Positions 1-60,159 of a stretch of 60,159 bases of DNA are shown here, piece by piece. The stretch lies in contig JASFTY010000001.1 of the NCBI GenBank assembly GCA_050050535.1, positions 1-60,159 of the forward strand, given 5' to 3'. The translations under genes and the position numbers were made by a program. The notes beneath the pieces were generated by a model. That model was given only the letters and a program-made list of their open reading frames with translations, had not been told where the DNA came from and ran no database searches. The stretch is from Gemmatimonadales bacterium. Lineage in GTDB: Bacteria > Gemmatimonadota > Gemmatimonadetes > Palauibacterales > KS3-K002. The first letter of the stretch is position 1. Each line of letters starts with the position of its first letter.

Positions 1-1
1 A

Positions 2-1237
2 GCCGACGTGCGGCAGATCGGGAAGAAGTTGGGCGTTGCCTACGTAGTCGAAGGCAGCGTCCGCCGCGCCGGCGACCGGCTGCGAATAACCGCCCAGCTC
101 ATCGATGCCTCGAACGGCTATCATCTGTGGTCGGATCGCTTTGATCGCGACCTCGGCGACGTCTTCGCGATCCAGGACGAGGTCGCCGAGCACGTGACGC
201 GCCAGATACTGGCCGAGATCCCCGCAGAATTGGAGAGCCTGGCAACACCGCGAACCGAGGACCTCGACGCCTACGACGCGTACCTCAAGGGCCGGCATCA
301 GCGGCACCTGTTCAGCCCCGATTCCGTCGACCGGGCGATCGCCTGGTATACCAAGTCAGTAGACGCCGACCCCGAATACGCCCCGGCCTACGCCGGCCTC
401 GCCGAGGCCTACACCATCCAATCGATCGGCTTCGCGACGCGACCCAGCCGCGAGACCATGCCAAAGGCGCGTCAAGCCGCGGACAGGGCGCGCGAGCTCG
501 ACCCACGCCTCCCAGACGCCCACCTCGCCCGTGGGCTCGTCGCCATGTTCTACGAGTGGGATCACGAAGCGGCCAAACGCAGCCTCGATCGAGCCATCGA
601 GCTCAGCCCCAGTTCGGCGAACGCCTACATGTGGTCGGAGTTCTACTGGACTTACGTTCAATACGACTACGACGAGGCGCTCGCCGCCATCCGACGCGCC
701 ATCGAGCTGGACCCCCTCGAGCCGTCCTACCGCGAACGGCTCGCCTACGTTCACCTGCTCTTCGGCCGCTACGACGAGGCCGAGCGACTACTGAGAGAAC
801 GACTGGCGAGCGGTCCCGTAACGCCGCTTCTCCACTCGGGACTCGCCGACACGCTATCGCGCACGGGTCGGCTGGCTGAAGCCGCCACTCAGATCGACAA
901 GTGCCTCGAGCTGAGCGGGCGGCTCATCACGTTCCTCGCGGTGGCTAGCGGCATCTATGCCGTGAAGGGCGAGACCGACAGGGCTCGGGAGCTGTTTGCC
1001 GAGCTACAGGAGCACGCTCATCGCACGGAGGTATCGGAATTCTGGCTCGCGATAGCTCACGCCGGATTGGGCGACACGGACGAAGCGTTCGCCCGTTTGC
1101 GGCGCGCGGTGGAGAACCGAGACAGCAATCTACTCTATTCGGCCGCCCTACCTCGGATGCTGGGCTTCCACGACGACCCGCGCTTCGCCGATATTCTGAG
1201 ATCGATCGGCCTGTCTCACCTCATCCCGTTACTGTAG
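2..1237 (+). CDS. TPR-repeat protein, C-terminal portion (5' end outside window)
   Basis: The frame of ORF 8..1237 stays open to the window edge. LGVAYVVEGSVRRAGDRLRITAQLIDASNGYHLWSDRFDR resembles the TolB-like module that precedes TPR arrays in cyclase/kinase-associated regulators. The rest is repeated TPR-like helices. Motif recognition only. Confidence 0.7.
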   Translation, partial: ADVRQIGKKLGVAYVVEGSVRRAGDRLRITAQLIDASNGYHLWSDRFDRDLGDVFAIQDEVAEHVTRQILAEIPAELESLATPRTEDLDAYDAYLKGRHQRHLFSPDSVDRAIAWYTKSVDADPEYAPAYAGLAEAYTIQSIGFATRPSRETMPKARQAADRARELDPRLPDAHLARGLVAMFYEWDHEAAKRSLDRAIELSPSSANAYMWSEFYWTYVQYDYDEALAAIRRAIELDPLEPSYRERLAYVHLLFGRYDEAERLLRERLASGPVTPLLHSGLADTLSRTGRLAEAATQIDKCLELSGRLITFLAVASGIYAVKGETDRARELFAELQEHAHRTEVSEFWLAIAHAGLGDTDEAFARLRRAVENRDSNLLYSAALPRMLGFHDDPRFADILRSIGLSHLIPLL

Positions 1238-1259
1238 GGCCCCTGCCGGAGGCTGGCCC

Positions 1260-3146
1260 TCAGGGCGCTGCTGTCGCCTCGGGGCCGTTCCAGTCACTGA
1301 GTGCCTCGAACACCCGCAACGCGAAGTCGACCTTGCCGAACGGCGCACTGACCTGAACGCCCTGTGCGTGGGGCTCGAGCGCCTCCACCATCTCGCGTGC
1401 GATAACCAGACCTTCCTGCGTCGCCGCGTCCTTGCCGCGCTCGGAAGCGCGCTGCATCCGAGAGAGGATCGCGTCGGGCACAACGACACCGGGCACCTCG
1501 TTGGCCATGAACTCGGCATTGCGGTACGAGACCAGGGGCCAGACGGCGGCGATGGTCGGGATGCGCACGTGCTCGGTCTTCTCAAGGAACGCCAAGAACG
1601 CCTCGACGTCGAAGACCGGTTGGGTCACCGCGAACTGCGCCCCGGCGTCGACCTTCCACTCGAAATGATGGATCTCGTAGTCGGGGTCGACCGACGCGTG
1701 ATTCACGCCGACCCCGTGGAAGAAGCTGGTGGCGGAGCCTAACGAGTTGTCGCTGAGGTCGAGTCCCTCGTTGAGCTTGCGTACCAGGTTGGTGAGCCCG
1801 ACCGAATCGATGTCGAAGACCGCGGTGGAGTCGGGGTACGGTCCGTGCTTCGGCGGGTCCCCGGTGATGATCAGCAAGTTCCGCAGACCCAGGGCGTGCG
1901 CGCCCAACAGGTCGCTCAGCATCCCCAGCAGGTTGCGATCGCGGCAGCAGTAGTGGGGTATCGTCTCGAGCCCCACCTCGCGCTCGATGATCGCGCAACT
2001 GGCCAGCACACCCATTCGCATCATCGCACGCGGGCCGTCGGGCACGTTCACCGCGTCGACGCCAGCCGCCTTGAGCGCCCGCACTTTCTCCAGCACATCG
2101 GAGGGATCGCACCCCTTCGCCGGCAAGATCTCAACGCTCGTTGCCAACTCGCCGGCCGTGATCTTGCGCCCGAGCCGCGAGCGCTCGGCTGGGGGGACAG
2201 GCTCGACGCCGGGTCGCGTTTCGCGCCGTTCCACCTCGCGGACCGCACCTACGACCACCGTGTGCCGGCCGGGTCGCAGCGCCCTGACCTGAGCGGCCAT
2301 AGCGTGTATGTGCTCGGGCGTCGTCCCACAGCAACCGCCGATGAAGCGGGCGCCGGCCTGAATGAGTCGGCGCGCGTACTTGGCGAAGTAATCGGGCGAC
2401 GCCATGTAGATCTTACGGCCTTCGATCTCGCGTGGCAGACCGGCGTTCGGCATCGCCGACAGCGGTCGATTCGTCATCGCCGCCATCTTCTGGATCGCCT
2501 TGAGGATGAGCGCCGGCCCCACGCTGCAGTTGAGGCCGATGACGTCGGCGCCCGCCTCGTCCAGGTGCATGGCGATCCGCGCCGGGTCGTAGCCGTACAC
2601 CGTATTACCGGTCGTGTTGATCGCCATCTGGGCGATGACCGGCAGATCGGCGGCGTCACGGCAGCCGAGAATCGCCTGCTCGATCTCCGACAAGTCGGCA
2701 AACGTCTCGATGATGAAGACATCGACGCCACCGTCGGCCAGCGCCGTCGCCTGCTCGCGGAAGAAGCCACGTGCCTCGTCAAGCGCCGTCGGGCCGTACG
2801 GCTCGATACGGATGCCCAACGGTCCGATCGAGCCCGCCACGTAGCGATCGTCGGCGGCGATCTCGCGCGCTATCTCGGCACCGGCTCGGTTGATCTCGTA
2901 GACCCGGTCACCCAGACTGAACCTATCGAGCCGCACACGGTTGGCGCCGAACGTGTTGGTCTCGAGGACCTCGGCGCCCGCCGCCCGGTAGGCGCGGTGC
3001 ACGTCACGCACGAGCTCGGGACGCTTCAGGTTGACCTCGTCGTACGAGACGTTGATGAAGACACCGCGCTGATACAGCTCGGTCCCGATGGCGCCATCGC
3101 ATAGATGGGCGTGCCCGTTCTCGATCAGGGCCCTGAAGTCCGGCAT
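1260..3146 (-). CDS. Bifunctional homocysteine S-methyltransferase / 5,10-methylenetetrahydrofolate reductase (YitJ-like fusion)
   Basis: The N-terminal half (GAIGTELY, ETNTFGAN, GLNCSVGP, GGCCGTTPEHI) matches the homocysteine-binding S-methyltransferase domain. The C-terminal half (NVPDGPRA, IPHYCCRDRN, LLIITGDPP, QPVFD) matches MTHFR. I moved the start to ATG 3146 (MPDFRAL), which has a GAGGGGA SD 8 nt upstream. Confidence 0.85.
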   Translation of the reverse strand: MPDFRALIENGHAHLCDGAIGTELYQRGVFINVSYDEVNLKRPELVRDVHRAYRAAGAEVLETNTFGANRVRLDRFSLGDRVYEINRAGAEIAREIAADDRYVAGSIGPLGIRIEPYGPTALDEARGFFREQATALADGGVDVFIIETFADLSEIEQAILGCRDAADLPVIAQMAINTTGNTVYGYDPARIAMHLDEAGADVIGLNCSVGPALILKAIQKMAAMTNRPLSAMPNAGLPREIEGRKIYMASPDYFAKYARRLIQAGARFIGGCCGTTPEHIHAMAAQVRALRPGRHTVVVGAVREVERRETRPGVEPVPPAERSRLGRKITAGELATSVEILPAKGCDPSDVLEKVRALKAAGVDAVNVPDGPRAMMRMGVLASCAIIEREVGLETIPHYCCRDRNLLGMLSDLLGAHALGLRNLLIITGDPPKHGPYPDSTAVFDIDSVGLTNLVRKLNEGLDLSDNSLGSATSFFHGVGVNHASVDPDYEIHHFEWKVDAGAQFAVTQPVFDVEAFLAFLEKTEHVRIPTIAAVWPLVSYRNAEFMANEVPGVVVPDAILSRMQRASERGKDAATQEGLVIAREMVEALEPHAQGVQVSAPFGKVDFALRVFEALSDWNGPEATAAP

Positions 3147-3180
3147 TGATTTTCCCCTCGCGCGAGGTGGCCGCCCGACG

Positions 3181-3218
3181 AACAAGAAACGCGACCTCGA
3201 GCATGAGCACGGGTCGCG
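3181..3218 (-). promoter_or_regulatory. Candidate leader attenuator hairpin upstream of the HMT-MTHFR gene
   Basis: Minus strand CGCGACC-(15 nt)-GGUCGCG is followed directly by UUUCUUGUU and ends about 34 nt before ATG 3146. This is terminator-like geometry inside a 5' leader. Confidence 0.3.
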
Positions 3219-3399
3219 TGGAACTTCTCCGCCCTGGAAGCCGCCGCGGCTGTCTTGGACTCCGCAGCGCCCGGCTCTTTAGCACTTTTTTTTCGGTGGT
3301 TGCAAGCGGCCACAAATCAATCCACCATGTCCCCTAAGCTAGGGCCGCCCTCGTCGCAGTCAAGCCAACGGCCGGTTGGCCACGTACACAGGAGCTCCT

Positions 3400-3522
3400 A
3401 TGGGGAAAGGCGACCGGAAGTCGCGGAAAGGGAAACAATGGCGAGGCTCTTACGGTAAGCGGCGCCCGCGCCCGGGCAAGAAGGCCAAGAAGCGGGCCAA
3501 AGAAAAGGGATCGACTCGGTAG
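3400..3522 (+). CDS. 30S ribosomal protein Thx (bTHX)
   Basis: 40-codon ORF MGKGDRKSRKGKQWRGSYGKRRPRPGKKAKKRAKEKGSTR with a GGAG SD at 3391-3394. It closely resembles Thermus Thx ([26 protein letters not shown], from memory). It is below the 60-aa cutoff of the supplied ORF track. Confidence 0.85.
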   Translation: MGKGDRKSRKGKQWRGSYGKRRPRPGKKAKKRAKEKGSTR

Positions 3523-3584
3523 GCGGACCCCGGTCCCACCCGGCGTGCGCGGGCAGCCCCAGCCCACTCGGTCGCATACTGCCT

Positions 3585-4193
3585 ATGTCCAGCGAGACAA
3601 TACTCCGCATCATACTCGCCGCGCTCGTCGTGATCGACTTGAGCCTGCCGCGCTACTTCAAACGCAGGTATGCCGCCCGCGGCCGGCCGATCTCGGACGG
3701 CCTCGCCCGGACCCTCATGCCTGAGCGTCTCTTCACCATCGCGCTCTACGCCGGCCTGTTCGCCTTCATCATCGACCCTCACTGGATGGCTTGGTCTCAT
3801 CTGCAGCTGCGCGGCGGCCTGCGCGCACTCGGGGTGCCCCTCAGCGCCGCGGGACTGGCCGGGCTGACCTGGGCGTTCCGGCACCTCGGTCACAACCTCA
3901 CCGCCGGCCTCGGGGCAGGTGCGGACCGCACACTGGTCACGACCGGACCCTACCGCTGGGTTCGCCACCCGATGTACAGCGCCTGGGTCGTTCTCCAGCT
4001 CGGGTACTGCCTGATAACCGCCAACTGGTGCATCGCCTTCCTCTTTCTCGCGGCGCTGGCCGCCGTCATCCGCCGCACACCGGCCGAGGAGGCGGGGCTG
4101 GCGGCGCGATTCGGCGACGATTACCTGGACTACACGAGAGTAACCGGTCGCTTCTTCCCGTATCTATTGACCCGGCTACGCAATAAGGGGTGA
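3585..4193 (+). CDS. Isoprenylcysteine carboxyl methyltransferase (ICMT/PEMT) family membrane protein
   Basis: Multi-TM protein with TTGPYRWVRHPMYSAWVV and EEAGLAARFGDDYLDY, both typical of the ICMT/phospholipid methyltransferase family. Confidence 0.75.
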   Translation: MSSETILRIILAALVVIDLSLPRYFKRRYAARGRPISDGLARTLMPERLFTIALYAGLFAFIIDPHWMAWSHLQLRGGLRALGVPLSAAGLAGLTWAFRHLGHNLTAGLGAGADRTLVTTGPYRWVRHPMYSAWVVLQLGYCLITANWCIAFLFLAALAAVIRRTPAEEAGLAARFGDDYLDYTRVTGRFFPYLLTRLRNKG

Positions 4194-4230
4194 CGTACAG
4201 CTGGGTCGTCGCGATCGAAGGTGCGATCTC

Positions 4231-4875
4231 TCAGCCCACCTGGGGGCGTGGTAGTGTCTTGATCTTGCCGAGCAACGTGTAGCCGCCGGCGAACAGGCGG
4301 CCGACCGGCTTCAGCGATTCAGTCTCGACGTGGTAGGCGCCGGGGACGAATCGAAGCTCGGGCCCGAGCCGCACGGCCAGCACCTCTCCCAACACGAGGC
4401 TATTCGCTGCGGTCCCCAGTTCGACCTCCCTGTAGAGCCGGCATTCCATCACGGCGGGACAGTTCTCGACGAAGGGCGCTCGAACGACCGACCCCTCCGC
4501 CATCGGCAGGGCGGCCACCTTGAACTCATCGACCTCGGGCGGATACTCGCCGGAGCTGGCGTTCATCGCTTCCAGCTGTGGCTCGGTGACCACGTTGACG
4601 CAGAACGCACGCGTGTCCAGGATGTTGCGGAGCGTGTCCTTCGGTTCGCCGGCGCGCCAGCCGATGGAGACTCCGACGAGCATCGGCGTGTCGGCCAGCG
4701 GGGCGAAGTAGCTGAACGGCGCCAGGTTGGGGGTGCCGTCTTTCGCAAAGGTCGAGAGCCAGCCGATCGGCCTCGGCACAACGAGCGACGTGAGGAGCTG
4801 GTAGCGCTCCTTGCCCGAGATGTCGGCCGTGCGAATCAGGCGACGTTCGCCTTTCCCTGATCTGTCCTTCGGCAT
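4231..4875 (-). CDS. Flavin reductase-like FMN-binding domain protein
   Basis: YQLLTSLVVPRPIGWLSTFAKDGTPNLAPFSYF is the signature N-terminal block of the flavin reductase domain family. Confidence 0.8.
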   Translation of the reverse strand: MPKDRSGKGERRLIRTADISGKERYQLLTSLVVPRPIGWLSTFAKDGTPNLAPFSYFAPLADTPMLVGVSIGWRAGEPKDTLRNILDTRAFCVNVVTEPQLEAMNASSGEYPPEVDEFKVAALPMAEGSVVRAPFVENCPAVMECRLYREVELGTAANSLVLGEVLAVRLGPELRFVPGAYHVETESLKPVGRLFAGGYTLLGKIKTLPRPQVG

Positions 4876-5018
4876 CTGTCATTCCTCACTGCAGCGTGCG
4901 ACGACGAGTGCTGCCCGGAACCATTCCCCCACCAAGATAGTAACACATTCTACCGCTCTCCCCGCATGCCCGTTGGCCGTCGGCTGCAAACCGTTCACGA
5001 GATGAACGAGGAGCCAGG

Positions 5019-6440
5019 GTGCCTGTGAACCCGGATCCCGGCGACTTCCCCTTCCGCCTCGACCTGATCCCCGGCGAGCTTGCGGCGCGCGTCTGGCTGC
5101 ACCGGGTCGACTCGATCCCTTGCTGGTCGTATACCAGCGAGGGGCTTTCGGCGCACAGCCAGCGCGAGTTGATCCTCACCGTGAGAGTCGATCCCGGGGA
5201 GGGGCCCGCCGACTTTCCCAAGGAACCGCTACGGGTCTTCGTCGAACTGCTGCGGCTCGCCAGGGCGGGCAAGCGCGTGGGCTCCGGTGACACCACCGAG
5301 CTCGGCGGGAGCGGGCTCCTGGGCCACCGGGGCATCGTCTATACCTCGATACGAGAGCACTTCGACGGCGTCGACTTCCCGGACGGGCTCGCCGCCATCC
5401 TGATCAAAGACGAAGAGGTCGACGCGGCCATGACCTTCGGCATTACCCGGGTACTCGGCCGGCTCGGCCAAGCCTACTCGCATTACCCCTGGCCGCCCTG
5501 GGCCGATCGCACACGGCCCGGCCTGCCGATGGCCCGGCTGCTGGAAGACAGTATCATCGCGCAGCTGACCCGCATCCACGCGCCCGGGATGACCGCATGT
5601 CTCGAGCGCGAGCGGATCGTCCTCCGCCTGACCGAAGAGAGCGGGGCCTATCTGCTGCAACAGCTCGCCGCGTTCCCCGCCAGCTCGCCCCCGGTTCTCC
5701 TGACCGAGCTCGAGCCCACCGCCGACGGTTGCTTCGTGTGGAAGCCGGGACAGTCCGGGGCCAAAGCGATCACGGCGCCCAACGCGACCGGCGCCCGCCT
5801 GAGCGGTTGCTTCCTCGCGCTCGCCCCCGGACAGAGCGAGGACGAAGGCCTGATCGTCGAAGACGGGCTCATGATGTCGCTCAGAGATTCGTCGTGGCGG
5901 GCCATAAGGGACGGGCTCACGAGCCTGAGCCCTGTCGAAGTCCGACCCAGCAACAGTGGGTTCGGCTTCGCACTCGAGTGGCTCGCCCGTGACTACCTAA
6001 GCCCGATCGACGGCCTGACCTACGGTGCCGAGGCGGGCTGGCACGTCCACCAGCCCGAAGGCGCGCCGGCAAAGAAGGCCAGCGGGCCCACCGACCTGAA
6101 GCACATCGTACTGCTCGCACCCGACCACGAGGTCGCGCGGCGCGTGAGAGTGGATGAGCTGGCGAACTATATCGACACGATCAAGACCACAGTCGTCGGC
6201 TATTTCGACAGGCAGTCGCCGGACGCCGGACAGGAGCTGATCCTACAGTTCGAGATCGAGCCGGGTGAGTGGAGCGCCGTACTGAAGATGGCTTCACGAC
6301 CCGGCATCGCCGACGCAATGCTCCAGCAGCTCCACGACGAACTGAGTCAGCTGCCGAGCCCGAGCGTCACAGGCGGACCCGTAGCGTTCCAGATGGTCTT
6401 CGCCATTTGGGGCGGCCCCACAGACTACGGGGATGAGTGA
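5019..6440 (+). CDS. Hypothetical protein with possible N-terminal SUFU-like domain
   Basis: GTG start with an AGGAG SD 6 nt upstream. CWSYTSEGLS...ELILTV...PLRVFVELLRLA...DFPDGLAAILIKDEEVDAA follows the pattern of bacterial Suppressor-of-fused-like proteins (weak call from memory). Its stop overlaps the next start by 8 nt. Confidence 0.45.
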   Translation: MPVNPDPGDFPFRLDLIPGELAARVWLHRVDSIPCWSYTSEGLSAHSQRELILTVRVDPGEGPADFPKEPLRVFVELLRLARAGKRVGSGDTTELGGSGLLGHRGIVYTSIREHFDGVDFPDGLAAILIKDEEVDAAMTFGITRVLGRLGQAYSHYPWPPWADRTRPGLPMARLLEDSIIAQLTRIHAPGMTACLERERIVLRLTEESGAYLLQQLAAFPASSPPVLLTELEPTADGCFVWKPGQSGAKAITAPNATGARLSGCFLALAPGQSEDEGLIVEDGLMMSLRDSSWRAIRDGLTSLSPVEVRPSNSGFGFALEWLARDYLSPIDGLTYGAEAGWHVHQPEGAPAKKASGPTDLKHIVLLAPDHEVARRVRVDELANYIDTIKTTVVGYFDRQSPDAGQELILQFEIEPGEWSAVLKMASRPGIADAMLQQLHDELSQLPSPSVTGGPVAFQMVFAIWGGPTDYGDE

Positions 6441-7512
6441 GACGCCTCAGACTCGCGAGCGGTTCCGCGGGCTGCTGATCGGTACCGCGGTAGGCGACGC
6501 GCTCGGCCTGCCGGCGGAGGGCATCTCGAGGCGTCGCGCCCGGAGGATGTTCCGTGGCCGCTGGCGACACCGCCTCCTGTTCAAACACGGCATGGTGAGC
6601 GATGACACCGACCACGCGGTCCTCGTCGCCCAGTGCCTGCTGGCGCACCCGCGCTCGACCGAGCACTTCGCGCGCCGCTTGGCGTGGTCGCTCAGGCTCT
6701 GGCTCCTATCTCTACCGGCAGGGATAGGCTTGGCCACCCTGCGCTCGATATTCCGGCTCTGGGCAGGTTACCCGCCGGCGCGGAGCGGGGTGTACTCAGC
6801 CGGGAACGGGCCCGCGATGCGCGCCGCCCCGCTGGGCGGTTTCTTCGCCGACTCACCAAGCCAATTGGACGACTACCTGAGCGCCGGCACGCGCATCACG
6901 CACACCGATCCACGCGCGCTGACCGGCGCTAAGGCGGTGGCCTACCTGGCCGCCTGGTCCATCGGGGACCAGCTTCGCGAGCGTCCCGGCATCGACGATC
7001 TACTGGCCGTCATGCGGCGCGCCGCTACCGACGCGGACCGGGAGTGGCAGGAGTCGCTCGAGCGTCTGCGTCGTGCGGCCGCGAGCGGCCTCTCGGTGGG
7101 TGAGTTCGCCGCGTCTCTCGGACTGGGTGACGGCGTGGGCGGCTACATCTACCATACCGTTCCGGTGGCGGTCTATGCCTGGTACAACCACTTCGGAGAC
7201 TTCGAGGCCACCGTCTCCGCCGTGCTGGACTGTGGCGGCGACACCGACACCGCCGGAGCGGTCGCCGGCGCCCTGGCCGGTGCGGCCCTCGGCGAGGGTG
7301 GAATACCCCTCGATTGGGTGGATGGGATCGTCGACTGGCCCCGAGGCGTGACGGTCATCCGTCTGATCGCCGATCGGCTCGCTGCGGCCGGGTCGGAGCG
7401 GCGCGGCCAGCGTCCCGTCCGCTACTTCTGGCCTGGGCTACTCCTGCGGAATCTCTTCTTCCTGATCGTCGTACTGGCCCACGGTCTGCGGCGGCTAGCG
7501 CCACCCTACTGA
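6433..7512 (+). CDS. ADP-ribosylglycohydrolase family protein with C-terminal hydrophobic tail
   Basis: RFRGLLIGTAVGDALGLPAEG, SDDTDHAVL and GGDTDTAGAVAGALAGAALG are the canonical ARH/DraG metal-binding blocks. The last ~35 aa (WPGLLLRNLFFLIVVLAHGL) look like a membrane anchor. Confidence 0.85.
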   Translation: MSETPQTRERFRGLLIGTAVGDALGLPAEGISRRRARRMFRGRWRHRLLFKHGMVSDDTDHAVLVAQCLLAHPRSTEHFARRLAWSLRLWLLSLPAGIGLATLRSIFRLWAGYPPARSGVYSAGNGPAMRAAPLGGFFADSPSQLDDYLSAGTRITHTDPRALTGAKAVAYLAAWSIGDQLRERPGIDDLLAVMRRAATDADREWQESLERLRRAAASGLSVGEFAASLGLGDGVGGYIYHTVPVAVYAWYNHFGDFEATVSAVLDCGGDTDTAGAVAGALAGAALGEGGIPLDWVDGIVDWPRGVTVIRLIADRLAAAGSERRGQRPVRYFWPGLLLRNLFFLIVVLAHGLRRLAPPY

Positions 7513-7521
7513 GGCTCGCTG

Positions 7522-9828
7522 TCAGGCCGGCCCCAGCTCCGCCAGCATGGCACGCGCCTCCTGCGCAGGCTCGAAGGTCGGGTCCGCACCACTCCACACC
7601 TCGAGAGCGGCGCGGAGATGCTGGAGCGCCCGCATCCTCTCATCCCTATCAGCGTAGACCCGCGCCAACTCGAAATGAGCGTGAGGGTTGTTCGGTGTGG
7701 TAACGAGGTGCTCCTTCAAATGGGTCTCAGCCTCGTCGAGCCGGCCCAGCTCCCTGTAGCAGCGCGCGATACGCCGCTTCGTATAGGTATTGGCCGGTGC
7801 TAGCTCCAGGGAACGCCGGTAGCTGTCGATCGCTTCCTGGTAGGCGCCTCGGAGTTCGTGGATACGGCCCCGAGCGTTCAGCACGAGAGCTCGTCGGTGC
7901 TCCTCCTGCAGTGACTCGACCCACGCCTCCACTTCGGCCAGTGCACGCTCCGCGTTGTCCGCATCCTCGAGCTCCAGATAGATGTTCAGGTACCCCAACG
8001 GGATGGTGCGGTTGAACGGCTCGTTCAGTTCGTCCTCCGCCCTGCGGAGGATCTCGAACGCGCGCTGCCGCTCGCCCGCCATGGCGAACAGACCCAGCGA
8101 AGGCAACTTGACGTCCGTGAAGACCACAGAGGCCGGACGCGACCTCTCCCATTCCAACCACTCCAGCTCCTCGTGCTCGATCGCTTTGCCCAGCTGTCCC
8201 AACAATCTGTAGTGATCACTCAGCCGCGAGTGCGCGGCGGCACGATCAGCCGGGGCCCTCGCAGATTCGAGTGCCTCCTCGAAGCCGCTCTGCGCCCCCT
8301 CGAAGTCACCCAGATTGAACCGCGCAGCCGCCAGGTCGCTCATCAGCGAGGCGTTGTCCGGGTCGAGCACGAGAGCTTGCTCGAAGTACGACCGAGCGCG
8401 CTCATGTTCGCCCATCGCAGCATAGACGGCACCCAGGTGCCGGTAGGCCGAGTAGTCATCGGGCGCGACTTCGGCGTAGCGATCGTAGTACTCGAGCGCC
8501 CGCTCCAGCTCGCCCCGCTCGTGGTACACCTCGCCGATCTCACGGATGTACTCGTGCTGCGACGGATCGATCTCCAGGACCCGCTCGTATTCGGCGATGA
8601 CATCGTCCGTCTGGTTTCGTAGGATATACTCACGCGCCAGCATCACGTGACCATTGAGATCGTCCGGAAACAGCCTGACCATCGTCTCCGCGATCCGCAT
8701 GCGCCTGTCCGGATCGGGCTCGAAGTTGCTGTAGTAGAAGTATTGGACTTCGTACTGCCAGCTCTCCGGCAGCTTGTACAGATAGCGCAGCGCGAGCTGC
8801 GACAGGCTATCCGCCTTCTCTCTCTCATTGAGCACGAGATAGACGACCGCCAACTCGTAGAGGGCGAGTACCGAGGCCGGGTCCACCGCCACCGACCGCT
8901 CCAGGTGGTCACGCGCGGCCACCCAATCGTTGCTGCGGATCATCTCGTCTATCGCCCACGAGATGTGCTCGAAGGCTTCCGCAGACTCCGAGATGATGAC
9001 CGAGACTGGCAGATCCGCCGTATCGTCGATGTGGCGCTCCGGGACGCCCAGCTCGCGTCTCAGCTCGACCGACATCTGATCGACCAGCCGCAGAACATCG
9101 CTGCCGACGAAGGTGTGCTCGGCGACCTGGCGCTGCCGCCGGGTCTCGTACAGCGACACCGACACGGCAAGCTCGCCGTCCTCCTTGGTGAACCAGCCGA
9201 AGATGAAGTGGTCCTGGCGTAGCTCTCGGGCCAGCCTCGCCATCAGCGGCACGTCGAGGCCCGCGCCCTCAGGGTACCCGACGCGCTCCAGGCTGACCTG
9301 CAACCGGTCCTGACTCTCGACCTCGAGGAAAGCGTCCTGATCCAGGTCGAGCAGTAGTGCGATCCGCAGGCCCAGCTGCATCCAGTCGAGCGCGCTGTCA
9401 CCCGACCGGTTCTCGAAGCCGAGAAGCAGTACCCGCTTGCGGAACTCACTCCTCGGAATGACCCGCTCCAGCGTCTCGCCCGTCTCGGTCTCGAGGGTCA
9501 CGGTCCTCGTCGCAGCCCCCAGCGGCCGATCGGAGAAGAGAAAGAGGACCACCGCGGCCGCCGCCAGCAAGTTCACCGGGACACCGATCTTCTCTGCCGC
9601 CGTCCATTCCTGACGGCCCGGCATGCCGTGGCAGTAAGCCATCAGCACGACCATCGGGATCAGCATCGCCAAGACGGCCATGCTGAGCTCGATCAGATGC
9701 GGTGAGAGCGCGAAGCGGTCCACCAGCAGGGTGATGAATTCGACCATCACCCAGGAAGCACCGAGATAGAGCCCTACGATCTGGGGTACGCGCCGCTCCA
9801 GCAGATGTCCGAAGATGGCAAACGGCAT
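7522..9828 (-). CDS. Membrane-anchored TPR-repeat protein
   Basis: Three N-terminal hydrophobic helices, then a TolB-like module (RVLLLGFENRSGD) and more than 10 TPR-like repeats (YERVLEIDPSQHEY, YFEQALVLDPDNA, YRRSLELAPANT). Confidence 0.8.
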   Translation of the reverse strand: MPFAIFGHLLERRVPQIVGLYLGASWVMVEFITLLVDRFALSPHLIELSMAVLAMLIPMVVLMAYCHGMPGRQEWTAAEKIGVPVNLLAAAAVVLFLFSDRPLGAATRTVTLETETGETLERVIPRSEFRKRVLLLGFENRSGDSALDWMQLGLRIALLLDLDQDAFLEVESQDRLQVSLERVGYPEGAGLDVPLMARLARELRQDHFIFGWFTKEDGELAVSVSLYETRRQRQVAEHTFVGSDVLRLVDQMSVELRRELGVPERHIDDTADLPVSVIISESAEAFEHISWAIDEMIRSNDWVAARDHLERSVAVDPASVLALYELAVVYLVLNEREKADSLSQLALRYLYKLPESWQYEVQYFYYSNFEPDPDRRMRIAETMVRLFPDDLNGHVMLAREYILRNQTDDVIAEYERVLEIDPSQHEYIREIGEVYHERGELERALEYYDRYAEVAPDDYSAYRHLGAVYAAMGEHERARSYFEQALVLDPDNASLMSDLAAARFNLGDFEGAQSGFEEALESARAPADRAAAHSRLSDHYRLLGQLGKAIEHEELEWLEWERSRPASVVFTDVKLPSLGLFAMAGERQRAFEILRRAEDELNEPFNRTIPLGYLNIYLELEDADNAERALAEVEAWVESLQEEHRRALVLNARGRIHELRGAYQEAIDSYRRSLELAPANTYTKRRIARCYRELGRLDEAETHLKEHLVTTPNNPHAHFELARVYADRDERMRALQHLRAALEVWSGADPTFEPAQEARAMLAELGPA

Positions 9829-9849
9829 CGTTGTTTCCCTCTCCCGATA

Positions 9850-10512
9850 CTACGAACCGCCAGGCTCGACCGTTTCGGATCGCCCCAGCCTCAGACTGCC
9901 GGTCGGCAGAAGCACGGCACGCACCGGCGCCGCTTCCGCCTCGATCATCCTCAGCGGCAACGCGATCAGATCGTAATCTCCCGGCTCGGCGAGCGCGAGG
10001 TCGAGATTCTCGATGATGGGAACGCCGGCGGCGCCGAGCACGCGGTGGGCGCTCATCGACGTGCTCCGTACAGGGTCGACAGAGGGCGCATCGGTCCCGT
10101 AGAGCCGCAGGCCCGACCGTACCAGCGCGTCCGCTGCCTCAGGAGCCAGCGGCGCGAAATCGTTCTCGAACCTCTCCGGGCGCGACTCCGGCACCGAGCG
10201 CACCAACAGGCGCTGGGCCCCCAGCGCTCCCATCGACTCCAGCAGCCCGAGGTCCACCGACCGAGCCCAGCGCGCGTCGACCACACGCACGGGCCCGAGG
10301 AATGCGCCAAGCTGGAAGGCATCGGTCAGGGATCCACCGGGCTCGTAGTGCGCCGGCGCATCTGCGTGTGTTCCCACGTGCGGACTGAAGGTGACCCGTG
10401 ACAGCGTCACGTTGTCACCGCGGGTGATATGCAGAGTCCAGTCGATTTGGAACGGCGTGTCGCCCGGCCAGGCGGCGGCCCGGGTGCTGAGCGGCTGAGT
10501 GATGTCAATCAT
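9850..10512 (-). CDS. kynB: Kynurenine formamidase / putative cyclase family protein
   Basis: WPGDTPFQ and SPHVGTHADAPAHY match the KynB HxGTHxDxPxH metal site. Start set at MIDITQPL (ATG 10512), overlapping the DoxX stop by 8 nt. Confidence 0.75.
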   Translation of the reverse strand: MIDITQPLSTRAAAWPGDTPFQIDWTLHITRGDNVTLSRVTFSPHVGTHADAPAHYEPGGSLTDAFQLGAFLGPVRVVDARWARSVDLGLLESMGALGAQRLLVRSVPESRPERFENDFAPLAPEAADALVRSGLRLYGTDAPSVDPVRSTSMSAHRVLGAAGVPIIENLDLALAEPGDYDLIALPLRMIEAEAAPVRAVLLPTGSLRLGRSETVEPGGS

Positions 10513-10963
10513 ACGGCGTATCCCCGACGTGGCTCCGTTTCGGCGGCGCGCCCCAGCCGAGGACATCACGATCGACCGAGAGTCGACCTGCACCGGTAAC
10601 CAGGAGCGAGAGCGCGATCATCAGCAGCGCGAAGTCGAACTCGAACCCACCGACGAGTCCCTGAGCCAGCTTCACCTTGAGGATGGCCGTGACCATCACG
10701 CAGGCGATGGCGAACGCGGCCGCCCGCGTGAACAGGCCGACGATGACGAGCAAGCCACCGAACGTCTCGACCAAAGCCACGACCCATGCCCAGAACACCG
10801 GGTACGGCCACCCCCAACCCTCGATGTTGAAGCCCTCGGGCGTGCCCAACGGGCCCGTCAGCTTCGCCCAGCCGTGTGACATGAAGATCAGGCCGAGCGC
10901 CAGGCGCAGCGGGATCGTTCCCCATTCTGGAAGGTAGCACGTCAGAAACCACCGCATCCGCAC
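10505..10963 (-). CDS. DoxX family membrane protein
   Basis: LRLALGLIFMSHGWAKL plus 4 TM helices is the typical DoxX signature. Confidence 0.85.
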   Translation of the reverse strand: MRMRWFLTCYLPEWGTIPLRLALGLIFMSHGWAKLTGPLGTPEGFNIEGWGWPYPVFWAWVVALVETFGGLLVIVGLFTRAAAFAIACVMVTAILKVKLAQGLVGGFEFDFALLMIALSLLVTGAGRLSVDRDVLGWGAPPKRSHVGDTPYD

Positions 10964-10966
10964 GTC

Positions 10967-11482
10967 CTATGTCGATCCGGTCCCATCGATAGGTCCTTCG
11001 GGACCAGGGTGTTCGATCTCGCGGCCCCGCGGACCTTCGGCCGAACCGCCTGCTCCACCCTGAAAGCCGGTGGCACTGCCCACGTAGACGTGACCCTGCC
11101 GCATGAGCGCCCTACCGAAACGTCCGACCAACCTGTTCTGCAGCCACCGCCGCGTAGGGCGCGCCAACAGCGCGAAGCCGAACAGATCGGTCGCCAAGCC
11201 CGGCGTCAGCAGAAGAGCGCCGCCGGCAAAGATCGACAGACCGTCGAGGATCGGGCGGCCCGGTATGCGGCCTTCCCGTACATCGACCTGGAAGGCATGC
11301 CACGCCCTCAGCCCCTCACGACTCGCCAGCGTCGCACCCAGTATCCCCGTCGCCACGATCAATCCCAATGTCGGCCACAGGCCGATCCAGCGCCCCAATT
11401 GAATGAGCAACGCCAGCTCACCGATCGGCACCAGGATGAACAGAAGTATTAGACGCCGTATGATCGAGCCCACGGGATCCAA
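10967..11482 (-). CDS. fxsA: FxsA family membrane protein
   Basis: LILLFILVPIGELALLIQLGRWIGLWPTLGLIVATGILGATLAR-type N-terminus is characteristic of FxsA. Confidence 0.8.
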   Translation of the reverse strand: MDPVGSIIRRLILLFILVPIGELALLIQLGRWIGLWPTLGLIVATGILGATLASREGLRAWHAFQVDVREGRIPGRPILDGLSIFAGGALLLTPGLATDLFGFALLARPTRRWLQNRLVGRFGRALMRQGHVYVGSATGFQGGAGGSAEGPRGREIEHPGPEGPIDGTGST

Positions 11483-11491
11483 CCTCAGAGT

Positions 11492-11869
11492 TCAACCGCG
11501 CGCGCCGCCGCGGCGGCAGGCGCCGCTCTCGCAGCCGAAGCGATGACGCCGCCGCGCCACCCAGCTATAGACGCGTTCAGCGGCGAACATGGCACCGGGG
11601 ACACTGAAAAGCCACACCAGCGGCCGGCCGCAGCGGAGCAGACGTAGCAGTTCGCGCGCCGCGGCGGCGCCCCGCCAGACACCTCCCGTCGGCGCCACCA
11701 AATGCATCGCCTCCTCTGCCGCCGAGCGCTCGATGCCGTAGCGCTCCAGGTCCGCCGTCTGAAACGGGACCGCCTCGATCCGCCCGCGCCCATCCCACCT
11801 GCGCAGGAAGTCGACCTGCCGACGACAGAACCGGCAATCCCCATCGTAGATGAGCGTCCAGCTCGCCAT
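11492..11869 (-). CDS. Thiol-disulfide oxidoreductase DCC family (DUF393)
   Basis: LIYDGDCRFCRRQVDFLRRWD carries the DxxCxxC motif of DCC proteins. Confidence 0.8.
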   Translation of the reverse strand: MASWTLIYDGDCRFCRRQVDFLRRWDGRGRIEAVPFQTADLERYGIERSAAEEAMHLVAPTGGVWRGAAAARELLRLLRCGRPLVWLFSVPGAMFAAERVYSWVARRRHRFGCESGACRRGGARG

Positions 11870-11903
11870 GACGTCAACGCGAGGCCGATGGACCTAGAGC
11901 GGC

Positions 11904-12338
11904 CTAGCTCGCAGCATCCGCCTCCCGGTAGAGCCAGCCACCGGCGAGTGCGGCAACTACGATCTCGACCAGACCCCAGGCGGCCGGCAGAACCAGCAGG
12001 CCGGGGTCGAACAGGCCGATCAGGCCGATGTCCAGGATCCGCCACAGGTAGGCGAGCAGCCAGACGATGAAGCCGGCCAGCACAGCGGTCTTGGGCCCGG
12101 GCCCGAAGCGCGGGCGGATCCCCGCGTAGATCCAGATCGTGACTATCCCCAGCAGGAACCCGACCACCATGTAGATGACGACCGTCGACCCGCCCGGCGG
12201 TGGTATGCTGTACTCTCGCATCGCCAATTCGATGCTATCGGCGATGACGGCCAGATTAAGGATCAACTCGCTGATGTTAATGACCAGTCCGGCGAGCAAC
12301 CCTCCGAGGATCAGCCGCACCACGTTGATCTTGGCCAT
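11904..12338 (-). CDS. Hypothetical 4-TM membrane protein
   Basis: Start moved to ATG 12338 (MAKINVVRLILGG), which has a GGAGG SD. The upstream 43 codons of the track ORF lack coding character. Confidence 0.6.
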   Translation of the reverse strand: MAKINVVRLILGGLLAGLVINISELILNLAVIADSIELAMREYSIPPPGGSTVVIYMVVGFLLGIVTIWIYAGIRPRFGPGPKTAVLAGFIVWLLAYLWRILDIGLIGLFDPGLLVLPAAWGLVEIVVAALAGGWLYREADAAS

Positions 12339-12547
12339 TGGGAGCCTCCGGTGTTGATGGCTCGCGCCACGCGGTCCAGCGCTGACCGGACCATCGGCAT
12401 ATCGGGATGTCTGGACGTTAGTAGAATGGCCGGGCGGCGGTCCTCTGTCTAGAGTCGTAATTTTCATCCGGCGCCTGTACCTTTAGAGCGGGCGCGCGGC
12501 GTGGCACGCCGCCACGCCAGAACCGTGACTCAACCGGTGGGTACCCT

Positions 12548-13621
12548 ATGGCCAAGAAAATCGCGATCAACACCGGCGGCGGCGACGCTCCCGGTCTCAA
12601 TGCGGTGATCCGCGCCGCCACACTGGCAGCTCTCAACCGGGGCTACGAGGTCTACGGTATCCGCCGCGCCTACATGGGCCTGCTCGGCGAGGACGAGATC
12701 ATCCCACTGACCCGCGACTCGGTTCGCGGCATCACCCACATAGGCGGCACGATCCTCGGCACCACGAACCGTGGCAATCCATTCGCCTTCCCGCTGCAGC
12801 ATCCGGACGGAACGACCGAGGCGGTCGACCGCTCGGCCGACGTCGTCGCGGCTTTCCGCGAGCGTGGCTTCGAGGCACTGATCGCCATCGGCGGCGACGG
12901 GAGCCTGCGTATCGCCCAAGACCTCTACAAGAAGGGCCTGCCGGTCGTCGGTGTCCCGAAGACGATCGACAACGATATCGAGGGCACTTCCCTGACGTTC
13001 GGTTTCCTCACAGCAGTCGACATCGCAACCGACGCCATCGGCCGGCTTCACTCCACGGCACAGGCCCACGAGCGTGTCATGGTCGTCGAGGTGATGGGCC
13101 GCGACACCGGCTGGATCGCCCTATTCTCCGGAGTGGCCGGCACCGCCGACGTCATCCTCATCCCGGAGATCCCCTACAGCATCGAGAACGTGTGCGAGAA
13201 AGTCAGCGAACGAGACCGCGCCGGCCGGCGCTTCACCATCGTCGTCGCCGCCGAGGGCGCCTTCCCCGCCGGCGGAACACCGGTGTTCAAGGACCCGGAC
13301 CTGAAACGTCTCGGTGGGATCTGCGAAGTGCTGGCCAATGAGATCGCCGAGCGGACCGGCAAGGACACGCGCGCCATCGCCCTGCGCCACCTACAGCGCG
13401 GCGGCTCACCGATCTCCTACGATCGGCTCATCGCCCTGCGCTTCGGCGCCGCGGCGATCGACTGCGTCGATGACGGTGACTACGGCTGCATGGTCGCCCT
13501 CGATCCGCCCTACGTGCGTCGCATCCCGCTCGACATAGCGGTCAGCAGACAGAAGCGGGTGCCCGTCGACGGTGACGTCGTCGCCACCGCACGGGCGCTG
13601 GGGATAAGCTTCGGCGACTAG
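12548..13621 (+). CDS. pfkA: ATP-dependent 6-phosphofructokinase
   Basis: IAINTGGGDAPGLNAVIRA, IGGDGSLRIA, VVGVPKTIDNDI and MGRDTGWIAL are classic PfkA blocks. Confidence 0.9.
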   Translation: MAKKIAINTGGGDAPGLNAVIRAATLAALNRGYEVYGIRRAYMGLLGEDEIIPLTRDSVRGITHIGGTILGTTNRGNPFAFPLQHPDGTTEAVDRSADVVAAFRERGFEALIAIGGDGSLRIAQDLYKKGLPVVGVPKTIDNDIEGTSLTFGFLTAVDIATDAIGRLHSTAQAHERVMVVEVMGRDTGWIALFSGVAGTADVILIPEIPYSIENVCEKVSERDRAGRRFTIVVAAEGAFPAGGTPVFKDPDLKRLGGICEVLANEIAERTGKDTRAIALRHLQRGGSPISYDRLIALRFGAAAIDCVDDGDYGCMVALDPPYVRRIPLDIAVSRQKRVPVDGDVVATARALGISFGD

Positions 13622-15267
13622 CGTAGCAGCCGCGCCACCAGCCAATCGCCTAGATAGCTCAGAAACGCGGGGTCGACCTCGGCGTCGGGGTCGACGTACT
13701 CTGCCAGCCCTTCGCCACGCGAGCCCGCGAACAGGTGGTTGAGGTCCGGGAAGATGCGCACCTCGTGATCAGCGTGGCCGGCCTGCTCGAGAGCCGCACC
13801 CAGCCTCCGTGCGTGCTCAGGCGACACCTGAACGTCCTGGCCACCGTTCACGATCAGCACCGGCGCGCGTACCCGCTTGATCGTCGCTATCGGTTCGTGC
13901 TCGATGTGCTCGCGTAGCCACCTCTGGGCGCCGGGCGAAAGCTCGGTGTTCTCGGGCTCGCGGCCTTCCCGGATGGCATCCATCAGACGGAGCGTAGATG
14001 CTCGGGCATTCTCGACGTCGGCCGAATCGCCGCCCGCAGCCAGAGCGAGCTGCACAGACTGTTCGAGGATAACCGAATCGATAGGCGCAGCCGTGCCGGC
14101 CATCAGCACGACCGCTCCAATCCCACTGTCTCTCGATGCAACGATCGGCGCGATGATACCGCCCTCGCTGTGTCCGATCAGACCTACCCGTGACGCGGCG
14201 ATCTCCCGACGATCCCGCAGGTAAGCGACGGCCGCCTCCACGTCAGCGACCAGACCGCTGAGTCCGGCGTCGGCAAGGCTGCCCCCGCTGCCGCCCACCC
14301 CGCGGTCATCGTACCGCAACACGGCTATGCCGCGCCGGGTCAACGAATCCGCTATGGTGCGGAAGATGCCGAGCTTCAGACCGCCCGGGCCCGGCGAGTT
14401 CTCATCGCGATCCTGCGCCCCCGACCCGCTGATCAGCACCACCGCCGGCCACGGCCCCGCCCCCTTCGGCATCGTCAGGGTGCCGGCCAGGGTGATCCCG
14501 TCCGATTCGAAAGTCACCTCTTCAGCCTCGTAGGCGCCCTCCGCCCCGCCTTCCAGCTCTTCCCTCGTCTGGCCCAGCACGTCAGCCCAGCGCGCGTGCG
14601 CCTCGCTCACGGCCACGAAGGCCTGAAGCGGAACAGAGACCTTCAGCGGGGCCCCATCGTCCGCCAGCCAGACATAGGCGCCGACAGCGTTCGCGATGTT
14701 GATGAAGTAGCGCCGGTACGAGAGCGTCTCCTCCCCCAAGCGGGCGGTGCCCGACTCCTCGAGAGTTACGGTTACGGGAACGCGCGGGAAGGCCACGTAC
14801 TGCTCCGACTCGCCGACTGCACCACCGTGCAGCCAGGTGAACTGGGCGATGTGATGGATGACGTTGCTGGTGAGCAGCACCGACGACTCGGGCGTCACGA
14901 TGTCCTGAGCCACGGTCGAGTCGCCCTGCGTCGTCTCCTGGAACCCGTTACCGTCCCGACGCACGAGGCTCACAGTGGTCGGCTCGCCGTTGACGGTCAG
15001 CTGCACCTCGGCGGTGCGGAATTCCAGCCGCTCGCCCGTCTCGACCTCCAGGTGCTGCACGATGTGATAGCCCATGGCATTCAAGTCGACGTCGCCGACG
15101 ATACGGTAACCACCGGGCAGGCGCTCGATGTTGTAGGTCTCGTGTCCTGCGTCCGCCGTACCCATCCGGAACAGTAGGCGCCCGCTCAGCGCCTCCGGGA
15201 TCTGAGCCGCGACCGGAGAAGCCGAGACCAGGGCGAGCGCCAGCACCGCCATGTGTGTGCGTAACAT
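13618..15267 (-). CDS. Secreted alpha/beta hydrolase (S9/dienelactone hydrolase-like) with N-terminal beta-rich domain
   Basis: Signal peptide MLRTHMAVLALALVSASPVAAQ. Nucleophile elbow GLIGHSEGG, then C-terminal DVQV...H. The stop overlaps the pfkA stop by 4 nt (convergent genes). Confidence 0.75.
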   Translation of the reverse strand: MLRTHMAVLALALVSASPVAAQIPEALSGRLLFRMGTADAGHETYNIERLPGGYRIVGDVDLNAMGYHIVQHLEVETGERLEFRTAEVQLTVNGEPTTVSLVRRDGNGFQETTQGDSTVAQDIVTPESSVLLTSNVIHHIAQFTWLHGGAVGESEQYVAFPRVPVTVTLEESGTARLGEETLSYRRYFINIANAVGAYVWLADDGAPLKVSVPLQAFVAVSEAHARWADVLGQTREELEGGAEGAYEAEEVTFESDGITLAGTLTMPKGAGPWPAVVLISGSGAQDRDENSPGPGGLKLGIFRTIADSLTRRGIAVLRYDDRGVGGSGGSLADAGLSGLVADVEAAVAYLRDRREIAASRVGLIGHSEGGIIAPIVASRDSGIGAVVLMAGTAAPIDSVILEQSVQLALAAGGDSADVENARASTLRLMDAIREGREPENTELSPGAQRWLREHIEHEPIATIKRVRAPVLIVNGGQDVQVSPEHARRLGAALEQAGHADHEVRIFPDLNHLFAGSRGEGLAEYVDPDAEVDPAFLSYLGDWLVARLLR

Positions 15268-15321
15268 TGTCCGTCTCTCGTCAAAAGGGACTCGAGCAGA
15301 TGACCAAGCCGGATCGACGGA

Positions 15322-15642
15322 TCAGGCCGGCTCTATCTTCACAGCATTACCGTAGGCGAGGATCTCGGCCGCCCCGCCCATTACGTATGAAGTCGTGAAA
15401 CGCACATCGGTGACAGCGTCAGCACCCAGTTGTACCGCTTCGTCCCTCATCCGGTCCATCGCCTGTTCGCGCGACTCGGCCATCATCTTGGTGTATTCCT
15501 CGATTTCGCCGCCGACCAGCAGCTTCAGCGAGGCGAGGATGTCTTTGCCGAGATGCCGAGCACGGATCGTGTTGCCGTACACGAGGCCGAGTGTCTCGAC
15601 CACGCTGTAGCCAGCGATACTCGAAGCCGGTGTCGTGATCAT
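15322..15642 (-). CDS. YbjQ family (UPF0145) protein
   Basis: 106 aa. GYSVVETLGLVYGNTIRARHLGKDILASLKLLVGGEI...GADAV matches YbjQ/heavy-metal-binding domain proteins. Confidence 0.85.
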   Translation of the reverse strand: MITTPASSIAGYSVVETLGLVYGNTIRARHLGKDILASLKLLVGGEIEEYTKMMAESREQAMDRMRDEAVQLGADAVTDVRFTTSYVMGGAAEILAYGNAVKIEPA

Positions 15643-16106
15643 CGCTCCACGTCCTTGTAGCGTTGTCGTTGCCCGACGAACACCTTCTCGCGCACCACCG
15701 ACACGAGCAGTATTACGGTGCCCACGGTGAGCGCGGCCAGAGACGCCTTCACGAACCAGGGCATCGTCGTGTCGGCGAGCAGCTCTCTCACGGCGGCCCA
15801 GGCGCCGTACGAGAGTAGAACGATCGCGCCGACGGAGAAGAGGATCCAGCCGACCCCACGCTCGAGGCGGCTGTAAACCGAGGCCCAGTAGTCACTCCAT
15901 ACCTCTTCCGGGGCAGGTCGCAGTCTCATCACACCCGTCACCTCCTTGACTCGCTGGAGACGTTCCCACTCGGCGCGCAGAGCCGGGTACGCATCCAGCA
16001 GACGTTCGAGTTCCTCGCGCTCGCCGCTCCCCAGCTCGCCGTCGATCGACGCCATGATCAAGCGACGAGCGCGCTCCTCCAGGTTTCTGACTTCCTTGTC
16101 GCTCAC
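15639..16106 (-). CDS. Anti-sigma factor, single-pass/multi-TM membrane protein
   Basis: 4-nt overlaps with the ECF sigma gene upstream and the YbjQ gene downstream. N-terminal IMASIDGELGSGEREELERLL resembles anti-sigma N-domains, and TM helices follow. Confidence 0.6.
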   Translation of the reverse strand: MSDKEVRNLEERARRLIMASIDGELGSGEREELERLLDAYPALRAEWERLQRVKEVTGVMRLRPAPEEVWSDYWASVYSRLERGVGWILFSVGAIVLLSYGAWAAVRELLADTTMPWFVKASLAALTVGTVILLVSVVREKVFVGQRQRYKDVER

Positions 16107-16732
16107 AACACGCCCTCCAGTTCAGCGGCAAGGTCTCGGCGGGCGGTATAGAGGCGCGACATGACGGTCCCTATCGGAATGCCGAGCAGTTCGGCGATCT
16201 CGCGGTAGCGGAGCCCCTCGAACTCCTTCAAAACCAGCACCTCGCGCTCACGCTCCGGCAGTCTCTCGATCGCGGCCTGCACCAGGGCACACAGTTCGGA
16301 TCGCTCGGCCGAACGCGCCGGGTCGGTCGCCGCGGCTCGGGCCCCGGCCTGGTCCGTGAGCCAGGGCACCGCTTCTTCCATACGGACACGTCGGGTGCGG
16401 CTGTCGCGCAGGAAGTTGAAGCAGAGCCGGCGAACGATCTGGTAGAGATAGCCGTAGAACGGCAGGTCGGGATCGAGGTTGGCGCGCGCGCGGAAGGCGC
16501 GGGCGAACGCCTCCTGCGAGAGGTCGAGGGCGTCCTCGTGGGAGCCCACCAGCCCCAGCGCCGCGTAGTAGGCGCGGCGCATGTAGCGTGTGACGAGCTC
16601 GCCGAAGGCTCGCCGGTCCCCCGCCCGGGCCCGCTGCACCAGGGCACGCTCGCTCGCTTCACTCTGCTGGTCCACCGCGACTTTCACCGCGAATCTCCGA
16701 CCGCCGACCGTACGTAATAGGGTACACACCAA
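16103..16732 (-). CDS. RNA polymerase ECF-type sigma-70 factor
   Basis: Region 2 (RAFGELVTRYMRRAYYAALGLVGSHEDALDLSQEAF) and region 4 (REVLVLKEFEGLRYREIAELLGIPIGTVMSRLYTAR). The true start may be GTG 16687, which has a GGAG SD. Confidence 0.85.
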   Translation of the reverse strand: MVCTLLRTVGGRRFAVKVAVDQQSEASERALVQRARAGDRRAFGELVTRYMRRAYYAALGLVGSHEDALDLSQEAFARAFRARANLDPDLPFYGYLYQIVRRLCFNFLRDSRTRRVRMEEAVPWLTDQAGARAAATDPARSAERSELCALVQAAIERLPEREREVLVLKEFEGLRYREIAELLGIPIGTVMSRLYTARRDLAAELEGVL

Positions 16733-16800
16733 GCTGGCGTTTATTCGTTAGCTACACCAGCCCGGCCTGGGTCGCGAAGATTGACCTGGTCGATTAGCCT

Positions 16801-17383
16801 ATGATCCTGGGATCGCGATACCCTCAGCTCAGCGGCGTGCCGCGCTGGAGCAGACGACTCGCGGCGGTCCTCGAGATCTTGGCGGTACTGGTGGGCGGCA
16901 GCCTGCTGGCCCGCACCATCAGCACCGCGGTCGGCCTGGCCAGGTCGCGAGCTCTGATCAACGCGCTGCCGGAGGATGCCACCCCCGATTTCCTGGCGAT
17001 GGCCTGGGTGACGGCCTGACGCTTTCAGCTCGATTCTGGCGGGCTACGTCTTCTACAGGACGCGGTCGCTGGTGCCGGTCGTCATAGCGCACGCCATCGC
17101 GAACGTCCCGCTCCGTGGCGCGGCCGAGCTCGCGATGCTCAGCCTGATGGTCGTGACGATCATCCTGTTCAGAGAGCCGATCGTCGCCTACGGGCGTGCG
17201 CTGTGGCTCGAGCTCGCCAGCATCGAGTCCGTGCCCGCGACCCTGGCCGCGCTGGCGCTGTTCATGGTGTTACTCGCCGCGTTGCTGTTCGCGCCGGCTT
17301 TCGTACCGGCAGTGGTGGTCGCGGCGGGGATACTGGCGCTGCTGATCGAATATCGGGACCGCGCACTCGGCACGCATGTCTGA
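16801..17383 (+). pseudogene. Remnant of a CPBP (CAAX/Abi) intramembrane protease, internally deleted and frame-shifted
   Basis: ORF 16801..17019 encodes only an N-terminal TM segment. A second frame opening after the TGA at 17009..17011 reads FSSILAGYVFYRTRSLVPVVIAHAIANVP, the last conserved CPBP motif. The EExxxR and FxxxH core motifs that should lie between are absent. Confidence 0.5.
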
Positions 17384-17391
17384 TCACGTGT

Positions 17392-17476
17392 GACATAGAA
17401 GAGCCCGGGCGTGGTGCCCGGGCTCGTTGGGCAGCGGGTTCACTCTGGGCTCTCGAGCGAGTCCCGCCGCACGCGG
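17392..17476 (-). ncRNA. Candidate short sigma-54-dependent transcript (sRNA), speculative
   Basis: Lies between the orphan -24/-12 element (17487..17501) and the hairpin 17401..17425, which on the minus strand is followed by UUCUAUGU. An internal stem GCGGGACUC...GAGU(GAA)CCCGC is possible. No credible ORF. Confidence 0.25.
17401..17425. terminator. Perfect 10-bp GC hairpin between convergent transcription units
   Basis: gagcccgggc-gtggt-gcccgggctc, 18 nt after the stop at 17383. It could terminate both strands. Confidence 0.5.
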
Positions 17477-17486
17477 TCCTCGAGGT

Positions 17487-17501
17487 GGCAACTCGCGTGC
17501 C
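17487..17501 (-). promoter_or_regulatory. Sigma-54 type -24/-12 element (orphan copy)
   Basis: Minus strand GGCACgcgagTTGCC has canonical GG-N10-GC spacing and is identical to the pilin-operon element. It sits downstream of the pilX-like stop with no CDS ahead of it. Confidence 0.45.
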
Positions 17502-17636
17502 GGGGCGCCGGCCTGCCGTCTTAGTTCCGTCGCCCCAACGGATTCCGCTGGCGGGAGTCGGCGCCCGGGCTCGCGCTATGCGGGCAAATTTTGTCCAGGT
17601 CCAGCAAAACTTGTTTCCCTGCGATCCACCTCCTAC

Positions 17637-19520
17637 TCAGCGCAGCCCCGCGAAGAATGCCGCCACATCCGCGAAGGCGCTGGGGTTCACCTCGTAGTAG
17701 CGGTTCTTCCCGTAGGCGCCCGTCGTCGGGTAGTGGGGTGGCGGACAGAACCTGGCGTTCGAGTCGTAGGCGTAGCGCTTCATGTACCCCTCGCCGCTGG
17801 TGAGTCCGACGGCGCCCCTCGTCTTCTGGATCAGTCCCCCCGTCAGGTACAGGCAACCGCGACCGTTGGGTCGATCTTCACAGGCCTCGGCGTCGCGCGG
17901 CCCGCTGTGGAAGTTCTCGACCGTGAAGCTCTGATCCAGCGTCAAGACTACGCCATCGATGAACTCGGACGGCGTGTCGTCGTAGGTGCGGCGACCACCC
18001 GGCACATTCGGGAATCGCTGAGGCGCGTTCAGGTTGTTGTCCGCCACGTAGAAGTTGCGCGCCGCGAGGAAGCCTGCGATGTCATTGCACTGCGCTGCAT
18101 TCGCGGGCACGGAATAGTTGAAGTCGTCGAGCAGCACGATGTTGTCGCTCGACACGATGGTGACACGGCCATTGAGCTCACCGCTCACGCCGATCAGGCC
18201 GTCGAAGAACAGGACGCCGCGAAATTCACCGTTATGTTCGCGGCTCAGCGGGAAGAGGAACGGGGCATCGTCGCGTCCCGCTAGAGCTTCGGGTATCGTC
18301 ATGCCCGGCGCGTGGTCTTCCCGTCTCAGCCACCCTGAGTCGTCGTCCGAACCGTCCCACTCATCGAAGCTCCGGCCGTCCATCCGCAGGCGGGGGTCCC
18401 CACCCAGATAGCAGCGGGAGGTTGGCGAGCGCGCCACCTCTCTGTAGACGCGCGTCCAATCGCTGGCGTCCTCGCCGTGCAGCAAGGCTGAATGGTTCTG
18501 CCATACGGCGATGTCGCCGGAGTACGGACCATCGTAGCCTTCGCCCAAGTAGAGCCGGCGGTGATTCGAGGCAGAGATGAACGTAGCTTCGCCGGTCACC
18601 GGATGGTTGTGTGTATCGCCGCAGTTCTCTGTCCATGTGTCCGTCCCTCTTGCCGCAAGCCATGCTGTGCTCGGAGACCTGTAGATTCTGTAGAAGCCTT
18701 CGCCTTCGTCGATCACGTCGCCGTCGCCGTTCAAGTCGATCACGACGAACTCGACCCGCATGCGGACATCGGTGGGGCCGCCGGTCGACGGGGTCGCGAA
18801 CAGCGAGCGGCCGCTCGCCGCCAGCGCTCGCAACCGGCTGAGATCGCCGCTGTCAGGCATCGGGATGGTGTCGACGTACTCCTCGTAGCCTTTCTCGAAC
18901 CTGCCGTTCCCGGGATAGAGAACGTCGCGCGCCGTGGTGACCTCGGCGTGGAAGGTCGCACCGGTGGAGTGGACCTTGATCTGATCGTTCGAGTGCACCG
19001 GGCCGAGCAGCCGGTCGCCGGCACCGAACCAGATGTTCCCGCCCTCGCTATCCGTGAAGTAGGCGAACCTGGCGAAGCTCTCCTCCGTCAGTTCAAGCCG
19101 CACGATGACCTCACTCCCACGTCCGCGAGCAACGCCCACGACACTGGCGAAGTTGCCGGTGCGGCCCGTCGCTGATCCGCTGCGGCCTGCGTAGATGCTC
19201 AGCTCGTAGTCGGCGAGCGGGTTACCCTCAGCATCCACCGGTGTGAGGCCGGATTCGAGAACGTTGTGTCCGACGTCCGGCAGCGCTTGCTCGTCCCGGT
19301 TGATGCGGCTGTGTCCCATCTCCGCCGCCATTGCCGCCAGGTAACGGAGATCGACCTGGGTCTGGGAGTAGATACGGAGCTGTCGCTCGCTGCCGCTCCT
19401 GAGGACCGCACCGGCGCTGACCGCGGCCAATACGACCAGCATCACCAGTGTGAGGATCAGTGCCGCACCGCGCTCGCCGTCCCGGCACAACGAGCCGGAC
19501 TCAACGCGATGTACTCTCAT
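17637..19520 (-). CDS. PilX-like type IV pilus minor pilin with very large C-terminal domain
   Basis: Start set at ATG 19520 (GGAGG SD). ERGAALILTLVMLVVLAAVSAGAVLRSGSERQ matches the PilX N-terminal domain. About 560 further residues include a GPVHSNDQIKV beta-helix-like motif. Confidence 0.65.
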   Translation of the reverse strand: MRVHRVESGSLCRDGERGAALILTLVMLVVLAAVSAGAVLRSGSERQLRIYSQTQVDLRYLAAMAAEMGHSRINRDEQALPDVGHNVLESGLTPVDAEGNPLADYELSIYAGRSGSATGRTGNFASVVGVARGRGSEVIVRLELTEESFARFAYFTDSEGGNIWFGAGDRLLGPVHSNDQIKVHSTGATFHAEVTTARDVLYPGNGRFEKGYEEYVDTIPMPDSGDLSRLRALAASGRSLFATPSTGGPTDVRMRVEFVVIDLNGDGDVIDEGEGFYRIYRSPSTAWLAARGTDTWTENCGDTHNHPVTGEATFISASNHRRLYLGEGYDGPYSGDIAVWQNHSALLHGEDASDWTRVYREVARSPTSRCYLGGDPRLRMDGRSFDEWDGSDDDSGWLRREDHAPGMTIPEALAGRDDAPFLFPLSREHNGEFRGVLFFDGLIGVSGELNGRVTIVSSDNIVLLDDFNYSVPANAAQCNDIAGFLAARNFYVADNNLNAPQRFPNVPGGRRTYDDTPSEFIDGVVLTLDQSFTVENFHSGPRDAEACEDRPNGRGCLYLTGGLIQKTRGAVGLTSGEGYMKRYAYDSNARFCPPPHYPTTGAYGKNRYYEVNPSAFADVAAFFAGLR

Positions 19521-19545
19521 CCGCCACACCTCCGGGTTCCGGGCG

Positions 19546-20709
19546 CTAGCCGCCCGGTGTGGTGACCGGTCCGGACGCGGCGAGCCCCGATTGAGCCGGC
19601 GTGCAATCGGTAGCGCCGAGCAGGTACACGTAGGTCTTGCCCGCCTGCAAATCCGAATCGACGTACACGTAGCTTGCTCCCGACGCGCCGGGTGGCAGTG
19701 CTGCGATCGGGCGGGGGAGTGGCTCACTCAGGTCGTGTCGATACAGCGTGTACTGCCGAACATCCATTTCGCCGGCCGACTCATCGACCGCTGGCGGCCA
19801 CGTCACCGTCACGCTGAGGGGAGACGTAAGAGTGGCGCTCGGCGCGACCCCCAGTTGCGGTGGATCGCCACACGCGGCGTTGCGAATCAAGCCTGCGTTC
19901 TTGAGTGCGATGCCCACGACGAACGGCCGTGCCACAGTCTCTCCAGGCCGGTCCCCATTCACCACGACGGTGAAGGCGGCCTCGACGAGCTTGATGCTGT
20001 CGGTGAGCGCGGAGGCCGCCGTGTCGGCGGCCGACCCGTGCTCGGGCGCGGCGTGCCAGATCGGGCCGCCACTCAGGTACCGTTGCCGACCTTCGGGGTC
20101 CATGAGCAGGTACGAGAAGAAGGCGCGCCCCTCGACCCGCTCGAGCCCGCGGAGCAGCGTGTCGGCGAGCTGCGCGTTCACTCGCCGGGTCAGCGCGTAG
20201 CGGCCGTCGCCGGTAGTCACGAACGAGAAGTGCAGCGTCTCGGCGGGACCCGGTGTACGGTCGGGGCCATACCAGCGCTGCGGGTAGTGCGCACCGTTGG
20301 GCAGGACGACGGAGGCCGAGTCTGCACCCTCGGTCTCGGTCACGGGCGCGCCAGGCAACTGGTAGACCGCGACGCGATCGCCCGGCGTGCTCGAAGCGAG
20401 GTCGACGCTGAAGACGAAGTCGTCCGGTCCGGCGAAGACGACTAGTGGTTGAGCATCCGGGATACCGGCACCGGCGAGGCCCGCTTCGCGACGCAGGAGC
20501 TCGGAGGCGAAGCGCGCCCGCTGCACTGCCTCGACCCTCACCCCAGCCAACCGAGAGCTGCGGTTCTGGGCAACGAAGAAGGAAAGCATCGAGCCGACGA
20601 CGATCCCGCTGATCGTCAGCGTCACGAGCAACTCGACCAGCGTGATACCGGCTCGGCGGCCGCGCTCGCGGTGCCGCGTCGTTTTTGCTCCGTCTGCGGA
20701 TGGCGTCAT
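19546..20709 (-). CDS. PilW-like minor pilin with C-terminal FN3-like domain
   Basis: Prepilin-type N-terminus RAG/ITLVELLVTLTISGIVVGS. The C-terminus (SVTVTWPPAVDESAGEMDVRQYTLYR...GKTYVYLLGATD) looks like a fibronectin type III module. Confidence 0.7.
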   Translation of the reverse strand: MTPSADGAKTTRHRERGRRAGITLVELLVTLTISGIVVGSMLSFFVAQNRSSRLAGVRVEAVQRARFASELLRREAGLAGAGIPDAQPLVVFAGPDDFVFSVDLASSTPGDRVAVYQLPGAPVTETEGADSASVVLPNGAHYPQRWYGPDRTPGPAETLHFSFVTTGDGRYALTRRVNAQLADTLLRGLERVEGRAFFSYLLMDPEGRQRYLSGGPIWHAAPEHGSAADTAASALTDSIKLVEAAFTVVVNGDRPGETVARPFVVGIALKNAGLIRNAACGDPPQLGVAPSATLTSPLSVTVTWPPAVDESAGEMDVRQYTLYRHDLSEPLPRPIAALPPGASGASYVYVDSDLQAGKTYVYLLGATDCTPAQSGLAASGPVTTPGG

Positions 20710-20729
20710 CTTCTCGTGTTCCAGCTTCC

Positions 20730-21140
20730 CTACTCGGCCACCGCCGTGCTGACACCCACGGGACGCAGGCCGCGGGGAGGCTCGACCGTGACGGTGATCA
20801 GGCGATAGGCGTAAAGTTCCTCAAGGTCCTCGCCGAACACCGCCACGTCGACGCGCCGCCTGAATTGCGGCGCCTCGGGCACGGGGGCCGCCGACCGAGA
20901 CACGATCTCATCGTACGGCAGCAGCCTGACGCGCTCGAGCTCCTGCATAGCGAACTCCACGGCCTGGGCCTGGACCTCGGAGATGCCGGCCTGGTGGACG
21001 AACTCGACGATCACTCGACCGCTGACGAGGATCGCTACCGTGAAGAGCACGATCGCGATCAGGACCTCCAGCACGGTGAAACCGCGTGTCGGGTCAGCCC
21101 CTGCAGGCGCGTCAGCTCGTCGACCACTTGCTGCCGTCAT
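20730..21140 (-). CDS. PilV-like minor pilin (prepilin-type N-terminal cleavage/methylation domain)
   Basis: TRG/FTVLEVLIAIVLFTVAILV N-terminus, small size, and a position between the FimT-like and PilW-like genes. Confidence 0.7.
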   Translation of the reverse strand: MTAASGRRADAPAGADPTRGFTVLEVLIAIVLFTVAILVSGRVIVEFVHQAGISEVQAQAVEFAMQELERVRLLPYDEIVSRSAAPVPEAPQFRRRVDVAVFGEDLEELYAYRLITVTVEPPRGLRPVGVSTAVAE

Positions 21141-21687
21141 AGCGATGGACTTCCGTGTAGCCGGTCGCGCGGTGGAGAACGACTACTCTCCCCTTCTCCG
21201 CACCCGGCCAACCCACGTAGACCGCACCCTCCTGTGACGCGGATCCGTTGCGTAGAAACGTCACGGTGCCGGCCTCGAAGCTTACCGCCCCGCCGGTAAA
21301 GCCCGCGTAGGGGGGCGCGTCGCCTCGGTCGAACCGCACGTTCCCGTCCAGGGTGTGTCTGATCGCACGTTCGTCGTCGTCGACCGACCCGTCGCCGTTC
21401 GCGTCCTCGTGAATGACGATGGACCCCGTGGCAACTTCGAACCTGACAACAACATCGTGCTGCTTCAGTACCGCCAGCGTCCGGGCGGCGCGCAGCCGCT
21501 GGTTCACTTCCTGTATGGCCGTGTCCAGACGCCAACTCGAGCTGTCGATGCGTGCGACGTTGAACGCCAGCACCAGGCCGATCAGCGCCAGCGTCACACC
21601 GAGCTCGACGGCCGTGAACCCGGCGTCCGATCGGGACGCAGCCGTGGCGAGCTTGCGCTCCGCCTGTCGAGGGGCATGGTCGGCCAT
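21112..21687 (-). CDS. FimT/GspH family pseudopilin
   Basis: DAG/FTAVELGVTLALIGLVLAF prepilin N-terminus followed by LDTAIQEVNQRLRAARTLAV...VVVRF, typical of GspH/FimT. Confidence 0.75.
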   Translation of the reverse strand: MADHAPRQAERKLATAASRSDAGFTAVELGVTLALIGLVLAFNVARIDSSSWRLDTAIQEVNQRLRAARTLAVLKQHDVVVRFEVATGSIVIHEDANGDGSVDDDERAIRHTLDGNVRFDRGDAPPYAGFTGGAVSFEAGTVTFLRNGSASQEGAVYVGWPGAEKGRVVVLHRATGYTEVHRYDGSKWSTS

Positions 21688-21764
21688 CGCCGCGAGACCC
21701 AGCGGTGAGGGGTTATGCCGGTGACGGTATGGGTAGGGACGGGACTTTCCTTCCGAGGGAGAGG

Positions 21765-21779
21765 GGCAACTCGCGTGCC
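21765..21779 (-). promoter_or_regulatory. Sigma-54 type -24/-12 promoter of the minor-pilin operon
   Basis: Minus strand cGGCACgcgagTTGCC with canonical spacing, about 78 nt upstream of ATG 21687. A dyad CGCGGGAAA-N9-TTTCCGCG at 21892..21920 lies about 130 nt upstream and is UAS-like. Confidence 0.5.
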
Positions 21780-21921
21780 GCCGGGCCGGCTTCGAGGTCT
21801 ATCTGAGTCCCGACCAACGGGTTCCACGGCGGTGCGATCCGCCGGGCTCCGTCGGCACCGGTCACATTTACCGAGCCGCAGAGGCAAACTCTGCGCGGAA
21901 ACCGCAAAACTTTCCCGCGAA

Positions 21922-22692
21922 CTAGCCGCCCCTCTCGAGCCCCTGCCTGGCGAGGAAGTTCCGCACCTCGTACGCCATCGCCTTGAACAGAGCCGTCTCC
22001 CGCTCGTCTAGATCGGCCCTGGCAGCTACCTCACGCACCGTCCGCATCAGAGGCTTGACCTTCTGTGCCTTGAAGAAATCGATGGCGTGCAGCGAGGCTT
22101 CGACCTCGCTGAACAGGCTCTCCAGCTCCCGCCGGTCTGCGCGGGCCGCTGCGCGCCTCGGCCGCTTGAATGGCCGCGCAGCCTCGGCGGCCAGGAAGAT
22201 CTCGTAGACGACGACCAACACGGCTTGGGCGAGGTTGAGGCTCGAGTGCCCCGGGTCGGTGGGGATCACGATGACCCGGTTGCAGAGGTCCAGCTCCTCG
22301 TTGCTGAGCCCCCGGTCCTCGCGGCCGAAGACGAGCATCACATCGTCGCCGCTCTGCGCGACCTCGGCGATCTCGACCGCCGCATCCCGCGGGCGCACGT
22401 AGTTCCGACGTACGCGCCGACCCCGGGCCGTCGTCCCCACCACCAATTTCGCCCCAGCCAGCGCATCATCCAGCCGCTCGAAGTGCTCGGCCGATTCGAC
22501 TACGTCGGTGCCGGTGTGGGCGACGCCGCTGATCCTGTAAGGGTCGAACCCGCCGGGTCGCACCAGACGCAGACGGCTCAACCCCATGTTCTTCATCGCG
22601 CGAACGACCATCCCGATATTCACCGGGTCCTGAGGTTCGTCGAGCGCGATGACCACGTGCTGCAATACCTGTCGTGAACCCATAGTGCCCAT
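21922..22692 (-). CDS. trmJ: SpoU/TrmH-family tRNA 2'-O-methyltransferase (TrmJ-like)
   Basis: VIALDEPQDPVNIGMVVRAMKNMGL, VFGREDRGLSNEEL and SLNLAQAVLVVVYE are the three SPOUT motifs. The size and C-terminal extension fit TrmJ. Confidence 0.8.
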   Translation of the reverse strand: MGTMGSRQVLQHVVIALDEPQDPVNIGMVVRAMKNMGLSRLRLVRPGGFDPYRISGVAHTGTDVVESAEHFERLDDALAGAKLVVGTTARGRRVRRNYVRPRDAAVEIAEVAQSGDDVMLVFGREDRGLSNEELDLCNRVIVIPTDPGHSSLNLAQAVLVVVYEIFLAAEAARPFKRPRRAAARADRRELESLFSEVEASLHAIDFFKAQKVKPLMRTVREVAARADLDERETALFKAMAYEVRNFLARQGLERGG

Positions 22693-22740
22693 AAGCAGTG
22701 AGTAACCAGAGTCGTGGCCGGCGCCGAGCCGCCGGTCCCG

Positions 22741-22800
22741 TGGCCGGCAGCCGGTAGACAGTAGCCGGTCGGCGCTACACCGTCTACCGGTTATCGGCCA
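22741..22800 (+). promoter_or_regulatory. Extended nested hairpin in the long leader upstream of 22988
   Basis: tggccg-gcag-ccggtagac-a-gtagc-cggtcg-gctac-acc-gtctaccgg-ttat-cggcca: three nested stems (6+9+5 bp). Confidence 0.3.
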
Positions 22801-22987
22801 TCACAACCTAGACGGGCAGTGGACCATGCCCGAAACAACCTGCACACGCTGTGCAGAAGAGTGCACCGCGCTCGATCGGCTGGTCGAGCCGTACTCGAGA
22901 CGATCTCGTTTGCGGAGTGCGCCGACTGGCGCCAATATGCATGGACCCAACAGCGAGATCACCCTCCGGCAAGCGGGAGGACCGTCG

Positions 22988-23272
22988 ATGCACGCAGCAG
23001 GATCAGCAGGCGCCGCCGCCGCAGCGATCGCCCAGGCCGTCAAAGCATCGGGTGCGATCGTGAGGATGGAACCCAACGACTTCGCGCAAATCGTCCAGCG
23101 CGCCGAGCAACCGATCGTGGTCATGGCGACCAGCAAGATATTCGGACGAACCAGTTACAAGTACCTCACGAGCTACAAAGGGCTGGCGTTCTACACCAAG
23201 TCGCCCAGCCAGTTACCGCTGGGCGTGAGGACAGAGCTGGTCTACGCCAAGCAGATCTGGATACCAGGCTAG
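22988..23272 (+). CDS. Small hypothetical protein (94 aa)
   Basis: ATG 22988 has a GGGAGG SD 7 nt upstream. The first 54 codons of track ORF 22826..23272 overlap structured RNA-like sequence. No family recognised. Confidence 0.55.
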   Translation: MHAAGSAGAAAAAIAQAVKASGAIVRMEPNDFAQIVQRAEQPIVVMATSKIFGRTSYKYLTSYKGLAFYTKSPSQLPLGVRTELVYAKQIWIPG

Positions 23273-23294
23273 CAGCAGAGAGCAGAGCCAGCTC

Positions 23295-23690
23295 GTGATG
23301 GAATTCCGACGCACCTACTCGGGCGCCCCGTGGGAGCCTGCCATCGGTTACTGCCGGGCGCTGCGCGCCGGAGCACACATCTACGTGACCGGCACGGCAC
23401 CGGTGGCAGAGGACGGCACCGTCTTCGCACCCGGCGACGGCTACGCGCAGGCGCTGCGCTGCTTCGAGATCATCGAGCGGGCGCTGCGCGACCTCGGCGC
23501 CGATCTCTCACACGTCGTCCGCACCCGCATGTTCGTCACCGACATCGGCCGCTGGCAGGAGTTCGGCCGCGCCCACGCTGAAGTTTTCGGCGACCGGCCG
23601 CCCGCCACCACGATGGTCGAGGTCAAGCGCCTCGTCGGCCCCGAGATGCTGATCGAGGTCGAGGCGGACGCGGTCTGCGCCGACGGCTAA
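23295..23690 (+). CDS. RidA/YjgF/Rid family protein
   Basis: GAHIYVTGTAPVAEDGTV, ALRCFEIIERALRDLGADLSHVVRTRMFVTDI and IEVEADAV are typical of the YjgF/RidA fold. Confidence 0.85.
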   Translation: MMEFRRTYSGAPWEPAIGYCRALRAGAHIYVTGTAPVAEDGTVFAPGDGYAQALRCFEIIERALRDLGADLSHVVRTRMFVTDIGRWQEFGRAHAEVFGDRPPATTMVEVKRLVGPEMLIEVEADAVCADG

Positions 23691-23831
23691 CGCCCGGGCC
23701 CGTCTGGCGGAGCGGCTGGACGCGGCGTAGCTTCGCCACACCGGGAGACTTCCGACCTCACGACGTAGCCCCTCAGACCGCGCCCGCGAGAGCCCGGTCT
23801 GCCCGAACAACCGAAATGGGGGGTAAGCCCA

Positions 23832-26411
23832 ATGAAGACGCGTCTGTTAGCCGTCGCCCCAACCGCCCTTCTCCTACTGGCCGCGAGCGGCATACCGGCT
23901 GCCGCACAGATACCCAGCTTCGCCGAGGTCACCGGCCACGAGTTCGGCGAACGGATCACGGTCCATCACGACATGGTCGCTTACTTGAAGACCCTGGACG
24001 AGGTCTCGGACCGCGTGCGCGTGATCGAGCAGGGCGAGTCGTGGGAGAAACGACTCTTGCTGGTCGCGATCGTGACGGCGCCCGATAACCACGCGCGGTT
24101 GGAGGAGATCCGGCAGGCTGTACACCGGCTGAGCGACGCGCGGACGACGGGCCCGGACGAAGCGGCGCGCATCATAGAGGGCCAGCCGGTGGTCCTCTGG
24201 TACGGTGGGTCGATCCATGGCAACGAGCTGTCGGGATCCGAGGGACTGTTGAAGCTGCTCGAACACCTGACGACGCGGAGTGACGCGGCGACGATGGAGG
24301 TACTGCGGAATGCGGTGATCCTCATCGATCCGATGCTCAACCCGGACGGGCGCGATGCGTTCGCCAACCTCAACCACCAGAATCTGGGGCGCGAGCCGAA
24401 CCCTCTGCGGGAGGATTGGAACAACGACTTCACTCGCTGGCAAGGCACACAGTTCCGAACGGGCCATTACTACTTCGACACAAACCGCGATTGGTTCGCA
24501 CACACGCAGCGGGAAACGCAGGCGCGGATCCCGACCTTACTGGCCTGGCGTCCACAAGTCATTGTCGACGCTCACGAGATGGGCACGGACTCGGAGTTCT
24601 TCTTCGACCCCGGCGTGGATCCGTACGCGCCTTACTTCCCGGAGCACTCGAAGCGGTGGTTGGACATCTTCTGCCGCGCTTACGCCGCCGCCTTCGACTC
24701 GGCGGGCTTCGAGTACACCACCCGCGAGCTGTTCGACTACTTCTACCCGGGTTACACCACGTCGCTGCGCTACCTGGGTGCCGTTGGCATGCTTTACGAG
24801 AAGGGATCGAGCCGCGGGCTGGCGATCAATCGCTCCGATGAATCAACCTTGACCCTCAGGGAGGCCCTCGAATACCAGTACCTGGCGGCCTGGACGGCGG
24901 CCCGCACATCGGTGCGCGAGCGGACGACACTGCTCGACGAGTACTACGAGTCGCTGCGGGCCGACCTCGCCGAAGGCCGTCAGGGTATCCGGCGCTACCT
25001 GATCCCGCCAGAAGGAGATCCCCTCCACGTCGCCGAGCTGGTCAACATGCTGATGCGGAACGGGATCGAGGTGAGCGTTCTGACGCAAGCGGCTCGACTG
25101 AACGACGTGCGCGATCGCCGCGGGACGTCGATCGGCGGCCGCGAGTTCCCGGCCGGCACCTACGTCGTCGAGGCGGCCCAGCCTCTGAGCCGGCTCGCGC
25201 GTACGCTGCTGGAACCGGACACACCCACGCCGGAAGAGTTCCTGCGCGAGGCGCGGGAGCGAATCGAGCGAGCGGAGAGTCCACGCTTCTACGACATCAC
25301 CGCGTGGTCGCTGCCCCTGCTGTTCAACGTGGGTGGTTACAGTACCGGCGATGCGCGGACCGTGTCCGCTGAGCGGGTCACCGGCCGGGTCGTGCCCATG
25401 GCGACGACGTTGGATGAGCGACCCGGATACGCCTACCTGATCGACGGCAGCGCGGTCGCCTCGCTCAGCGCCCTCTACCATCTCGAGGCCCAAGGCTATC
25501 GGACGGCGGCCATCCGTGAGCCCACCAGGATTGCCGGACGGGACATCGCCAGCGGCACGGTCATCGTGCGAGTCGGCCAGAACGACGCGTCGGTGCACGA
25601 GGCGGTGCGTGAGGTCGCGGAGCGCTTCCGGTTGACGGTGCGCGGGACGGACACCGGGCTGGCCGATCCCGGGTACCCCGTCCTCGGTTCGGTCTACTCG
25701 GTGACCAAGGCTCACGAACCGAAGATCGCCATCCTGGCCGAGGGGCCGATCTCGGGCTACTCGTTCGGCTCAACCTGGTACACCCTCGACCAGCAATACG
25801 AGATTCCGATCACCGTGCTGCGCATCGGCTCCGTGGCCGGTGCAGACTTCGAAAGCTTCAACGCGATCATCGTACCGTCGGTTTCCGCGGGCGCGCTCCG
25901 GCGCGAGCTCGGCGACTCCGGCGTCGAACGCCTCACACAGTGGATCCGGGATGGCGGGACGCTGGTCACTTTGGCCTCGGCGACCGACTTCGCCCGCGAC
26001 CTCGAGCTGATCGACCTGCGCTCCTGGTACGAGCTCGAGGAGAACGAGGACGCGCAGCGGTTCGGCGTTCCCGGTGCCATCTTCGAGGCCAACTTGAACG
26101 AGCATCACTGGATGTCGGCCGGCTTCGAGGGGATGGAGCTACCGGTTCTCGTCAATTCGAGCAGCATCTATCTGCCACCCGAGGGCCCGCCGTCGTCGAG
26201 CAGGACGGTCATCGCGACCTACGGCCCGAAGATCGCCGGTCACGCGTGGCCGGAGACGCTGGAGCGCCTGGACGGTGCGGTGTTCGCCTACGAACAGCGC
26301 GTGGGTGGCGGTCGGGTGATCGCCTTCGCCGAGGACATCAACTTCAGGGCCTTCTGGCGTGGAGCGAACCGCCTGTTGCTGAACGCGGTGATCCTGGGGC
26401 CGAGCCAGTAG
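23832..26411 (+). CDS. Secreted M14 family zinc carboxypeptidase, multidomain
   Basis: Signal peptide. SIHGNELSG (HxxE zinc site), DPMLNPDGRD and a downstream HEMG block. Long C-terminal extension. Confidence 0.85.
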   Translation: MKTRLLAVAPTALLLLAASGIPAAAQIPSFAEVTGHEFGERITVHHDMVAYLKTLDEVSDRVRVIEQGESWEKRLLLVAIVTAPDNHARLEEIRQAVHRLSDARTTGPDEAARIIEGQPVVLWYGGSIHGNELSGSEGLLKLLEHLTTRSDAATMEVLRNAVILIDPMLNPDGRDAFANLNHQNLGREPNPLREDWNNDFTRWQGTQFRTGHYYFDTNRDWFAHTQRETQARIPTLLAWRPQVIVDAHEMGTDSEFFFDPGVDPYAPYFPEHSKRWLDIFCRAYAAAFDSAGFEYTTRELFDYFYPGYTTSLRYLGAVGMLYEKGSSRGLAINRSDESTLTLREALEYQYLAAWTAARTSVRERTTLLDEYYESLRADLAEGRQGIRRYLIPPEGDPLHVAELVNMLMRNGIEVSVLTQAARLNDVRDRRGTSIGGREFPAGTYVVEAAQPLSRLARTLLEPDTPTPEEFLREARERIERAESPRFYDITAWSLPLLFNVGGYSTGDARTVSAERVTGRVVPMATTLDERPGYAYLIDGSAVASLSALYHLEAQGYRTAAIREPTRIAGRDIASGTVIVRVGQNDASVHEAVREVAERFRLTVRGTDTGLADPGYPVLGSVYSVTKAHEPKIAILAEGPISGYSFGSTWYTLDQQYEIPITVLRIGSVAGADFESFNAIIVPSVSAGALRRELGDSGVERLTQWIRDGGTLVTLASATDFARDLELIDLRSWYELEENEDAQRFGVPGAIFEANLNEHHWMSAGFEGMELPVLVNSSSIYLPPEGPPSSSRTVIATYGPKIAGHAWPETLERLDGAVFAYEQRVGGGRVIAFAEDINFRAFWRGANRLLLNAVILGPSQ

Positions 26412-26416
26412 TGGTT

Positions 26417-26549
26417 GGGAATTCCGGAATCCAAGATCAGGAGGATCAATAGAACGATTCGACCATTCGAATTGGGAACCGCAGCCGTTCTGCGTTCCAA
26501 GATTCGAATGTTCGTATTGTTCCTCCTGGTCCTGGATCCCCGTATTCCC
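26417..26549. repeat. 133-nt AT-richer imperfect extended hairpin (REP/MITE-like element or bidirectional terminator)
   Basis: The left arm gggaattccggaatccaagatcaggaggatcaatagaac...attcgaattgggaac pairs with the right arm gttccaagattcgaatgttcgtattgttcctcctggtcctggatccccgtattccc. The apex is ggaac-c-gcag-ccgtt-ctgc-gttcc. It fills the whole gap between two convergent stops. Confidence 0.7.
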
Positions 26550-26551
26550 AT

Positions 26552-27574
26552 TCACGATGCCCGCTCATGCCTGAGGAGTACCTTCCCAACGCTGCTTCTC
26601 GACTCGACGAGGGCATGCGCCTCGGCGACATCCTCGAACGGGAAGATCCTGCCGACGACCGGCTTGATCCCCTTATCGGAGACGAACACCCTAAGCCGCT
26701 CGAAGATCGCCTGCAGACGGGCGGGTTGGTCCAACAAGTAGCCGAGGTGCGTAGCCATGACGCCGGTGGACGCCTCGGCCATGTCGGAGATCCTGGCCCG
26801 CGGTAGGTCACGCCAGGTGCGCCACCAAGACAGCGGGTTCCAGACCTTCAGGTCGAGGCTGGCGAAGCCCGCTACGACCATCCGTCCGAACGGGTTCAGC
26901 AGACCCTGCGACCCTTTGTAGACGCGGCCGCCGACCGTCTCCAGGACGACGTCGGCGCCGCCGCTCACGGCGAGCAGCTGGTCGAAGCAGTCCGGGTCTC
27001 CGTAGCTCAGCGCCGCGCGCGCGCCGAGCGCGCGCACCAGGTCCAGCTTTTCCTGTGAGCCGGCAAGACCGTAAACCTCGCCGCCGAGCGCGGCCGCCAA
27101 CTGCACCGCCGCCGTCCCCACACCGCCGGCCGCCGCCGTGACGATCACCTTCTCCCCTTCGGCGAGACGCGCCAGCTCGGCGAGCGCCACCCAGGCGGTC
27201 ATGTAGTTGACGGGGAACGCCGCGTTCTCCTCCAGGGTGAAGGTATCGATGGCCGGGATGGCTCGCTCCTCGGGAACGACCACCGTCTCCGCGTAGCAAC
27301 CGAATTGGGTCCCGACCATCACCTGGCCACCGACGCGGGCAGTATCCACGCCATCGCCGACCGCGTCGATTACCCCCGCCCCCTCCATCCCCAGGATGTA
27401 CGGACGTTTTGGCGCCCAGGCGTAAAGGCCTTTCCTGGAAAGGATCTCGGCGTAGTTGATACCGCTGTAGGCCAGGCGAACGCGAACTTCGCCGGGTCCG
27501 GGCTCCGGTTCGGGCTGATCCGATAACCGGAGCACGTTGGGTCTGCCCGTCGCACGCAGTACGACCGCTCTCAC
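26552..27574 (-). CDS. NADPH:quinone oxidoreductase / zinc-type alcohol dehydrogenase superfamily (MDR)
   Basis: MRAVVL...GPGEVRVRLAYSGINYAE, AAGGVGTAAVQLA (Rossmann) and a C-terminal GKVLL are typical of Qor-like MDR enzymes. Confidence 0.85.
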   Translation of the reverse strand: MRAVVLRATGRPNVLRLSDQPEPEPGPGEVRVRLAYSGINYAEILSRKGLYAWAPKRPYILGMEGAGVIDAVGDGVDTARVGGQVMVGTQFGCYAETVVVPEERAIPAIDTFTLEENAAFPVNYMTAWVALAELARLAEGEKVIVTAAAGGVGTAAVQLAAALGGEVYGLAGSQEKLDLVRALGARAALSYGDPDCFDQLLAVSGGADVVLETVGGRVYKGSQGLLNPFGRMVVAGFASLDLKVWNPLSWWRTWRDLPRARISDMAEASTGVMATHLGYLLDQPARLQAIFERLRVFVSDKGIKPVVGRIFPFEDVAEAHALVESRSSVGKVLLRHERAS

Positions 27575-27581
27575 CGCACCC

Positions 27582-27941
27582 TCACAGAAGCTCCCTTACC
27601 CGCTCGGCCGGACGTGCGAGCAGGGCGCGGTCGCCCTTCTCGACGAGTGGTCGCTCCAGCAGCTCGGGATGCTTTGCGATGGCGTTGAGGATCTCGCCAT
27701 CCTTGATGCCCGGGCGGCCCAGGCCGAGATCTTTGTAGGCGCGTTCCCTCGGGCGCAATAGCTGGCGTGGAGTCACTCCAGCCTTTTTGACGAGCTGTCC
27801 GAGCCTTCTGCGTGACAGCGGATTGGCTATGTAGTCGACGCGATCGAAATCGATGCCGCTCTCACGGAGCAGCTTGACCAGCTTGCGACTGGCGGGTCAC
27901 GTCGGCTTCTCGTAGACGATGATACGGTCACTTCGGGTCAT
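27582..27941 (-). CDS. arsC: ArsC-family (glutaredoxin-type) arsenate reductase with in-frame TGA at the catalytic Cys position (candidate selenocysteine)
   Basis: ATG 27941 (GAGG SD) gives MTRSDRIIVYEKPT-[TGA 27897..27899]-PASRKLVKLLRESGIDFDRVDYIANPLSRRRLGQLVKKAGV, continuous in frame with track ORF 27582..27776. It aligns along its full length with R773 ArsC (IYHNPACGTSRNTLEMIRNSG...HPILINRPIV...LCRP, from memory). The TGA falls on Cys12, and the three catalytic Arg (LLRP, LERP, LARP) are retained. Confidence 0.65.
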
Positions 27942-28011
27942 TGCAGCCTCGTTTTCGCGGCTGGTCAACGGGAGTGGTCGGGCGTATCCGCTTCTTGCCG
28001 GCCGCCAGACA

Positions 28012-29067
28012 CTAGGTGTTTACACCGACCAGGTAGAGGACCAGGGCGCTTAGCAACCCCACGGCGAGCAGTCCCAGACTCGCCCAGCCCATGGTGCGGA
28101 ACACCTTCGCCTGGGGGCGCGAGCAGAGGCCGACGAGTGCGATGCCGGTCATCGTCAGCGCAGCACTGGCGGTCAGGATGTGCTCGCTGCCGACCGCACC
28201 GAGGAGCGGCCCATCCACGTAGGCCAGGTCCTCCATAGCGAGGATCAGCATGTCGAACAGGTTGCTGCCCAGAATGCCGCCGATGGCGAGATCGACGGCG
28301 CCGATCCGGACGGCCTCGATCGAGATCACGAGTTCGGGAACTGACGTGACGAGCGCCAGGAAGATCGTCCCGACGAACGTCTGCTTCCATCCCATCGTTA
28401 CAGCGAGCGCCTCGCCGACTACAGGCAGCGCGGTGGCCGCCACCACCAGGACGAGCGCGTTGATGCCGAATAGAAGCCAGATGCGCGGCAAGGTCAGTGC
28501 GGCCATCTTGGCACGCGCACCGACGACCTCGGCCAACTCGGCGGCTGGCTTGCCTTCCCGCTCGAAGAAGAAGACGCTGCGCATCGCGAGCAGGTAGATC
28601 AGCGGCGCGGCGATCGTATACGGCCCGACCGGCCCGAGAGCTACCGTTCCGACGTGCGTTTGTATGTAGATCGCGCTGGCCGCCGCGCCGAGCAGGATCA
28701 CGCCGAACCCGGCGGACAGACTGTGGCCGTGCCGGATCCCGCCGTAGATCGTACCCGGCCTGTAGATGAAGTCGAGAACCGCAACAATCACCAGGTTGTA
28801 TACGCAACTGCCCAGCGCGGCGCCCACGGCCAGGTCGGGCTCACCTACCACCAGGATCGCGCTCAGCCCGGTCACCAGCTCCGGCGCCGAGGTCACGCTG
28901 GCCAGCAGGATCAGACCGACCCAGACGCCGCCGAGACCGGTGCGCGTCCCGATCACGTCGCCATAGCGAGACAGGCGGGCGCCGCTGAACAGGATGGCCA
29001 GCAGGCAGACGCCGAACAGCAGCCAGGCGGTGAGTGGATCGAGCGAGTGAGCCAGCCCGTCGAACAT
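28012..29067 (-). CDS. Sodium/calcium exchanger (CaCA, YrbG-like) membrane protein
   Basis: Two alpha-repeat motifs (LLASVTSAPELVTGL and LALVTSVPELVISI, GSNLFDMLIL) in a protein of about 10 TM helices. Confidence 0.8.
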   Translation of the reverse strand: MFDGLAHSLDPLTAWLLFGVCLLAILFSGARLSRYGDVIGTRTGLGGVWVGLILLASVTSAPELVTGLSAILVVGEPDLAVGAALGSCVYNLVIVAVLDFIYRPGTIYGGIRHGHSLSAGFGVILLGAAASAIYIQTHVGTVALGPVGPYTIAAPLIYLLAMRSVFFFEREGKPAAELAEVVGARAKMAALTLPRIWLLFGINALVLVVAATALPVVGEALAVTMGWKQTFVGTIFLALVTSVPELVISIEAVRIGAVDLAIGGILGSNLFDMLILAMEDLAYVDGPLLGAVGSEHILTASAALTMTGIALVGLCSRPQAKVFRTMGWASLGLLAVGLLSALVLYLVGVNT

Positions 29068-29159
29068 GGCCGCAAACTAGTATCGGGCCGAGCGGCTACG
29101 CCACCGGCAGCATTTCCCTTGTAGGCCACCCAGCACAGGCTGGAACGGCACCGGCCCCG

Positions 29160-31925
29160 TCAGGCGCGCGCCGACACGGGCGTCCGCTTCCGCGAGCTTC
29201 CCATCGATATCGGCTTCAACATCTGCCCGATTATCAGCGGCATCAGTGCTGCCACCAGCACGACCAGCCAATCGTGCGGACTCAGCGCATGAGTTCCAAG
29301 TACACGCGAGAGCAACGGGATGTATACGGTGGCGACTTGCAGGCCGATGGTCAGCGCGAGGGCGGCCCAGACCCAACGGTTACGGAAGAGTCGACCACCG
29401 AACACGACCGGCCTCGCGCTGCGTGCGTTGAAGACGTGGAAGAGCTGAGCCAGTGCCAGCGTCATGAAGGCGAGTGTCACGGCGTGCGACAGTTCCGTCT
29501 GCCTGAACTCCAGAGCCCAGACAAAGACGGCGAGCGTGGCCGAGGTGATCAACAGCGAGAAGCTGACGACACTCGACAGGAACCACCGCGAGAGGATCGC
29601 GGATTTTGGGTCGCGCGGCGGACGTCCCATCACATCGGGCTCGGGCGGCTCCATCGCCAGGGCGAGCGCCGGGAACACATCGGTCACGAGGTTGAGCCAG
29701 AGGATCTGGAGCGGCATGAGCGGGAGGGGCATGCCCGCCAGGCCGGTGACGAGCAGCGTGGCGACCTCGGAGAGGTTACACGAGAAGAGGTAGAAGATGA
29801 ACTTGCGGATGTTGTCGTAGATGACGCGCCCGTCCTCGACGGCGACGCCGACGGTCTCGAAGCGATCGTCCTGGAGTACTACATCGGCCGTCTCCTTGGC
29901 GACATCCGTGCCGCGGATACCCATCGCGACTCCGATGTCGGCCTTCTTGAGTGCGGCGGCGTCGTTCACGCCATCGCCGAGCATGCCGACGATGTCGCCC
30001 CGGCCCTGAAGCGCCTCGACGATTCGCAACTTCTGCTCGGGACTGACGCGGCTGAACACAGACACACGGCCGACACGCTCGCTGAGCTGCGCATCCGACA
30101 GCTTGGAGAGCTCGCGCCCACGAACGGTCTCGTCGCTGTCGCGCAGCAGCCCGAGGTCGCGGCCGACGGCCTCGGCGGTGACGGCCTGGTCGCCAGTGAT
30201 CATCACGGTGCGGACGCCGGCGTTGTGGAAGCGCGTGATGGTCTCGCGCACACCCTCGGCGGGAGGATCCTGCATTCCGGCGAAGCCGACGAAGACCAGG
30301 TCGTGCACCGCCCCGGGACCGGGGCTCTCCCCTTCATCGAGCGCCCGGTAGGCGAGCGCTAAGACACGCAGTCCGCGACCGGCGAGCCCCCGGTTAGTCT
30401 CGAGCAGGGCGGCACGCCCCGCATCATCCAGCGGAGTGACGCCGGCACCGGTGAGTTCGCCGCTCGACTGCTCGACGATGCGGCGCGGCCCACCCTTAAC
30501 GCAGGCCACGCGCCGCCCGTCCGGCGCGCTGTGGAAGGTCGCCATCAGCTGCCGCTCGCTCGAGAACGGCAGCTCGGCCACCTCCGGGTACTCCGCCTGC
30601 AGCTGCTCCCGCCTCAGTCCCGCCTTACGCGCCAAGACCAAGAGCGCCGCCTCGGTGGGATCGCCCGTCACCGCCCAACCCTCGTAGGTCTTTCTCACGG
30701 TTGCCCGGTTGGCGAGCGCGCCGATCCGCAGGGCCAGCTCGGCGCCGGCGACCTCGGTGACCTTGATCGCCGCCCCGTCCGCCCGAAACTCGCCGACGGG
30801 CTCGTAGCCCGGACCGGTTACCTCGAGCTGCTCACCGCCAACGGCGAGGGCCGTCACGGTCATCTCGCCGGCCGTGAGGGTCCCCGTCTTGTCGGTACAG
30901 ATGACCGTCGCCGAGCCCAGCGTCTCGACAGCGGTCAGCCGGCGAACCAGCGCCTGGCGACGCGCCATGCGTCGCACGCCGACGGCCAGGGTGATCGTCG
31001 CCACGACGGGCAGCCCTTCGGGGACCGCAGCGATCGCCAGCGCGATGCCCGTCTCCACCATGAGCCACAGCTCTTCGCCGCGGAGCAGGCCCAGTCCGGT
31101 GACCAGCGCGGCAACGCTCAAGGTCAGCCAGACCAGCCGCCGGCCCAGCGAATCGAGACGGCGCTCCAGCGGCGTATCGCCCGCCTCGGTCTCCTGCACC
31201 AGCTTGCTGAGATGCCCGATCTCGGTGGCCGCGCCCGTAGCGACGACAACGGCACGTGCCGAACCGGTGGTGACAAGCGTGCCCTTGTAGACCATCGAGG
31301 CCCGTTCCGCCAGCGGAACCTCTTCCCCGTTCTGCTCGACGACCGCTGCCGGCCCCTTGCCCACCGGCAGCGACTCGCCGGTCAGCGGCGCCTCGTTGAT
31401 GCCAAGCTCCGTCGCCGACAGCACCCTCGCGTCCGCAGGAATCGCCGCGCCCGGCTCCAGGACGATCACGTCGCCGGGAACCAGGACCCGCGCGTCGACA
31501 CGCTGCTCGCGCCCGTCACGCAGCGCCACCGCCTCCTGTACCTGCAATCTGCGCAGTGCATCCATCGCCAGCCGCGCCCGCCACTCGGTCCAGAACCCGA
31601 CCGCGGTGTTGATTACCAGCACTACAAGGATCGCCGCCGCCTCGAGCAGATCACCGATCACCAGCGCCACTACCGCCGCGGCGAACAGTAACACGACGAC
31701 CAGGCTCTTCAGCTGGCCCAGGAGGATCTTCCAGGGGGAGATCGGGCGAGCGATCTGCAGGGCGTTCGGGCCGTAACGCTTCAGTCGTGCCGCGGCCTCG
31801 GCGCCGCTCAGCCCCTCAGCCGTGGAATCGACTTGCCGGAGCACCTCGGCTATCGAGAGCGCGTGCCAGGCTATCGACTCGCGATCAGCACTCCCATCGC
31901 GAATGGTACGCTCAGATGACACCAC
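29160..31925 (-). CDS. Cation-transporting P-type ATPase (P2 type, Ca2+/Mg2+-like)
   Basis: TGES, ICTDKTGTLT, MITGDQAVTA and GDGVNDAAALKKADIGVAMG, with 10 predicted TM helices. Confidence 0.9.
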   Translation of the reverse strand: MVSSERTIRDGSADRESIAWHALSIAEVLRQVDSTAEGLSGAEAAARLKRYGPNALQIARPISPWKILLGQLKSLVVVLLFAAAVVALVIGDLLEAAAILVVLVINTAVGFWTEWRARLAMDALRRLQVQEAVALRDGREQRVDARVLVPGDVIVLEPGAAIPADARVLSATELGINEAPLTGESLPVGKGPAAVVEQNGEEVPLAERASMVYKGTLVTTGSARAVVVATGAATEIGHLSKLVQETEAGDTPLERRLDSLGRRLVWLTLSVAALVTGLGLLRGEELWLMVETGIALAIAAVPEGLPVVATITLAVGVRRMARRQALVRRLTAVETLGSATVICTDKTGTLTAGEMTVTALAVGGEQLEVTGPGYEPVGEFRADGAAIKVTEVAGAELALRIGALANRATVRKTYEGWAVTGDPTEAALLVLARKAGLRREQLQAEYPEVAELPFSSERQLMATFHSAPDGRRVACVKGGPRRIVEQSSGELTGAGVTPLDDAGRAALLETNRGLAGRGLRVLALAYRALDEGESPGPGAVHDLVFVGFAGMQDPPAEGVRETITRFHNAGVRTVMITGDQAVTAEAVGRDLGLLRDSDETVRGRELSKLSDAQLSERVGRVSVFSRVSPEQKLRIVEALQGRGDIVGMLGDGVNDAAALKKADIGVAMGIRGTDVAKETADVVLQDDRFETVGVAVEDGRVIYDNIRKFIFYLFSCNLSEVATLLVTGLAGMPLPLMPLQILWLNLVTDVFPALALAMEPPEPDVMGRPPRDPKSAILSRWFLSSVVSFSLLITSATLAVFVWALEFRQTELSHAVTLAFMTLALAQLFHVFNARSARPVVFGGRLFRNRWVWAALALTIGLQVATVYIPLLSRVLGTHALSPHDWLVVLVAALMPLIIGQMLKPISMGSSRKRTPVSARA

Positions 31926-32163
31926 AGCTGGCGAGTATCTGTTGACTCCGGTTCAGCCGGCTCCGTCCCGTGGTCAGACCGGAACAGCGCGGCTCGTTAG
32001 TGGGCGGTCCAGTGGCAGGAACGTCGTCTGCCGAGGCGTTTCACGCAAGCGGGCCCGCGGCCCTCAGCGTGGCGCGGCGGGAGGCGGTTGAGTATCCGAC
32101 GCTTTGAAGCGAACTTATGTGGGACGGCGCCGCTCAGGCGCCAAATACAAGGAAGGGATTGGC

Positions 32164-32607
32164 ATGCCTAATCGTCGTACCTTAACGACTTTTCTGGCCG
32201 GGCTCATCCTCGGCATCGCGTTGGCTCTTGTGGGCCGCTCGTTCCTGGGTAGCCGGTTGCCGGATTCGATCGCCGGGCGCCGCGAGTCGCTGGACGGAGT
32301 CGTCACAGCCAAGCAGCTGGAAGAGGACCGCCTGCTGCTCACCATCGTGACCCCGGCCGGTGCCACGCTCGTCACGTTCAAGAAGCGGGTGGCCGAGATC
32401 GCCTTGCTCGTCGACGAGGGGGACCGTATCACGCTGAGCCTCTCACAATACCAGCCGTTTCTGGAAGACCCGCGGATCGCCCGTGTCGTACCGCCCGACC
32501 TCCACGTGGAAGAACCGAGCGCCCCTGACAGCGCCGGCGCGGTGGAGGATACTCTGCCGCCCGCCGACAGCGTGCCCAGGACAAAAGACGCGCCCTGGTA
32601 CGACTAG
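32164..32607 (+). CDS. Hypothetical membrane-anchored protein
   Basis: Start set at ATG 32164 (AAGGAAG SD). One N-terminal TM helix (LTTFLAGLILGIALALVG). No family recognised. Confidence 0.55.
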   Translation: MPNRRTLTTFLAGLILGIALALVGRSFLGSRLPDSIAGRRESLDGVVTAKQLEEDRLLLTIVTPAGATLVTFKKRVAEIALLVDEGDRITLSLSQYQPFLEDPRIARVVPPDLHVEEPSAPDSAGAVEDTLPPADSVPRTKDAPWYD

Positions 32608-32636
32608 TCACGTCGAAGGGGCAGCCGCCACGAACG

Positions 32637-32671
32637 GGCGCCGCCAGACCCTCTCAGGGTCCGGCGGCGCC
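32637..32671. terminator. 15-bp (one mismatch) GC hairpin between convergent genes
   Basis: ggcgccgccagaccc-tctca-gggtccggcggcgcc, 30 nt after stop 32607 and 29 nt before the Hsp20 stop at 32700. Confidence 0.55.
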
Positions 32672-32699
32672 TCGGCATTCGACCCGGTCGAGCCCGGGT

Positions 32700-33227
32700 C
32701 TAGTTCTTGGCGATCTGAATCGGGATGCGCCGCGCCGTCGCCGCACCCGACTTTTCGATGCGGACCGTCAGCACGCCTTTGTCGTACTCGGCGGCTATCT
32801 TCTCCTCATCGACCGGCGCCGGCAGCGGCACCGTACGCCGGAACGATCCGAAGCGGCGCTCCGCGTGGTAGTAGCCCTCGCGACGCTCCTCCGACTCTTC
32901 CTTCTTCTCACCCGACACGGTCAGCGCGTCGCCCAACAGCGAAACATCGATGTCTTTCGGATCGACGCCCGGAAGCTCCACTCGCACCGTGATCGCATCC
33001 TCACTCTCGCTCACATCGACGGAGGGTGACCATGCGCCGACCCACGACCCGGTCTGAGCAGGCAACCACCCCTGACCGAGAAACGGCTCGTCGAAGAACC
33101 GCTCGAACAGACGGTCAATGTCCGAATGGAAACGACTCAGCGCCGCCTGGCGGGCCGGAAGATCATCCTGCCGGCCACCGCCCTTACCGCGCCAGGGAAT
33201 CAATCTCGCCAGCAACAATTTCAACAC
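32700..33227 (-). CDS. Hsp20/alpha-crystallin family small heat-shock protein (third in operon)
   Basis: Alpha-crystallin domain: PSVDVSESEDAITVRVELPGVDPKDIDVSL...ERRFGSFRRTVPLP...AEYDKGVLTVRI. Confidence 0.9.
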   Translation of the reverse strand: MLKLLLARLIPWRGKGGGRQDDLPARQAALSRFHSDIDRLFERFFDEPFLGQGWLPAQTGSWVGAWSPSVDVSESEDAITVRVELPGVDPKDIDVSLLGDALTVSGEKKEESEERREGYYHAERRFGSFRRTVPLPAPVDEEKIAAEYDKGVLTVRIEKSGAATARRIPIQIAKN

Positions 33228-33273
33228 CTCCTTATCAGTCCGTCATACCAGCCGGTCGAGCCGACTCGAACCC

Positions 33274-33672
33274 TCAACTACGAACTTCTATCTTGCGAGT
33301 CTTGGCCTTCTCGGCCTTCGGCAGATGAAGCACGAGCACCCCGTTGGCGTGCTCGGCCGTGATCCGATCGACGTCTATGTTCTCGCTAACCTCGAATACT
33401 CGTTGGAAGTCGCCCACCCCGTACTCACGGAGTAGGTAATTCACACCCTCGGGCTGCCGAGGCTCCACTCTCGCATGAATGCTCAGCACACCCTTCTCGA
33501 CGTTGATCTCGATATCGTCAGACTTCGCGCCCGGCACATCCGCCAGTACCCGCAGCTCCTCCGCCGTCTCGAGAATGTCCACCACGGGCCTGTACTGGAG
33601 CACACCTCGCGTCGGCTCCTGCTGGGTGACCTCGCGCCCAGCCTGCTTCTCCATTAGCGTCCCGCTTTCCAT
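33274..33672 (-). CDS. Hsp20/alpha-crystallin family small heat-shock protein (second in operon)
   Basis: PVVDILETAEELRVLADVPGAKSDDIEINVEKGVLSIHA...GDFQRVFEVS...AEHANGVLVLHLPK. Start set at ATG 33672, which has an AGGAGG SD. Confidence 0.85.
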   Translation of the reverse strand: MESGTLMEKQAGREVTQQEPTRGVLQYRPVVDILETAEELRVLADVPGAKSDDIEINVEKGVLSIHARVEPRQPEGVNYLLREYGVGDFQRVFEVSENIDVDRITAEHANGVLVLHLPKAEKAKTRKIEVRS

Positions 33673-33710
33673 AGCTCGCTCTCCTCCTTCTATGACGACA
33701 CGGCTCGCAC

Positions 33711-34175
33711 TCACTTGGTCAGAGCCTTCACTGAAATCTTCCGCGACTTCGCGCTCGCCGCCTTCGGCAGCATGATCGTCAGCACCCCGTTCTCCAGACG
33801 CGCCTCGACCTTGCTCACATCAACCTCGACCGGGAGGCGCACCACACCAGTGAACGTGCCGGTGCCGCGCTCGCGACGGTGATACTTCACACCTTCCTGC
33901 TCCTCGCCCCCGCGCTCACCCTTGATCGTCAGCTCATTCCCCGCCACGAGAATCTCCAGATCCTCCATCTTGAGACCCGGTACCTCCGCCTCGGCAAATA
34001 GCACCTCCTCGTTCTCCCAGATATTCACCGCCGGGAAACTCCGCTCACGCTGCCGGCCGCGCCGCAACCATGGGTCGTCGCCCAAGAACGCACCGACCAC
34101 GTCGTCCAGCGCCCGGTCAAGCTCGCCATGCAGCCGGCTCACCGGGAAGCTCCGATTCGCAACCCATCCGTTCAT
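33711..34175 (-). CDS. Hsp20/alpha-crystallin family small heat-shock protein (first in operon)
   Basis: PAVNIWENEEVLFAEAEVPGLKMEDLEILV...RERGTGTFTGVVRLP...ARLENGVLTIMLPK. Start set at ATG 34175, which has a GGAAGGAGAG SD. Confidence 0.85.
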   Translation of the reverse strand: MNGWVANRSFPVSRLHGELDRALDDVVGAFLGDDPWLRRGRQRERSFPAVNIWENEEVLFAEAEVPGLKMEDLEILVAGNELTIKGERGGEEQEGVKYHRRERGTGTFTGVVRLPVEVDVSKVEARLENGVLTIMLPKAASAKSRKISVKALTK

Positions 34176-34290
34176 CGTAAGATCTCTCCTTCCGCTATGT
34201 GCTCCAGAGCCGAGCCCGATTGCCTCTCTCTCTCGCAAGCCCGGGCTCGCTCTCAATCCGAGTTTCGTGGACCACCCGACCGAGCGAATT

Positions 34291-34306
34291 TGCAAGCGTC
34301 GTGCCA
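34291..34306 (-). promoter_or_regulatory. Sigma-54 -24/-12 promoter, perfect core consensus, upstream of the Hsp20 operon
   Basis: Minus strand TGGCACgacgcTTGCA equals TGGCAC-N5-TTGCA. It lies about 115 nt upstream of ATG 34175 in the correct orientation. Confidence 0.6.
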
Positions 34307-34455
34307 ATCGCCGCCGGTTGCCGTGTTGCCAACTCTAAGCGTGACATGTAGTTACAAGCGTCACCCCCGGCAGCTTCCGGGCTCGGTCGGCGACCGCCAA
34401 AGTGACAGTAGGGCGCCGCCCGTGGGGTCTGCCCTTCCTGCAAGACTCAGCCACC

Positions 34456-34485
34456 TTGACGGCCGACCGGCCGCCGCCGTAGGCT
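34456..34485 (+). promoter_or_regulatory. Candidate sigma-70 promoter for the NhaP / formate dehydrogenase genes
   Basis: TTGACG-N18-TAGGCT, about 30 nt upstream of the TTG start at 34516 (GGAGGAG SD at 34501). Confidence 0.35.
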
Positions 34486-34515
34486 AGGCGTTCCACATTT
34501 GGAGGAGCGGCTTGC

Positions 34516-36333
34516 TTGAGCCAGCAACTACTCATCGCCTTGGCGAGCATCGTCACTCTCGGGATCGCGGCCGAGTGGTTGGCGTGGCGGATTCATCTGC
34601 CGTCGATCCTGGTTCTGTTGGTGTTCGGTTTCGCCGCCGGGCCGGTGAGTGGGTTCCTGGACCCGGACGCCATGCTGGGCGAGCTGCTCTTCCCGATCGT
34701 CTCGATCTCAGTAGCGATCATCCTGTTCGAGGGTGGCATGAGCCTCCGGTTGCGGGAATTGCGACAGATCGGCCATGTAGTACGCAACCTGGTGACCGTG
34801 GGCGCGCTGGTGACGTGGGGGCTGGCGGCACTCGCGGGGCATCTGGTGATCGGGCTGGAACTGGAGCCGGCGCTACTCCTGGGCGCGATACTGGTGGTGA
34901 CGGGTCCGACGGTGATCGTGCCGCTGCTGCGGCACGTGCGGCCGGTACATCAGGTGGGGTCGACGCTGAAGTGGGAAGGTATCCTGATCGATCCTATCGG
35001 AGCGGTCCTCGCGGTTCTCGTATTCGAGGCGGTGCTGGCCGGTGAGGTGGAGGCCGCGACGACGGCAGTGCTGCTGGCGCTATCCAGGACCGTGGTCATC
35101 GGTGCCGTGCTGGCGGCGCTGGGGGCCGGGCTCCTAGTCCTGCTGATGCATCGTCAGTGGGTTCCCGAGTTTCTGGAGAGTCCGTTGGCGCTGATGGTCG
35201 TGGTGGCGACGTTCGCGGGCTCGAACGTGCTGCAGCCGGAGTCGGGACTGCTCACGGCCACCCTGATGGGCGTCGCTGTGGCCAACCAGAAGGTCGTGGG
35301 GGTCCGGCACATTCTGGAGTTCAAGGAGAACTTGCGGGTCCTGCTGATCTCGGGCTTGTTCATCCTGCTGGCGGCACGTCTGCAGACGGCGGCTCTGCGA
35401 CAGATCGGGCTAGCCGAGGTGGGGTTTCTCGCGGCACTCATACTCGTGGTGCGGCCCGCCGCCGTCGCGCTCTCCTCCTTCAGGTCGGAGTTCAATTGGA
35501 GGGAGCGTGCCCTTTTGTCGTGGATCGCGCCGCGCGGAATCGTGGCGGCCGCGGTCTCCTCGATCTTCGCACTCGGGCTCGCCGAGGCCGGCTACGCAGG
35601 AGCCGATCGCTTGGTGGCGATTACCTTCATGGTGATCATCGCCACGGTAGCCATTTACGGTCTGACCGCCAGCCCGGTGGCCCGTTGGCTCGGCGTCGCC
35701 CAGCCCGACCCGCAGGGCGTGCTGATCGTAGGCGCGCATCCTTGGGCACGCGAGATCGCTCGAGAGCTCAAGGACGAAGGGATCCCCGTCCGCCTCGTCG
35801 ACACGAATTACGCCAACGTCGCGGAAGCCCGCATGGCCGGGCTGCCGGTCTACTATGGCAGCGCGTTGACCGAGGGCACGCTGGACAACATCGAGCTCGA
35901 GGGGATCGGCAACTTGCTGGCGCTGACCTCCAACGACGAGGTCAACTCGCTGACCGCCCTCCATTTCAGCGAGATCTTCGGCAGGGACAGGGTTTATCAG
36001 CTGCCGCCCGAGCAACTGGCCGACACCAAGAAGCAGGTGCTGTCGCAGCAGCTCCGGGGCCGCTTCCTGTTCGACCCCGACGCCTCGTACTGGCAACTGA
36101 CGGCCCGGTTCGACGCCGGCGCCGACGTCAAGACCACCAATTTGACGGAAACCTTCGATTTCCAAACATTCAGGGACCGTTACCGTGATGCGATCCCCCT
36201 ATTCCTTATCGGCGAGGGCGGTCGCCTGACCATCTTCACGGCAGAGGATCCGCCCAAGCCCAGCCGCGGGCAGCGAGTCGTGGCTGTCGTCGAGTCGCTG
36301 GAGGGAGCGGCCGAACGCACGGCTCGGCGCTGA
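34516..36333 (+). CDS. Na+/H+ (cation:proton) antiporter, CPA1/NhaP type, with C-terminal RCK/TrkA-like domain
   Basis: About 12 TM helices and an ILFEGG motif. C-terminal VLIVGAHPWAREIARELKDEGIPVRLVD is Rossmann-like. Confidence 0.85.
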   Translation: MSQQLLIALASIVTLGIAAEWLAWRIHLPSILVLLVFGFAAGPVSGFLDPDAMLGELLFPIVSISVAIILFEGGMSLRLRELRQIGHVVRNLVTVGALVTWGLAALAGHLVIGLELEPALLLGAILVVTGPTVIVPLLRHVRPVHQVGSTLKWEGILIDPIGAVLAVLVFEAVLAGEVEAATTAVLLALSRTVVIGAVLAALGAGLLVLLMHRQWVPEFLESPLALMVVVATFAGSNVLQPESGLLTATLMGVAVANQKVVGVRHILEFKENLRVLLISGLFILLAARLQTAALRQIGLAEVGFLAALILVVRPAAVALSSFRSEFNWRERALLSWIAPRGIVAAAVSSIFALGLAEAGYAGADRLVAITFMVIIATVAIYGLTASPVARWLGVAQPDPQGVLIVGAHPWAREIARELKDEGIPVRLVDTNYANVAEARMAGLPVYYGSALTEGTLDNIELEGIGNLLALTSNDEVNSLTALHFSEIFGRDRVYQLPPEQLADTKKQVLSQQLRGRFLFDPDASYWQLTARFDAGADVKTTNLTETFDFQTFRDRYRDAIPLFLIGEGGRLTIFTAEDPPKPSRGQRVVAVVESLEGAAERTARR

Positions 36334-36359
36334 TCCCCGACCGCAGAGAGACACGAGCG

Positions 36360-37973
36360 ATGAAACTCATCGGTGAGCTGTACCGCCTGCAGGAGGAACG
36401 CGGTTACCTACACCCCGACGACCTTGGGGCACTGGCCGAGCGACTGCGCGTTCCGCTCCACCGGGTCGAGGAGGTGGTGTCCTTCTACACGCACTTCCGC
36501 ACCGAGCCGCCGGCGAAGACGGAGGTCGCCATCTGCCGCGACCTCTCGTGTCACCTGCTGGAGTGCCGGGACTACTGCTCGAAGGTCCGAGGATTGTTGA
36601 GCGGCGACGGCACTGTGGATGTGCATGAGGTCTCATGCCTGGGGCGCTGTGAGTTCGCCCCCGCAGCCCTGGTGAATGATGTTCCGGTCGGCCGTGTCAG
36701 TCCTGAGGAGCTGGCCTACTACGCACGCGCGCCCGAAAGGCTGCCGCCGGCGCGTAGCGTGCACACGCGTCGCTGGCGCATCGACTACTGCGGCGAAAGC
36801 GGGCAGAAGTACTCGGCCTGCGAGCGCTACCGCGACGGCGGGGACGACGCAGCCGCCGAGATCATCGAGACGCTGAAGGCGGCCGGCCTGCGCGGGATGG
36901 GCGGCGCCGGTTTCCCGACAGGCCTCAAGTGGGAGCTGGTGCGCAAAGAGCCGGCCACACCGAAGTACGTTATCTGCAACGCGGACGAGAGTGAGCCGGG
37001 CGCGTTCAAGGATCGTGTGATCCACGAAGAGCTGCCTCACCTGGTGATCGAGGGGATGTGTCTCGCCGCGCTGGTCGCCGGGGCGAAGCAGGGATACATC
37101 TACGTGCGCAACGAGTACGAGCCGGAGCGGCGAGCGATGCAGCTGGCACTCGACGACGCGCGGGCGCGCGGCGTGCTGGGTGAGCACTTCGACGTCGAGA
37201 TCTTCGTTTCGCCCGGCGGTTACATACTCGGCGAGGAGACCGCGCTGCTCGAAGCACTGGAGGACCGGCGCGGCGAGCCGCGCAACAAGCCGCCCTATCC
37301 GGGCCAAAAGGGGTTGTGGGGTCGACCCACGGTGGTCAACAACGTCGAGACGCTCGCCCTCGTCCCTGCCATCCTGAGAAACGGCGCCGATTGGTGGAAG
37401 GCGCAGGGTGTTAGGGGTCACTCCGGCCTCAAGTTCATCGGCGTCTCGGGTCACGTGGAGAACCCGGGCGTCTTCGAGATTCACATGGGGACGACGGTGG
37501 CGGAGTTGATCGAGCGGGCCGGCGGAGTAAAGGACGGCAAGGCGCTCAAGGCATTCGCACCGGGCGGGGCGAGCTCGAACTTCTTACCTGCGGAGAAGGC
37601 CGACACGGAGATCGACTTCGAGACAATCGCCGACGCCGGCAGCATGCTGGGCGCCGCCGCCCTGGTCGTCATGGCGGAGGGCACCGACATGATCAAGGCG
37701 GCGACGAACGTCACACGGTTCTTCCGCAACGAGTCGTGCGGCAAGTGCGTACCGTGCCGCACCGGCATCGAGAAGGTCGTCGCCATGCTGGACGCGATAA
37801 TGGCCCGTGCGGGAGACGGCAAGCTCCGCGACATCCTCCCGACTCTGGAAGAGACGTTGGCCGAGACCTCGATCTGCGGGCTGGGCCAGGTGGCACTGGG
37901 GCCGATTAGCTCCGCGTTGAAGTACTGGGACGATGAACTGGACGCCTACCTTGCGAAGTCGCAGGGCCGGTGA
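36360..37973 (+). CDS. NAD-dependent formate dehydrogenase beta subunit (fused NuoE-like + NuoF-like)
   Basis: N-terminal 2Fe-2S thioredoxin-like module (VAICRDLSCHL...CLGRCEFAP), then GLRGMGGAGFPTGLKWE, the FMN/NAD site, and ESCGKCVPCR (4Fe-4S). Confidence 0.85.
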   Translation: MKLIGELYRLQEERGYLHPDDLGALAERLRVPLHRVEEVVSFYTHFRTEPPAKTEVAICRDLSCHLLECRDYCSKVRGLLSGDGTVDVHEVSCLGRCEFAPAALVNDVPVGRVSPEELAYYARAPERLPPARSVHTRRWRIDYCGESGQKYSACERYRDGGDDAAAEIIETLKAAGLRGMGGAGFPTGLKWELVRKEPATPKYVICNADESEPGAFKDRVIHEELPHLVIEGMCLAALVAGAKQGYIYVRNEYEPERRAMQLALDDARARGVLGEHFDVEIFVSPGGYILGEETALLEALEDRRGEPRNKPPYPGQKGLWGRPTVVNNVETLALVPAILRNGADWWKAQGVRGHSGLKFIGVSGHVENPGVFEIHMGTTVAELIERAGGVKDGKALKAFAPGGASSNFLPAEKADTEIDFETIADAGSMLGAAALVVMAEGTDMIKAATNVTRFFRNESCGKCVPCRTGIEKVVAMLDAIMARAGDGKLRDILPTLEETLAETSICGLGQVALGPISSALKYWDDELDAYLAKSQGR

Positions 37974-37988
37974 CCGGCGAGGAGACCG

Positions 37989-40811
37989 ATGATCAAGAAG
38001 GCGGAGACCAATCGAACCGTGAACCTGACGATCGACGGTCGCCAGGTCACGGTACCGGCAGGTACGACGATCTGGGATGCGGCGAGCGAGGTCGGGATCG
38101 AGATCCCCGGCCTTTGCCACGATCCGCGACTCCGGCCCATCGGCGTCTGCCGCATCTGCGTCGTCGACGTCGGTGAGCGCGTACTGGCAGCGGCCTGTGT
38201 GCGCGAGGTGGCCGACGGTATGAACGTGCAGACGAGCTCCGAGAAGGTGGACCGTTGCCGCAGGACGCTCACCGAGCTTCTGATGTCCGATTATCCCGCG
38301 GAATCGCTGCGAGAGCAGAAGACCGGTGACGACGCGCTGCTCGCGCTCGCCCGCGCCTACGGAATCGAGCCGGCGGCGATCGAGCTGCCCGCCGGCGACG
38401 GGCGACCCCAGGACCTCTCGTCGCCGGTCATCGACGTGGATCATGCCGCCTGCATCCTCTGCGACCGCTGCATCCGCGCCTGCGACGAGGTCCAGCACAA
38501 CGACGTCATCGGGCGTACCGGCAAAGGTTACAGGTCAAGGATCGCTTTCGACCTCGACGTGCCGATGGGCGACAGCACCTGCGTCGCCTGTGGTGAGTGC
38601 GCCGCCGTTTGCCCCACCGGGGCGCTCACCGACAAGAGACTCATGGTACCGATCCAACCGCGGGGAGAGCTGCAGAGCGTCGAATCGGTCTGTCCGTACT
38701 GTGGCGTCGGCTGCGCCATCACCTACCACGTGGACCGAGACGCCAACGCCGTCGTGTTCGCCGAGGGGCGCGAGAGCCCCGCCAGCGACTCGCGCCTCTG
38801 TGTGAAGGGGCGCTACGGCTTCGACTACGCGAAGCATCCGCAACGCCTGACGGTCCCACTGATACGTAGGGACAATTTCTATCCGAAGGGCCCACTCTCC
38901 TCCGACGTGAAAGGCGAACGGCGCAGAAAGCTGGGCGGCCTGGTGGACTACGACGAGGTGATGCCGGCCTTCCGCGAGGCGACCTGGGAGGAGGCCTTGG
39001 ACTTGGCCGCCAGCCGCTTGCGCGAGATAAGGGAGAAGGACGGTCCTTCGGCGCTGGCCGGGTTCGGCTCGGCGAAGTGCAGCAACGAGGAGGGCTATCT
39101 CTTTCAGAAGCTGGTGCGCGCAGTATTCGGGACGAACAACGTGGATCACTGTACACGCCTGTGTCACGCATCATCGGTGGCAGCTCTGCTCGAGACGATC
39201 GGGTCGGGCGCGGTCACCAATGTCTTTGCCGACGTACACAACGCCGATGTCGCCGTGGTGACGGGCAGCAATACGACGGTGAACCACCCGGTGGCGGCGA
39301 CGTTCATCAAGGACGCTGCAGCGAAGGGGACGACACTCATCGTGATCGACTCGCGCGAGACCGGGATCGCCAGGCATGCGCACCACTTCCTGCACATCAG
39401 AGCCGGATCAGACGTAGCGCTGTACAACGCGATGATGCACGTGCTGATCGAGGAAGACCTCATCAATCACGCTTACATCCGCGACTACGCCGAGGGTTTC
39501 GACGGGCTGCGCGAGCTGGTGAACAGGTACACACCGGAGATGGCGCAAGAGATCTGTGGCATCTCGGCCGACCGGATCAGGGAGGTCGCCCGTGTGTTCG
39601 GACGCGCTGACGCGGCTCTGATCTTCTGGGGGATGGGCATCTCTCAGCATTCGCACGGCACCGACAACGCCCGCTGCCTGATCTCGCTGGCCCTGCTCAC
39701 CGGCAATGTGGGTCGCCCGGGGACCGGCCTTCACCCGTTGCGCGGGCAGAACAACGTGCAGGGCGCCTCGGACGCCGGTCTGATCCCGATGGTCTACCCG
39801 GACTATCAGCGGGTAGCGAGCTCGGCGTCGAGGAAGAAGTTCGAGGAGGCGTGGGGCGTGACGCTCGACCCGAACCCGGGGCTCACCGTCGTCGAGATCA
39901 TCAACGGTGCACTGGCCGGGCAGATCAAGGGCATGTACATGATGGGCGAGAACCCCTTCCTGTCGGACCCCAACGCGAACAAGGTCCGGAAGGCGCTCGC
40001 CAACCTCGAGTTCCTCTGCTCGCAGGACATCTTCCTCACCGAGACGGCCGAGTTCGCCGACGTCATCCTGCCGGCGACCTCTTTCTTCGAGAAGCAGGGG
40101 ACCTACACGAACTCGGATCGCCGCGTCCAGGTCGGGCAGAAGGTGATCGAGCCGCCCGGTCAGGCGCGCCTCGACTGGGAGCTGGTCTGTGAGATCGCGA
40201 CGCGGATGGGCTATCCGATGAGCTACGGCGGCGCCGACGAGATCTTCGCCGAGTTCACCTCACTGGCGCCCAGTTATTCGGGCCTCGACTACGAGAACCT
40301 GCGGCCTGTGGGCAAACTGTGGCCCTGCCCCGATCCGGCGACGGGCGATGGTCTGCAGTTGCTGTTCGGCGACGGGTTCCCCACCGCGAGTGGCCGCGGC
40401 AAGTTCGTGCCCGTCGACTACCAGCCGGCGGCAGAGCTGCCCGACGACGAGTACCCCTTCATCCTGGCCACCGGCAGGCTGCTCGAGCACTGGCATACCG
40501 GGACGATGACGCGCAGGTCCAAGGCCCTCGACGCCATCGAGCCGGAGGCGACATGCCAGATGAACCCGGACGACCTAGCCGACTTGGGTATCGATCCGGA
40601 CGGCTACGTGACGCTGAGCACGCGGCGCGGGTCGATCACGCTGCGGGCGCGGAGCACGCCCGGCGTGGCGCGAGGAAACGTCTTCGCTCCGTTCCACTTC
40701 CGCGAGGCTCCGGCCAACATGCTCACAAACGACGTGCTGGACCCCTTCGGGAAGATCCCGGAGTACAAGTTCTGCGCGGTGAAGGTGGAGAAGGCCGAGC
40801 CGCCCGCCTGA
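37989..40811 (+). CDS. Formate dehydrogenase alpha subunit (molybdopterin oxidoreductase), Cys-type
   Basis: N-terminal 2Fe-2S/4Fe-4S modules (GVCRICVV, CILCDRCIRAC, CVACGECAAVCP), CPYCGVGCAI, and VDHCTRLCHASSV, where codon 392 (TGT, 39162..39164) occupies the Sec/Cys active-site column. Confidence 0.9.
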   Translation: MIKKAETNRTVNLTIDGRQVTVPAGTTIWDAASEVGIEIPGLCHDPRLRPIGVCRICVVDVGERVLAAACVREVADGMNVQTSSEKVDRCRRTLTELLMSDYPAESLREQKTGDDALLALARAYGIEPAAIELPAGDGRPQDLSSPVIDVDHAACILCDRCIRACDEVQHNDVIGRTGKGYRSRIAFDLDVPMGDSTCVACGECAAVCPTGALTDKRLMVPIQPRGELQSVESVCPYCGVGCAITYHVDRDANAVVFAEGRESPASDSRLCVKGRYGFDYAKHPQRLTVPLIRRDNFYPKGPLSSDVKGERRRKLGGLVDYDEVMPAFREATWEEALDLAASRLREIREKDGPSALAGFGSAKCSNEEGYLFQKLVRAVFGTNNVDHCTRLCHASSVAALLETIGSGAVTNVFADVHNADVAVVTGSNTTVNHPVAATFIKDAAAKGTTLIVIDSRETGIARHAHHFLHIRAGSDVALYNAMMHVLIEEDLINHAYIRDYAEGFDGLRELVNRYTPEMAQEICGISADRIREVARVFGRADAALIFWGMGISQHSHGTDNARCLISLALLTGNVGRPGTGLHPLRGQNNVQGASDAGLIPMVYPDYQRVASSASRKKFEEAWGVTLDPNPGLTVVEIINGALAGQIKGMYMMGENPFLSDPNANKVRKALANLEFLCSQDIFLTETAEFADVILPATSFFEKQGTYTNSDRRVQVGQKVIEPPGQARLDWELVCEIATRMGYPMSYGGADEIFAEFTSLAPSYSGLDYENLRPVGKLWPCPDPATGDGLQLLFGDGFPTASGRGKFVPVDYQPAAELPDDEYPFILATGRLLEHWHTGTMTRRSKALDAIEPEATCQMNPDDLADLGIDPDGYVTLSTRRGSITLRARSTPGVARGNVFAPFHFREAPANMLTNDVLDPFGKIPEYKFCAVKVEKAEPPA

Positions 40812-40834
40812 ACGAACCGTGCCGCAACCGCGAC

Positions 40835-41812
40835 CTACTCGATCTCGGCAGCCTGGCCAGGGCGGCGCGCGCCGAACCGGATCTCCACTGGGTAGCCGGC
40901 GGCGAACTCGGAGAATCTGCCGGGCGACATCGCCCAGATGCTCGACCGCGCTCCGCCGGCCATCGCCTGCAGGACCTCGACCTCGCGCCGCAGCCCGTCG
41001 TCCCCCGAGATGTCCTCGGCGAAGGTCGCGGCCAGCGCGCGCAGGCGGTCCCGAAGGGTCCGCGGCTCGATCTCCACGACAGCATCTCCTTCGAACCCCG
41101 GCTGCACGAACTGCTGCCACCAGCCGTATTCCTCGTCGGGCAACTCATTACCCCGGGTCAGGATGAGACCCGCCAATTCGCTGGTCAGGTTATGCACACG
41201 GAACGCCGGGCCCTCTCGCGTGGCAAAGCTGAGGCTGAGCCGCTTGACCCCGGCATCCTCGACCAGCGCCTGGAGGTCCCTCCGCATCTCACCCTCGTCC
41301 AGATACGCGTTCACCGCCATGCTGCCCTGCAGGCTCCGCAACTCTATCGAGTAGCGATACCAGCCGGAAGCGGGGCCCGTGGAGTAGTAGGCCGACTCAT
41401 CAACGAGATACTGCGGGAAGAGCTCTATCCCGTCTTTCGTTCGAACGATCTTCCCTGTCTCGACCGCGAATTCCCTCCGCCGGGCTGCAGTCTCCCCGAA
41501 GCGCAGGCGAAGGGCGACCACAAGGGCGGCCAACAGAGTTCCGGCGGGTGCGAATGACAGGCCGACGTAACCGAACGGACCCCGGGCGGCGAAGCACGCT
41601 CCTGTCGAGATCAGCACCGCCCACGGCCAGACATTGCAGCCGTTGACGGAGGCGGAAGAGACCGAGTTCTCCCGACCCAGCACCGCTACGAACAGGTCCA
41701 CCAGATAGTGCAGCGTGAACAGGCTGACCAGCGCACTGAGCAGAAAGGCGATAGCGAGATAGACCACCGTTCGCCTACGCCACAGTGGCTTAGTACCGGA
41801 AGACCGCCGCAA
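40835..41812 (-). CDS. Hypothetical membrane protein (about 3 N-terminal TM helices plus a soluble domain of about 210 aa)
   Basis: Overlaps the upstream eRF1-like gene by 23 nt. No family recognised. Confidence 0.6.
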   Translation of the reverse strand: MRRSSGTKPLWRRRTVVYLAIAFLLSALVSLFTLHYLVDLFVAVLGRENSVSSASVNGCNVWPWAVLISTGACFAARGPFGYVGLSFAPAGTLLAALVVALRLRFGETAARRREFAVETGKIVRTKDGIELFPQYLVDESAYYSTGPASGWYRYSIELRSLQGSMAVNAYLDEGEMRRDLQALVEDAGVKRLSLSFATREGPAFRVHNLTSELAGLILTRGNELPDEEYGWWQQFVQPGFEGDAVVEIEPRTLRDRLRALAATFAEDISGDDGLRREVEVLQAMAGGARSSIWAMSPGRFSEFAAGYPVEIRFGARRPGQAAEIE

Positions 41813-42938
41813 CCGGGCTCCGCGCGTCCGGGACTTCGGTCGGGCTGACCGCGTAGACGTCTCCGGCGTGCGCCAGCGTCAGCACCGCGGCAAGGTCCAG
41901 CAGGTCCTGGTCACCCGGCTGCCGATCCTCGTGTAGCTCCAGTTCGCCGGCAGCCGCCTCGAACGCGCCCCAGCGCTGCACACCCACCGCAACGAAGAGC
42001 GAGTCAACACGACCTTGAAAGGCCGACGGTACGATCCTCTTCAGATCGGCCGATGTCTTGCCCGTCCCGGCCAATTCCCGGTATTTCGCAGACGCCCGCG
42101 CCTGCACTGTGGCGAAATGCGGCTCCAAAATGGCCCAGGCCTCGTCATGAAGCTCCCGAGCCGACAGCCCATCGGGATTACCGATGATCCCTTCGTCCAT
42201 CAGCTGGGCGTAGGTGCTCGCCTCGCGGTAGATGGGCAGTAGATAGTCGACACCGGCCACGACCAGCGGGATGCGCTCCGCGGACATCAACTCCTGCAGC
42301 CCCCGATCGACCCGCTTGAAATAGCGGAGCAGATCCTTCTTGTGCTCCGACTCGTCACCCGCCGAGCCGTGGCCGTGGAAGATCGCCGACCCTCCCCGCC
42401 CGGCGGTGTGGTATTGCAGTTGTCTCTCTCGCTCCTCGTCGCCCAAGGCCTCGGAGAGGCTCGTCGGCGCATCCTCCAAGTTCACCTCATCGATGCTGTG
42501 CCGCGTCCCGAGCAGCAGGCGAACCTGCTTCTGACTCACGGCCAGGACGTAGAAGCGTCCGTCGCCGCTGAGTAGTGGCAGCAACGGCTTCACGTGGAAT
42601 CGATCGGTGACCACGACGAGCTCGGCGAAGCTGACCGGCAGCCGATAGCTGCGAAACGTTTCCGGTGAAGCGAACACGGCGAGCCCATCACTCTGATGCT
42701 GCCAGAACATCTTGTCGCCCAGTAGCCTCCGCGCCGGCTCGAGGATCCTCTCGGCGTCGGCACGACGCAGCCCGTTCTTGCGGAGTCGCTCTTCCGACTG
42801 CCTGAGCAGGTTCTTCAGCCGGATAGGATCCTGCTGCGTCTCGGGGCCTAGCCGATGGGTGGGCAGGTATATCGAGACGCACAGGTCGCCGCGCTCATCG
42901 ATGAGCGTGCCTATTTCCACTCTGTTCAGGATATCCAT
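41790..42938 (-). CDS. Bacterial eRF1-like (baeRF superfamily) protein
   Basis: The N-terminus (LCVSIYLPTHRLGPETQQDPIRLKNLLRQSEERL), the central GRFYVLAVSQKQVRLLLG, a Gly-rich loop (HTAGRGGSAIFHGHGSAG), then EHKKDLLRYFKRVDRGLQELM..IPLVVAGVDYLLPIYRE follow the layout I recall for baeRF / host-attachment-protein families. Confidence 0.55.
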   Translation of the reverse strand: MDILNRVEIGTLIDERGDLCVSIYLPTHRLGPETQQDPIRLKNLLRQSEERLRKNGLRRADAERILEPARRLLGDKMFWQHQSDGLAVFASPETFRSYRLPVSFAELVVVTDRFHVKPLLPLLSGDGRFYVLAVSQKQVRLLLGTRHSIDEVNLEDAPTSLSEALGDEERERQLQYHTAGRGGSAIFHGHGSAGDESEHKKDLLRYFKRVDRGLQELMSAERIPLVVAGVDYLLPIYREASTYAQLMDEGIIGNPDGLSARELHDEAWAILEPHFATVQARASAKYRELAGTGKTSADLKRIVPSAFQGRVDSLFVAVGVQRWGAFEAAAGELELHEDRQPGDQDLLDLAAVLTLAHAGDVYAVSPTEVPDARSPVAAVFRY

Positions 42939-43038
42939 CTCGACCTCTCGCTAGCACGCGGCTTGTGGCGGGCCTGGACTGAGACCGGGCGTTCTCGGCA
43001 CCGATTGTCAAGATACCATCCTTCGTCACGCACGCCAC

Positions 43039-43268
43039 GGGACCTGGGAACTAGGGACTCTGGAGTTCTGGGAGTTGCGCTTTGGAGCGCCGGCAGTCCG
43101 CGGAATCCGTGGTATTGGGGAACTGGGGATCTCGGGATCCCCTGATTCGCGGAATCCACGGATTCCACGGATGCCTCGGATTCCTATTCGCCATCGCCGA
43201 TCCCCCGGTCGAGGAGTCACGAATAGCGGAATTCCGAATTCCGCGAATCCCCGCCCTGAATCCCCTAG
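43039..43268. repeat. Cluster of degenerate 7-8 nt direct repeats and nested GGAATCC/GGAATTCC palindromes (REP-like)
   Basis: Examples: ggggatc-tcgg-gatcccc (43125..43142), ggaatccgtgg (43102..43112) pairing with ccacggattcc (43156..43166), and gcggaatt-ccg-aattccgc (43226..43244). GGGAnCT units run in tandem at 43039..43075. Confidence 0.6.
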
Positions 43269-43331
43269 GCCCGCGGGGCCGTAGTGCTCAGTAGGGGCAG
43301 GCAGTATAATACTCAGTGAGGACCGGAGCCG

Positions 43332-43616
43332 ATGTTCATGATTGAGCTAATCCTCGCCGGCGGCGTAGCCTACGGCGGTTACAAGTACACGAAGAAGTTC
43401 GTGGTCAAGAAGCTGCGGTTCGTGCCGAAGGCCCGGCGCGGAGTCGCGCCCTGGCTGGCCGGGGCGGGCGCGCTCATCCTGGCGGCTCCCGTCGCCGCAG
43501 CCCTACCACTGATCACCGGGTTCACCGCCGCGGCGTTCGGCGCCAGTGTTGCCGGCGGTGTGGCCTCCGGCAACAAGGAAATCGAGAAGACCAACATCTG
43601 GGGCGACCGCCGCTGA
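43332..43616 (+). CDS. Small hypothetical membrane protein (94 aa)
   Basis: Two or three hydrophobic Gly/Ala-rich helices. GGAG sits 4 nt upstream and a TATAAT hexamer lies at 43305..43310. Confidence 0.5.
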   Translation: MFMIELILAGGVAYGGYKYTKKFVVKKLRFVPKARRGVAPWLAGAGALILAAPVAAALPLITGFTAAAFGASVAGGVASGNKEIEKTNIWGDRR

Positions 43617-43659
43617 GGGTCGGCCCCGAGCACTGATTACTTCACTCTGCTACGTACAA

Positions 43660-43688
43660 GGCCGCCGCGCTCGGCGAGCGCGGCGGCC
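43660..43688. terminator. Perfect 12-bp GC hairpin between convergent genes
   Basis: ggccgccgcgct-cggcg-agcgcggcggcc. Confidence 0.55.
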
Positions 43689-43698
43689 GTCACATCTT

Positions 43699-45396
43699 TC
43701 AACCGGTTTGGGCGCGCTCCCCCTGAATCCAGCGCTGCGCCAACCCGAAGGCGCCGGCGACGAGCGCCATCAGCAGGACGCCGTAGGCGGCGGCCGCGCC
43801 GAGATCGAAGTCCCTGAGCTGCGAGAGGATCTCGATCGAGATGGGCCGAGTGCGGTGCGTGTAGAGAACGATCGATGCGACGAACTCGCCGAGCCCCGTG
43901 ACGAAGGCGAGGGCTGCACCGGCGGCGAGCGCGGGCAGCAGCGCCGGGATCGTGATGCGCCGCAGCGTACGCCATGGGCCAGCGCCCAAAGACGATGCGG
44001 CCTCTTCGAGGCTGGGGTCGAGTTGGCGGAATCCCGCCAGCACCGCCCGTCCGGTCAACGGCAGGACGCGGAGCGCGTACGCCATCACCAGGATCCAGGC
44101 CGTGCCGACCAGCACGAACCGTCCGGCCCAGGGCTGATTGACGCTGAAGGTCGTCGCCAGCGCGATGGCCAGCACCGTGCCGGGCAGCGCCCACGGCAAA
44201 GCCAGAATCCCTTCCAAGAGGCGACGACCTGGTACACGCCAGCTGACCACGAGCCGACCGACAGCGAGGGCGACGGCGATCGCGATGACCGTCGCGCCAC
44301 CGGCCATCAGTAGCGAGTTCACGATAGGCCGGAACGTCCGCGCCTCGGCGAAGAGCTGGGCGTAGTTCTCCAGCGAGTAACGCGGCGGCAGCGTCTGCAC
44401 CGTCCAGGTACCGTCGGGTACCAGCGAGACCAGCAGCAGCGTGAGGTGGGGCAGAATCAGCAAAAGCACGCCGGCCCCGGCGGCCGCTGGCAAGCCGATC
44501 GCCGCCCAACGTGACTTGACCGGTACCCGCAGCGGTGCCGAGCCTTTGCCGGGCGCGACGTACTCGCGCGCGCCCTCCCAGCGGGCCAGCGGCCAGAGCA
44601 CGAGCAGCGAGACCGCTGCCAGCATCACCGTCTCGACCATCGCCATCACGGTCTCACCCTGGAGCTTGCTGTTGAAGATCTGGGTGGTCATCACTCGAAA
44701 GCCGCCGCCCAGGACATAAGGCGCACTGAACGATGCCATGGAGGTCATGAAGGTGAGTAGCGACGCGCCGGCCAGCGTTGGCGCGAGCAGCGGCAGAGTC
44801 ACACGGCGGAAGGTGCGGGCCCGGCCCGCGCCGAGCGAGGCCGCAGCCTCGAGCACCGCCGGATCGAGCCGCGCCAGCCCGGCCAGGGTGAACAGGTAGA
44901 AGTAGACGTACATCGAGTAGGCGTGCACGGCGAGGATCGCCCCGGAGCCGCGTAGTCGCCAGGGCGGCGACTCCAAACCGAGAGCGTCCTGCACGAGCCG
45001 GGTCGCGATGCCGCTCTCGCCGTACAAGAAGAGAATCGCGATGACGCCCACCAGCGGCGGCAAGAGGACCGGCATGGCCGCCAGGCCACCGAGCAGTCGC
45101 CGGCCAGGGAACTCATAGCGGGCAAACACCAGGGCGAGCGGTACTCCAATCAGCGCAGAGAAGAGCACCGTGAGGGCGGAGATCCAGAAGCTGGACCAGA
45201 GGGCGCGCAGCTCCGAGGCGGTGCCCACGAACGCCGCATAGTAACGCAGCGTGAAGCCCTCGGCACCGCGCAGACTGCCGGCCAGGACCACCAGGTTCGG
45301 GTAGACCACAGCCCAGAACAGGACCACGAAGATCGCGACGACAAGGAGTCGGTCCTTCGGTCCCAGCCGCTTACCGTCGCCGCCCCCGCTAATCAT
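43699..45396 (-). CDS. ABC transporter permease, fused two-domain (FbpB/ThiP-like)
   Basis: About 12 TM helices with two EAA-loop-like segments (LEAAASLGAGRARTFRRVTLPLL and LEEAASSLGAGPWRTLRRITIPAL). Confidence 0.85.
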   Translation of the reverse strand: MISGGGDGKRLGPKDRLLVVAIFVVLFWAVVYPNLVVLAGSLRGAEGFTLRYYAAFVGTASELRALWSSFWISALTVLFSALIGVPLALVFARYEFPGRRLLGGLAAMPVLLPPLVGVIAILFLYGESGIATRLVQDALGLESPPWRLRGSGAILAVHAYSMYVYFYLFTLAGLARLDPAVLEAAASLGAGRARTFRRVTLPLLAPTLAGASLLTFMTSMASFSAPYVLGGGFRVMTTQIFNSKLQGETVMAMVETVMLAAVSLLVLWPLARWEGAREYVAPGKGSAPLRVPVKSRWAAIGLPAAAGAGVLLLILPHLTLLLVSLVPDGTWTVQTLPPRYSLENYAQLFAEARTFRPIVNSLLMAGGATVIAIAVALAVGRLVVSWRVPGRRLLEGILALPWALPGTVLAIALATTFSVNQPWAGRFVLVGTAWILVMAYALRVLPLTGRAVLAGFRQLDPSLEEAASSLGAGPWRTLRRITIPALLPALAAGAALAFVTGLGEFVASIVLYTHRTRPISIEILSQLRDFDLGAAAAYGVLLMALVAGAFGLAQRWIQGERAQTG

Positions 45397-46487
45397 CGGT
45401 CCCCTCGGTCCGCCTGCACGGTGAAGGCGAAGAGGCCGGCGGGCGCGGAGCGTGGTACGACACCGACGACCTCGCCGGTCTGCGCCGGATCGACACCGCC
45501 CTGGATCTCGAGCTCGCCGCCCTCCACCCTCACCGTGTAGACGTAGACCGAGCCAGCGAATCGCCGGTCGCTCACCTCACCACGCAGCGCTCCATCTTCA
45601 TCGGGAGCGGCGAAGGCGAGCGCCTCGGGCCGCGCCAACACCTTCACCTGCGTGCCCGGCTCGGGCGGGCCACTAGCGGAAGGCATCAGCGCCTTCCAGA
45701 CCGCACCACCAGCCAGGCGACAGCTCACGATTCCACCCTCGTATATCCTCTCTACACGACCCGTCACCGCCGCTGCCCGACCCAGGAACGTGGCGACGAA
45801 CTCGCTGGCCGGCCTGTGGTACAGCTCCTCCGCAGGACCGAGTTGCTCGAGTCGCCCCTCGCGCATGACCGCGATCCGGTCACTCAGATCGAACGCCTCT
45901 TCCTGGTCGTGCGTTACGTACACCGTCGTGATACCGATCTCCTTGACCACGCCCCGCAGCTCACGCCGCGTCTGTTCGCGTAGCGCCGCGTCCAGATTGG
46001 AGAGCGGCTCATCCAGCAGTAGCACCTGCGGCTGCGGGGCGAGCGCCCGCGCCAGGGCGACCCGTTGCTGTTGGCCGCCTGACAACGAGCCGATCGAGCG
46101 CGCACCAGCCCCGGGTAGACGTACCAGGTCGAGGGCATGCGCCACTCGCTCGCCGATCTCCGTTCGCGTGAGACCGGCGGTCTCGAGTCCGAACGCCACG
46201 TTCGACCCCACGCTCATGTGCGGGAAGAGCGCGTAGTGCTGGAAGACCATGCCGAACCCGCGCCTCTGTGGCGGCAGCCGCGTCACATCGCGCCCGCGTA
46301 GCACCACACGCCCCGAGTCGGGCGTCTCGAAACCGGCGACCATGCGGAGCGTCGTGGTCTTGCCGCAACCGCTCGGGCCCAGCAAGGTGACGATCTCATG
46401 CTCGCCGACCGCGAGCGACAGCTCGTGTACCGCGGGCGAGCCCGTGAACATCCGGGTGAGAGAATCCAGCTCGAGCAAGGCGCGCAT
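45393..46487 (-). CDS. ABC transporter ATP-binding protein (PotA/FbpC-like)
   Basis: Walker A GPSGCGKTT, signature LSGGQQQRVALARAL, Walker B VLLLDEPLSNLD, and a C-terminal TOBE-like domain. Start ATG 46487 overlaps the upstream stop (ATGA). Confidence 0.9.
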   Translation of the reverse strand: MRALLELDSLTRMFTGSPAVHELSLAVGEHEIVTLLGPSGCGKTTTLRMVAGFETPDSGRVVLRGRDVTRLPPQRRGFGMVFQHYALFPHMSVGSNVAFGLETAGLTRTEIGERVAHALDLVRLPGAGARSIGSLSGGQQQRVALARALAPQPQVLLLDEPLSNLDAALREQTRRELRGVVKEIGITTVYVTHDQEEAFDLSDRIAVMREGRLEQLGPAEELYHRPASEFVATFLGRAAAVTGRVERIYEGGIVSCRLAGGAVWKALMPSASGPPEPGTQVKVLARPEALAFAAPDEDGALRGEVSDRRFAGSVYVYTVRVEGGELEIQGGVDPAQTGEVVGVVPRSAPAGLFAFTVQADRGDR

Positions 46488-47512
46488 CAACCGCCACCGC
46501 GGATGTGCGCGTCCCAATACCTCATCCACTCGCGACCGCGCGCTTCCAGTAGATCCCAATCGAGATCCATCGGCCGAAGCTCCTCGTTGACCCGGATCAG
46601 CCACTCGGGAAGTGAGTCGATCGGCAAGTCCGTGCGCGTCGGGTTGCGGTAGGCGCTCCTCACGGCGAGCAGCTGGCCTTCGACAGAGCCGACGAACTCG
46701 ACAAAGGCCTGAGCCAACTCTCGGTCATCGGCGCCCTTCACGATGGCGATCGCGTCCACCGAGACCGGCGTACCGCTCGCTGGGAGCGTATAGTCGAGCG
46801 GGAAGCCCTGCGCCTGCACGCGAAGCACATCCGGCAGGTTCCACAGCGTCACCAGACCTTCCTGCCTTACCAGCTTCTGATAGAGGATGGCCGGGTTGAG
46901 CACGTACTCCTTCGTCTGCGCGTCCAGTCGGCGCAGCCACTCGTAGCCCGCCGCCGTGTCGCCGGTCGCCTGCAGACCGCGATACACGATCATCTCGAAG
47001 ATCATCCGCATCGTACCGCTCGGCATCGGATCCCTGACCAGTACGCGCCCCTCCCAGCGTGGGTCGAGCACCTCATCCCAATCCGCGGGCGCCTCGTCGC
47101 TGGCGATCGCATCGCTGTTGTACGTTATCACCGCCGGCGTCAGATAGACGCCGAAGTAGAGATCGTCCGGCCCGCGCGCCTCGGGCAGCACCGAATCCGC
47201 CCAGCGAGGACGATACGGCTCAAGCAGGCCCTCAGCCGCCGCCCGAGCGAACAGCTCCTCAGTGCCGCCGTACCAGATATCCGCCTGCGGGTTCGCCCGC
47301 TCGGAGCGGATCCGGTCAAGCACCTCCTGCGAGCCCATGTCCACCCACTGGACCTCCGCACCGGGGTTCGCGGCCTCGAACGCCGCTTTGAAGATCTCGA
47401 GTTGATCCCGGCCGTGCGGCGAATAGACCGTCAGCACGCCCTCCGGCTCAGAACAGCCGGCCGCCCCCAGGCAAGTGAAAATCAACAGGGTCAGTGAAGC
47501 GCTGCGCATCAT
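46487..47512 (-). CDS. ABC transporter periplasmic substrate-binding lipoprotein (family 1, iron/thiamine/polyamine-like)
   Basis: Lipoprotein signal LIFTCLGAAGC. Type-2 PBP pattern (VYSPHGRD...WYGG...). Ligand not assignable. Confidence 0.8.
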   Translation of the reverse strand: MMRSASLTLLIFTCLGAAGCSEPEGVLTVYSPHGRDQLEIFKAAFEAANPGAEVQWVDMGSQEVLDRIRSERANPQADIWYGGTEELFARAAAEGLLEPYRPRWADSVLPEARGPDDLYFGVYLTPAVITYNSDAIASDEAPADWDEVLDPRWEGRVLVRDPMPSGTMRMIFEMIVYRGLQATGDTAAGYEWLRRLDAQTKEYVLNPAILYQKLVRQEGLVTLWNLPDVLRVQAQGFPLDYTLPASGTPVSVDAIAIVKGADDRELAQAFVEFVGSVEGQLLAVRSAYRNPTRTDLPIDSLPEWLIRVNEELRPMDLDWDLLEARGREWMRYWDAHIRGGG

Positions 47513-50151
47513 CCACCCAGGCTCAACAGGTTGGCCAGCAAGCGATAGGCGCCTGGAACGCCTGCCGGCAGCTGCCTGAACAACGAGAGGCCCGTGTACA
47601 CGTACACGCCGTCACCCAAGGGGGCCACGAGCAGGGCGCCGTGTTTCGGTTCCTCGCCGGGATCCGCGCTCCCTAGCAGCGGCTGATAGCGTGCATCCCA
47701 CTCGTAGGGGAAGTAGAGGCCGCGCTCCTGGACCCAGCCGTCGAAGTCGTGCGGCCCGATCCGATTGGGCCGGCTCAGCGCAGGATGATCCGGCGCCAGC
47801 AGCGTTACGGGCGCCGACTCGTCGGTCACGCGATCGTGCGGCCGGCGCGCCTGCAGCGGGTAGGGCGCATAGCCGCCGTTGAAGTAGGTGTACTGCTGGT
47901 ACTGCGAGATCAGCGTGCCGCCGGCGCGCGCCCAGTCGAGGAGCCGCTCGTTGTTCGCCGGCAGTGCGGGATTCGTCTCGTAGGTGCGGATGCCCAAAAC
48001 GATTACATCGTAGACGGATAGATCGCCGGCGGCGACGACGCGGTCATCCAGGACGTCGACCGTCAGGCCGAGCGCCGCGATCGCGTCGGCGACCGCGTCG
48101 CCGGCACCGGGCACGTAGCCGATCCGCAGATCCTCATCGACGTAAAGCTCGAACGCCTCGATGCGCGCCCGCGCCTCGCCGAACAGAAGGCTCCGGCGGA
48201 TGTGAGGGTAATCGACGATCGAGTAGCCCTCTCGATAGCCGCGCCCATCGTCCGTCTCGGCTACCGCCGACACGAAGTAGGACCCGGCCTCCAGGCCCGG
48301 CGGCATCCTCAGGTCGAACTCAACGGTCGCCGCGGAGCCCGGCGCGCTCAAACTGAACGCTGCGTCTGCCGGCGCGACATGCCAGGCCGCCGGCGCCTCG
48401 AGCCGCACACGACCCGTGACCCCGCCGGGCGCCTCGCCACGCAGCCTGACGGTGAAGCTCGGGCCGCCATCCCGGTCCAGCGGCCAGACTGTAGTGCCCG
48501 GCTCGAGCTGCAGGCCGACGGCAGGCACTATTAGAAGCGACCGCCGGACCTCGCCGCGCGCCTGATCGGCAAACCGATAGACCGCCTCGACATCCCGTGT
48601 GACCATTTGACCGGCGATCTCGACCTCGATCTGCACGCTTGCCACCGGCTCGCCCAGCGGCGTGCCGCGCTCCAGCGAGGCTGCCGGCCAACCGTAGAAC
48701 CCGGCGGCCCGCGGAACCCGCAGGAAATAGGGCCGAGACGGCGGTGCGTCGGCGGGGATCGCCGCCTGAAAGCGATGCCGTACGAGGGTCGCAGGCGACA
48801 CGGTAAAAGGCGGCCCATCCTGAGCGCCTGCCGGGGTGTACAGCGTGATGCGACGGACCTCCACCGTGCCCGCTCCCGCGTTCCAGACCTCGACGTCGAT
48901 CTCCAAGCTCTGGCCAGGGACGACGAGATCGTCATCGGTAAATGCCTCGACGATGACGCCCGCTGCAGCCAACAGCGCCGACCCCAGCCGTCGGTCCTCG
49001 TCACCCAGCGCGGTGCGAAGCCGTTCCCTCTCGGCACCGCCCTGCCCCGCCAGCTCGACGGCGCGACGCAGCAGTCCCAGAGCGTCGCTCAGGTGCGGTA
49101 CGACGCTCGCCGTTCGCACCCCGCCCATAGCGGCACGCGCCCGATCCAGCCGCTGCGCGTAGTCAGCGAGCGTCCCGGCGAGCTCATCACGCAGCTCGCC
49201 CGGCGCAATCTTCTCCAGCATGCCGGCGAGGGTCGTGTCGACACCGTCGAACAGGGAGCCAGCCGCCGCGTCCCGCGCCACCGGCACCCTGCTGTGCAGG
49301 AGTTTCAGGGCCGTCCGCTGTGGGCCCAGCGCCTCGATGCGACCCATATCCTGAGAGCGGTGCAGGCTCCGAGCGGCCATGGCGATCTGGTAGTAGGAAC
49401 GGCCGTAGAGTGGGTCGAGTGTGCCGGTCTCCACTTGCAGAGTGGCGGCCGCCCGATCGAGCCGCGACGAGCGGTACAGCTTCAGCGGCGTCCACGGCTG
49501 GAGGCCCTCGGCGAGCTGGCCGGGAAACCGCCGGGGATCGCCGGCGGCGTCATACGCTTCGCGCGCCAGCATCCCGGCCACCTGGTGCTGGCCGTGCCCG
49601 TCGCGCGGTGTCCCGCTGAAGATCGAGACGACGATCTGCGGCCGGAACCGGCGGACGACCGCGATGACGTCGGCGAGCAACGAGTCTCTGGGCCAAAACC
49701 GGAGGGTCTCTTCCGCCGACTTGGAGTACCCGAAGTCGTAGGCTCGTGTGAAGAACTGGCTAGCGCCGTCCAGCTCGCGAGCGGCCAGCAGCTCGCCGGT
49801 TCTCAGAAGACCGAGCCCCACGCCCAGCTCGGCGCCGATCAGATTCTGACCGCCTTCACCACGAGTCAACGACAGGTAGGCGGCATCGGCGCCGAGGCCA
49901 CGCGCGAGCCAGGTGAGAAGCGCCGTATCCTCGTCGTCGGGATGGGCGCCGATGACGAGAACCCGCTTCACGCTACCCAGGCCGCGCAGCGCCCGCGCCA
50001 CACCCACCACTCCGCGCTGCGGATCGACCGCCTGTTGTGCCGCCGCGGGCACTGGGAGTGTGATCGAAGGGCAAAGCACCAGCAGTAGCACCAGGACCGT
50101 CATCCCGGCACGCCCGGAGCCGCCGCTGCTAACCGCACCGACGTGAGTCAT
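47509..50151 (-). CDS. PIG-L (LmbE-like) family deacetylase, large secreted multidomain protein
   Basis: VLVIGAHPDDEDTALLTWLA...SLTRGEGGQN is the PIG-L motif. The C-terminus (YDVIVLGIRTYE...ARAGGTLISQYQ) resembles a ThuA/GATase1-like domain. Start at ATG 50151 or 50103. Confidence 0.8.
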   Translation of the reverse strand: MTHVGAVSSGGSGRAGMTVLVLLLVLCPSITLPVPAAAQQAVDPQRGVVGVARALRGLGSVKRVLVIGAHPDDEDTALLTWLARGLGADAAYLSLTRGEGGQNLIGAELGVGLGLLRTGELLAARELDGASQFFTRAYDFGYSKSAEETLRFWPRDSLLADVIAVVRRFRPQIVVSIFSGTPRDGHGQHQVAGMLAREAYDAAGDPRRFPGQLAEGLQPWTPLKLYRSSRLDRAAATLQVETGTLDPLYGRSYYQIAMAARSLHRSQDMGRIEALGPQRTALKLLHSRVPVARDAAAGSLFDGVDTTLAGMLEKIAPGELRDELAGTLADYAQRLDRARAAMGGVRTASVVPHLSDALGLLRRAVELAGQGGAERERLRTALGDEDRRLGSALLAAAGVIVEAFTDDDLVVPGQSLEIDVEVWNAGAGTVEVRRITLYTPAGAQDGPPFTVSPATLVRHRFQAAIPADAPPSRPYFLRVPRAAGFYGWPAASLERGTPLGEPVASVQIEVEIAGQMVTRDVEAVYRFADQARGEVRRSLLIVPAVGLQLEPGTTVWPLDRDGGPSFTVRLRGEAPGGVTGRVRLEAPAAWHVAPADAAFSLSAPGSAATVEFDLRMPPGLEAGSYFVSAVAETDDGRGYREGYSIVDYPHIRRSLLFGEARARIEAFELYVDEDLRIGYVPGAGDAVADAIAALGLTVDVLDDRVVAAGDLSVYDVIVLGIRTYETNPALPANNERLLDWARAGGTLISQYQQYTYFNGGYAPYPLQARRPHDRVTDESAPVTLLAPDHPALSRPNRIGPHDFDGWVQERGLYFPYEWDARYQPLLGSADPGEEPKHGALLVAPLGDGVYVYTGLSLFRQLPAGVPGAYRLLANLLSLGG

Positions 50152-50291
50152 GGTCCGTGAAACTATCCGGCCCCGGCAGACCAGGCCAGCCGGTATGCCT
50201 CCGTCTGCCTTGTGTTCGGTCCGCGCCGCACGTAGCATCCGCTCCGGAGAACCGTGCCCCTGCACCCACGGCACCCTCACGATGAGCCGAC

Positions 50292-50774
50292 TTGAAGATG
50301 CCACCCCCCACGCGCCGCTCTATCGCCGCCACGATCATCCTCCTGGCTCTCTCGATAACGCATCTGGCCTACGCACCACTCGCCGAGCTGCGTCAGATGC
50401 CCATTCTGCCGCCCGCTCTGATCCTTGGCGTGCTACTGGGCGGCGGCTACGCCTACGCGGCCCGGCTGGCGAGCAGGGGCAGGGGCTTCAAGGTCGCCAT
50501 CAACCTGATCGTCGGCGAGGACCTGGGTGTGCTGATGGCGGGTCTCATGCTCGGCTACCCGTGGGGCGAATACCTGCGGCCGGGCACACTCCCCCTGCTG
50601 GGCCTGCAGTTCGCCCTCACGTTGCCGGAGATCTGGCGGCGTCAGGAGTCGGGCCAGCCGATCGTGGCGCCCGCTAGGCTCGCCTGGTTCGTCCTCGCCT
50701 ACGCCTTCGCCTTCGCCGGTTACGTCGCCTTCAAGCCTCAGGGACTGTGGCAGGTGGGTCTGCCCTCGCCGTGA
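50292..50774 (+). CDS. Hypothetical membrane protein (4-5 TM)
   Basis: Hydrophobic profile only. The start may be ATG 50298. Confidence 0.5.
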   Translation: MKMPPPTRRSIAATIILLALSITHLAYAPLAELRQMPILPPALILGVLLGGGYAYAARLASRGRGFKVAINLIVGEDLGVLMAGLMLGYPWGEYLRPGTLPLLGLQFALTLPEIWRRQESGQPIVAPARLAWFVLAYAFAFAGYVAFKPQGLWQVGLPSP

Positions 50775-50904
50775 CGCCGCGCCCCACAGGCCGCAACCGC
50801 AAGTCCTCCAAGAGGCTAACTGGCCCAGATTTCGCCACAATATTAGCTTTGTCACCGTCGAGGTCTCTTGTCGACCGGGGTGCCTCTGTGCTGGGGGAGG
50901 GGTC

Positions 50905-51282
50905 ATGCTGGGAACATTGAATGCAGTCCAAAACTCGTCGGGCGGCCTGGCGCTCATGGGTTACCTCTTGTTGGGCCTCGCCATCATCGTCATCGGTGGC
51001 GCCATTCTGCTGGCGCTCTTCCGGAGGTCGACGGTCAGTCGTCGCGACCCGGAAGCCGAACGAATCGACAGCTTGAAGGACCAGATTATCTGGCGGGCGT
51101 TGGGCCAGGGGAGCTTGATCACAGCTGCGGAGGCCGCCGCTCAATCAGGCTTGAGCGAGGCGGATGCGGAGATGGCCCTGATGGCCCTGGTATCTGACGG
51201 GCGAGCGGTGGCGGAGGCGAACGAGTCGGGTGGGATCGTCTACCGCATCGAGGCGCCTGCCGCGGGCAGCGGCGGCTCGTGA
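50905..51282 (+). CDS. Hypothetical single-TM protein with small helical C-terminal domain
   Basis: GGGGGAGGGG SD. TM helix LALMGYLLLGLAIIVIGGAILLALF. The C-terminus (ITAAEAAAQSGLSEADAEMALMALVSDGRAV...IVYRI) is winged-helix-like. Confidence 0.5.
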   Translation: MLGTLNAVQNSSGGLALMGYLLLGLAIIVIGGAILLALFRRSTVSRRDPEAERIDSLKDQIIWRALGQGSLITAAEAAAQSGLSEADAEMALMALVSDGRAVAEANESGGIVYRIEAPAAGSGGS

Positions 51283-51307
51283 TTGTCCAGCGCCGAGTTC
51301 CCCAGGC

Positions 51308-51332
51308 GGCTGCTGAGGTGGACTCAGCAGCC
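51308..51332 (+). terminator. Perfect 10-bp hairpin after 50905..51282
   Basis: ggctgctgag-gtgga-ctcagcagcc, 26 nt after the stop. No clear U-tract. Confidence 0.4.
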
Positions 51333-51422
51333 GATATCAAAGAGATTAGGTAGAGCCCATTACCCCCGCCGCTACGTAGTCGGGAAGCCTTCGCTTCACC
51401 AAGAGGCAGGAGACGTGGGAGG

Positions 51423-53012
51423 ATGATGTCCGACCCCACCTCGGTCGATCGGACCACGGTGGATGAACTGACCGGGAAGCTCGTTCTGCTCATCGATGAG
51501 AATCGAGCCTGGCGGGAGACCGATCTGATGCATCGGCAACTCGCCGCCAAGGTCAAGACCTACGTCCGTTATGCCCGCAGCCCGAAGTTCGTCGCAGATC
51601 ACGGCCGGCAGGCGCAGGGCGCGATCGTTCGAGTCGTTACGGCCCAGCCACCCGGCGACGTCTCCCTCAGCTTCTTCGAGCGCGTGGCGTACGAGCTCAG
51701 CAAACACGGCCTCCAGTTCGAGCACCAGGTTGGCGAAGACGGTGTCCCCGTCACTGTAACACCGAGCGCCGACGCGACCGCTCCGCCGCCCCAGCCGCGC
51801 AAGGCGCCGCCTGCAGCCGGGCCCGCCCGGGCACCGACGCGCGCAGCACCGCCGCCGGCCGCGCCGCCGCCCCCGGCCCCAGCCGCTCCGCAGCCGGGGC
51901 CACCTGTGACGCCGCCCGCTCCGCCTCCGCGCCCCGCGCCGCCGCCACCAACCCCGCAGAAGCCGGCCGCCGCGCCGCCAACCCCGGAGAAGCCGGCCGC
52001 CGCGCCGCCAACCCCGCAGAAGCCGGCCGCCGCGCCGCCGCCGCCACCGCCGCCGCCCCCCCCGACCCCAGAGGTGCCGCCAGCACAGGCGCCGCCCGAC
52101 CCCTGGGCGGAGGACGAAGCTGCGGAACCGGCTCGGCCACAGCCGCCACCGCCGACGGCGCCGGACCCCCTCGAAGCGCACGAGCCGGCGGGTTTCGATT
52201 TCGAGCCTGCTGAACCGGCAGGGATCGACTTCGAGCCGGCTTTTCCCGAGGAGCCGGAAGGACGCGAGACCGGCGCCGAGCCACCTGCCAGCGAGCTGGA
52301 ACGGCTGATCGAAGACGACGCCGAGGAGATAGAGTTCGTTGGCGCGCAGGAGGATCCGGCGCCGGTCGCCAGCGCACCTACTCCGGGACCTGGGGCAGCC
52401 GGAGAATCGAAACCTCCGCGGTTCTTCCCGGAGGAGGAGTTCGGGCGAGCCCTGCCGGACGTGGACGAGGTCGACGCGGCCCTGGGGATCGACGCCGAAG
52501 CGACAACGGCCGTTATCGAGACGGCGTCCGGCCAGCAGATCCGGCTCGATGAGCCGAGCGCGCTGGATGCAGCGCTCGCCGCACCGATCCCGGAAGAGCC
52601 ACGCCCCAGCCTGCTCCGCGCCGTCGGCGCGGCGATCGCGGCGGCGTTCGCCGGCGCGATCATCTGGGTGCTGCTGGCGATACCGGCGGCCACCGGCGCC
52701 AGCCCCCTGGCGATCGCCATTGCCGTCATGGTCGGCTTCGGTGTGAGGCTGCGCGGCGGTGGGCACACGACGGGATTCCGCGTCGTGGGGATCCTCGGCA
52801 CACTGCTCGGTTCGGCGCTCGGTTCGGTCGGCGCGGCCGTGGCGCTCAGCGCGATGGAGACCGGGACGCAGCTCCCGGGTGTCGTGGAAATCTTGTCGGA
52901 CCCCAACGCCGTGCTCGCCGTCTGGACCGATCGCTACGGTCCCCTCGACCTCATATCACTGCTCTTCGCGGGCTATTTCGCTTTCCGGATCTCCGCCTCA
53001 AAGCCCAGCTGA
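51423..53012 (+). CDS. Hypothetical protein: globular N-domain, proline-rich repeat linker, acidic region, C-terminal 3-4 TM helices
   Basis: N-domain of about 110 aa, then a PAPPPP/KPAAAPPTP(Q/E) tract, an acidic segment rich in E, D and P, and C-terminal hydrophobic helices (AIAAAFAGAIIWVLLAIPAA...). Confidence 0.65.
   Translation: MMSDPTSVDRTTVDELTGKLVLLIDENRAWRETDLMHRQLAAKVKTYVRYARSPKFVADHGRQAQGAIVRVVTAQPPGDVSLSFFERVAYELSKHGLQFEHQVGEDGVPVTVTPSADATAPPPQPRKAPPAAGPARAPTRAAPPPAAPPPPAPAAPQPGPPVTPPAPPPRPAPPPPTPQKPAAAPPTPEKPAAAPPTPQKPAAAPPPPPPPPPPTPEVPPAQAPPDPWAEDEAAEPARPQPPPPTAPDPLEAHEPAGFDFEPAEPAGIDFEPAFPEEPEGRETGAEPPASELERLIEDDAEEIEFVGAQEDPAPVASAPTPGPGAAGESKPPRFFPEEEFGRALPDVDEVDAALGIDAEATTAVIETASGQQIRLDEPSALDAALAAPIPEEPRPSLLRAVGAAIAAAFAGAIIWVLLAIPAATGASPLAIAIAVMVGFGVRLRGGGHTTGFRVVGILGTLLGSALGSVGAAVALSAMETGTQLPGVVEILSDPNAVLAVWTDRYGPLDLISLLFAGYFAFRISASKPS
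51948..52037 (+). repeat. 3 x 30-bp perfect/near-perfect tandem repeat inside the proline-rich CDS
   Basis: Unit ccaaccccgcagaagccggccgccgcgccg at 51948, 51978 and 52008. The middle copy differs by one base (cag to gag). It encodes PTPQKPAAAP x3. Confidence 0.9.
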
Positions 53013-53204
53013 CGAGGTGCAGGGAGACGGCACGATTCCTTGCGCTAGAGCGCGTTTCCAGTATCTTGCCGAATGCTGGACCCCCCTCAAACCAGCCGCG
53101 GGGTGCGCGGTGATTCTGTCCTCAGTTGTAGCGATTCCTATATCGAGATGTAGGTCTACGCTTCGGACCTACCAGGCGACATCGTGCTTCACAGGGAGGT
53201 AAGC

Positions 53205-54314
53205 GTGAGAATCACGACGCATCACTGGCTGACGCGCTTCGCAGCGATCGCGCTCGCGCTGTCGCTCGCGGCGGCATGCCAGGACGAGTCCACCGGCCCC
53301 ACTCTGGAGGAGGTCGATCCGGAGGGTATGGCCGCGTCCATCGGGGACATCGTGGGCTCGCTCACCGGCAACGCCGAGCTCCAGAGTTACAACCAGATGA
53401 GCGAGTTCATCGGGTTGGCGCTGGGAGGCGGCGCGGCCCCGACGTTCGACTTCGCGGAGGGGCAGGGTCTGCAGCAGGGGCTCGGTACTTTCTCGCGGCG
53501 GCTCGCGGCCTGCTCGATCCAGGAGCCGACTGCGGCACTGGCCGGGCCGATCATCGACAGCGAGTGGGCGGGCACCGTCTTCGTCTGGGGTGGGGACGGC
53601 TACGTTCCGGGTGACGAGCCCAACCCGTTCGACGAGGGGGTCGATGCCGTCCGCTTCATCTTATACGCGATCGACCCGATCGAAGGGCCGATCGTGGAGT
53701 TGCCGGTCGGCCACGTCGACTTCATCGACGAGAGCGTCGAGGGTCAGGGCAACACGTTGCGGGTAGTCGTTACACCGATCGGACGTGATCCGATAGTGAA
53801 CTACGCCGTGACCTGTGAGCTCGTCGGGTTCGCCGTCGAGGTCGCGGGCACGGGATTCATCAGCGACGGCGTTACGCAGATTAACCTGGACCTTTACCTG
53901 GCCGTCACTCAGTCCGGTGCCGTATCGATGGATTTCACCCTCGATGTGCCGTCAGCGAACCTGGAGATCCGATTCTCGGCCGAGGCTGATAGCTTCGACG
54001 CCTTCGACGAGGGCGGCACCTTCGACGCCATGTTCTCGATAAGCCGGAACAACGCAGTCCGCTTCGACGTGAGCGCTGTAGACGACGTGCTGGACGGCGT
54101 CGTGCGGTTCTGCGATGCCGGCAACGCTTGCTCGACCGTAGCGGTGATCAGCGGAACACTCGACGATCCGATCATCACGGACGCCCAGGGCGACCAACTC
54201 GGGCAGGGGGCGATCTTGGCTATCGGAACCCTGTTCGAGGCCGCCGGAGCTTTCGTCGAGAACCTGCTGCCGATGCTGGCACCGGCGTTCGAGATCTGCA
54301 TACCGGTCGGCTGA
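53205..54314 (+). CDS. Hypothetical lipoprotein
   Basis: GTG 53205 has a GGGAGG SD 6 nt upstream. Lipobox LSLAAAC. No family recognised. Confidence 0.65.
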   Translation: MRITTHHWLTRFAAIALALSLAAACQDESTGPTLEEVDPEGMAASIGDIVGSLTGNAELQSYNQMSEFIGLALGGGAAPTFDFAEGQGLQQGLGTFSRRLAACSIQEPTAALAGPIIDSEWAGTVFVWGGDGYVPGDEPNPFDEGVDAVRFILYAIDPIEGPIVELPVGHVDFIDESVEGQGNTLRVVVTPIGRDPIVNYAVTCELVGFAVEVAGTGFISDGVTQINLDLYLAVTQSGAVSMDFTLDVPSANLEIRFSAEADSFDAFDEGGTFDAMFSISRNNAVRFDVSAVDDVLDGVVRFCDAGNACSTVAVISGTLDDPIITDAQGDQLGQGAILAIGTLFEAAGAFVENLLPMLAPAFEICIPVG

Positions 54315-54333
54315 GCCGACCCCACCATAGCGC

Positions 54334-54361
54334 AGCGGGCGGTCCGTTTGGACCGCCCGCT
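54334..54361. terminator. Perfect 12-bp hairpin between convergent genes
   Basis: agcgggcggtcc-gttt-ggaccgcccgct, 20 nt after stop 54314. Confidence 0.6.
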
Positions 54362-54393
54362 CTATTCCTGGCATCGCCACTCGAGACGAACGG

Positions 54394-54999
54394 CTACCCG
54401 GAACCGCCGCCGAGCAGGCTCTGCAGGCCGGGCGGCAGCTTCGCGATGATGCTCGCCGCCACGTCCGGCAAGAGCAAGTAGACCAGCACGAGCGCCACGA
54501 CGACCACGCCGACGACCGCGAGCACGATCCTCAGGACGCTGCGCCCGGGACGCCGCTTCCCTTTGCCACCCCTCATGATCAAGGTCGATGACCGGGGGAC
54601 TCGCTTGGGCGCGGTCTCCGCACCGATCAGGGCCGCAGCCTCGTCGGCCGGCACCTCTCGCAACCCGAAACGAAACTCGATCTTGCCAAACTTGATCGTG
54701 TCACCGTTGCGCAGCGGCTGGGCCACCGCCACCAGGGTGCCATTGATCCAGGTGCCGTTCGTGCTGTGATCGTAGAGGACGTAGCGACCGCTCTCGTAGC
54801 ACACGTCGGCGTGGTGACGCGAGACGGTCTTGTCGGTGACGACCAGGTCGGCGCGCTTCTCGCGGCCGACACGCAGACTGCCGAAGCCCAGCGAGTACTG
54901 CCTGCCATCCGACAGGCGCGTCAGCGTTCCCACCTGCTCGACACCGGCCGACGGCTTCGCGGGCTTCTGACCCGCCGGGTCCTTCCCTTCAGCGTTCAT
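54394..54999 (-). CDS. FHA domain protein with C-terminal TM anchor
   Basis: LRVGREKRADLVVTDKTVSRHHADVCYESGRYVLYDHSTNGTWINGTLV is a canonical FHA core. C-terminal helix VLRIVLAVVGVVVVALVLVYLLL. Confidence 0.85.
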   Translation of the reverse strand: MNAEGKDPAGQKPAKPSAGVEQVGTLTRLSDGRQYSLGFGSLRVGREKRADLVVTDKTVSRHHADVCYESGRYVLYDHSTNGTWINGTLVAVAQPLRNGDTIKFGKIEFRFGLREVPADEAAALIGAETAPKRVPRSSTLIMRGGKGKRRPGRSVLRIVLAVVGVVVVALVLVYLLLPDVAASIIAKLPPGLQSLLGGGSG

Positions 55000-55055
55000 G
55001 GTAAAAAGTTAATCCCCCTCAATTCGATGGGCCAGCCTCGTCGGGCCCGCCAGGC

Positions 55056-57026
55056 TCACTGCCGAGACCTCGGTGTGCGCCGGGCCGCCTGCACGATCAA
55101 GTACGCCAGTAGTGTCAACATGGCGAGGGCGAGACCGCCGGCGAACGATCCCATCCACTCGTGCCCGAAACCTTCCGGGATACCCCTCCAACCGGCCCAG
55201 AAGGCGATCAACACACCCATGATGCCGTCGCCGCCGATGAGCCCCGATGCATACAGCACGCCCTGCTCACGGACTTCTTCCTTCGCCTGCTGCGTCGGCT
55301 GTCTCCGCTCCAGGAACTTGCGGATCACACCGCCGATGAAGATCGGTGTCATCGTGGTGATCGGCAGGTAGATACCCACGGCGAAGGCGAGCGACGGGAG
55401 CCGGAACGCCTCGGCGGCCAGCGCCAGGCCCACCCCGATGAGCACGAACCGCCAGGGGATCTCGGCCTGCAGCACGCCATCGATGACCAGCATCATCATG
55501 TTGGCCTGCGGGGCGGGCAGTTCCGCCGACCCGAACGCGTAGGCCTCGTGGAGCTTGAGGATGCTGTAGCAGACGAAGAATGCCGCCGTCAACACGCCGA
55601 TCAGCTCGCCGGTCTGCTGCCTGCGTGGGGTCGCGCCCAGCAGGAACCCGGTCTTCAGGTCCTGTGAAGTGTCACCGGCGATCGAGGCGGCGATAGCGAC
55701 GACGGCGCCGATCGAGAGTGCCGCCACGCGCCCCGCATCGTCGGTCCAGCCCAGCCCGACGAAGATCAGGCTGGTACCGAGCAGGGTCGCGATCGTCATC
55801 CCCGATGTCGGGTTCGAGGTCACACCGACGAGACCGACGATACGGCTCGATACGGTGACGAAGAAGAAGGCGAAGACCGCGACCAGCAGGGCGGCCAGGA
55901 CCCGAACCGTGAAAGACTCGATGAACCCGAAGACGTGCGGCACGATCGCCAGGAACAGCACGATCACCCCGACCCCGACCAGCACGACGCTGAACGGCAG
56001 ATCGTCATCGGTCCGCTTGATCGCTTCCACGACCGCCGTGCTCTCGAGGCGGCTGCGCAGCCCCCGCACGCCCTCCTTGAACGACGCGATGATCATCGGC
56101 GTCGAGCGGATCAGTGTGGCAATCCCGGCCGTCGCCACCGCACCCGCCCCGACGTAGCGTATGTATCGGGTCCAGATCGTCTCCGGATCCATGTCGGCGA
56201 TCAGCTGGACGGTCTCCGGGAACAAAGGCTCGGTCATGCTGCGGCCGATGATCTCGATGGCCGGGATCAGGATGAGCCAGGAGATGGCGGCTCCGCCGAC
56301 CATCACGAGCCCGATCTTGGCGCCCAGTATGTAGCCCACCCCGATGAGCGCCGGCGCAACGTCCACCCCGATCTGTCCCTTGGGCAGAAGTGGCACCTTC
56401 GCCCAGGCGTCACGCGGCCAGAGATTGAGGCCCCGCATCAGCCAAGTGTAGACCGCACCCACGCCCAGGCCCAGGAAGACGTTGCGCGCCTGGCTACCTC
56501 CGGCGTCCGCCGCCACCAGCACCTCGGCGCAGGCGGTACCCTCCGGGTAGGGCAGCTTGCCGTGCTCGTTGCGGATCAGGAAGCGCCTGAGCGGAATCAT
56601 GAACAGCACGCCCAGCAGGCCGCCGGCCAACGCGATGACCAGCAGCTTCAACACCCCGGGACTGAACCCCCAAAGGAAGAGCGCCGGGATCGTGAAGATC
56701 AGACCCGACGCCTGACTTGACGACGCCGACCCTACCGTCTGTGATATGTTATGCTCGAGGATCGTTCCGCCGCGCACGAGCGCCCGATAGACCGCCACCG
56801 TCATGACAGCGATCGGTATCGACGTCGAGACGGTGAGACCGACGCGCAAACCCAGGTACGCGTTCGCCGCGCCGAACAAGATCCCGAACAGCGCGCCCAG
56901 CAGGATCGCGCGCCAGCTGAACTCGACAATCCGCGTCTCGGCCGCGATGTACGGCTCGTACTGATCGCCCGGGATCTCTTCGTACGCCTTGGGTGAGAGC
57001 CCGCGTCGTGCAGTCGTCTCAGGCAT
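55056..57026 (-). CDS. OPT family oligopeptide transporter
   Basis: EFSWRAILLGALFGILFGAANAYLGLRVGLTVSTSIP is the typical OPT N-terminus, followed by more than 14 TM helices. Start at ATG 57026. Confidence 0.9.
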   Translation of the reverse strand: MPETTARRGLSPKAYEEIPGDQYEPYIAAETRIVEFSWRAILLGALFGILFGAANAYLGLRVGLTVSTSIPIAVMTVAVYRALVRGGTILEHNISQTVGSASSSQASGLIFTIPALFLWGFSPGVLKLLVIALAGGLLGVLFMIPLRRFLIRNEHGKLPYPEGTACAEVLVAADAGGSQARNVFLGLGVGAVYTWLMRGLNLWPRDAWAKVPLLPKGQIGVDVAPALIGVGYILGAKIGLVMVGGAAISWLILIPAIEIIGRSMTEPLFPETVQLIADMDPETIWTRYIRYVGAGAVATAGIATLIRSTPMIIASFKEGVRGLRSRLESTAVVEAIKRTDDDLPFSVVLVGVGVIVLFLAIVPHVFGFIESFTVRVLAALLVAVFAFFFVTVSSRIVGLVGVTSNPTSGMTIATLLGTSLIFVGLGWTDDAGRVAALSIGAVVAIAASIAGDTSQDLKTGFLLGATPRRQQTGELIGVLTAAFFVCYSILKLHEAYAFGSAELPAPQANMMMLVIDGVLQAEIPWRFVLIGVGLALAAEAFRLPSLAFAVGIYLPITTMTPIFIGGVIRKFLERRQPTQQAKEEVREQGVLYASGLIGGDGIMGVLIAFWAGWRGIPEGFGHEWMGSFAGGLALAMLTLLAYLIVQAARRTPRSRQ

Positions 57027-57082
57027 GGCGTGCCAGCAGGTTAGAGTCGCGGTCTGGCTGCTCGGGGAGAGGGCCGGCAGGC

Positions 57083-57111
57083 AGTATACACGCCCCATCG
57101 GGGCCAGGCAA
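57083..57111 (-). promoter_or_regulatory. Candidate sigma-70 promoter for the OPT transporter gene
   Basis: Minus strand TTGCCT-N17-TATACT, about 57 nt upstream of ATG 57026. Confidence 0.45.
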
Positions 57112-57155
57112 TGATCGAGAGAGTACCCCCGGCGCTGCCTGCTGGCGCGGCGGCG

Positions 57156-57581
57156 CTACCGAACGTCGAAGCCGGCGCCGCCCTCGAGCGGCCCATTTCT
57201 GACCACCAGAACGCCGGTGACCGAATAGGCTCCCGGTCGCAGCTCGCCTGCGGAACGCTCCCGGTAGACCAGCGAGTCGCCGGGCTCGAGACGCTCCGTG
57301 CCGAGATTCTGGATGAACCCGCGACCCGCACCCCAGCGCCAGACGGTGTCGCCCGCAGCGTCGACGATGAGGAAGTCGTAGCGCTGCCCGGTCGCGAACT
57401 CGAAGCTTGTCGCCGAGTCGGAGCGGTTCTCGACCTGCAGCGTCAGCGCGATCGGCTCGCCGACCGCGTACGCCGCCTTGTCGGTGGTCACCGTCACCCG
57501 GATACCAGTCGTGGTCATCGCTCGTTCCCCGCCATGCGAGCCCGGTCGCGCCTGAGCGCAGGCGAGCGCCAACAGGCACAC
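57156..57581 (-). CDS. BsuPI-type proteinase inhibitor (Ipi-like)
   Basis: SFEFATGQRYDFLIVD...FIQNLGTERLEPGDSLVY...PGAYSVTGVL parallels B. subtilis Ipi (EFQFSTGQKFELVVYD...FTQAFQNLTLESGETYDF...PGTYEVKVTF, from memory). Start uncertain: GTG 57581 or ATG 57518. Confidence 0.8.
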   Translation of the reverse strand: MCLLALACAQARPGSHGGERAMTTTGIRVTVTTDKAAYAVGEPIALTLQVENRSDSATSFEFATGQRYDFLIVDAAGDTVWRWGAGRGFIQNLGTERLEPGDSLVYRERSAGELRPGAYSVTGVLVVRNGPLEGGAGFDVR

Positions 57582-57610
57582 GAGTCAGACGCGGCCCGCG
57601 CCCGCCATCG

Positions 57611-57642
57611 AAAAGGCGCGCCCCGGCGAACCGGGGCGCGCC
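57611..57642 (-). terminator. Intrinsic terminator after the S8 protease gene
   Basis: Minus strand ggcgcgccccgg-uucg-ccggggcgcgcc (12 bp) followed by UUUU, 26 nt after stop 57668. Confidence 0.7.
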
Positions 57643-57667
57643 AACGGCCTGCGAGCAAGGTCAGACC

Positions 57668-59971
<2,304 letters not shown>

Positions 59972-60159
59972 ACTCCTGTCGAGTGTGAACGGTCGATAGG
60001 CCAGACGAACCTCAGCGTCGAGCGAAACTGCAGCGACGTCGGCGCCGAGATAGAGCTCGCTACGTCAGAACTGTCGTAGACATCCCACATTCCGCACGTG
60101 AGCTGCCTGTCGATCTTCACTCGCAAGTGCAAACGGGACCGAAACGGCGGGTCTTCCCG

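Follow-up and report, generated by a model that had tools for sequence, protein, structure and literature searches.

A putative sigma-54-dependent small RNA with a predicted origin in the 3' end of a Gemmatimonadota minor-pilin operon

Here, we analyse a 60,159-nt stretch of DNA from a Gemmatimonadales bacterium (the window), in which part of the sigma-54 regulatory module of a minor-pilin operon recurs behind the last gene of that operon, and we find it reasonably likely that this second copy, copy B, drives a conserved, sigma-54-dependent small RNA of about 85 nt whose origin lies in a 3'UTR element. In the mechanism that we favour, an enhancer-binding protein acting at copy B would bring about a start near position 17477 on the minus strand, and a stop at a hairpin and U-stretch (17425..17393) would release an RNA in which a short, variable 5' tail leads into a GC-rich stem-loop that is joined by a C-rich linker to the terminator hairpin. 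Such an RNA was one of two possibilities raised when the letters of this DNA were first read by themselves (hereafter the sequence-only reading), the other being that copy B is the relic promoter of a lost gene. The former is now favoured by the promoter, by its upstream element, by an 85-nt segment that is conserved above the neutral level and ends after a terminator, and by the retention of these features where the operon has decayed.

A duplicated sigma-54 promoter and its surroundings

Read along the minus strand, the locus runs from a SpoU gene through module A, the minor-pilin operon and module B to a hairpin terminator at 17425..17401 (Table 1). The source assembly of the window (G000) comprises 3.96 Mb and is 81% complete. 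The operon encodes, in order, a GspH/FimT-like protein, an N-methyl pilin and two longer products, one of 324 aa and one, PilX-like, of 696 aa; its Pfam matches also include a weak one to DUF4900. The segment predicted to be the RNA begins 160 nt past the final stop codon of the operon at 17637, with no terminator in between, and its own terminator lies 10-18 nt past the stop codon of the degraded CPBP-family gene. The description of that antisense gene as degraded is borne out by its two out-of-frame pieces and by the homologue of G008, which is intact (348 aa), occupies the equivalent site and is likewise convergent. Further along, positions 16733-16800 ahead of the ECF sigma gene (…ACGAATAAACGCCAGCTTGGTGTGTA…) are seemingly conserved between G000 and G002, as judged from shared ORF translations only, and may hold the ECF sigma operon's own promoter.

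Table 1. Positions of the genes, regulatory elements and predicted RNA features at the locus
Feature	Position	Strand	Remarks
SpoU-family methylase gene	22692..21922	-	Upstream of module A
Copy A upstream region	21859..21912	-	TTTGC direct repeat 21912..21883 and dyad CGGTAAATGTGACCG 21873..21859
Copy A promoter core GGCACGCGAGTTGCC, minor-pilin operon	21765..21779	-	Exact match
Minor-pilin operon, four genes	17637..21687	-	ORFs; Pfam GspH, N_methyl; homologues in relatives
Copy B upstream element, direct repeat AAGTTTTGC-N13-AAAATTTGCC	17583..17612	-	About -117 to -82 from the promoter
GGAATCCGTTGG box of copy B	17535..17546	-	Between upstream element and promoter
Copy B promoter core GGCACGCGAGTTGCC	17487..17501	-	Exact match; GG at -24, GC at -12
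Predicted small RNA, about 85 nt	17393..17477	-	5' end placed from the -12 element, 3' end from the terminator
Predicted stem-loop 1	17431..17470	-	Fold, consensus fold, pair counts
Intrinsic terminator GAGCCCGGGC-ACCAC-GCCCGGGCUC then UUCUAUGU	17393..17425	-	Terminator scan
Degraded CPBP-family gene, convergent	16801..17383	+	Two out-of-frame pieces; intact homologue in G008
ECF sigma / anti-sigma / YbjQ operon	from 16732	-	Beyond the degraded CPBP gene

That no coding sequence follows copy B also holds: there is no credible ORF after it and no conserved ORF within the segment. Three candidate small proteins were considered and rejected, namely a 35-codon TTG frame that starts within the promoter, a 10-codon GUG frame whose start and stop are lost in G001, and a frame across the upstream element that is broken by a 1-nt deletion in G004. 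Directly 3' of the last pilin stop codon stands a strong Shine-Dalgarno-like sequence, GGAGGTGG (17620-17634, minus strand), which is kept in the genus, and behind it we found no usable start codon and no conserved frame. As a separate observation, the leader of the pilin operon (21688-21764) carries blocks AGTCCCGTCCCT...ACCGTCACCGG that are conserved in the genus even where no gene follows, and it also holds CACCGCUGGG, which is complementary to the loop of the RNA in G000 and G016.

The two promoter cores are exact copies of the same 15-mer, as the sequence-only reading had noted, and the whole 3.96-Mb assembly contains exactly these two; the identity grows to 16 nt once the preceding C is counted. 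At copy B, cGGCACGcgagTTGCc (17502..17487) agrees with the sigma-54 pattern TGGCACG-N4-TTGCW at 10 of the 12 defined positions, with the GG and GC doublets 10 nt apart. The genome encodes rpoN (G000:C60, 222 bits), the absence of which would have spoken against a promoter of this type, together with at least 18 sigma-54 activator genes (Sigma54_activat). Exact cores of the form GGCAYG-N4-TTGC are not enriched genome-wide (23 against 19 in the control), many of them standing 14-110 nt ahead of ORFs, five of which have prepilin-type N-termini; since the pattern is not enriched, the promoter call rests on conservation and context. The core of copy B is invariant at every position in four species, where neutral columns are invariant at about 60%, and it is nearly so in 10 genomes and two metagenome contigs, where only C/T changes at two positions are seen and the flanks vary. 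Promoter A, for its part, is conserved at the head of the operon in other genera as well (G016, G001, G017). Copy B is thus probably a working sigma-54 promoter, and the notion of a relic left by a lost gene fares poorly against a core that is nearly invariant in 12 related sequences and a module that has been kept.

The claim that the similarity extends upstream in the same order proved real but modest. BLAST aligns A and B with 74.7% identity over the 75 nt adjoining the promoter (E 4e-4 against the genome), and MAFFT places the upstream blocks collinearly, with a 21-nt gap in B; the distance from repeat to promoter is 21 nt shorter in B than in A, which amounts to two helical turns. A multi-copy repeat is ruled out, as BLAST of A and B against the genome matches only each other. 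The upstream direct repeat in the form AAGTTTTGC-N13-A..TTTGC has only two sites in the genome, those of A and B, and none in a reversed-sequence control, which indicates that A and B share a private regulatory module beyond the promoter core alone. In copy B this repeat is conserved across the genus and is probably the binding site of an activator of the enhancer-binding type. A GGAAYCCGTTGG box is also common to both copies. The GGAATCCGTTGG box, invariant or nearly so in the genus alignment, has its counterpart in copy A as GGAACCCGTTGG (21825..21814 in the A/B alignment), and might, as far as we can infer, be the site of a bending protein or of a second regulator.

Two other sequences were considered in connection with these modules and set aside. 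The first is a relic terminator upstream of B, suggested by an 11-mer (CGAGCCCGGGC) found both there and in the terminator, but the genome holds 26 occurrences of this 11-mer where the control holds 33, so that it gives no evidence of a relic. The second is TGGCATGCGAGTTGCC (G000:C11:15911; L003:1501) as a third related promoter, from which the A/B upstream repeat is absent; its spacer is the same as that of copies A and B, and 110 nt downstream of it lies the gene for a 305-aa protein with an apparent signal peptide and two tandem repeats of about 150 aa.

A further element distinguishes the two copies. The dyad CGGTCA-N4-GACCG stands 75-95 nt upstream of at least eight sigma-54 cores, copy A included, several of which precede prepilin genes, and with up to one mismatch it occurs 208 times in the genome as against 87 in the reversed control. 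The sites in G000 are found at 21859-21873 of the window and on contigs C274 (2298, 3783), C342 (1115), C217, C311, C391 and C398. The dyad is probably the site of a general pilin activator. PilR and sigma-54 are known to control type IV pilus genes (PMC7170775, PMC6058289), and the present genome resembles that system in having pilin genes behind -24/-12 promoters as well as a PilB-PilT-PilC-kinase-activator cluster (contig C76), such that the dyad-bearing cores form a candidate regulon of the PilR-like activator encoded beside pilB-pilT-pilC. Copy B departs from it, for the pilin-promoter dyad is absent and the enhancer position (-117..-82) is occupied instead by the TTTGC repeat that it has in common only with A. 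The proposal that an enhancer-like site and its promoter had been duplicated is therefore upheld for the private repeat and the core, but B is not a full copy, and with the dyad missing from it B need not be strictly co-regulated with the pilus genes. It may be that B answers to only one of the two inputs acting on A, and its regulator may differ from the general pilin activator.

Extent, fold and conservation of the predicted RNA

The perfect hairpin reported downstream of copy B was recovered by a terminator scan (17425..17401, followed by TTCTATGT), the U-stretch behind it being short in the window (UUCU). Folding of the 85 nt gives a GC-rich stem-loop, a linker and the terminator hairpin with a minimum free energy of -48 kcal/mol (z -4.8), a value that none of 200 shuffled sequences equalled. 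Stem-loop 1 consists of a base helix, GCGGCGGG/CCCGCUGC, that is invariant across four genera, an inner helix, UCGCUC/GAGUGA, and an apical loop, GAGAGCCCA. Orthologues are predicted to fold alike, and other genera keep hairpins with different sequences. Among 16 distinct sequences, 95.5% (95-96%) of cells are paired, compared with 23-47% in slid controls, and compensatory change is seen in three of the 24 pairs, with 9 of 500 shuffles reaching the same covariation score. In the terminator the loop varies and the stem is kept, and two of its pairs show compensatory change in other genera. No variation at all is seen in the 8-bp base helix, on either strand. The covariation is thin because the sequence is too conserved, and so the secondary structure, while plausible, rests mainly on thermodynamics and is not proven by covariation.

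Rfam yields no match at gathering thresholds anywhere in the window, which rules out a known family; the best sub-threshold match, to SorX, reaches 17.9 bits where 46.6 are needed and covers only the terminator. On balance, we would regard the RNA as probably representing a new, previously undescribed family of uncultured Gemmatimonadota.

Between the last stop codon and the hairpin, the sequence shares 82-90% identity with that of seven further species of the genus, and every genus alignment ends at the U-stretch after the hairpin. Following the -12 element, the genus alignment has 9-19 variable nt, then GCGGCGGGACUCGCUCGAGAGCCCAGAGUGAACCCGCUGCCCAAC, then the terminator. In the four species for which the whole region could be aligned, invariant columns make up 93% of the RNA plus terminator and 100% of both promoter cores, falling to 75% in the region upstream of B (stop codon to promoter B), 64% between the SpoU stop codon and promoter A, 60% in the leader of operon A, 61% in the remnant of the pilin pseudogene, 58% at SpoU third codon positions and 23% in the 150 columns past the terminator. 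Set against the 58-61% of neutral columns, the 93% means that the RNA is more constrained than the protein gene beside it.

Carriers of the predicted RNA and the arrangement of their loci

With a covariance model of the RNA, each of the 10 genomes of the genus yields a single copy that scores 87-104 bits (98 in the window), and beyond the genus the score is 75 bits in G016, 71 in G022 and 40 in G013. The carriers identified in this way all belong to one Gemmatimonadota family, and in 114 genomes of the sister family the model found nothing convincing. G043 and about 20 other weak matches (25-45 bits) were not accepted as members, being terminator-like and having none of the conserved context. 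A pattern scan in which each prokaryotic species was represented by one genome gave these Gemmatimonadota genomes again and six matches in unrelated phyla, which we take to be chance, and a scan of metagenomes added further members, including L094, L096 and L102.

The loci of these carriers fall into a series of forms. In the first, the 3'UTR form (G016, G013, G022 and L102), the RNA lies 14-32 nt past the stop codon of the PilX-like gene and there is no -24/-12 element; a search of these promoter-less genomes for a hidden sigma-54 promoter met only weak, codon-driven look-alikes (GGC-RCC-TTC-TTC-GCC) of a kind not enriched over the control. Promoter B is present in the genus of the window and in L094 and L096. 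With it, the operon may be intact and followed by module B and the RNA, the form of the window that is also seen in G001 and L096, or it may have decayed, as in G002, G004, G005, G006, G007, G008 and G009, in which promoters A and B are 560-830 nt apart (loci L013 for G002, L009 for G008, L011 for G004, L012 for G009, L014 for G005 and L024 for G007). What is left of the operon there is a PilX-like fragment of about 0.35 kb, interrupted by stop codons in G009, G004 and G007 and evolving at the neutral rate, beside which module B and the RNA are intact. No other PilX-like homologue was found in the genomes with a decayed operon. PilB and PilT homologues remain elsewhere in G002 and G005, the two of these genomes that were checked. 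A last, fused form is found in G019 (CP070722.1, L062:600-880), where the SpoU gene gives way to an upstream region of the A type, then GGCATGTATGTTGCC and an RNA of about 100 nt that ends in CCCGCUGCCC, a linker and the terminator, with no pilin genes; what the RNA of G019 has in common with that of the window is limited to the architecture of the terminator and to one strand, the 3' one, of the base helix.

Across these architectures, the RNA of every carrier has a sigma-54 promoter upstream of it, whether immediately ahead of it or at the head of the operon whose tail it forms. The convergent CPBP gene stands directly behind the terminator in G008, G004, G009 and G022, an arrangement that supports a real transcript end at this point. 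The simplest order of events, a putative one, would place the 3'UTR form first and the duplication of the regulatory module within the genus. On this account the RNA would have started out as a structured 3' terminus on the mRNA of the minor-pilin operon, the form of the other genera, from which an enzyme of the RNase E/G type could excise it. In the genus of the window, the promoter of the operon and its upstream element would then have been duplicated between the last stop codon and the RNA, allowing independent expression, and two routes to the RNA would exist in the window, namely read-through from promoter A and a direct start at promoter B.

The 3'UTR form is also the natural starting point for a different explanation, by which the segment acts in cis alone, closing the pilin operon with a terminator and a protective, mRNA-stabilizing stem-loop, and copy B is accessory or decaying and has no product. 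We consider this unlikely. It is in keeping with G016, G013, G022 and L102, where no promoter separates the element from the stop codon that it directly follows, with the terminator being the best-defined part of the element, and with the target scan described below having yielded no trans target, but it does not account for the strong constraint on the element and on module B where the operon is a neutral remnant (93% against 61% invariant columns), nor for G019, which has no pilin gene and yet keeps the element, placed immediately after a sigma-54 promoter, and the invariant 40-nt upstream stem-loop would be superfluous for a plain terminator. The sequence-only reading had allowed that relatives might reveal a simple operon 3'UTR devoid of a -24/-12 element; this is what the other genera have, whereas in the genus of the window the element is conserved.

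An improbable alternative looks to the other side of the terminator and casts the RNA as a leader or attenuator, in which sigma-54 transcription from B (from A in G019) would pass a terminator under regulation and continue into the ECF sigma / anti-sigma / YbjQ operon. That operon does lie downstream in the same orientation at every locus examined, at a distance from the terminator of about 65 nt in G019, about 200 nt in G013, about 360 nt in G002 and 660 nt in the window; however, in G008, G004, G009 and G022 the two are kept apart by a convergent CPBP gene that is intact and about 1 kb long, probably the ancestral state, no alternative anti-terminator pairing is evident, and the apparent conservation between G000 and G002 ahead of the ECF sigma gene suggests, rather than shows, that the operon has its own promoter. 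An attenuator would directly precede the gene it regulates in all carriers, and such adjacency is found only in G019, G013 and G002.

It is very improbable that the conservation reflects a DNA-level function (a protein-binding site or boundary element) or recent common ancestry with no RNA at all, for although both strands of the base helix are invariant, as would follow from a constraint on sequence and not only on pairing, and the carriers all belong to one family, adjacent neutral sequence has diverged substantially in the same genomes, and a variable terminator loop on a kept stem and hairpins of different sequence elsewhere are what constraint at the RNA level predicts.

Predicted mode of action and comparison with known small RNAs

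Returning to an independently expressed small RNA, the fact that it is retained where the pilin genes have gone implies a role beyond the parental mRNA. Searches for Hfq, ProQ and CsrA in the genome of the window and in five relatives found none of them, which counts against the proposal; the RNA would most likely be a trans-acting regulator that is independent of Hfq. An RNase E/G homologue is present in relatives, making excision of the RNA from the operon mRNA by an enzyme of this type plausible.

What the RNA acts upon was approached with a scan of about 3100 predicted translation-start regions, in which no convincing target emerged. The best complement genome-wide lies where two genes for V-type ATPase-like subunits meet (C56:5502-5560, minus strand), where 20 near-perfect base pairs could form with the loop and apical region of the RNA (-37.5 kcal/mol, z -5.8), but this site is degraded in G002, G004 and G006 though the RNA there is unchanged; not being conserved, it is treated as a chance match, as it probably is. 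Other pilin leaders and the ECF sigma start were likewise rejected, none being above background. The first start region of the operon itself ranks 24th of the 3100 in G000, and its pairing with the RNA is similar in G016 but absent in G001; feedback of the RNA on its parental operon is therefore a weak lead.

The motif GCCCA is predicted to be exposed twice, in the loop and in the C-rich linker, and is reminiscent of the C-rich small RNAs that act as anti-Shine-Dalgarno sequences; the loop and linker may accordingly act on G-rich ribosome-binding regions, or the RNA may instead bind a protein. Conservation is highest in CCCGCUGCC, which the predicted fold places in base pairs, unlike a classical seed, and an invariant helix of this kind suggests a dedicated protein partner. 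It is possible, and we propose it tentatively, that the tail of a pilin mRNA was freed by its parent's duplicated sigma-54 module, outlived the operon in most species and now acts in trans through its invariant helix without Hfq, ProQ or CsrA.

Several known small RNAs resemble the predicted one in part. DapZ and MicL are type I 3'UTR-derived small RNAs with their own promoters, and in the known type I cases the promoter lies within the upstream coding sequence and is unrelated to that of the operon. The RNA of the window is like them in overlapping the 3' end of a coding unit, having a predicted promoter of its own and sharing the terminator, but it differs in that this promoter is a paralogue of the enhancer-promoter module of the parental operon. 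Stand-alone sigma-54-dependent small RNA genes are exemplified by GlmY and GlmZ of enterobacteria. Others are Qrr1-5 of Vibrio, which depend on LuxO (10.1101/2021.07.01.450815, PMC3730234), and, as cited in PMC9731577, NrsZ of Pseudomonas aeruginosa, which depends on NtrC. With these, the predicted RNA would have in common a -24/-12 promoter with an upstream activator site, a short non-coding product and an intrinsic terminator, whereas it has no Rfam homology to them, belongs to Gemmatimonadota in which Hfq was not found, and has an origin that can be traced to an operon 3'UTR.

The classes of 3'UTR-derived small RNAs have been summarized, with an internal promoter and RNase cleavage as the two routes by which they arise, in work on GlnZ, an RpoN-dependent small RNA from the 3'UTR of the sigma-54/NtrC-dependent glnA mRNA of Enterobacteriaceae (PMC9731577). 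GlnZ is the closest parallel to the form predicted for G016, G013, G022 and L102, in which the regulatory RNA would be the 3' end of an mRNA made from a sigma-54 promoter and would share its terminator. The two have no sequence or Rfam similarity, and GlnZ needs Hfq and RNase E where here Hfq was not found; GlnZ also has no promoter of its own, while the genus of the window has a dedicated predicted sigma-54 promoter, and its parent is the glutamine synthetase gene as opposed to a minor-pilin operon.

To our knowledge, sigma-54-dependent and 3'UTR-derived small RNAs are known almost entirely from Proteobacteria and Firmicutes, and we found no described regulatory RNA for Gemmatimonadota in the literature. 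If the reading of a freed, trans-acting mRNA tail is true, no regulatory RNA of Gemmatimonadota would have been described before this one, the value of which is limited by its carriers being uncultured. The RNA would also provide a natural series with each step from a 3'UTR to an independent small RNA gene, from the promoter-less 3'UTR through the duplicated module and the direct fusion to the decayed operon with the RNA kept, and in this way the origin of 3'UTR small RNAs, an open evolutionary question, would be made readable from genomes.

Follow-up and report, generated by a model that had tools for sequence, protein, structure and literature searches.

The window analysed here is a 60,159-nt stretch of DNA (positions 1 to 60,159 of contig JASFTY010000001.1) from the Gemmatimonadales bacterium assembly GCA_050050535.1 (KS3-K002). 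Its minus strand carries, at 27582..27941, a 119-codon ArsC-family coding sequence that is read through an internal TGA. Direct reading of the sequence places the ATG at 27941..27939 and the terminal stop, also a TGA, at 27584..27582. The internal TGA is codon 15 (27897..27899, minus strand) and is the predicted selenocysteine (Sec) codon. A Shine–Dalgarno-like GAGG lies 5 nt 5' of the ATG (27947..27950, minus strand), and the ATG lines up with the starts of orthologues. Upstream, an open reading frame for a CaCA exchanger stops 70 nt before the ATG; downstream, one for a Zn-ADH/quinone oxidoreductase (GTG at 27574) begins 7 nt past the ArsC stop. The gene boundaries, the TGA at codon 15 and both flanking genes had been described in an earlier, sequence-only reading of this DNA, and all were confirmed.

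Automated annotation recovers only part of this gene. The open reading frame lister returned 27582..27776, a 64-residue product with a GTG start, exactly as the earlier reading had recorded. The split that it had noted in the ORF track extends to gene callers: JGI, NCBI and Logan annotation took the TGA as a stop in every genome examined and produced only fragments of 58–99 residues. No internal start is conserved between the window gene and its relatives; the GTG that starts the callers' 98-residue fragments in relatives is GTC in the window gene. Apart from the single in-frame TGA the open reading frame is intact, and the coding sequence on both sides of it is conserved across 38 sequences.

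The read-through protein, with Cys substituted at codon 15 for profile scoring, belongs to the ArsC family. It matches Pfam ArsC (PF03960) over residues 10–117 (E-value 2.9e-14; 53.6 bits against a cutoff of 24). The arsC equivalog model TIGR00014 is a near miss with Cys in place of Sec (102.5 bits; cutoff 106.05), and the Spx-type model TIGR01617 scores below threshold (54.1 bits; cutoff 75.05). Full-length alignments with R773 ArsC (1i9d/1jzw; ~113 residues) and with 2mu0 (E-value 2.5e-22) are both ungapped. In NCBIfam and the PDB the top hits are genuine arsenate reductases, with Spx and YffB far behind. A role as an Spx/MgsR-type RNA-polymerase-binding regulator does not fit: the TIGR01617 score is under its cutoff, the motif is UxxS (U, Sec) and a second Cys is lacking.

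The ungapped R773 alignment also defines the active site. The TGA codon corresponds to the nucleophile, Cys12, and Arg63 (27753..27755), Arg97 (27651..27653) and Arg110 (27612..27614; all minus strand) correspond to Arg60, Arg94 and Arg107, each invariant in alignments A1 and A4. This is the arrangement proposed from the sequence alone, in which the TGA occupied the catalytic cysteine position and the three catalytic arginines were kept. The same reading saw no other Cys near the TGA; indeed, the whole read-through protein contains none. Ser18 (AGT; 27888..27890, minus strand) completes the motif U-P-A-S at a position that is occupied by Cys in the 75 other homologues examined (UxxC/CxxC).

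The TGA is conserved well beyond this organism. Over 4142/4142 bases, TGA included, the sequence is matched exactly by an independently assembled JGI metagenome contig (sample 3300037297). We scanned 80 species genomes and found TGA at this column in 35, all from Gemmatimonadota or Acidobacteriota, and TGC/TGT in the remaining 45, the kind of Cys/Sec pairing that the earlier reading had named as a check. A rough tree gives at least eight Sec/Cys interconversions. Orthologues with TGA at the same codon include those of the complete Gemmatimonadota chromosomes CP070815.1 and CP070823.1, and orthologues share a syntenic order of P-type ATPase, CaCA exchanger, ArsC, Zn-ADH and M14 peptidase. The 14 codons upstream of the TGA are conserved among orthologues with synonymous differences, indicative of purifying selection. 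No further stops or frameshifts were present in the 35 TGA-bearing species genomes of the two phyla, so the decaying relatives that would have spoken against a functional gene were not seen. In 27 of these 35 homologues the motif is U-x-x-C (UTTC, USTC, UTKC, UGTC or USAC). The UxxS clade of the window gene, which is devoid of cysteine, is monophyletic and sister to UGTC forms in the tree; its relatives are UxxC or CxxC.

A hairpin downstream of the UGA separates the TGA genes from the Cys genes. In the window gene this element, GCUGCUC-CGUGA-GAGCGGC (27855..27873, minus strand), has a 7-bp stem and spans +27..+45 counted from the U of UGA, so that it begins 23 nt downstream and overlaps codons 24–29 (L-L-R-E-S-G). 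Its computed energy is −11.6 kcal/mol with pair probabilities of ~1.0. The apical pentaloop CGUGA (27862..27866, minus strand) follows the family consensus CG[U/G]G[A/U]. Of the TGA genes, 36/38 have a CGKGW pentaloop on a stem of 6 bp or more, 21–34 nt from the UGA, as against 0/45 Cys genes, and the hairpin is found in all H2-type TGA genes. RNAalifold returned this helix alone as the consensus of an unfitted 27-sequence alignment. Synonymous codon entropy falls to 0.10 within the hairpin versus 0.60 elsewhere (p = 2e-4), and the Arg codon forming loop nucleotides 1–3 is CGT in 22 of 27 genes, whereas other Arg columns favour CGC. In L065, a Cys form with a 'fossil' of the element, the loop reads CGCGA. 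Across the family, three unrelated stem sequences carry the one loop at three positions (+21, +25 and +34), the longer hairpins of the +21 class belonging to another Gemmatimonadota subgroup (L024, L043, L044, L048 and L072). A pattern scan of the 60-kb window found TGA, hairpin and open frame together only at the ArsC gene. The sequence-only reading had listed the lack of a conserved hairpin in TGA orthologues as a sign against its proposal; the 27873..27855 element is conserved, and we propose it as the predicted SECIS of the window gene.

It is the loop and shape of this element that discriminate. Free energies of the best hairpins do not differ between Sec and Cys genes (means −9.8 and −9.9 kcal/mol; p = 0.99) and, because the genes are GC-rich and the two sets of energies alike, raw stability is uninformative. 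Likewise, the minimum free energy fold of the 66-nt region is no more stable than shuffled sequences (z = −0.38). The stem is sequence-invariant in the H2 class, which hence has no within-class covariation, and the count of cross-class covariation depends on a loop-anchored alignment built for this analysis. Neither an Rfam E-value scan of 27500..28000 nor a gathering-threshold scan of the window returned a SECIS or any other RNA family. In the E. coli fdhF SECIS, G23 and U24 lie in a loop that starts at about +22, whereas the loop of the window hairpin starts at +34, 12 nt farther from the UGA than fdhF G23/U24.

We looked for Sec machinery in the window and in ~0.55 Mb of related loci. ARAGORN found no tRNA-Sec, and tblastn with E. 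coli SelA, SelB and SelD gave no match, over this range; Pfam scans of ~40 window ORFs found no selA, selB or selD. Two GC3-based scans for TGA-bridged ORFs and the TGA-plus-hairpin scan detected no other selenoprotein gene in the window. UGA remains an ordinary stop here, as the ArsC gene and its neighbours end in TGA, which argues that the codon has not been reassigned.

Could the TGA have arisen through faulty sequencing or assembly, or mark a pseudogene inactivated by mutation? The treatment of the codon as a stop by all three annotation sources is what such an explanation would predict. Against it stand the recurrence of the exact sequence in a second metagenome assembly, the same codon in 35 species-level genomes of two phyla that are free of other lesions, the purifying selection on the N-terminal codons and a hairpin specific to the TGA form with frozen synonymous sites. 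Judged by these comparisons the TGA is neither a sequencing error nor the mark of a pseudogene, and we consider such an origin scarcely credible, in line with the earlier view that a pseudogene was not to be expected. Equally, the UGA might be passed without Sec, by near-cognate Trp, Cys or Arg read-through, by lineage-wide reassignment or by termination and re-initiation. The failure to find Sec machinery for the organism in the loci searched is consistent with this explanation, but the use of UGA as a stop in the same gene and its neighbours is not, and homologues have Cys, never Trp or Arg, at the UGA column. Re-initiation would moreover yield a truncated product lacking the nucleophile and the first β-strand, and the internal GTG start called in relatives is missing from the window gene. 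We regard passage of the UGA without Sec as extremely unlikely. A third alternative accepts a genuine selenoprotein and differs in the element that recodes it. The sequence-only reading took the SECIS to be an AGCU-GGUCA-AGCU hairpin (27871..27883, minus strand) with an outer CCGC/GCGG stem and a loop ~21 nt from the UGA. This structure can be drawn, and it overlaps the conserved element, which lies 10 nt further downstream. Its loop (G22, U23) is as far from the UGA as the CGUGA loop in hairpins of the +21 class and close to the position of fdhF G23/U24, and AGCU-GGUGA-AGCU is kept in the nearest relatives (L005, L008, L010 and L011). Yet the core is only 4 bp, the structure scores −6.5 to −9.6 kcal/mol (−9.6 with the outer stem), and it is not the predicted fold: its ensemble pair probability is ~0 because the stronger downstream hairpin competes. 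Nor is it conserved: G.G and C.A mismatches disrupt it in L012, L013 and L014, likewise among the nearest relatives, which all keep TGA and UxxS, and it is absent from all Acidobacteriota H2-class genes. The AGCU/AGCU pairing itself is largely dictated by the AAG-CUG codons of K-L-x-K-L, which contain the self-complementary AGCU. We therefore judge that the hairpin is not the SECIS, a role that we consider quite improbable for it.

A further alternative concerns what the enzyme does: a genuine selenoprotein on an ArsC scaffold may serve not in arsenate detoxification but as a housekeeping thiol/selenol oxidoreductase or as a reductase of another oxyanion or electrophile. The 60-kb window contains no arsB/acr3, arsR, arsA, arsD or arsM, and no ars genes lie beside the 80 homologues, whose recurrent neighbours are RadA-like, glutamate dehydrogenase, alanine racemase, TonB, EncFtn, CaCA and Zn-ADH genes. 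With no ars genes nearby, the physiological substrate is uncertain. Most relatives, moreover, have a CxxC/UxxC dithiol motif that is absent from R773 ArsC, and in Gemmatimonadota the close, conserved linkage to the Zn-ADH/quinone oxidoreductase gene is a hint of a common redox task. Pulling the other way are the R773 nucleophile position and the three arsenate-binding arginines, invariant across the family, together with top NCBIfam and PDB matches that are true arsenate reductases rather than Spx or YffB. On balance we give a role other than arsenate detoxification a little less than an even chance. This estimate concerns function only; it is compatible with the selenoprotein reading and is not to be added to the likelihood of that reading. 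The 'arsenate reductase' of the sequence-only reading is accordingly a family label and does not establish function, given a TIGR00014 score under the equivalog cutoff and the lack of ars neighbours.

The selenoprotein reading itself is the explanation that we favour: the locus very probably holds a real gene, encoding a small redox enzyme of the ArsC type whose active-site Sec is specified by the in-frame TGA. The placement of a Sec codon at the ArsC catalytic position in the earlier reading is strongly backed by the conserved TGA, the Cys homologues and the hairpin confined to TGA genes. In full, we think it highly likely that the gene is intact and encodes a 119-residue selenoprotein of the ArsC family (thioredoxin fold), that its UGA is recoded with the CGUGA hairpin acting as the SECIS, and that Sec performs the nucleophilic chemistry. 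During translation, the UGA at 27899..27897 would be recoded as Sec, with the 7-bp CGUGA hairpin (27873..27855) serving as a bacterial SECIS that brings SelB–GTP–Sec-tRNA(Sec) to the ribosome. In the folded enzyme, Sec15 would replace the nucleophilic Cys12 of the glutaredoxin-coupled R773 ArsC, within an oxyanion-binding triad equivalent to Arg60, Arg94 and Arg107. A covalent Se adduct would form through attack of the selenolate on arsenate or on a comparable oxyanion or electrophile. Since the protein has a UxxS motif and no cysteine, and hence lacks the internal Cys of its UxxC/CxxC relatives, an external thiol of the glutathione/glutaredoxin-like kind would be needed to resolve the adduct.

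A broader proposal can be put forward tentatively, and we consider it somewhat doubtful. The ArsC-like family might serve a housekeeping role, as a selenoenzyme widespread among soil Gemmatimonadota and Acidobacteriota and with a substrate other than arsenate. The bulge-free 6–8-bp CG[U/G]G[A/U] hairpin might be a lineage-specific SelB motif, rebuilt at +21, +25 and +34 in one orthologous gene, and the window clade might have switched from a UxxC dithiol to a cysteine-free monoselenol, UxxS.

Selenoproteins of this kind have been predicted before. An 'Arsenate reductase (ArsC) 1' selenoprotein (pfam03960/COG1393) with a UxxS motif was predicted from the Sargasso Sea in 2005 by Zhang, Fomenko and Gladyshev (PMC1088965), and a UxxS arsenate reductase selenoprotein again in 2008 from GOS by Zhang and Gladyshev (PMC2398784); a 2022 review places ArsC 1 among non-verified families (PMC9312934). 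The sequence-only reading was thus right to recall ArsC-like selenoproteins predicted from marine metagenomes and uncharacterised. The window gene shares with ArsC 1 the Pfam/COG family, the UxxS motif, Sec at the catalytic Cys position, wide Cys homologues and a SECIS-like hairpin with an apical-loop G just past the UGA. By these sequence features it is a further member of a selenoprotein family already predicted in 2005. The ArsC 1 sequences are marine-metagenomic (marine UxxS sequences include MBT3519430.1 and AACY01238341), whereas the window gene is from Gemmatimonadota and stands closest to UxxC/CxxC proteins of that phylum and of Acidobacteriota. The UxxS state of the window gene may be of independent origin because the tree puts its clade inside soil-type UxxC/CxxC relatives.

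Two other predicted selenoprotein families have UxxC motifs, 'Arsenate reductase 2' (cd03032; PMC2398784) and 'Arsenate reductase-like protein' (COG1393; PMC9312934). Most of the TGA homologues found here are likewise UxxC, but the window protein has Ser for the second Cys and fits TIGR00014 far better than TIGR01617. With R773/E. coli ArsC (1i9d, 1j9b and 1jzw) it shares the nucleophile position, the three arginines and a C/U-x-x-S motif (CGTS versus UPAS). It differs in having predicted Sec for Cys, 119 rather than 141 residues, zero cysteines, no ars operon and a sub-cutoff score. The hairpin resembles bacterial SECIS elements of the fdhF type (bSECISearch consensus; PMC1088965, PMC2398784) in lying within the coding sequence after the UGA and in its conserved apical-loop G (G-U/G-G), whereas the family element is a short, perfect and bulge-free stem of 6–8 bp capped by a fixed CG[U/G]G[A/U] pentaloop.

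These results are chiefly of practical value, and the general picture of how selenoproteins work is unchanged by the window gene. Annotation that cuts the product to a fragment removes the catalytic residue and so hides a predicted selenoprotein of dozens of soil and sediment lineages. None of the NCBIfam '(seleno)protein' models caught the window gene, and the library searched held nothing relevant on selenoproteins of Gemmatimonadota/Gemmatimonadetes. The comparative set widens the range of a family predicted from marine data to Gemmatimonadota. To our knowledge, no naturally occurring ArsC with Sec has been characterised, and a cysteine-free UxxS enzyme would offer a simple system in which to compare selenolate and thiolate chemistry on arsenate. 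Finally, the CGUGA pentaloop hairpin is a clean signature that could improve the calling of Sec genes in Gemmatimonadota and Acidobacteriota.

The ArsC-family ORF on the minus strand spans 119 codons, from an ATG at 27941, with GAGG 5 nt upstream, to a terminal TGA at 27584..27582. Its sole in-frame stop is a TGA at codon 15 (27899..27897), and a mechanical ORF list gives only the last 64 codons (27582..27776). A Na/Ca-exchanger-family (CaCA) ORF ends 70 nt before the ATG and a Zn-ADH/quinone-oxidoreductase ORF starts 7 nt past the stop; the coordinates that the sequence-only reading assigned to frame, TGA and neighbours were all correct on re-reading. With Cys in place of the TGA-encoded residue, the protein matches Pfam ArsC PF03960 (E 2.9e-14, 53.6 bits; cutoff 24) and, over its full length, the solved structures of arsenate reductase 2mu0 (E 2.5e-22) and R773 ArsC 1i9d/1jzw (E 3e-16). 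The score for NCBIfam TIGR00014 'arsenate reductase (glutaredoxin)', 102.5 bits, is slightly under the 106.05 cutoff and well above those for the Spx and YffB models. Gap-free alignment with R773 ArsC equates the TGA with catalytic Cys12, and R63/R97/R110 with Arg60/Arg94/Arg107, confirming the proposal that the TGA occupies the nucleophile position and that the three catalytic arginines are kept. Whereas the R773 ArsC motif is C-G-T-S, that of the window protein is U-P-A-S (U, Sec), and there are no cysteines anywhere in the protein.

Scanning a single genome for each species yielded 80 loci. The column of the window's codon 15 holds TGA in 35 genomes, from Gemmatimonadota, Longimicrobiales and Acidobacteriota (including Pyrinomonadaceae, Terriglobia and Marinacidobacterales), and TGC/TGT in 45, so that homologues do form a Cys/Sec pair at this column; at least eight Sec/Cys interchanges are needed on a rough neighbour-joining (NJ) tree. 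This pairing, together with a TGA-specific hairpin, supports the idea that the ORF track splits an ArsC-family gene at a Sec codon, and we consider it highly probable that this is a genuine selenoprotein gene. On the evolutionary evidence, these lineages very likely have a functional Sec system. Neither the window nor ~0.55 Mb of related loci contains tRNA-Sec, selA, selB or selD, and two scans of the window found no further selenoprotein genes.

The TGA could instead be a sequencing error or the mark of a pseudogene. A contig from a second JGI metagenome sample (3300037297) is identical over the same 4142 bases, TGA included, its annotators having called merely a 58-aa ArsC fragment. In a protein-database search the closest relatives (68-80% identity) were without exception entries cut short at the N-terminus, 98-99 or 66 residues long, and remoter relatives (45-62%) were full length. 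Followed upstream in the underlying DNA, the frame of each truncated entry crosses a TGA at this very codon and reaches an ATG that aligns with the start codon of the window's ArsC ORF, reading YEKPT-TGA-(P/T)AS-R, and some differences among relatives in the 14 codons upstream of the TGA are synonymous. The identical second assembly and the TGA kept at the same codon in intact frames lead us to reject both error and pseudogene, the latter as already argued from the sequence. The gene order P-type ATPase, CaCA exchanger, ArsC, Zn-ADH, M14 peptidase is conserved, also in the complete Gemmatimonadota chromosome CP070815.1, and shared synteny reaches nearby Na/H exchanger and FdsB/FdsA-like genes. 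No internal start is conserved across the window and its relatives; where gene callers use a GTG to begin the relatives' 98-aa fragments, the window reads GTC. Reassignment of UGA is likewise rejected, as this genome continues to use TGA as a normal stop, for the ArsC gene itself and for its neighbours. All public gene calls for TGA forms are truncated, at 98-99 aa (internal GTG/ATG), 66 aa or 58 aa, the last being the JGI call on the window's own ArsC sequence. These entries (P0001-P0004, P0017, P0040, P0084, P0095, P0096 and L092:3310-3486) are labelled plainly 'arsenate reductase', and no NCBIfam '(seleno)protein' model reaches cutoff for the family.

The dominant, conserved fold downstream of the Sec codon is GCUGCUC-CGUGA-GAGCGGC (27873..27855, minus strand; +27..+45 from the U of UGA; -11.6 kcal/mol, pair probabilities ~1.0). 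Given a selenoprotein, we are confident in placing the SECIS here rather than at the hairpin proposed earlier. A CG[U/G]G[A/U] pentaloop on a stem of 6 bp or more is present in 36 of 38 TGA-bearing sequences examined, the other two having a 7-bp hairpin with a variant loop at the same place; this signature occurs in none of 45 Cys genes. Hairpin stability by itself fails to distinguish Sec from Cys genes. The hairpins fall into three classes that share the loop and have unrelated stems, the loop starting at +34 (window clade, L015, Pyrinomonadaceae and others, L062), at +21 (five Gemmatimonadota, GAAGCU-CGUGA-AGCUUC) or at +25 (six Terriglobia, GUCAAG-CGUGU-CUUGAC). When aligned on the loop, 97% of cells pair and 7/7 pairs show double changes, a pattern that this alignment, being fitted to the hairpins, illustrates rather than independently tests. 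In an unfitted, codon-anchored alignment of 27 class +34 sequences, RNAalifold predicted the 27873..27855 helix and no other, with two one-sided compatible changes and zero within-class covariation. There the stem is an island of invariant nucleotides. At amino acids conserved across these 27 genes, the six hairpin codons have a normalised codon entropy of 0.10 and 40 other columns one of 0.60 (Mann-Whitney p = 2e-4); the Arg codon giving loop nucleotides 1-3 is CGT in 22 of the genes, CGC being preferred at other Arg columns. Within the 60-kb window, only one place, the ArsC gene, combines a TGA with such a hairpin 19-37 nt downstream and open frames to either side. The SECIS loop of E. coli fdhF lies ~12 nt nearer the UGA. 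The element matches no Rfam family and fits the bacterial SECIS consensus (PMC1088965, PMC2398784).

The earlier proposal, an AGCU/AGCU stem closing a GGUCA loop (27883..27871) within an outer CCGC/GCGG stem, can indeed be drawn on the sequence. As a SECIS it is rejected: at -9.6 kcal/mol its ensemble pair probability is essentially zero, and it is broken in homologue loci L012, L013 and L014, all of which still carry TGA. Its core arises because AGCU is self-complementary in the AAG-CUG codons of K-L-x-K-L. Directly 3' of the UGA is a second 6-7-bp hairpin, GCCAGU-CGCAA-GCUGGU (27877-27894, minus strand; +6/7..+23/24), limited to the window and its four nearest relatives (L005, L008, L010, L011) and absent from L012-L014 and beyond. 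Some Cys-form homologues retain a 7-bp hairpin at the Sec-form position with an altered loop: GUCAAG-CGCGU-CUUGAC at +25 in Terriglobia (L065:3043-3105), a CGCCG loop at +21 in Thermoleophilaceae (L071) and, in Longimicrobiales (L016), GCUGCGGGAGAGCGGC, similar to the class +34 hairpin. These look like fossil SECIS elements, as Sec-to-Cys replacement might leave. Among the 27 class +34 genes, the Thr codon preceding the UGA (27902..27900 in the window, where it is ACG) is ACT in 22 despite the high-GC background, and all 27 have CGC as their +4 Arg codon, biases that suggest a sequence-context constraint around the recoded UGA beyond the hairpin.

Nearly all relatives are CxxC or UxxC (YEKPT-[C/U]-T-T-C-R); Ser at the fourth motif position is confined to the window clade (window, L005, L008, L010-L014). 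This clade is monophyletic and sister to UGTC forms on the rough NJ tree, from which loss of the resolving Cys is judged to be derived. The protein is a member of the ArsC family and conserves the R773 nucleophile position and arginine triad; its Sec15 selenolate would attack arsenate or a related oxyanion/electrophile. In a cysteine-free protein with a UxxS motif, the Se adduct would have to be resolved by an external thiol system; UxxC/CxxC relatives could use the internal Cys instead. That arsenate is the true physiological substrate has roughly even chances; against it count the sub-cutoff TIGR00014 score, the lack of ars genes in the 60-kb window and the housekeeping neighbours recurring among the 80 homologues (among them RadA-like, glutamate dehydrogenase, alanine racemase, TonB-like and EncFtn-like genes).

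The locus belongs to a known, computationally predicted kind of selenoprotein. 'Arsenate reductase, UXXS, COG1393' was described in 2005 as a new selenoprotein family, with 14 sequences from the Sargasso Sea (PMC1088965), Deltaproteobacteria were noted in 2006 to have 'ArsC-like' selenoproteins (PMC1794560), and a 2022 review still does not count these families among the 16 with experimental verification (PMC9312934). We found no paper on selenoproteins in Gemmatimonadota. Modestly new are this taxonomic setting, the derived UxxS state within a UxxC/CxxC clade, and a well-defined CGUGA-loop SECIS at three alternative positions in one gene family. The finding is correct with clean support and of use in annotation and as a system for experiments, yet would not surprise a specialist.

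Elsewhere in the window, several long, high-GC3 ORFs of 347-696 aa have no Pfam match (E <= 1e-5): 17640-19727 (-), 19549-20820 (-), 51354-53009 (+), 53154-54311 (+) and the 347-aa ORF at 40838-41878 (-). The last adjoins an ORF (41793-42950, -) for a bacterial archaeo-eukaryotic release-factor-like protein (baeRF family 3/7, Pfam E 2.6e-49); little is understood of baeRF proteins, and we saw no link with UGA recoding at the ArsC gene. FdsB-like (NuoE/NuoF fusion; 36189-37973, +) and FdsA-like (NuoG N-terminus plus molybdopterin oxidoreductase; 37974-40811, +) genes resemble an NAD-linked formate-dehydrogenase-type enzyme, of a non-Sec form since the alpha subunit lacks an in-frame TGA; in CP070815.1 both genes are in synteny with the ArsC locus.

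Follow-up and report, generated by a model that had tools for sequence, protein, structure and literature searches.

We consider it highly probable that P1, the protein encoded on the minus strand at the centre of the region studied (Table 1), belongs to a Gemmatimonadota ortholog group of the Balon family, the catalytically inactive bacterial hibernation factors derived from aeRF1, and that P2, the membrane protein encoded after it, is unrelated, lineage-restricted and not a conserved partner. Both genes lie in the window, the whole stretch of 60,159 nt (60 kb) that was analysed. The family membership, fold and missing catalytic motifs of P1, the corrected start of P2, and the phyletic and synteny pattern are directly supported; ribosome binding and a hibernation function are, by homology, most likely for P1.

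Balon was characterised in 2024 as a bacterial ribosome hibernation factor, with cryo-EM, knockout and in vitro data (PMC10901736), and a link of baeRF proteins to hibernation had been predicted earlier (PMC6514570). The description of such proteins as essentially unstudied experimentally, given in the original prediction, is therefore outdated, since for a full-length homolog, Balon, a ribosome-bound structure and genetic tests have been published (PMC10901736). Balon occupies the ribosomal A site, whether the ribosome is vacant or translating, and inhibits translation; its features are an N-domain HP motif contacting A1492/A1913, a middle-domain lasso loop with a bL27 trap, and an EF-Tu-binding beta-hairpin inserted in the C-domain (Helena-Bueno et al. 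2024; PMC10901736).

Table 1. Features of the P1–P2 region, in window coordinates (residue numbers for parts of P1).
Feature	Position	Strand	Description
Formate dehydrogenase alpha subunit	37989..40811	plus	TIGR01591 Fdh-alpha 7.2e-235, above cut-off; Pfam; convergent with P2
P2	40835..41767	minus	310 aa from GTG 41767; orphan membrane protein
Spacer, P1 stop to probable P2 start	41768..41789	minus	22 nt; weak AGG Shine-Dalgarno-like element; P1 stop TAA 41792-41790
P1	41790..42938	minus	382 aa; homolog of the Balon-type ribosome hibernation factors, baeRF clade
P1 N-domain block PTHRLGPETQQDPIRLKNLL	residues 26-45
P1 flexible middle-domain loop RGGSAIFHGHGSAG	residues ~180-193		Gln absent
P1 C-domain			aeRF1/Pelota-like
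Divergent intergenic region, P1 to 94-aa ORF	42939..43331		393 nt; ends conserved, centre variable with short degenerate repeats
Small hydrophobic ORF, 94 aa	43332..43616	plus	divergent from P1; context only

Family assignment and fold of P1

The sequence blocks quoted in the original prediction are present in the P1 product, and its reading of P1 as an eRF1-like protein of the baeRF type was borne out. The central domain matches the Pfam models baeRF_family3 (E 2.5e-49), family7 (5.1e-48) and family6 (4.1e-38) with 168.3, 163.3 and 131.5 bits, respectively, far above the gathering cut-offs of 31.5, 27.2 and 27.5; baeRF_family8 and baeRF_family11 also match. The NCBIfam model NF052287 (“AOC03_06830 family ribosome hibernation factor”) is matched over profile positions 6-361 of 361 (E 1.9e-52), but the score of 178.9 bits misses the equivalog cut-off of 330, so by the NCBIfam standard P1 falls in a related subfamily and is not a strict equivalog. 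In a phmmer search residues 11-382 align with residues 7-369 of Psychrobacter urativorans Balon (PDB 8rd8_B, E 4.7e-25), and a profile search matched the same protein at E 3.3e-34. No match to Pfam Host_attach was obtained at E <= 1, and the assignment of the C-terminal block to that type was not confirmed.

The AlphaFold2 (AF2) model of P1 (pLDDT 76.4) tells the same story. Its best five Foldseek matches are all Balon structures (4e-21 to 3e-16), and the ranking runs from P. urativorans Balon (4e-21) through the Balon Msmeg1130 (2e-16) and aRF1 (8e-13) to eRF1, the Balon Rv2629 and Pelota. In the fold comparison suggested in the original prediction, ribosome-bound Balon is thus a better match than aRF1, eRF1 or Pelota. 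P. urativorans Balon (AOC03_06830; PDB 8RD8/8RDV/8RDW) is collinear with P1 over the full length at ~23% identity, and the two share three aeRF1-like domains and the N-domain pattern TH-R-x-x-P...QDPIxLKN, and both lack NIKS and GGQ. The mycobacterial Balons Msmeg1130 and Rv2629 (PDB 8V9J/8V9L/8V9K; NF052288) have the fold and domain order of P1 (Foldseek 2e-16 to 6e-11) and gave the highest TM-scores (0.48-0.52). Their sequence similarity to P1 is marginal (NF052288 E 2.2e-6, 27 bits versus a cut-off of 480), and the P1 clade profile did not retrieve them from PDB sequences at E <= 10. Homologous three-domain architecture is also seen in aRF1/eRF1 and Pelota/Dom34 (Foldseek 8e-13 to 1e-4), with E-values many orders of magnitude worse than those of the Balon matches.

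The conserved N-domain block (PTHRxxPETQQDPIRxKNL) hardly varies across 46 homologs from ~10 phyla. The THREHP of P. urativorans Balon aligns with THRLGP in P1, which has Gly in place of the His of the aligned HP dipeptide; the Pro is invariant in the 46 homologs, whereas the residue before it varies and is mostly Gly. Two strands of the P1 model (residues 323-327 and 332-336), in a part of the protein that aligns collinearly with Balon, are candidates for the EF-Tu-binding hairpin. The middle-domain loop, longer in P1 than in P. urativorans Balon, is predicted to be disordered (AF2 pLDDT <50 at residues 178-194) and carries FHGHG. It lies where a lasso loop would be expected, with a sequence unlike that of P. 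urativorans. This [FY]HG[HQ]G motif is conserved in the clade of P1, across phyla, and is missing from P. urativorans Balon, so contacts at the peptidyl-transferase centre (PTC) may differ between the two.

The original prediction had placed a glycine-rich loop where eRF1 and Vms1 carry their catalytic one. The loop is indeed at that position, but a sequence scan found no GGQ, GxxQ or NIKS anywhere in P1. A classical aeRF1/eRF1 release factor was therefore rejected, as P1 has neither the GGQ loop nor NIKS and gave no match to Pfam eRF1_1/2/3 at E <= 1. An active release or rescue factor of a less classical kind, which would act as a peptidyl-tRNA hydrolase on stalled ribosomes like eRF1/Vms1 with the glycine-rich loop as catalytic element, would gain from the cross-phylum conservation of the loop motif at the GGQ-equivalent position, from the Gln found fourth in it in several homologs, and from a 2019 comparative analysis in which a rescue function of baeRF proteins was still considered possible (PMC6514570). 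We regard such a factor as very unlikely. P1 itself has His instead of Gln there, its closest relatives by both sequence and fold are the non-catalytic Balons, Balon keeps the PTC in an inert state (PMC10901736), and the same 2019 analysis judged most baeRF families to be catalytically inactive (PMC6514570).

The orphan membrane protein P2

The same-strand membrane ORF described downstream of P1 exists, but not at the proposed 325 aa, a reading that takes the ORF's first TTG (41812) as its start codon. Alignments of 13 and 16 family sequences, together with gene calls of 310-312 aa, put the N-terminus at the GTG listed in Table 1. The 23-nt overlap with P1, on which the proposed translational coupling had been based, is on the evidence of these alignments a start-codon artefact that arose because the longest ORF was taken. 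The two genes are instead separated by 22 nt, both here and in the closest relative, L060 (and in L061), and by 109 and 137 nt in L001 and L002, respectively.

The AF2 model of P2 (pLDDT 83.3, pTM 0.73) has helices at residues 2-30, 47-72 and 75-91, and hydropathy shows two strong hydrophobic segments and one weaker; the roughly three transmembrane (TM) helices originally proposed are thus plausible. They are N-terminal and are followed by an alpha/beta domain. An Arg-rich stretch, RLRFGETAARRREF, lies after TM3, which suggests a topology with the soluble domain probably cytoplasmic. Conserved motifs are SVNGCxxWP, RLRF, YYxTGPASGY and WW. All 19 relatives found are annotated as hypothetical and lack Pfam domains, the family amounts to 72 representative clusters among 1.84 billion (1.84e9) proteins, and its sequence patterns were matched in only 6 of 185,579 species genomes. 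Searches of Pfam, NCBIfam, PDB, PADLOC and PHROG gave no match, and Foldseek returned only noise (best E 0.098 in PDB and 0.033 in a viral library, TM <= 0.17). P2 is a genuine but rare, lineage-restricted orphan membrane protein, with a confident model and no fold match.

Gene neighbourhood and the question of a partnership

Only in one Gemmatimonadota sub-clade does the P2 gene separate Balon from the convergent formate dehydrogenase gene. P2 was found within 5 kb of a Balon homolog at 4 of 46 loci in species genomes. At least five sister genomes (L009, L010, L015, L016, L023) keep the order ABC transporter, small ORF, Balon, formate dehydrogenase alpha (FDHα) without P2, and there the FDHα gene directly abuts Balon. 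One of them, L023, nests within the P2-bearing clade in 200 of 200 bootstraps (distance method). The Balon gene was absent from all six distant P2-family loci inspected (L004, L005, L052, L053, L054, L059), where neighbours are unrelated (prenyltransferase-like, DAO, TenA-like, two-component system), a reverse test limited by the short length (1.3-3.3 kb) of most contigs with distant P2 relatives. When Balon loci of other phyla were searched for a membrane-protein gene that recurs beside Balon, only a P-type cation ATPase (3 loci), unrelated to P2, was found. The proposal of one functional unit does not survive this comparison, whose outcome is the one that the original prediction had itself named as refuting: as judged from gene distribution, P2 is not a conserved or required partner of P1.

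Within Gemmatimonadota, no neighbour accompanies this Balon ortholog as faithfully as the divergent 94-aa ORF. Copies of it (68-97% identical) lie near Balon in 12 of 12 distinct Gemmatimonadota genomes with upstream sequence, adjoining it in 10 and ~3.8 kb away in L015/L016, and it is kept in L060 even though upstream synteny is broken there. It has no family match, PADLOC and PHROG included. The repeat-filled upstream region of about 390 bp noted originally was confirmed in the spacer before this ORF: a 9-nt unit, CGGATTCCA, occurs 3.9 times at 43150-43184, along with 8-nt and 7-nt units and several palindromes. An alignment of close relatives shows conservation over about 95 nt next to the P1 ATG (42939-43035), with GGATGGTATCTTGAnAATCGG and a hairpin among the conserved elements. 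Orthologous spacers of 205-447 nt hold the same motif types in differing numbers, and these types are absent from the spacers of more distant Gemmatimonadota. Rfam has nothing in 40700-43700, a scan of the intergenic region found no sigma-70 consensus, and the one terminator-like site is no more than chance would give. Typical Balon contexts among the homologs include HPF/RaiA downstream with a 3-nt overlap (for example L048); for P1, in contrast to P. urativorans Balon, an HPF/RaiA-like gene was not detected in the window, nor was any classic stress gene.

Two readings would make more of the gene pair. In one, the two genes make up a module specific to this lineage, in which P2 tethers or regulates Balon-bound hibernating ribosomes at the membrane. 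The genes are on the same strand, the 22-nt gap is kept in the window and L060/L061, adjacency is present in every genome with a close P2 ortholog, the Arg-rich segment points to a cytoplasmic domain, and membrane-anchored hibernation factors are known in YqjD/ElaB/YgaM (bioRxiv 10.1101/2024.08.16.608256). These DUF883 proteins resemble P2 only in the concept of a membrane protein acting on hibernating ribosomes: they are C-tail anchored, whereas P2 has an N-terminal anchor of ~3 TM helices, there is no similarity in sequence or fold to them or to any ribosome-binding fold, and P2 is not conserved with Balon. Since the whole neighbourhood is syntenic at such evolutionary distance, adjacency carries little information; in addition, the gap widens to 109-137 nt in other P2-bearing genomes, P2 is absent from L023, nested in the P2-bearing clade, with Balon intact, none of the six distant P2 loci has Balon, and ~40 Balon loci of other lineages lack P2. 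We therefore think a two-gene module unlikely. Co-expression in this lineage is possible given the co-oriented genes and the short gap kept in the closest relative, and the two may be co-transcribed in this genome. The other reading, in which the pair is a conflict or anti-phage system carried by a mobile island, draws on the lateral transfer of baeRF proteins, some of which are proposed to counter ribosome-targeting effectors (PMC6514570), and on the rare and patchy occurrence of P2. It was rejected because neither PADLOC nor PHROGs matched P1, P2 or the small ORF, and we hold it to be extremely improbable: the flanks are housekeeping genes (ABC transporter, FDH alpha, NuoF-like) in a block syntenic across Gemmatimonadota, GC content is uniform across the window, and no integrase or mobile-element boundaries were seen in the flanks examined.

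Proposed action and significance

As a Balon-family protein, P1 would most likely occupy the A site of ribosomes under stress or in stationary phase. Its conserved N-domain block would contact the decoding centre and leave the mRNA unread, the middle domain would put its flexible, Gln-less loop beside the PTC with the nascent chain not released, and the C-domain would engage EF-Tu; the combined effect would be to block translation and protect idle ribosomes. Two further readings, which taken jointly we find quite unlikely, are that P2, with a new fold and a probably cytoplasmic domain, was recruited as a Balon accessory in the one sub-clade, and, as the smaller alternative, that this subfamily's conserved [FY]HG[HQ]G loop touches the PTC differently from the P. 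urativorans lasso loop. If the former were true, P2 could, for example, keep hibernating ribosomes with bound Balon at the membrane, or it could gate the activity of Balon.

The apparent coupled membrane partner comes down to a start-codon artefact and local synteny. Of modest interest to specialists, P2 stands for a membrane-protein family that is very rare and whose fold, predicted with confidence, matches nothing known in the searches, and the clade of P1 is a large Balon subfamily with a conserved loop motif missing in the structurally characterised P. urativorans protein. For the field as a whole little changes: a Gemmatimonadota ortholog group is added to a hibernation-factor family reported in 23 phyla.

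Family membership of the eRF1-like protein

The eRF1-like ORF, here P1, starts at an ATG, encodes 382 residues and includes all the sequence blocks quoted in the original prediction, which placed it correctly among the baeRF-type proteins. Its central domain matched the Pfam baeRF clade (family3, E = 2.5e-49; family7, 5.1e-48; family6, 4.1e-38). No match to Pfam eRF1_1, eRF1_2 or eRF1_3 was found at E ≤ 1, nor one to Host_attach, the type to which the C-terminal block had been assigned. NCBIfam NF052287, "AOC03_06830 family ribosome hibernation factor", spans P1 (residues 14-382 against profile positions 6-361 of 361) with an E-value of 1.9e-52; the score, 178.9 bits, falls short of the 330 required of an equivalog. 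Balon of Psychrobacter urativorans is the protein designated AOC03_06830. The match to the NCBIfam MSMEG_1130 family was weak. P1 also aligned end to end with the P. urativorans Balon chain 8RD8_B (E = 4.7e-25; 3.3e-34 with a clade profile), and more than 4,298 relatives were detected at E ≤ 1e-10. When the AF2 model of P1 (pLDDT 76.4, pTM 0.63) was used in a structure search, three P. urativorans Balon structures ranked first (about 4e-21), followed by Msmeg1130 Balon of M. smegmatis (2e-16), aRF1 (8e-13), and then eRF1, Rv2629 Balon and Pelota. P1 is a further baeRF protein of a known, experimentally characterised family, Balon. Look-ups by name could be misled by a legacy mis-annotation: chain B (Balon) of PDB entries 8RD8, 8RDV and 8RDW is named 'Methyl-accepting chemotaxis protein' in the PDB sequence file.

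Balon binds the ribosomal A site together with EF-Tu, as seen in cryo-EM structures on ribosomes; it lacks NIKS and GGQ, its knockouts have growth phenotypes, and translation is inhibited in vitro (PMC10901736). The 2019 definition of the baeRF families had already tied them to HPF and translational shutdown (PMC6514570). Because of these two papers, the claim that the family is essentially unstudied experimentally is out of date.

None of GGQ, GxxQ and NIKS occurs in P1. The N-domain block PTHRxxPETQQDPIRxKNL is nearly invariant in 46 homolog loci drawn from many phyla. The P. urativorans "HP" dipeptide, which may be the HP motif that the text of PMC10901736 describes without residue numbers, aligns to "GP" in P1; its Pro is invariant across these loci and the preceding residue variable. 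At the GGQ-equivalent position the P1 clade has a conserved [FY]HG[HQ]G motif, whereas P. urativorans Balon lacks it. The motif reads FHGHG in P1, with Gln replacing the second His in some homologs, and is kept across Gemmatimonadota, Acidobacteriota, Chloroflexota, Actinomycetota, Planctomycetota and other phyla. In the AF2 model this loop is disordered.

Coordinates of features in and around the P1 gene
Feature	Position	Strand	Details
Formate dehydrogenase alpha subunit gene (FDH alpha)	37989..40811	+	convergent with P2
P2, membrane-protein gene	40835..41767	-	310 aa from GTG
P2, longest reading	40835..41812	-	325 aa from TTG; 23-nt overlap with P1
P1, Balon homolog	41790..42938	-	
[FY]HG[HQ]G loop motif	about 42366..42380	-	P1 residues 187-191; homolog alignment
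Conserved segment GGATGGTATCTTGAnAATCGG, then hairpin, then GAGG Shine-Dalgarno element	42939..43035	-	just upstream of P1 ATG
Variable short degenerate repeat tract	43040..43260		centre of 42939..43331 spacer; GGAATCC/GGATTCC, CCGTGGnAT, GGGAnTC; 7-9-nt periods; palindromes
Hydrophobic ORF, 94 aa	43332..43616	+	divergent from P1

The downstream membrane-protein gene

Translational coupling of P1 to the membrane-protein gene that follows it, P2, had been proposed from the overlap in the longest reading of P2. We collected 19 relatives of P2 from a set of 5.8 billion proteins; all are "hypothetical", their length is 310-312 aa with few exceptions, and those with a named source are all from Gemmatimonadota. 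Aligned N-termini share the start M-[IV]-x-Y-L-A, and the matching start codon in the window is GTG 41767, leaving a gap of 22 nt after the P1 stop. The closest relative (L060/L061, 82% identity) has a gene call with the same gap, and in two complete MAG chromosomes the gap is 109 and 137 nt. The overlap, and hence the argument for coupling, is an artefact of choosing the longest ORF.

P2 is a real gene: its family is conserved, the motifs SVNGCxxWP, RLRF, YYxTGPASGY and WW are invariant, and AF2 models it confidently (pLDDT 83.3, pTM 0.73) as about three N-terminal helices followed by an alpha/beta domain. By the positive-inside rule, an Arg-rich stretch following helix three would put this domain in the cytoplasm. 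No match was found in Pfam, NCBIfam, PDB sequences, PADLOC or PHROG, and the fold search gave nothing significant (best E 0.098 in PDB and 0.033 among viral structures, TM ≤ 0.17).

GC content is about 66% across the entire window, and close relatives of both proteins all come from Gemmatimonadota MAGs, which makes this phylum the most likely origin of the window. A conserved coupled unit is not what other genomes reveal, and a coupled membrane partner of P1 is not supported: a P2 relative lies within 5 kb of Balon at only four of the 46 Balon-homolog loci sampled from species-representative genomes, all four in Gemmatimonadota with Balon at 84-86% identity. Five loci (L009, L010, L015, L016 and L023) have an ABC ATPase and permease, the divergent 94-aa ORF, Balon and a convergent FDH alpha gene directly adjoining Balon, with no P2 between. 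When Balon and FDH alpha were concatenated for neighbour-joining, the P2-less L023 fell inside the P2-bearing clade (200/200 bootstraps); the presence of P2 is therefore patchy with Balon intact, most simply through loss in L023.

Searching 1.84 billion representative proteins with a profile yielded only 72 P2-family clusters, and scanning 185,579 species genomes for P2 patterns gave six loci, five from Gemmatimonadota and one from Planctomycetota. In a separate set of six distant P2 loci (L004, L005, L052, L053, L054 and L059), none carries a Balon homolog; this reverse test is weakened by the shortness of several contigs, while L059 has 5 kb on each side. The distant loci share no neighbours (a prenyltransferase-like gene, a DAO oxidoreductase, a TenA-like gene, an OmpR-type regulator with a HAMP histidine kinase), and such varied surroundings suggest that P2 is a membrane protein acting on its own. 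L059 (Planctomycetota MAG CAZXNM010000002.1, 2793..5957) is the sole genome match outside Gemmatimonadota; its P2 relative is encoded immediately after, and on the same strand as, an OmpR-type response regulator and HAMP-HisKA sensor kinase, which hints at an envelope or signalling setting.

The upstream spacer and other Balon neighbours

The short degenerate tandem and palindromic repeats predicted in the 393-nt region upstream of P1 are present. Orthologous spacers of 205-447 nt in L001, L006, L013 and L023 have the same motif types in other copy numbers; none were found in the spacers of L002 and L009-L014, a range that includes L013, also listed as a carrier. The tract, which had no Rfam match, seems to expand and contract quickly. 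The window shares with L001, L006, L013, L023 and L060 the conserved segment next to P1, with its hairpin GCCGAG(G)...(C)CTCGGC of variable loop; this segment could be a promoter or a 5'-UTR regulatory element of the Balon gene.

The 94-aa ORF had no family, PADLOC or PHROG match. All 12 distinct Gemmatimonadota genomes for which the upstream sequence is available have a copy (68-97% identity) near Balon, at a distance of about 3.8 kb in L015/L016. L060 retains it despite replacement of the upstream ABC transporter, and the ORF accompanies Balon more faithfully than P2 does. Neighbours in other lineages are heterogeneous, matching the published picture of homologs in 1,572 species of 23 phyla with usually variable, stress-related contexts (PMC10901736). 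HPF/RaiA lies downstream in L048 with a 3-nt overlap, and DUF72 follows Balon in two loci. A P-type cation-transporting ATPase (824-920 aa) is downstream in L020, L039 and L042, from different phyla (Chloracidobacterium, Coriobacteriia, Phycisphaerales), and may be a recurrent association.

Proposed role and alternatives

We consider it likely that P1 is a Balon-type hibernation factor and P2 an unrelated neighbour. P1 would occupy the ribosomal A site, touch the decoding centre and PTC without catalysis, and engage EF-Tu. An active release or rescue factor is a quite improbable alternative, since P1 lacks the Gln and Balon ranks first in similarity. A module in which P2 would tether or regulate Balon-bound hibernating ribosomes at the membrane is somewhat less improbable but still unlikely: the 22-nt gap and co-orientation in this lineage favour it, as does the precedent of membrane-anchored hibernation factors, and the rarity of the pairing counts against it. 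Least probable of all is a conflict system, as the context is housekeeping and vertically syntenic and PADLOC and PHROG scans were empty. What novelty remains is found in the orphan P2 family and in a loop motif specific to the P1 subfamily.
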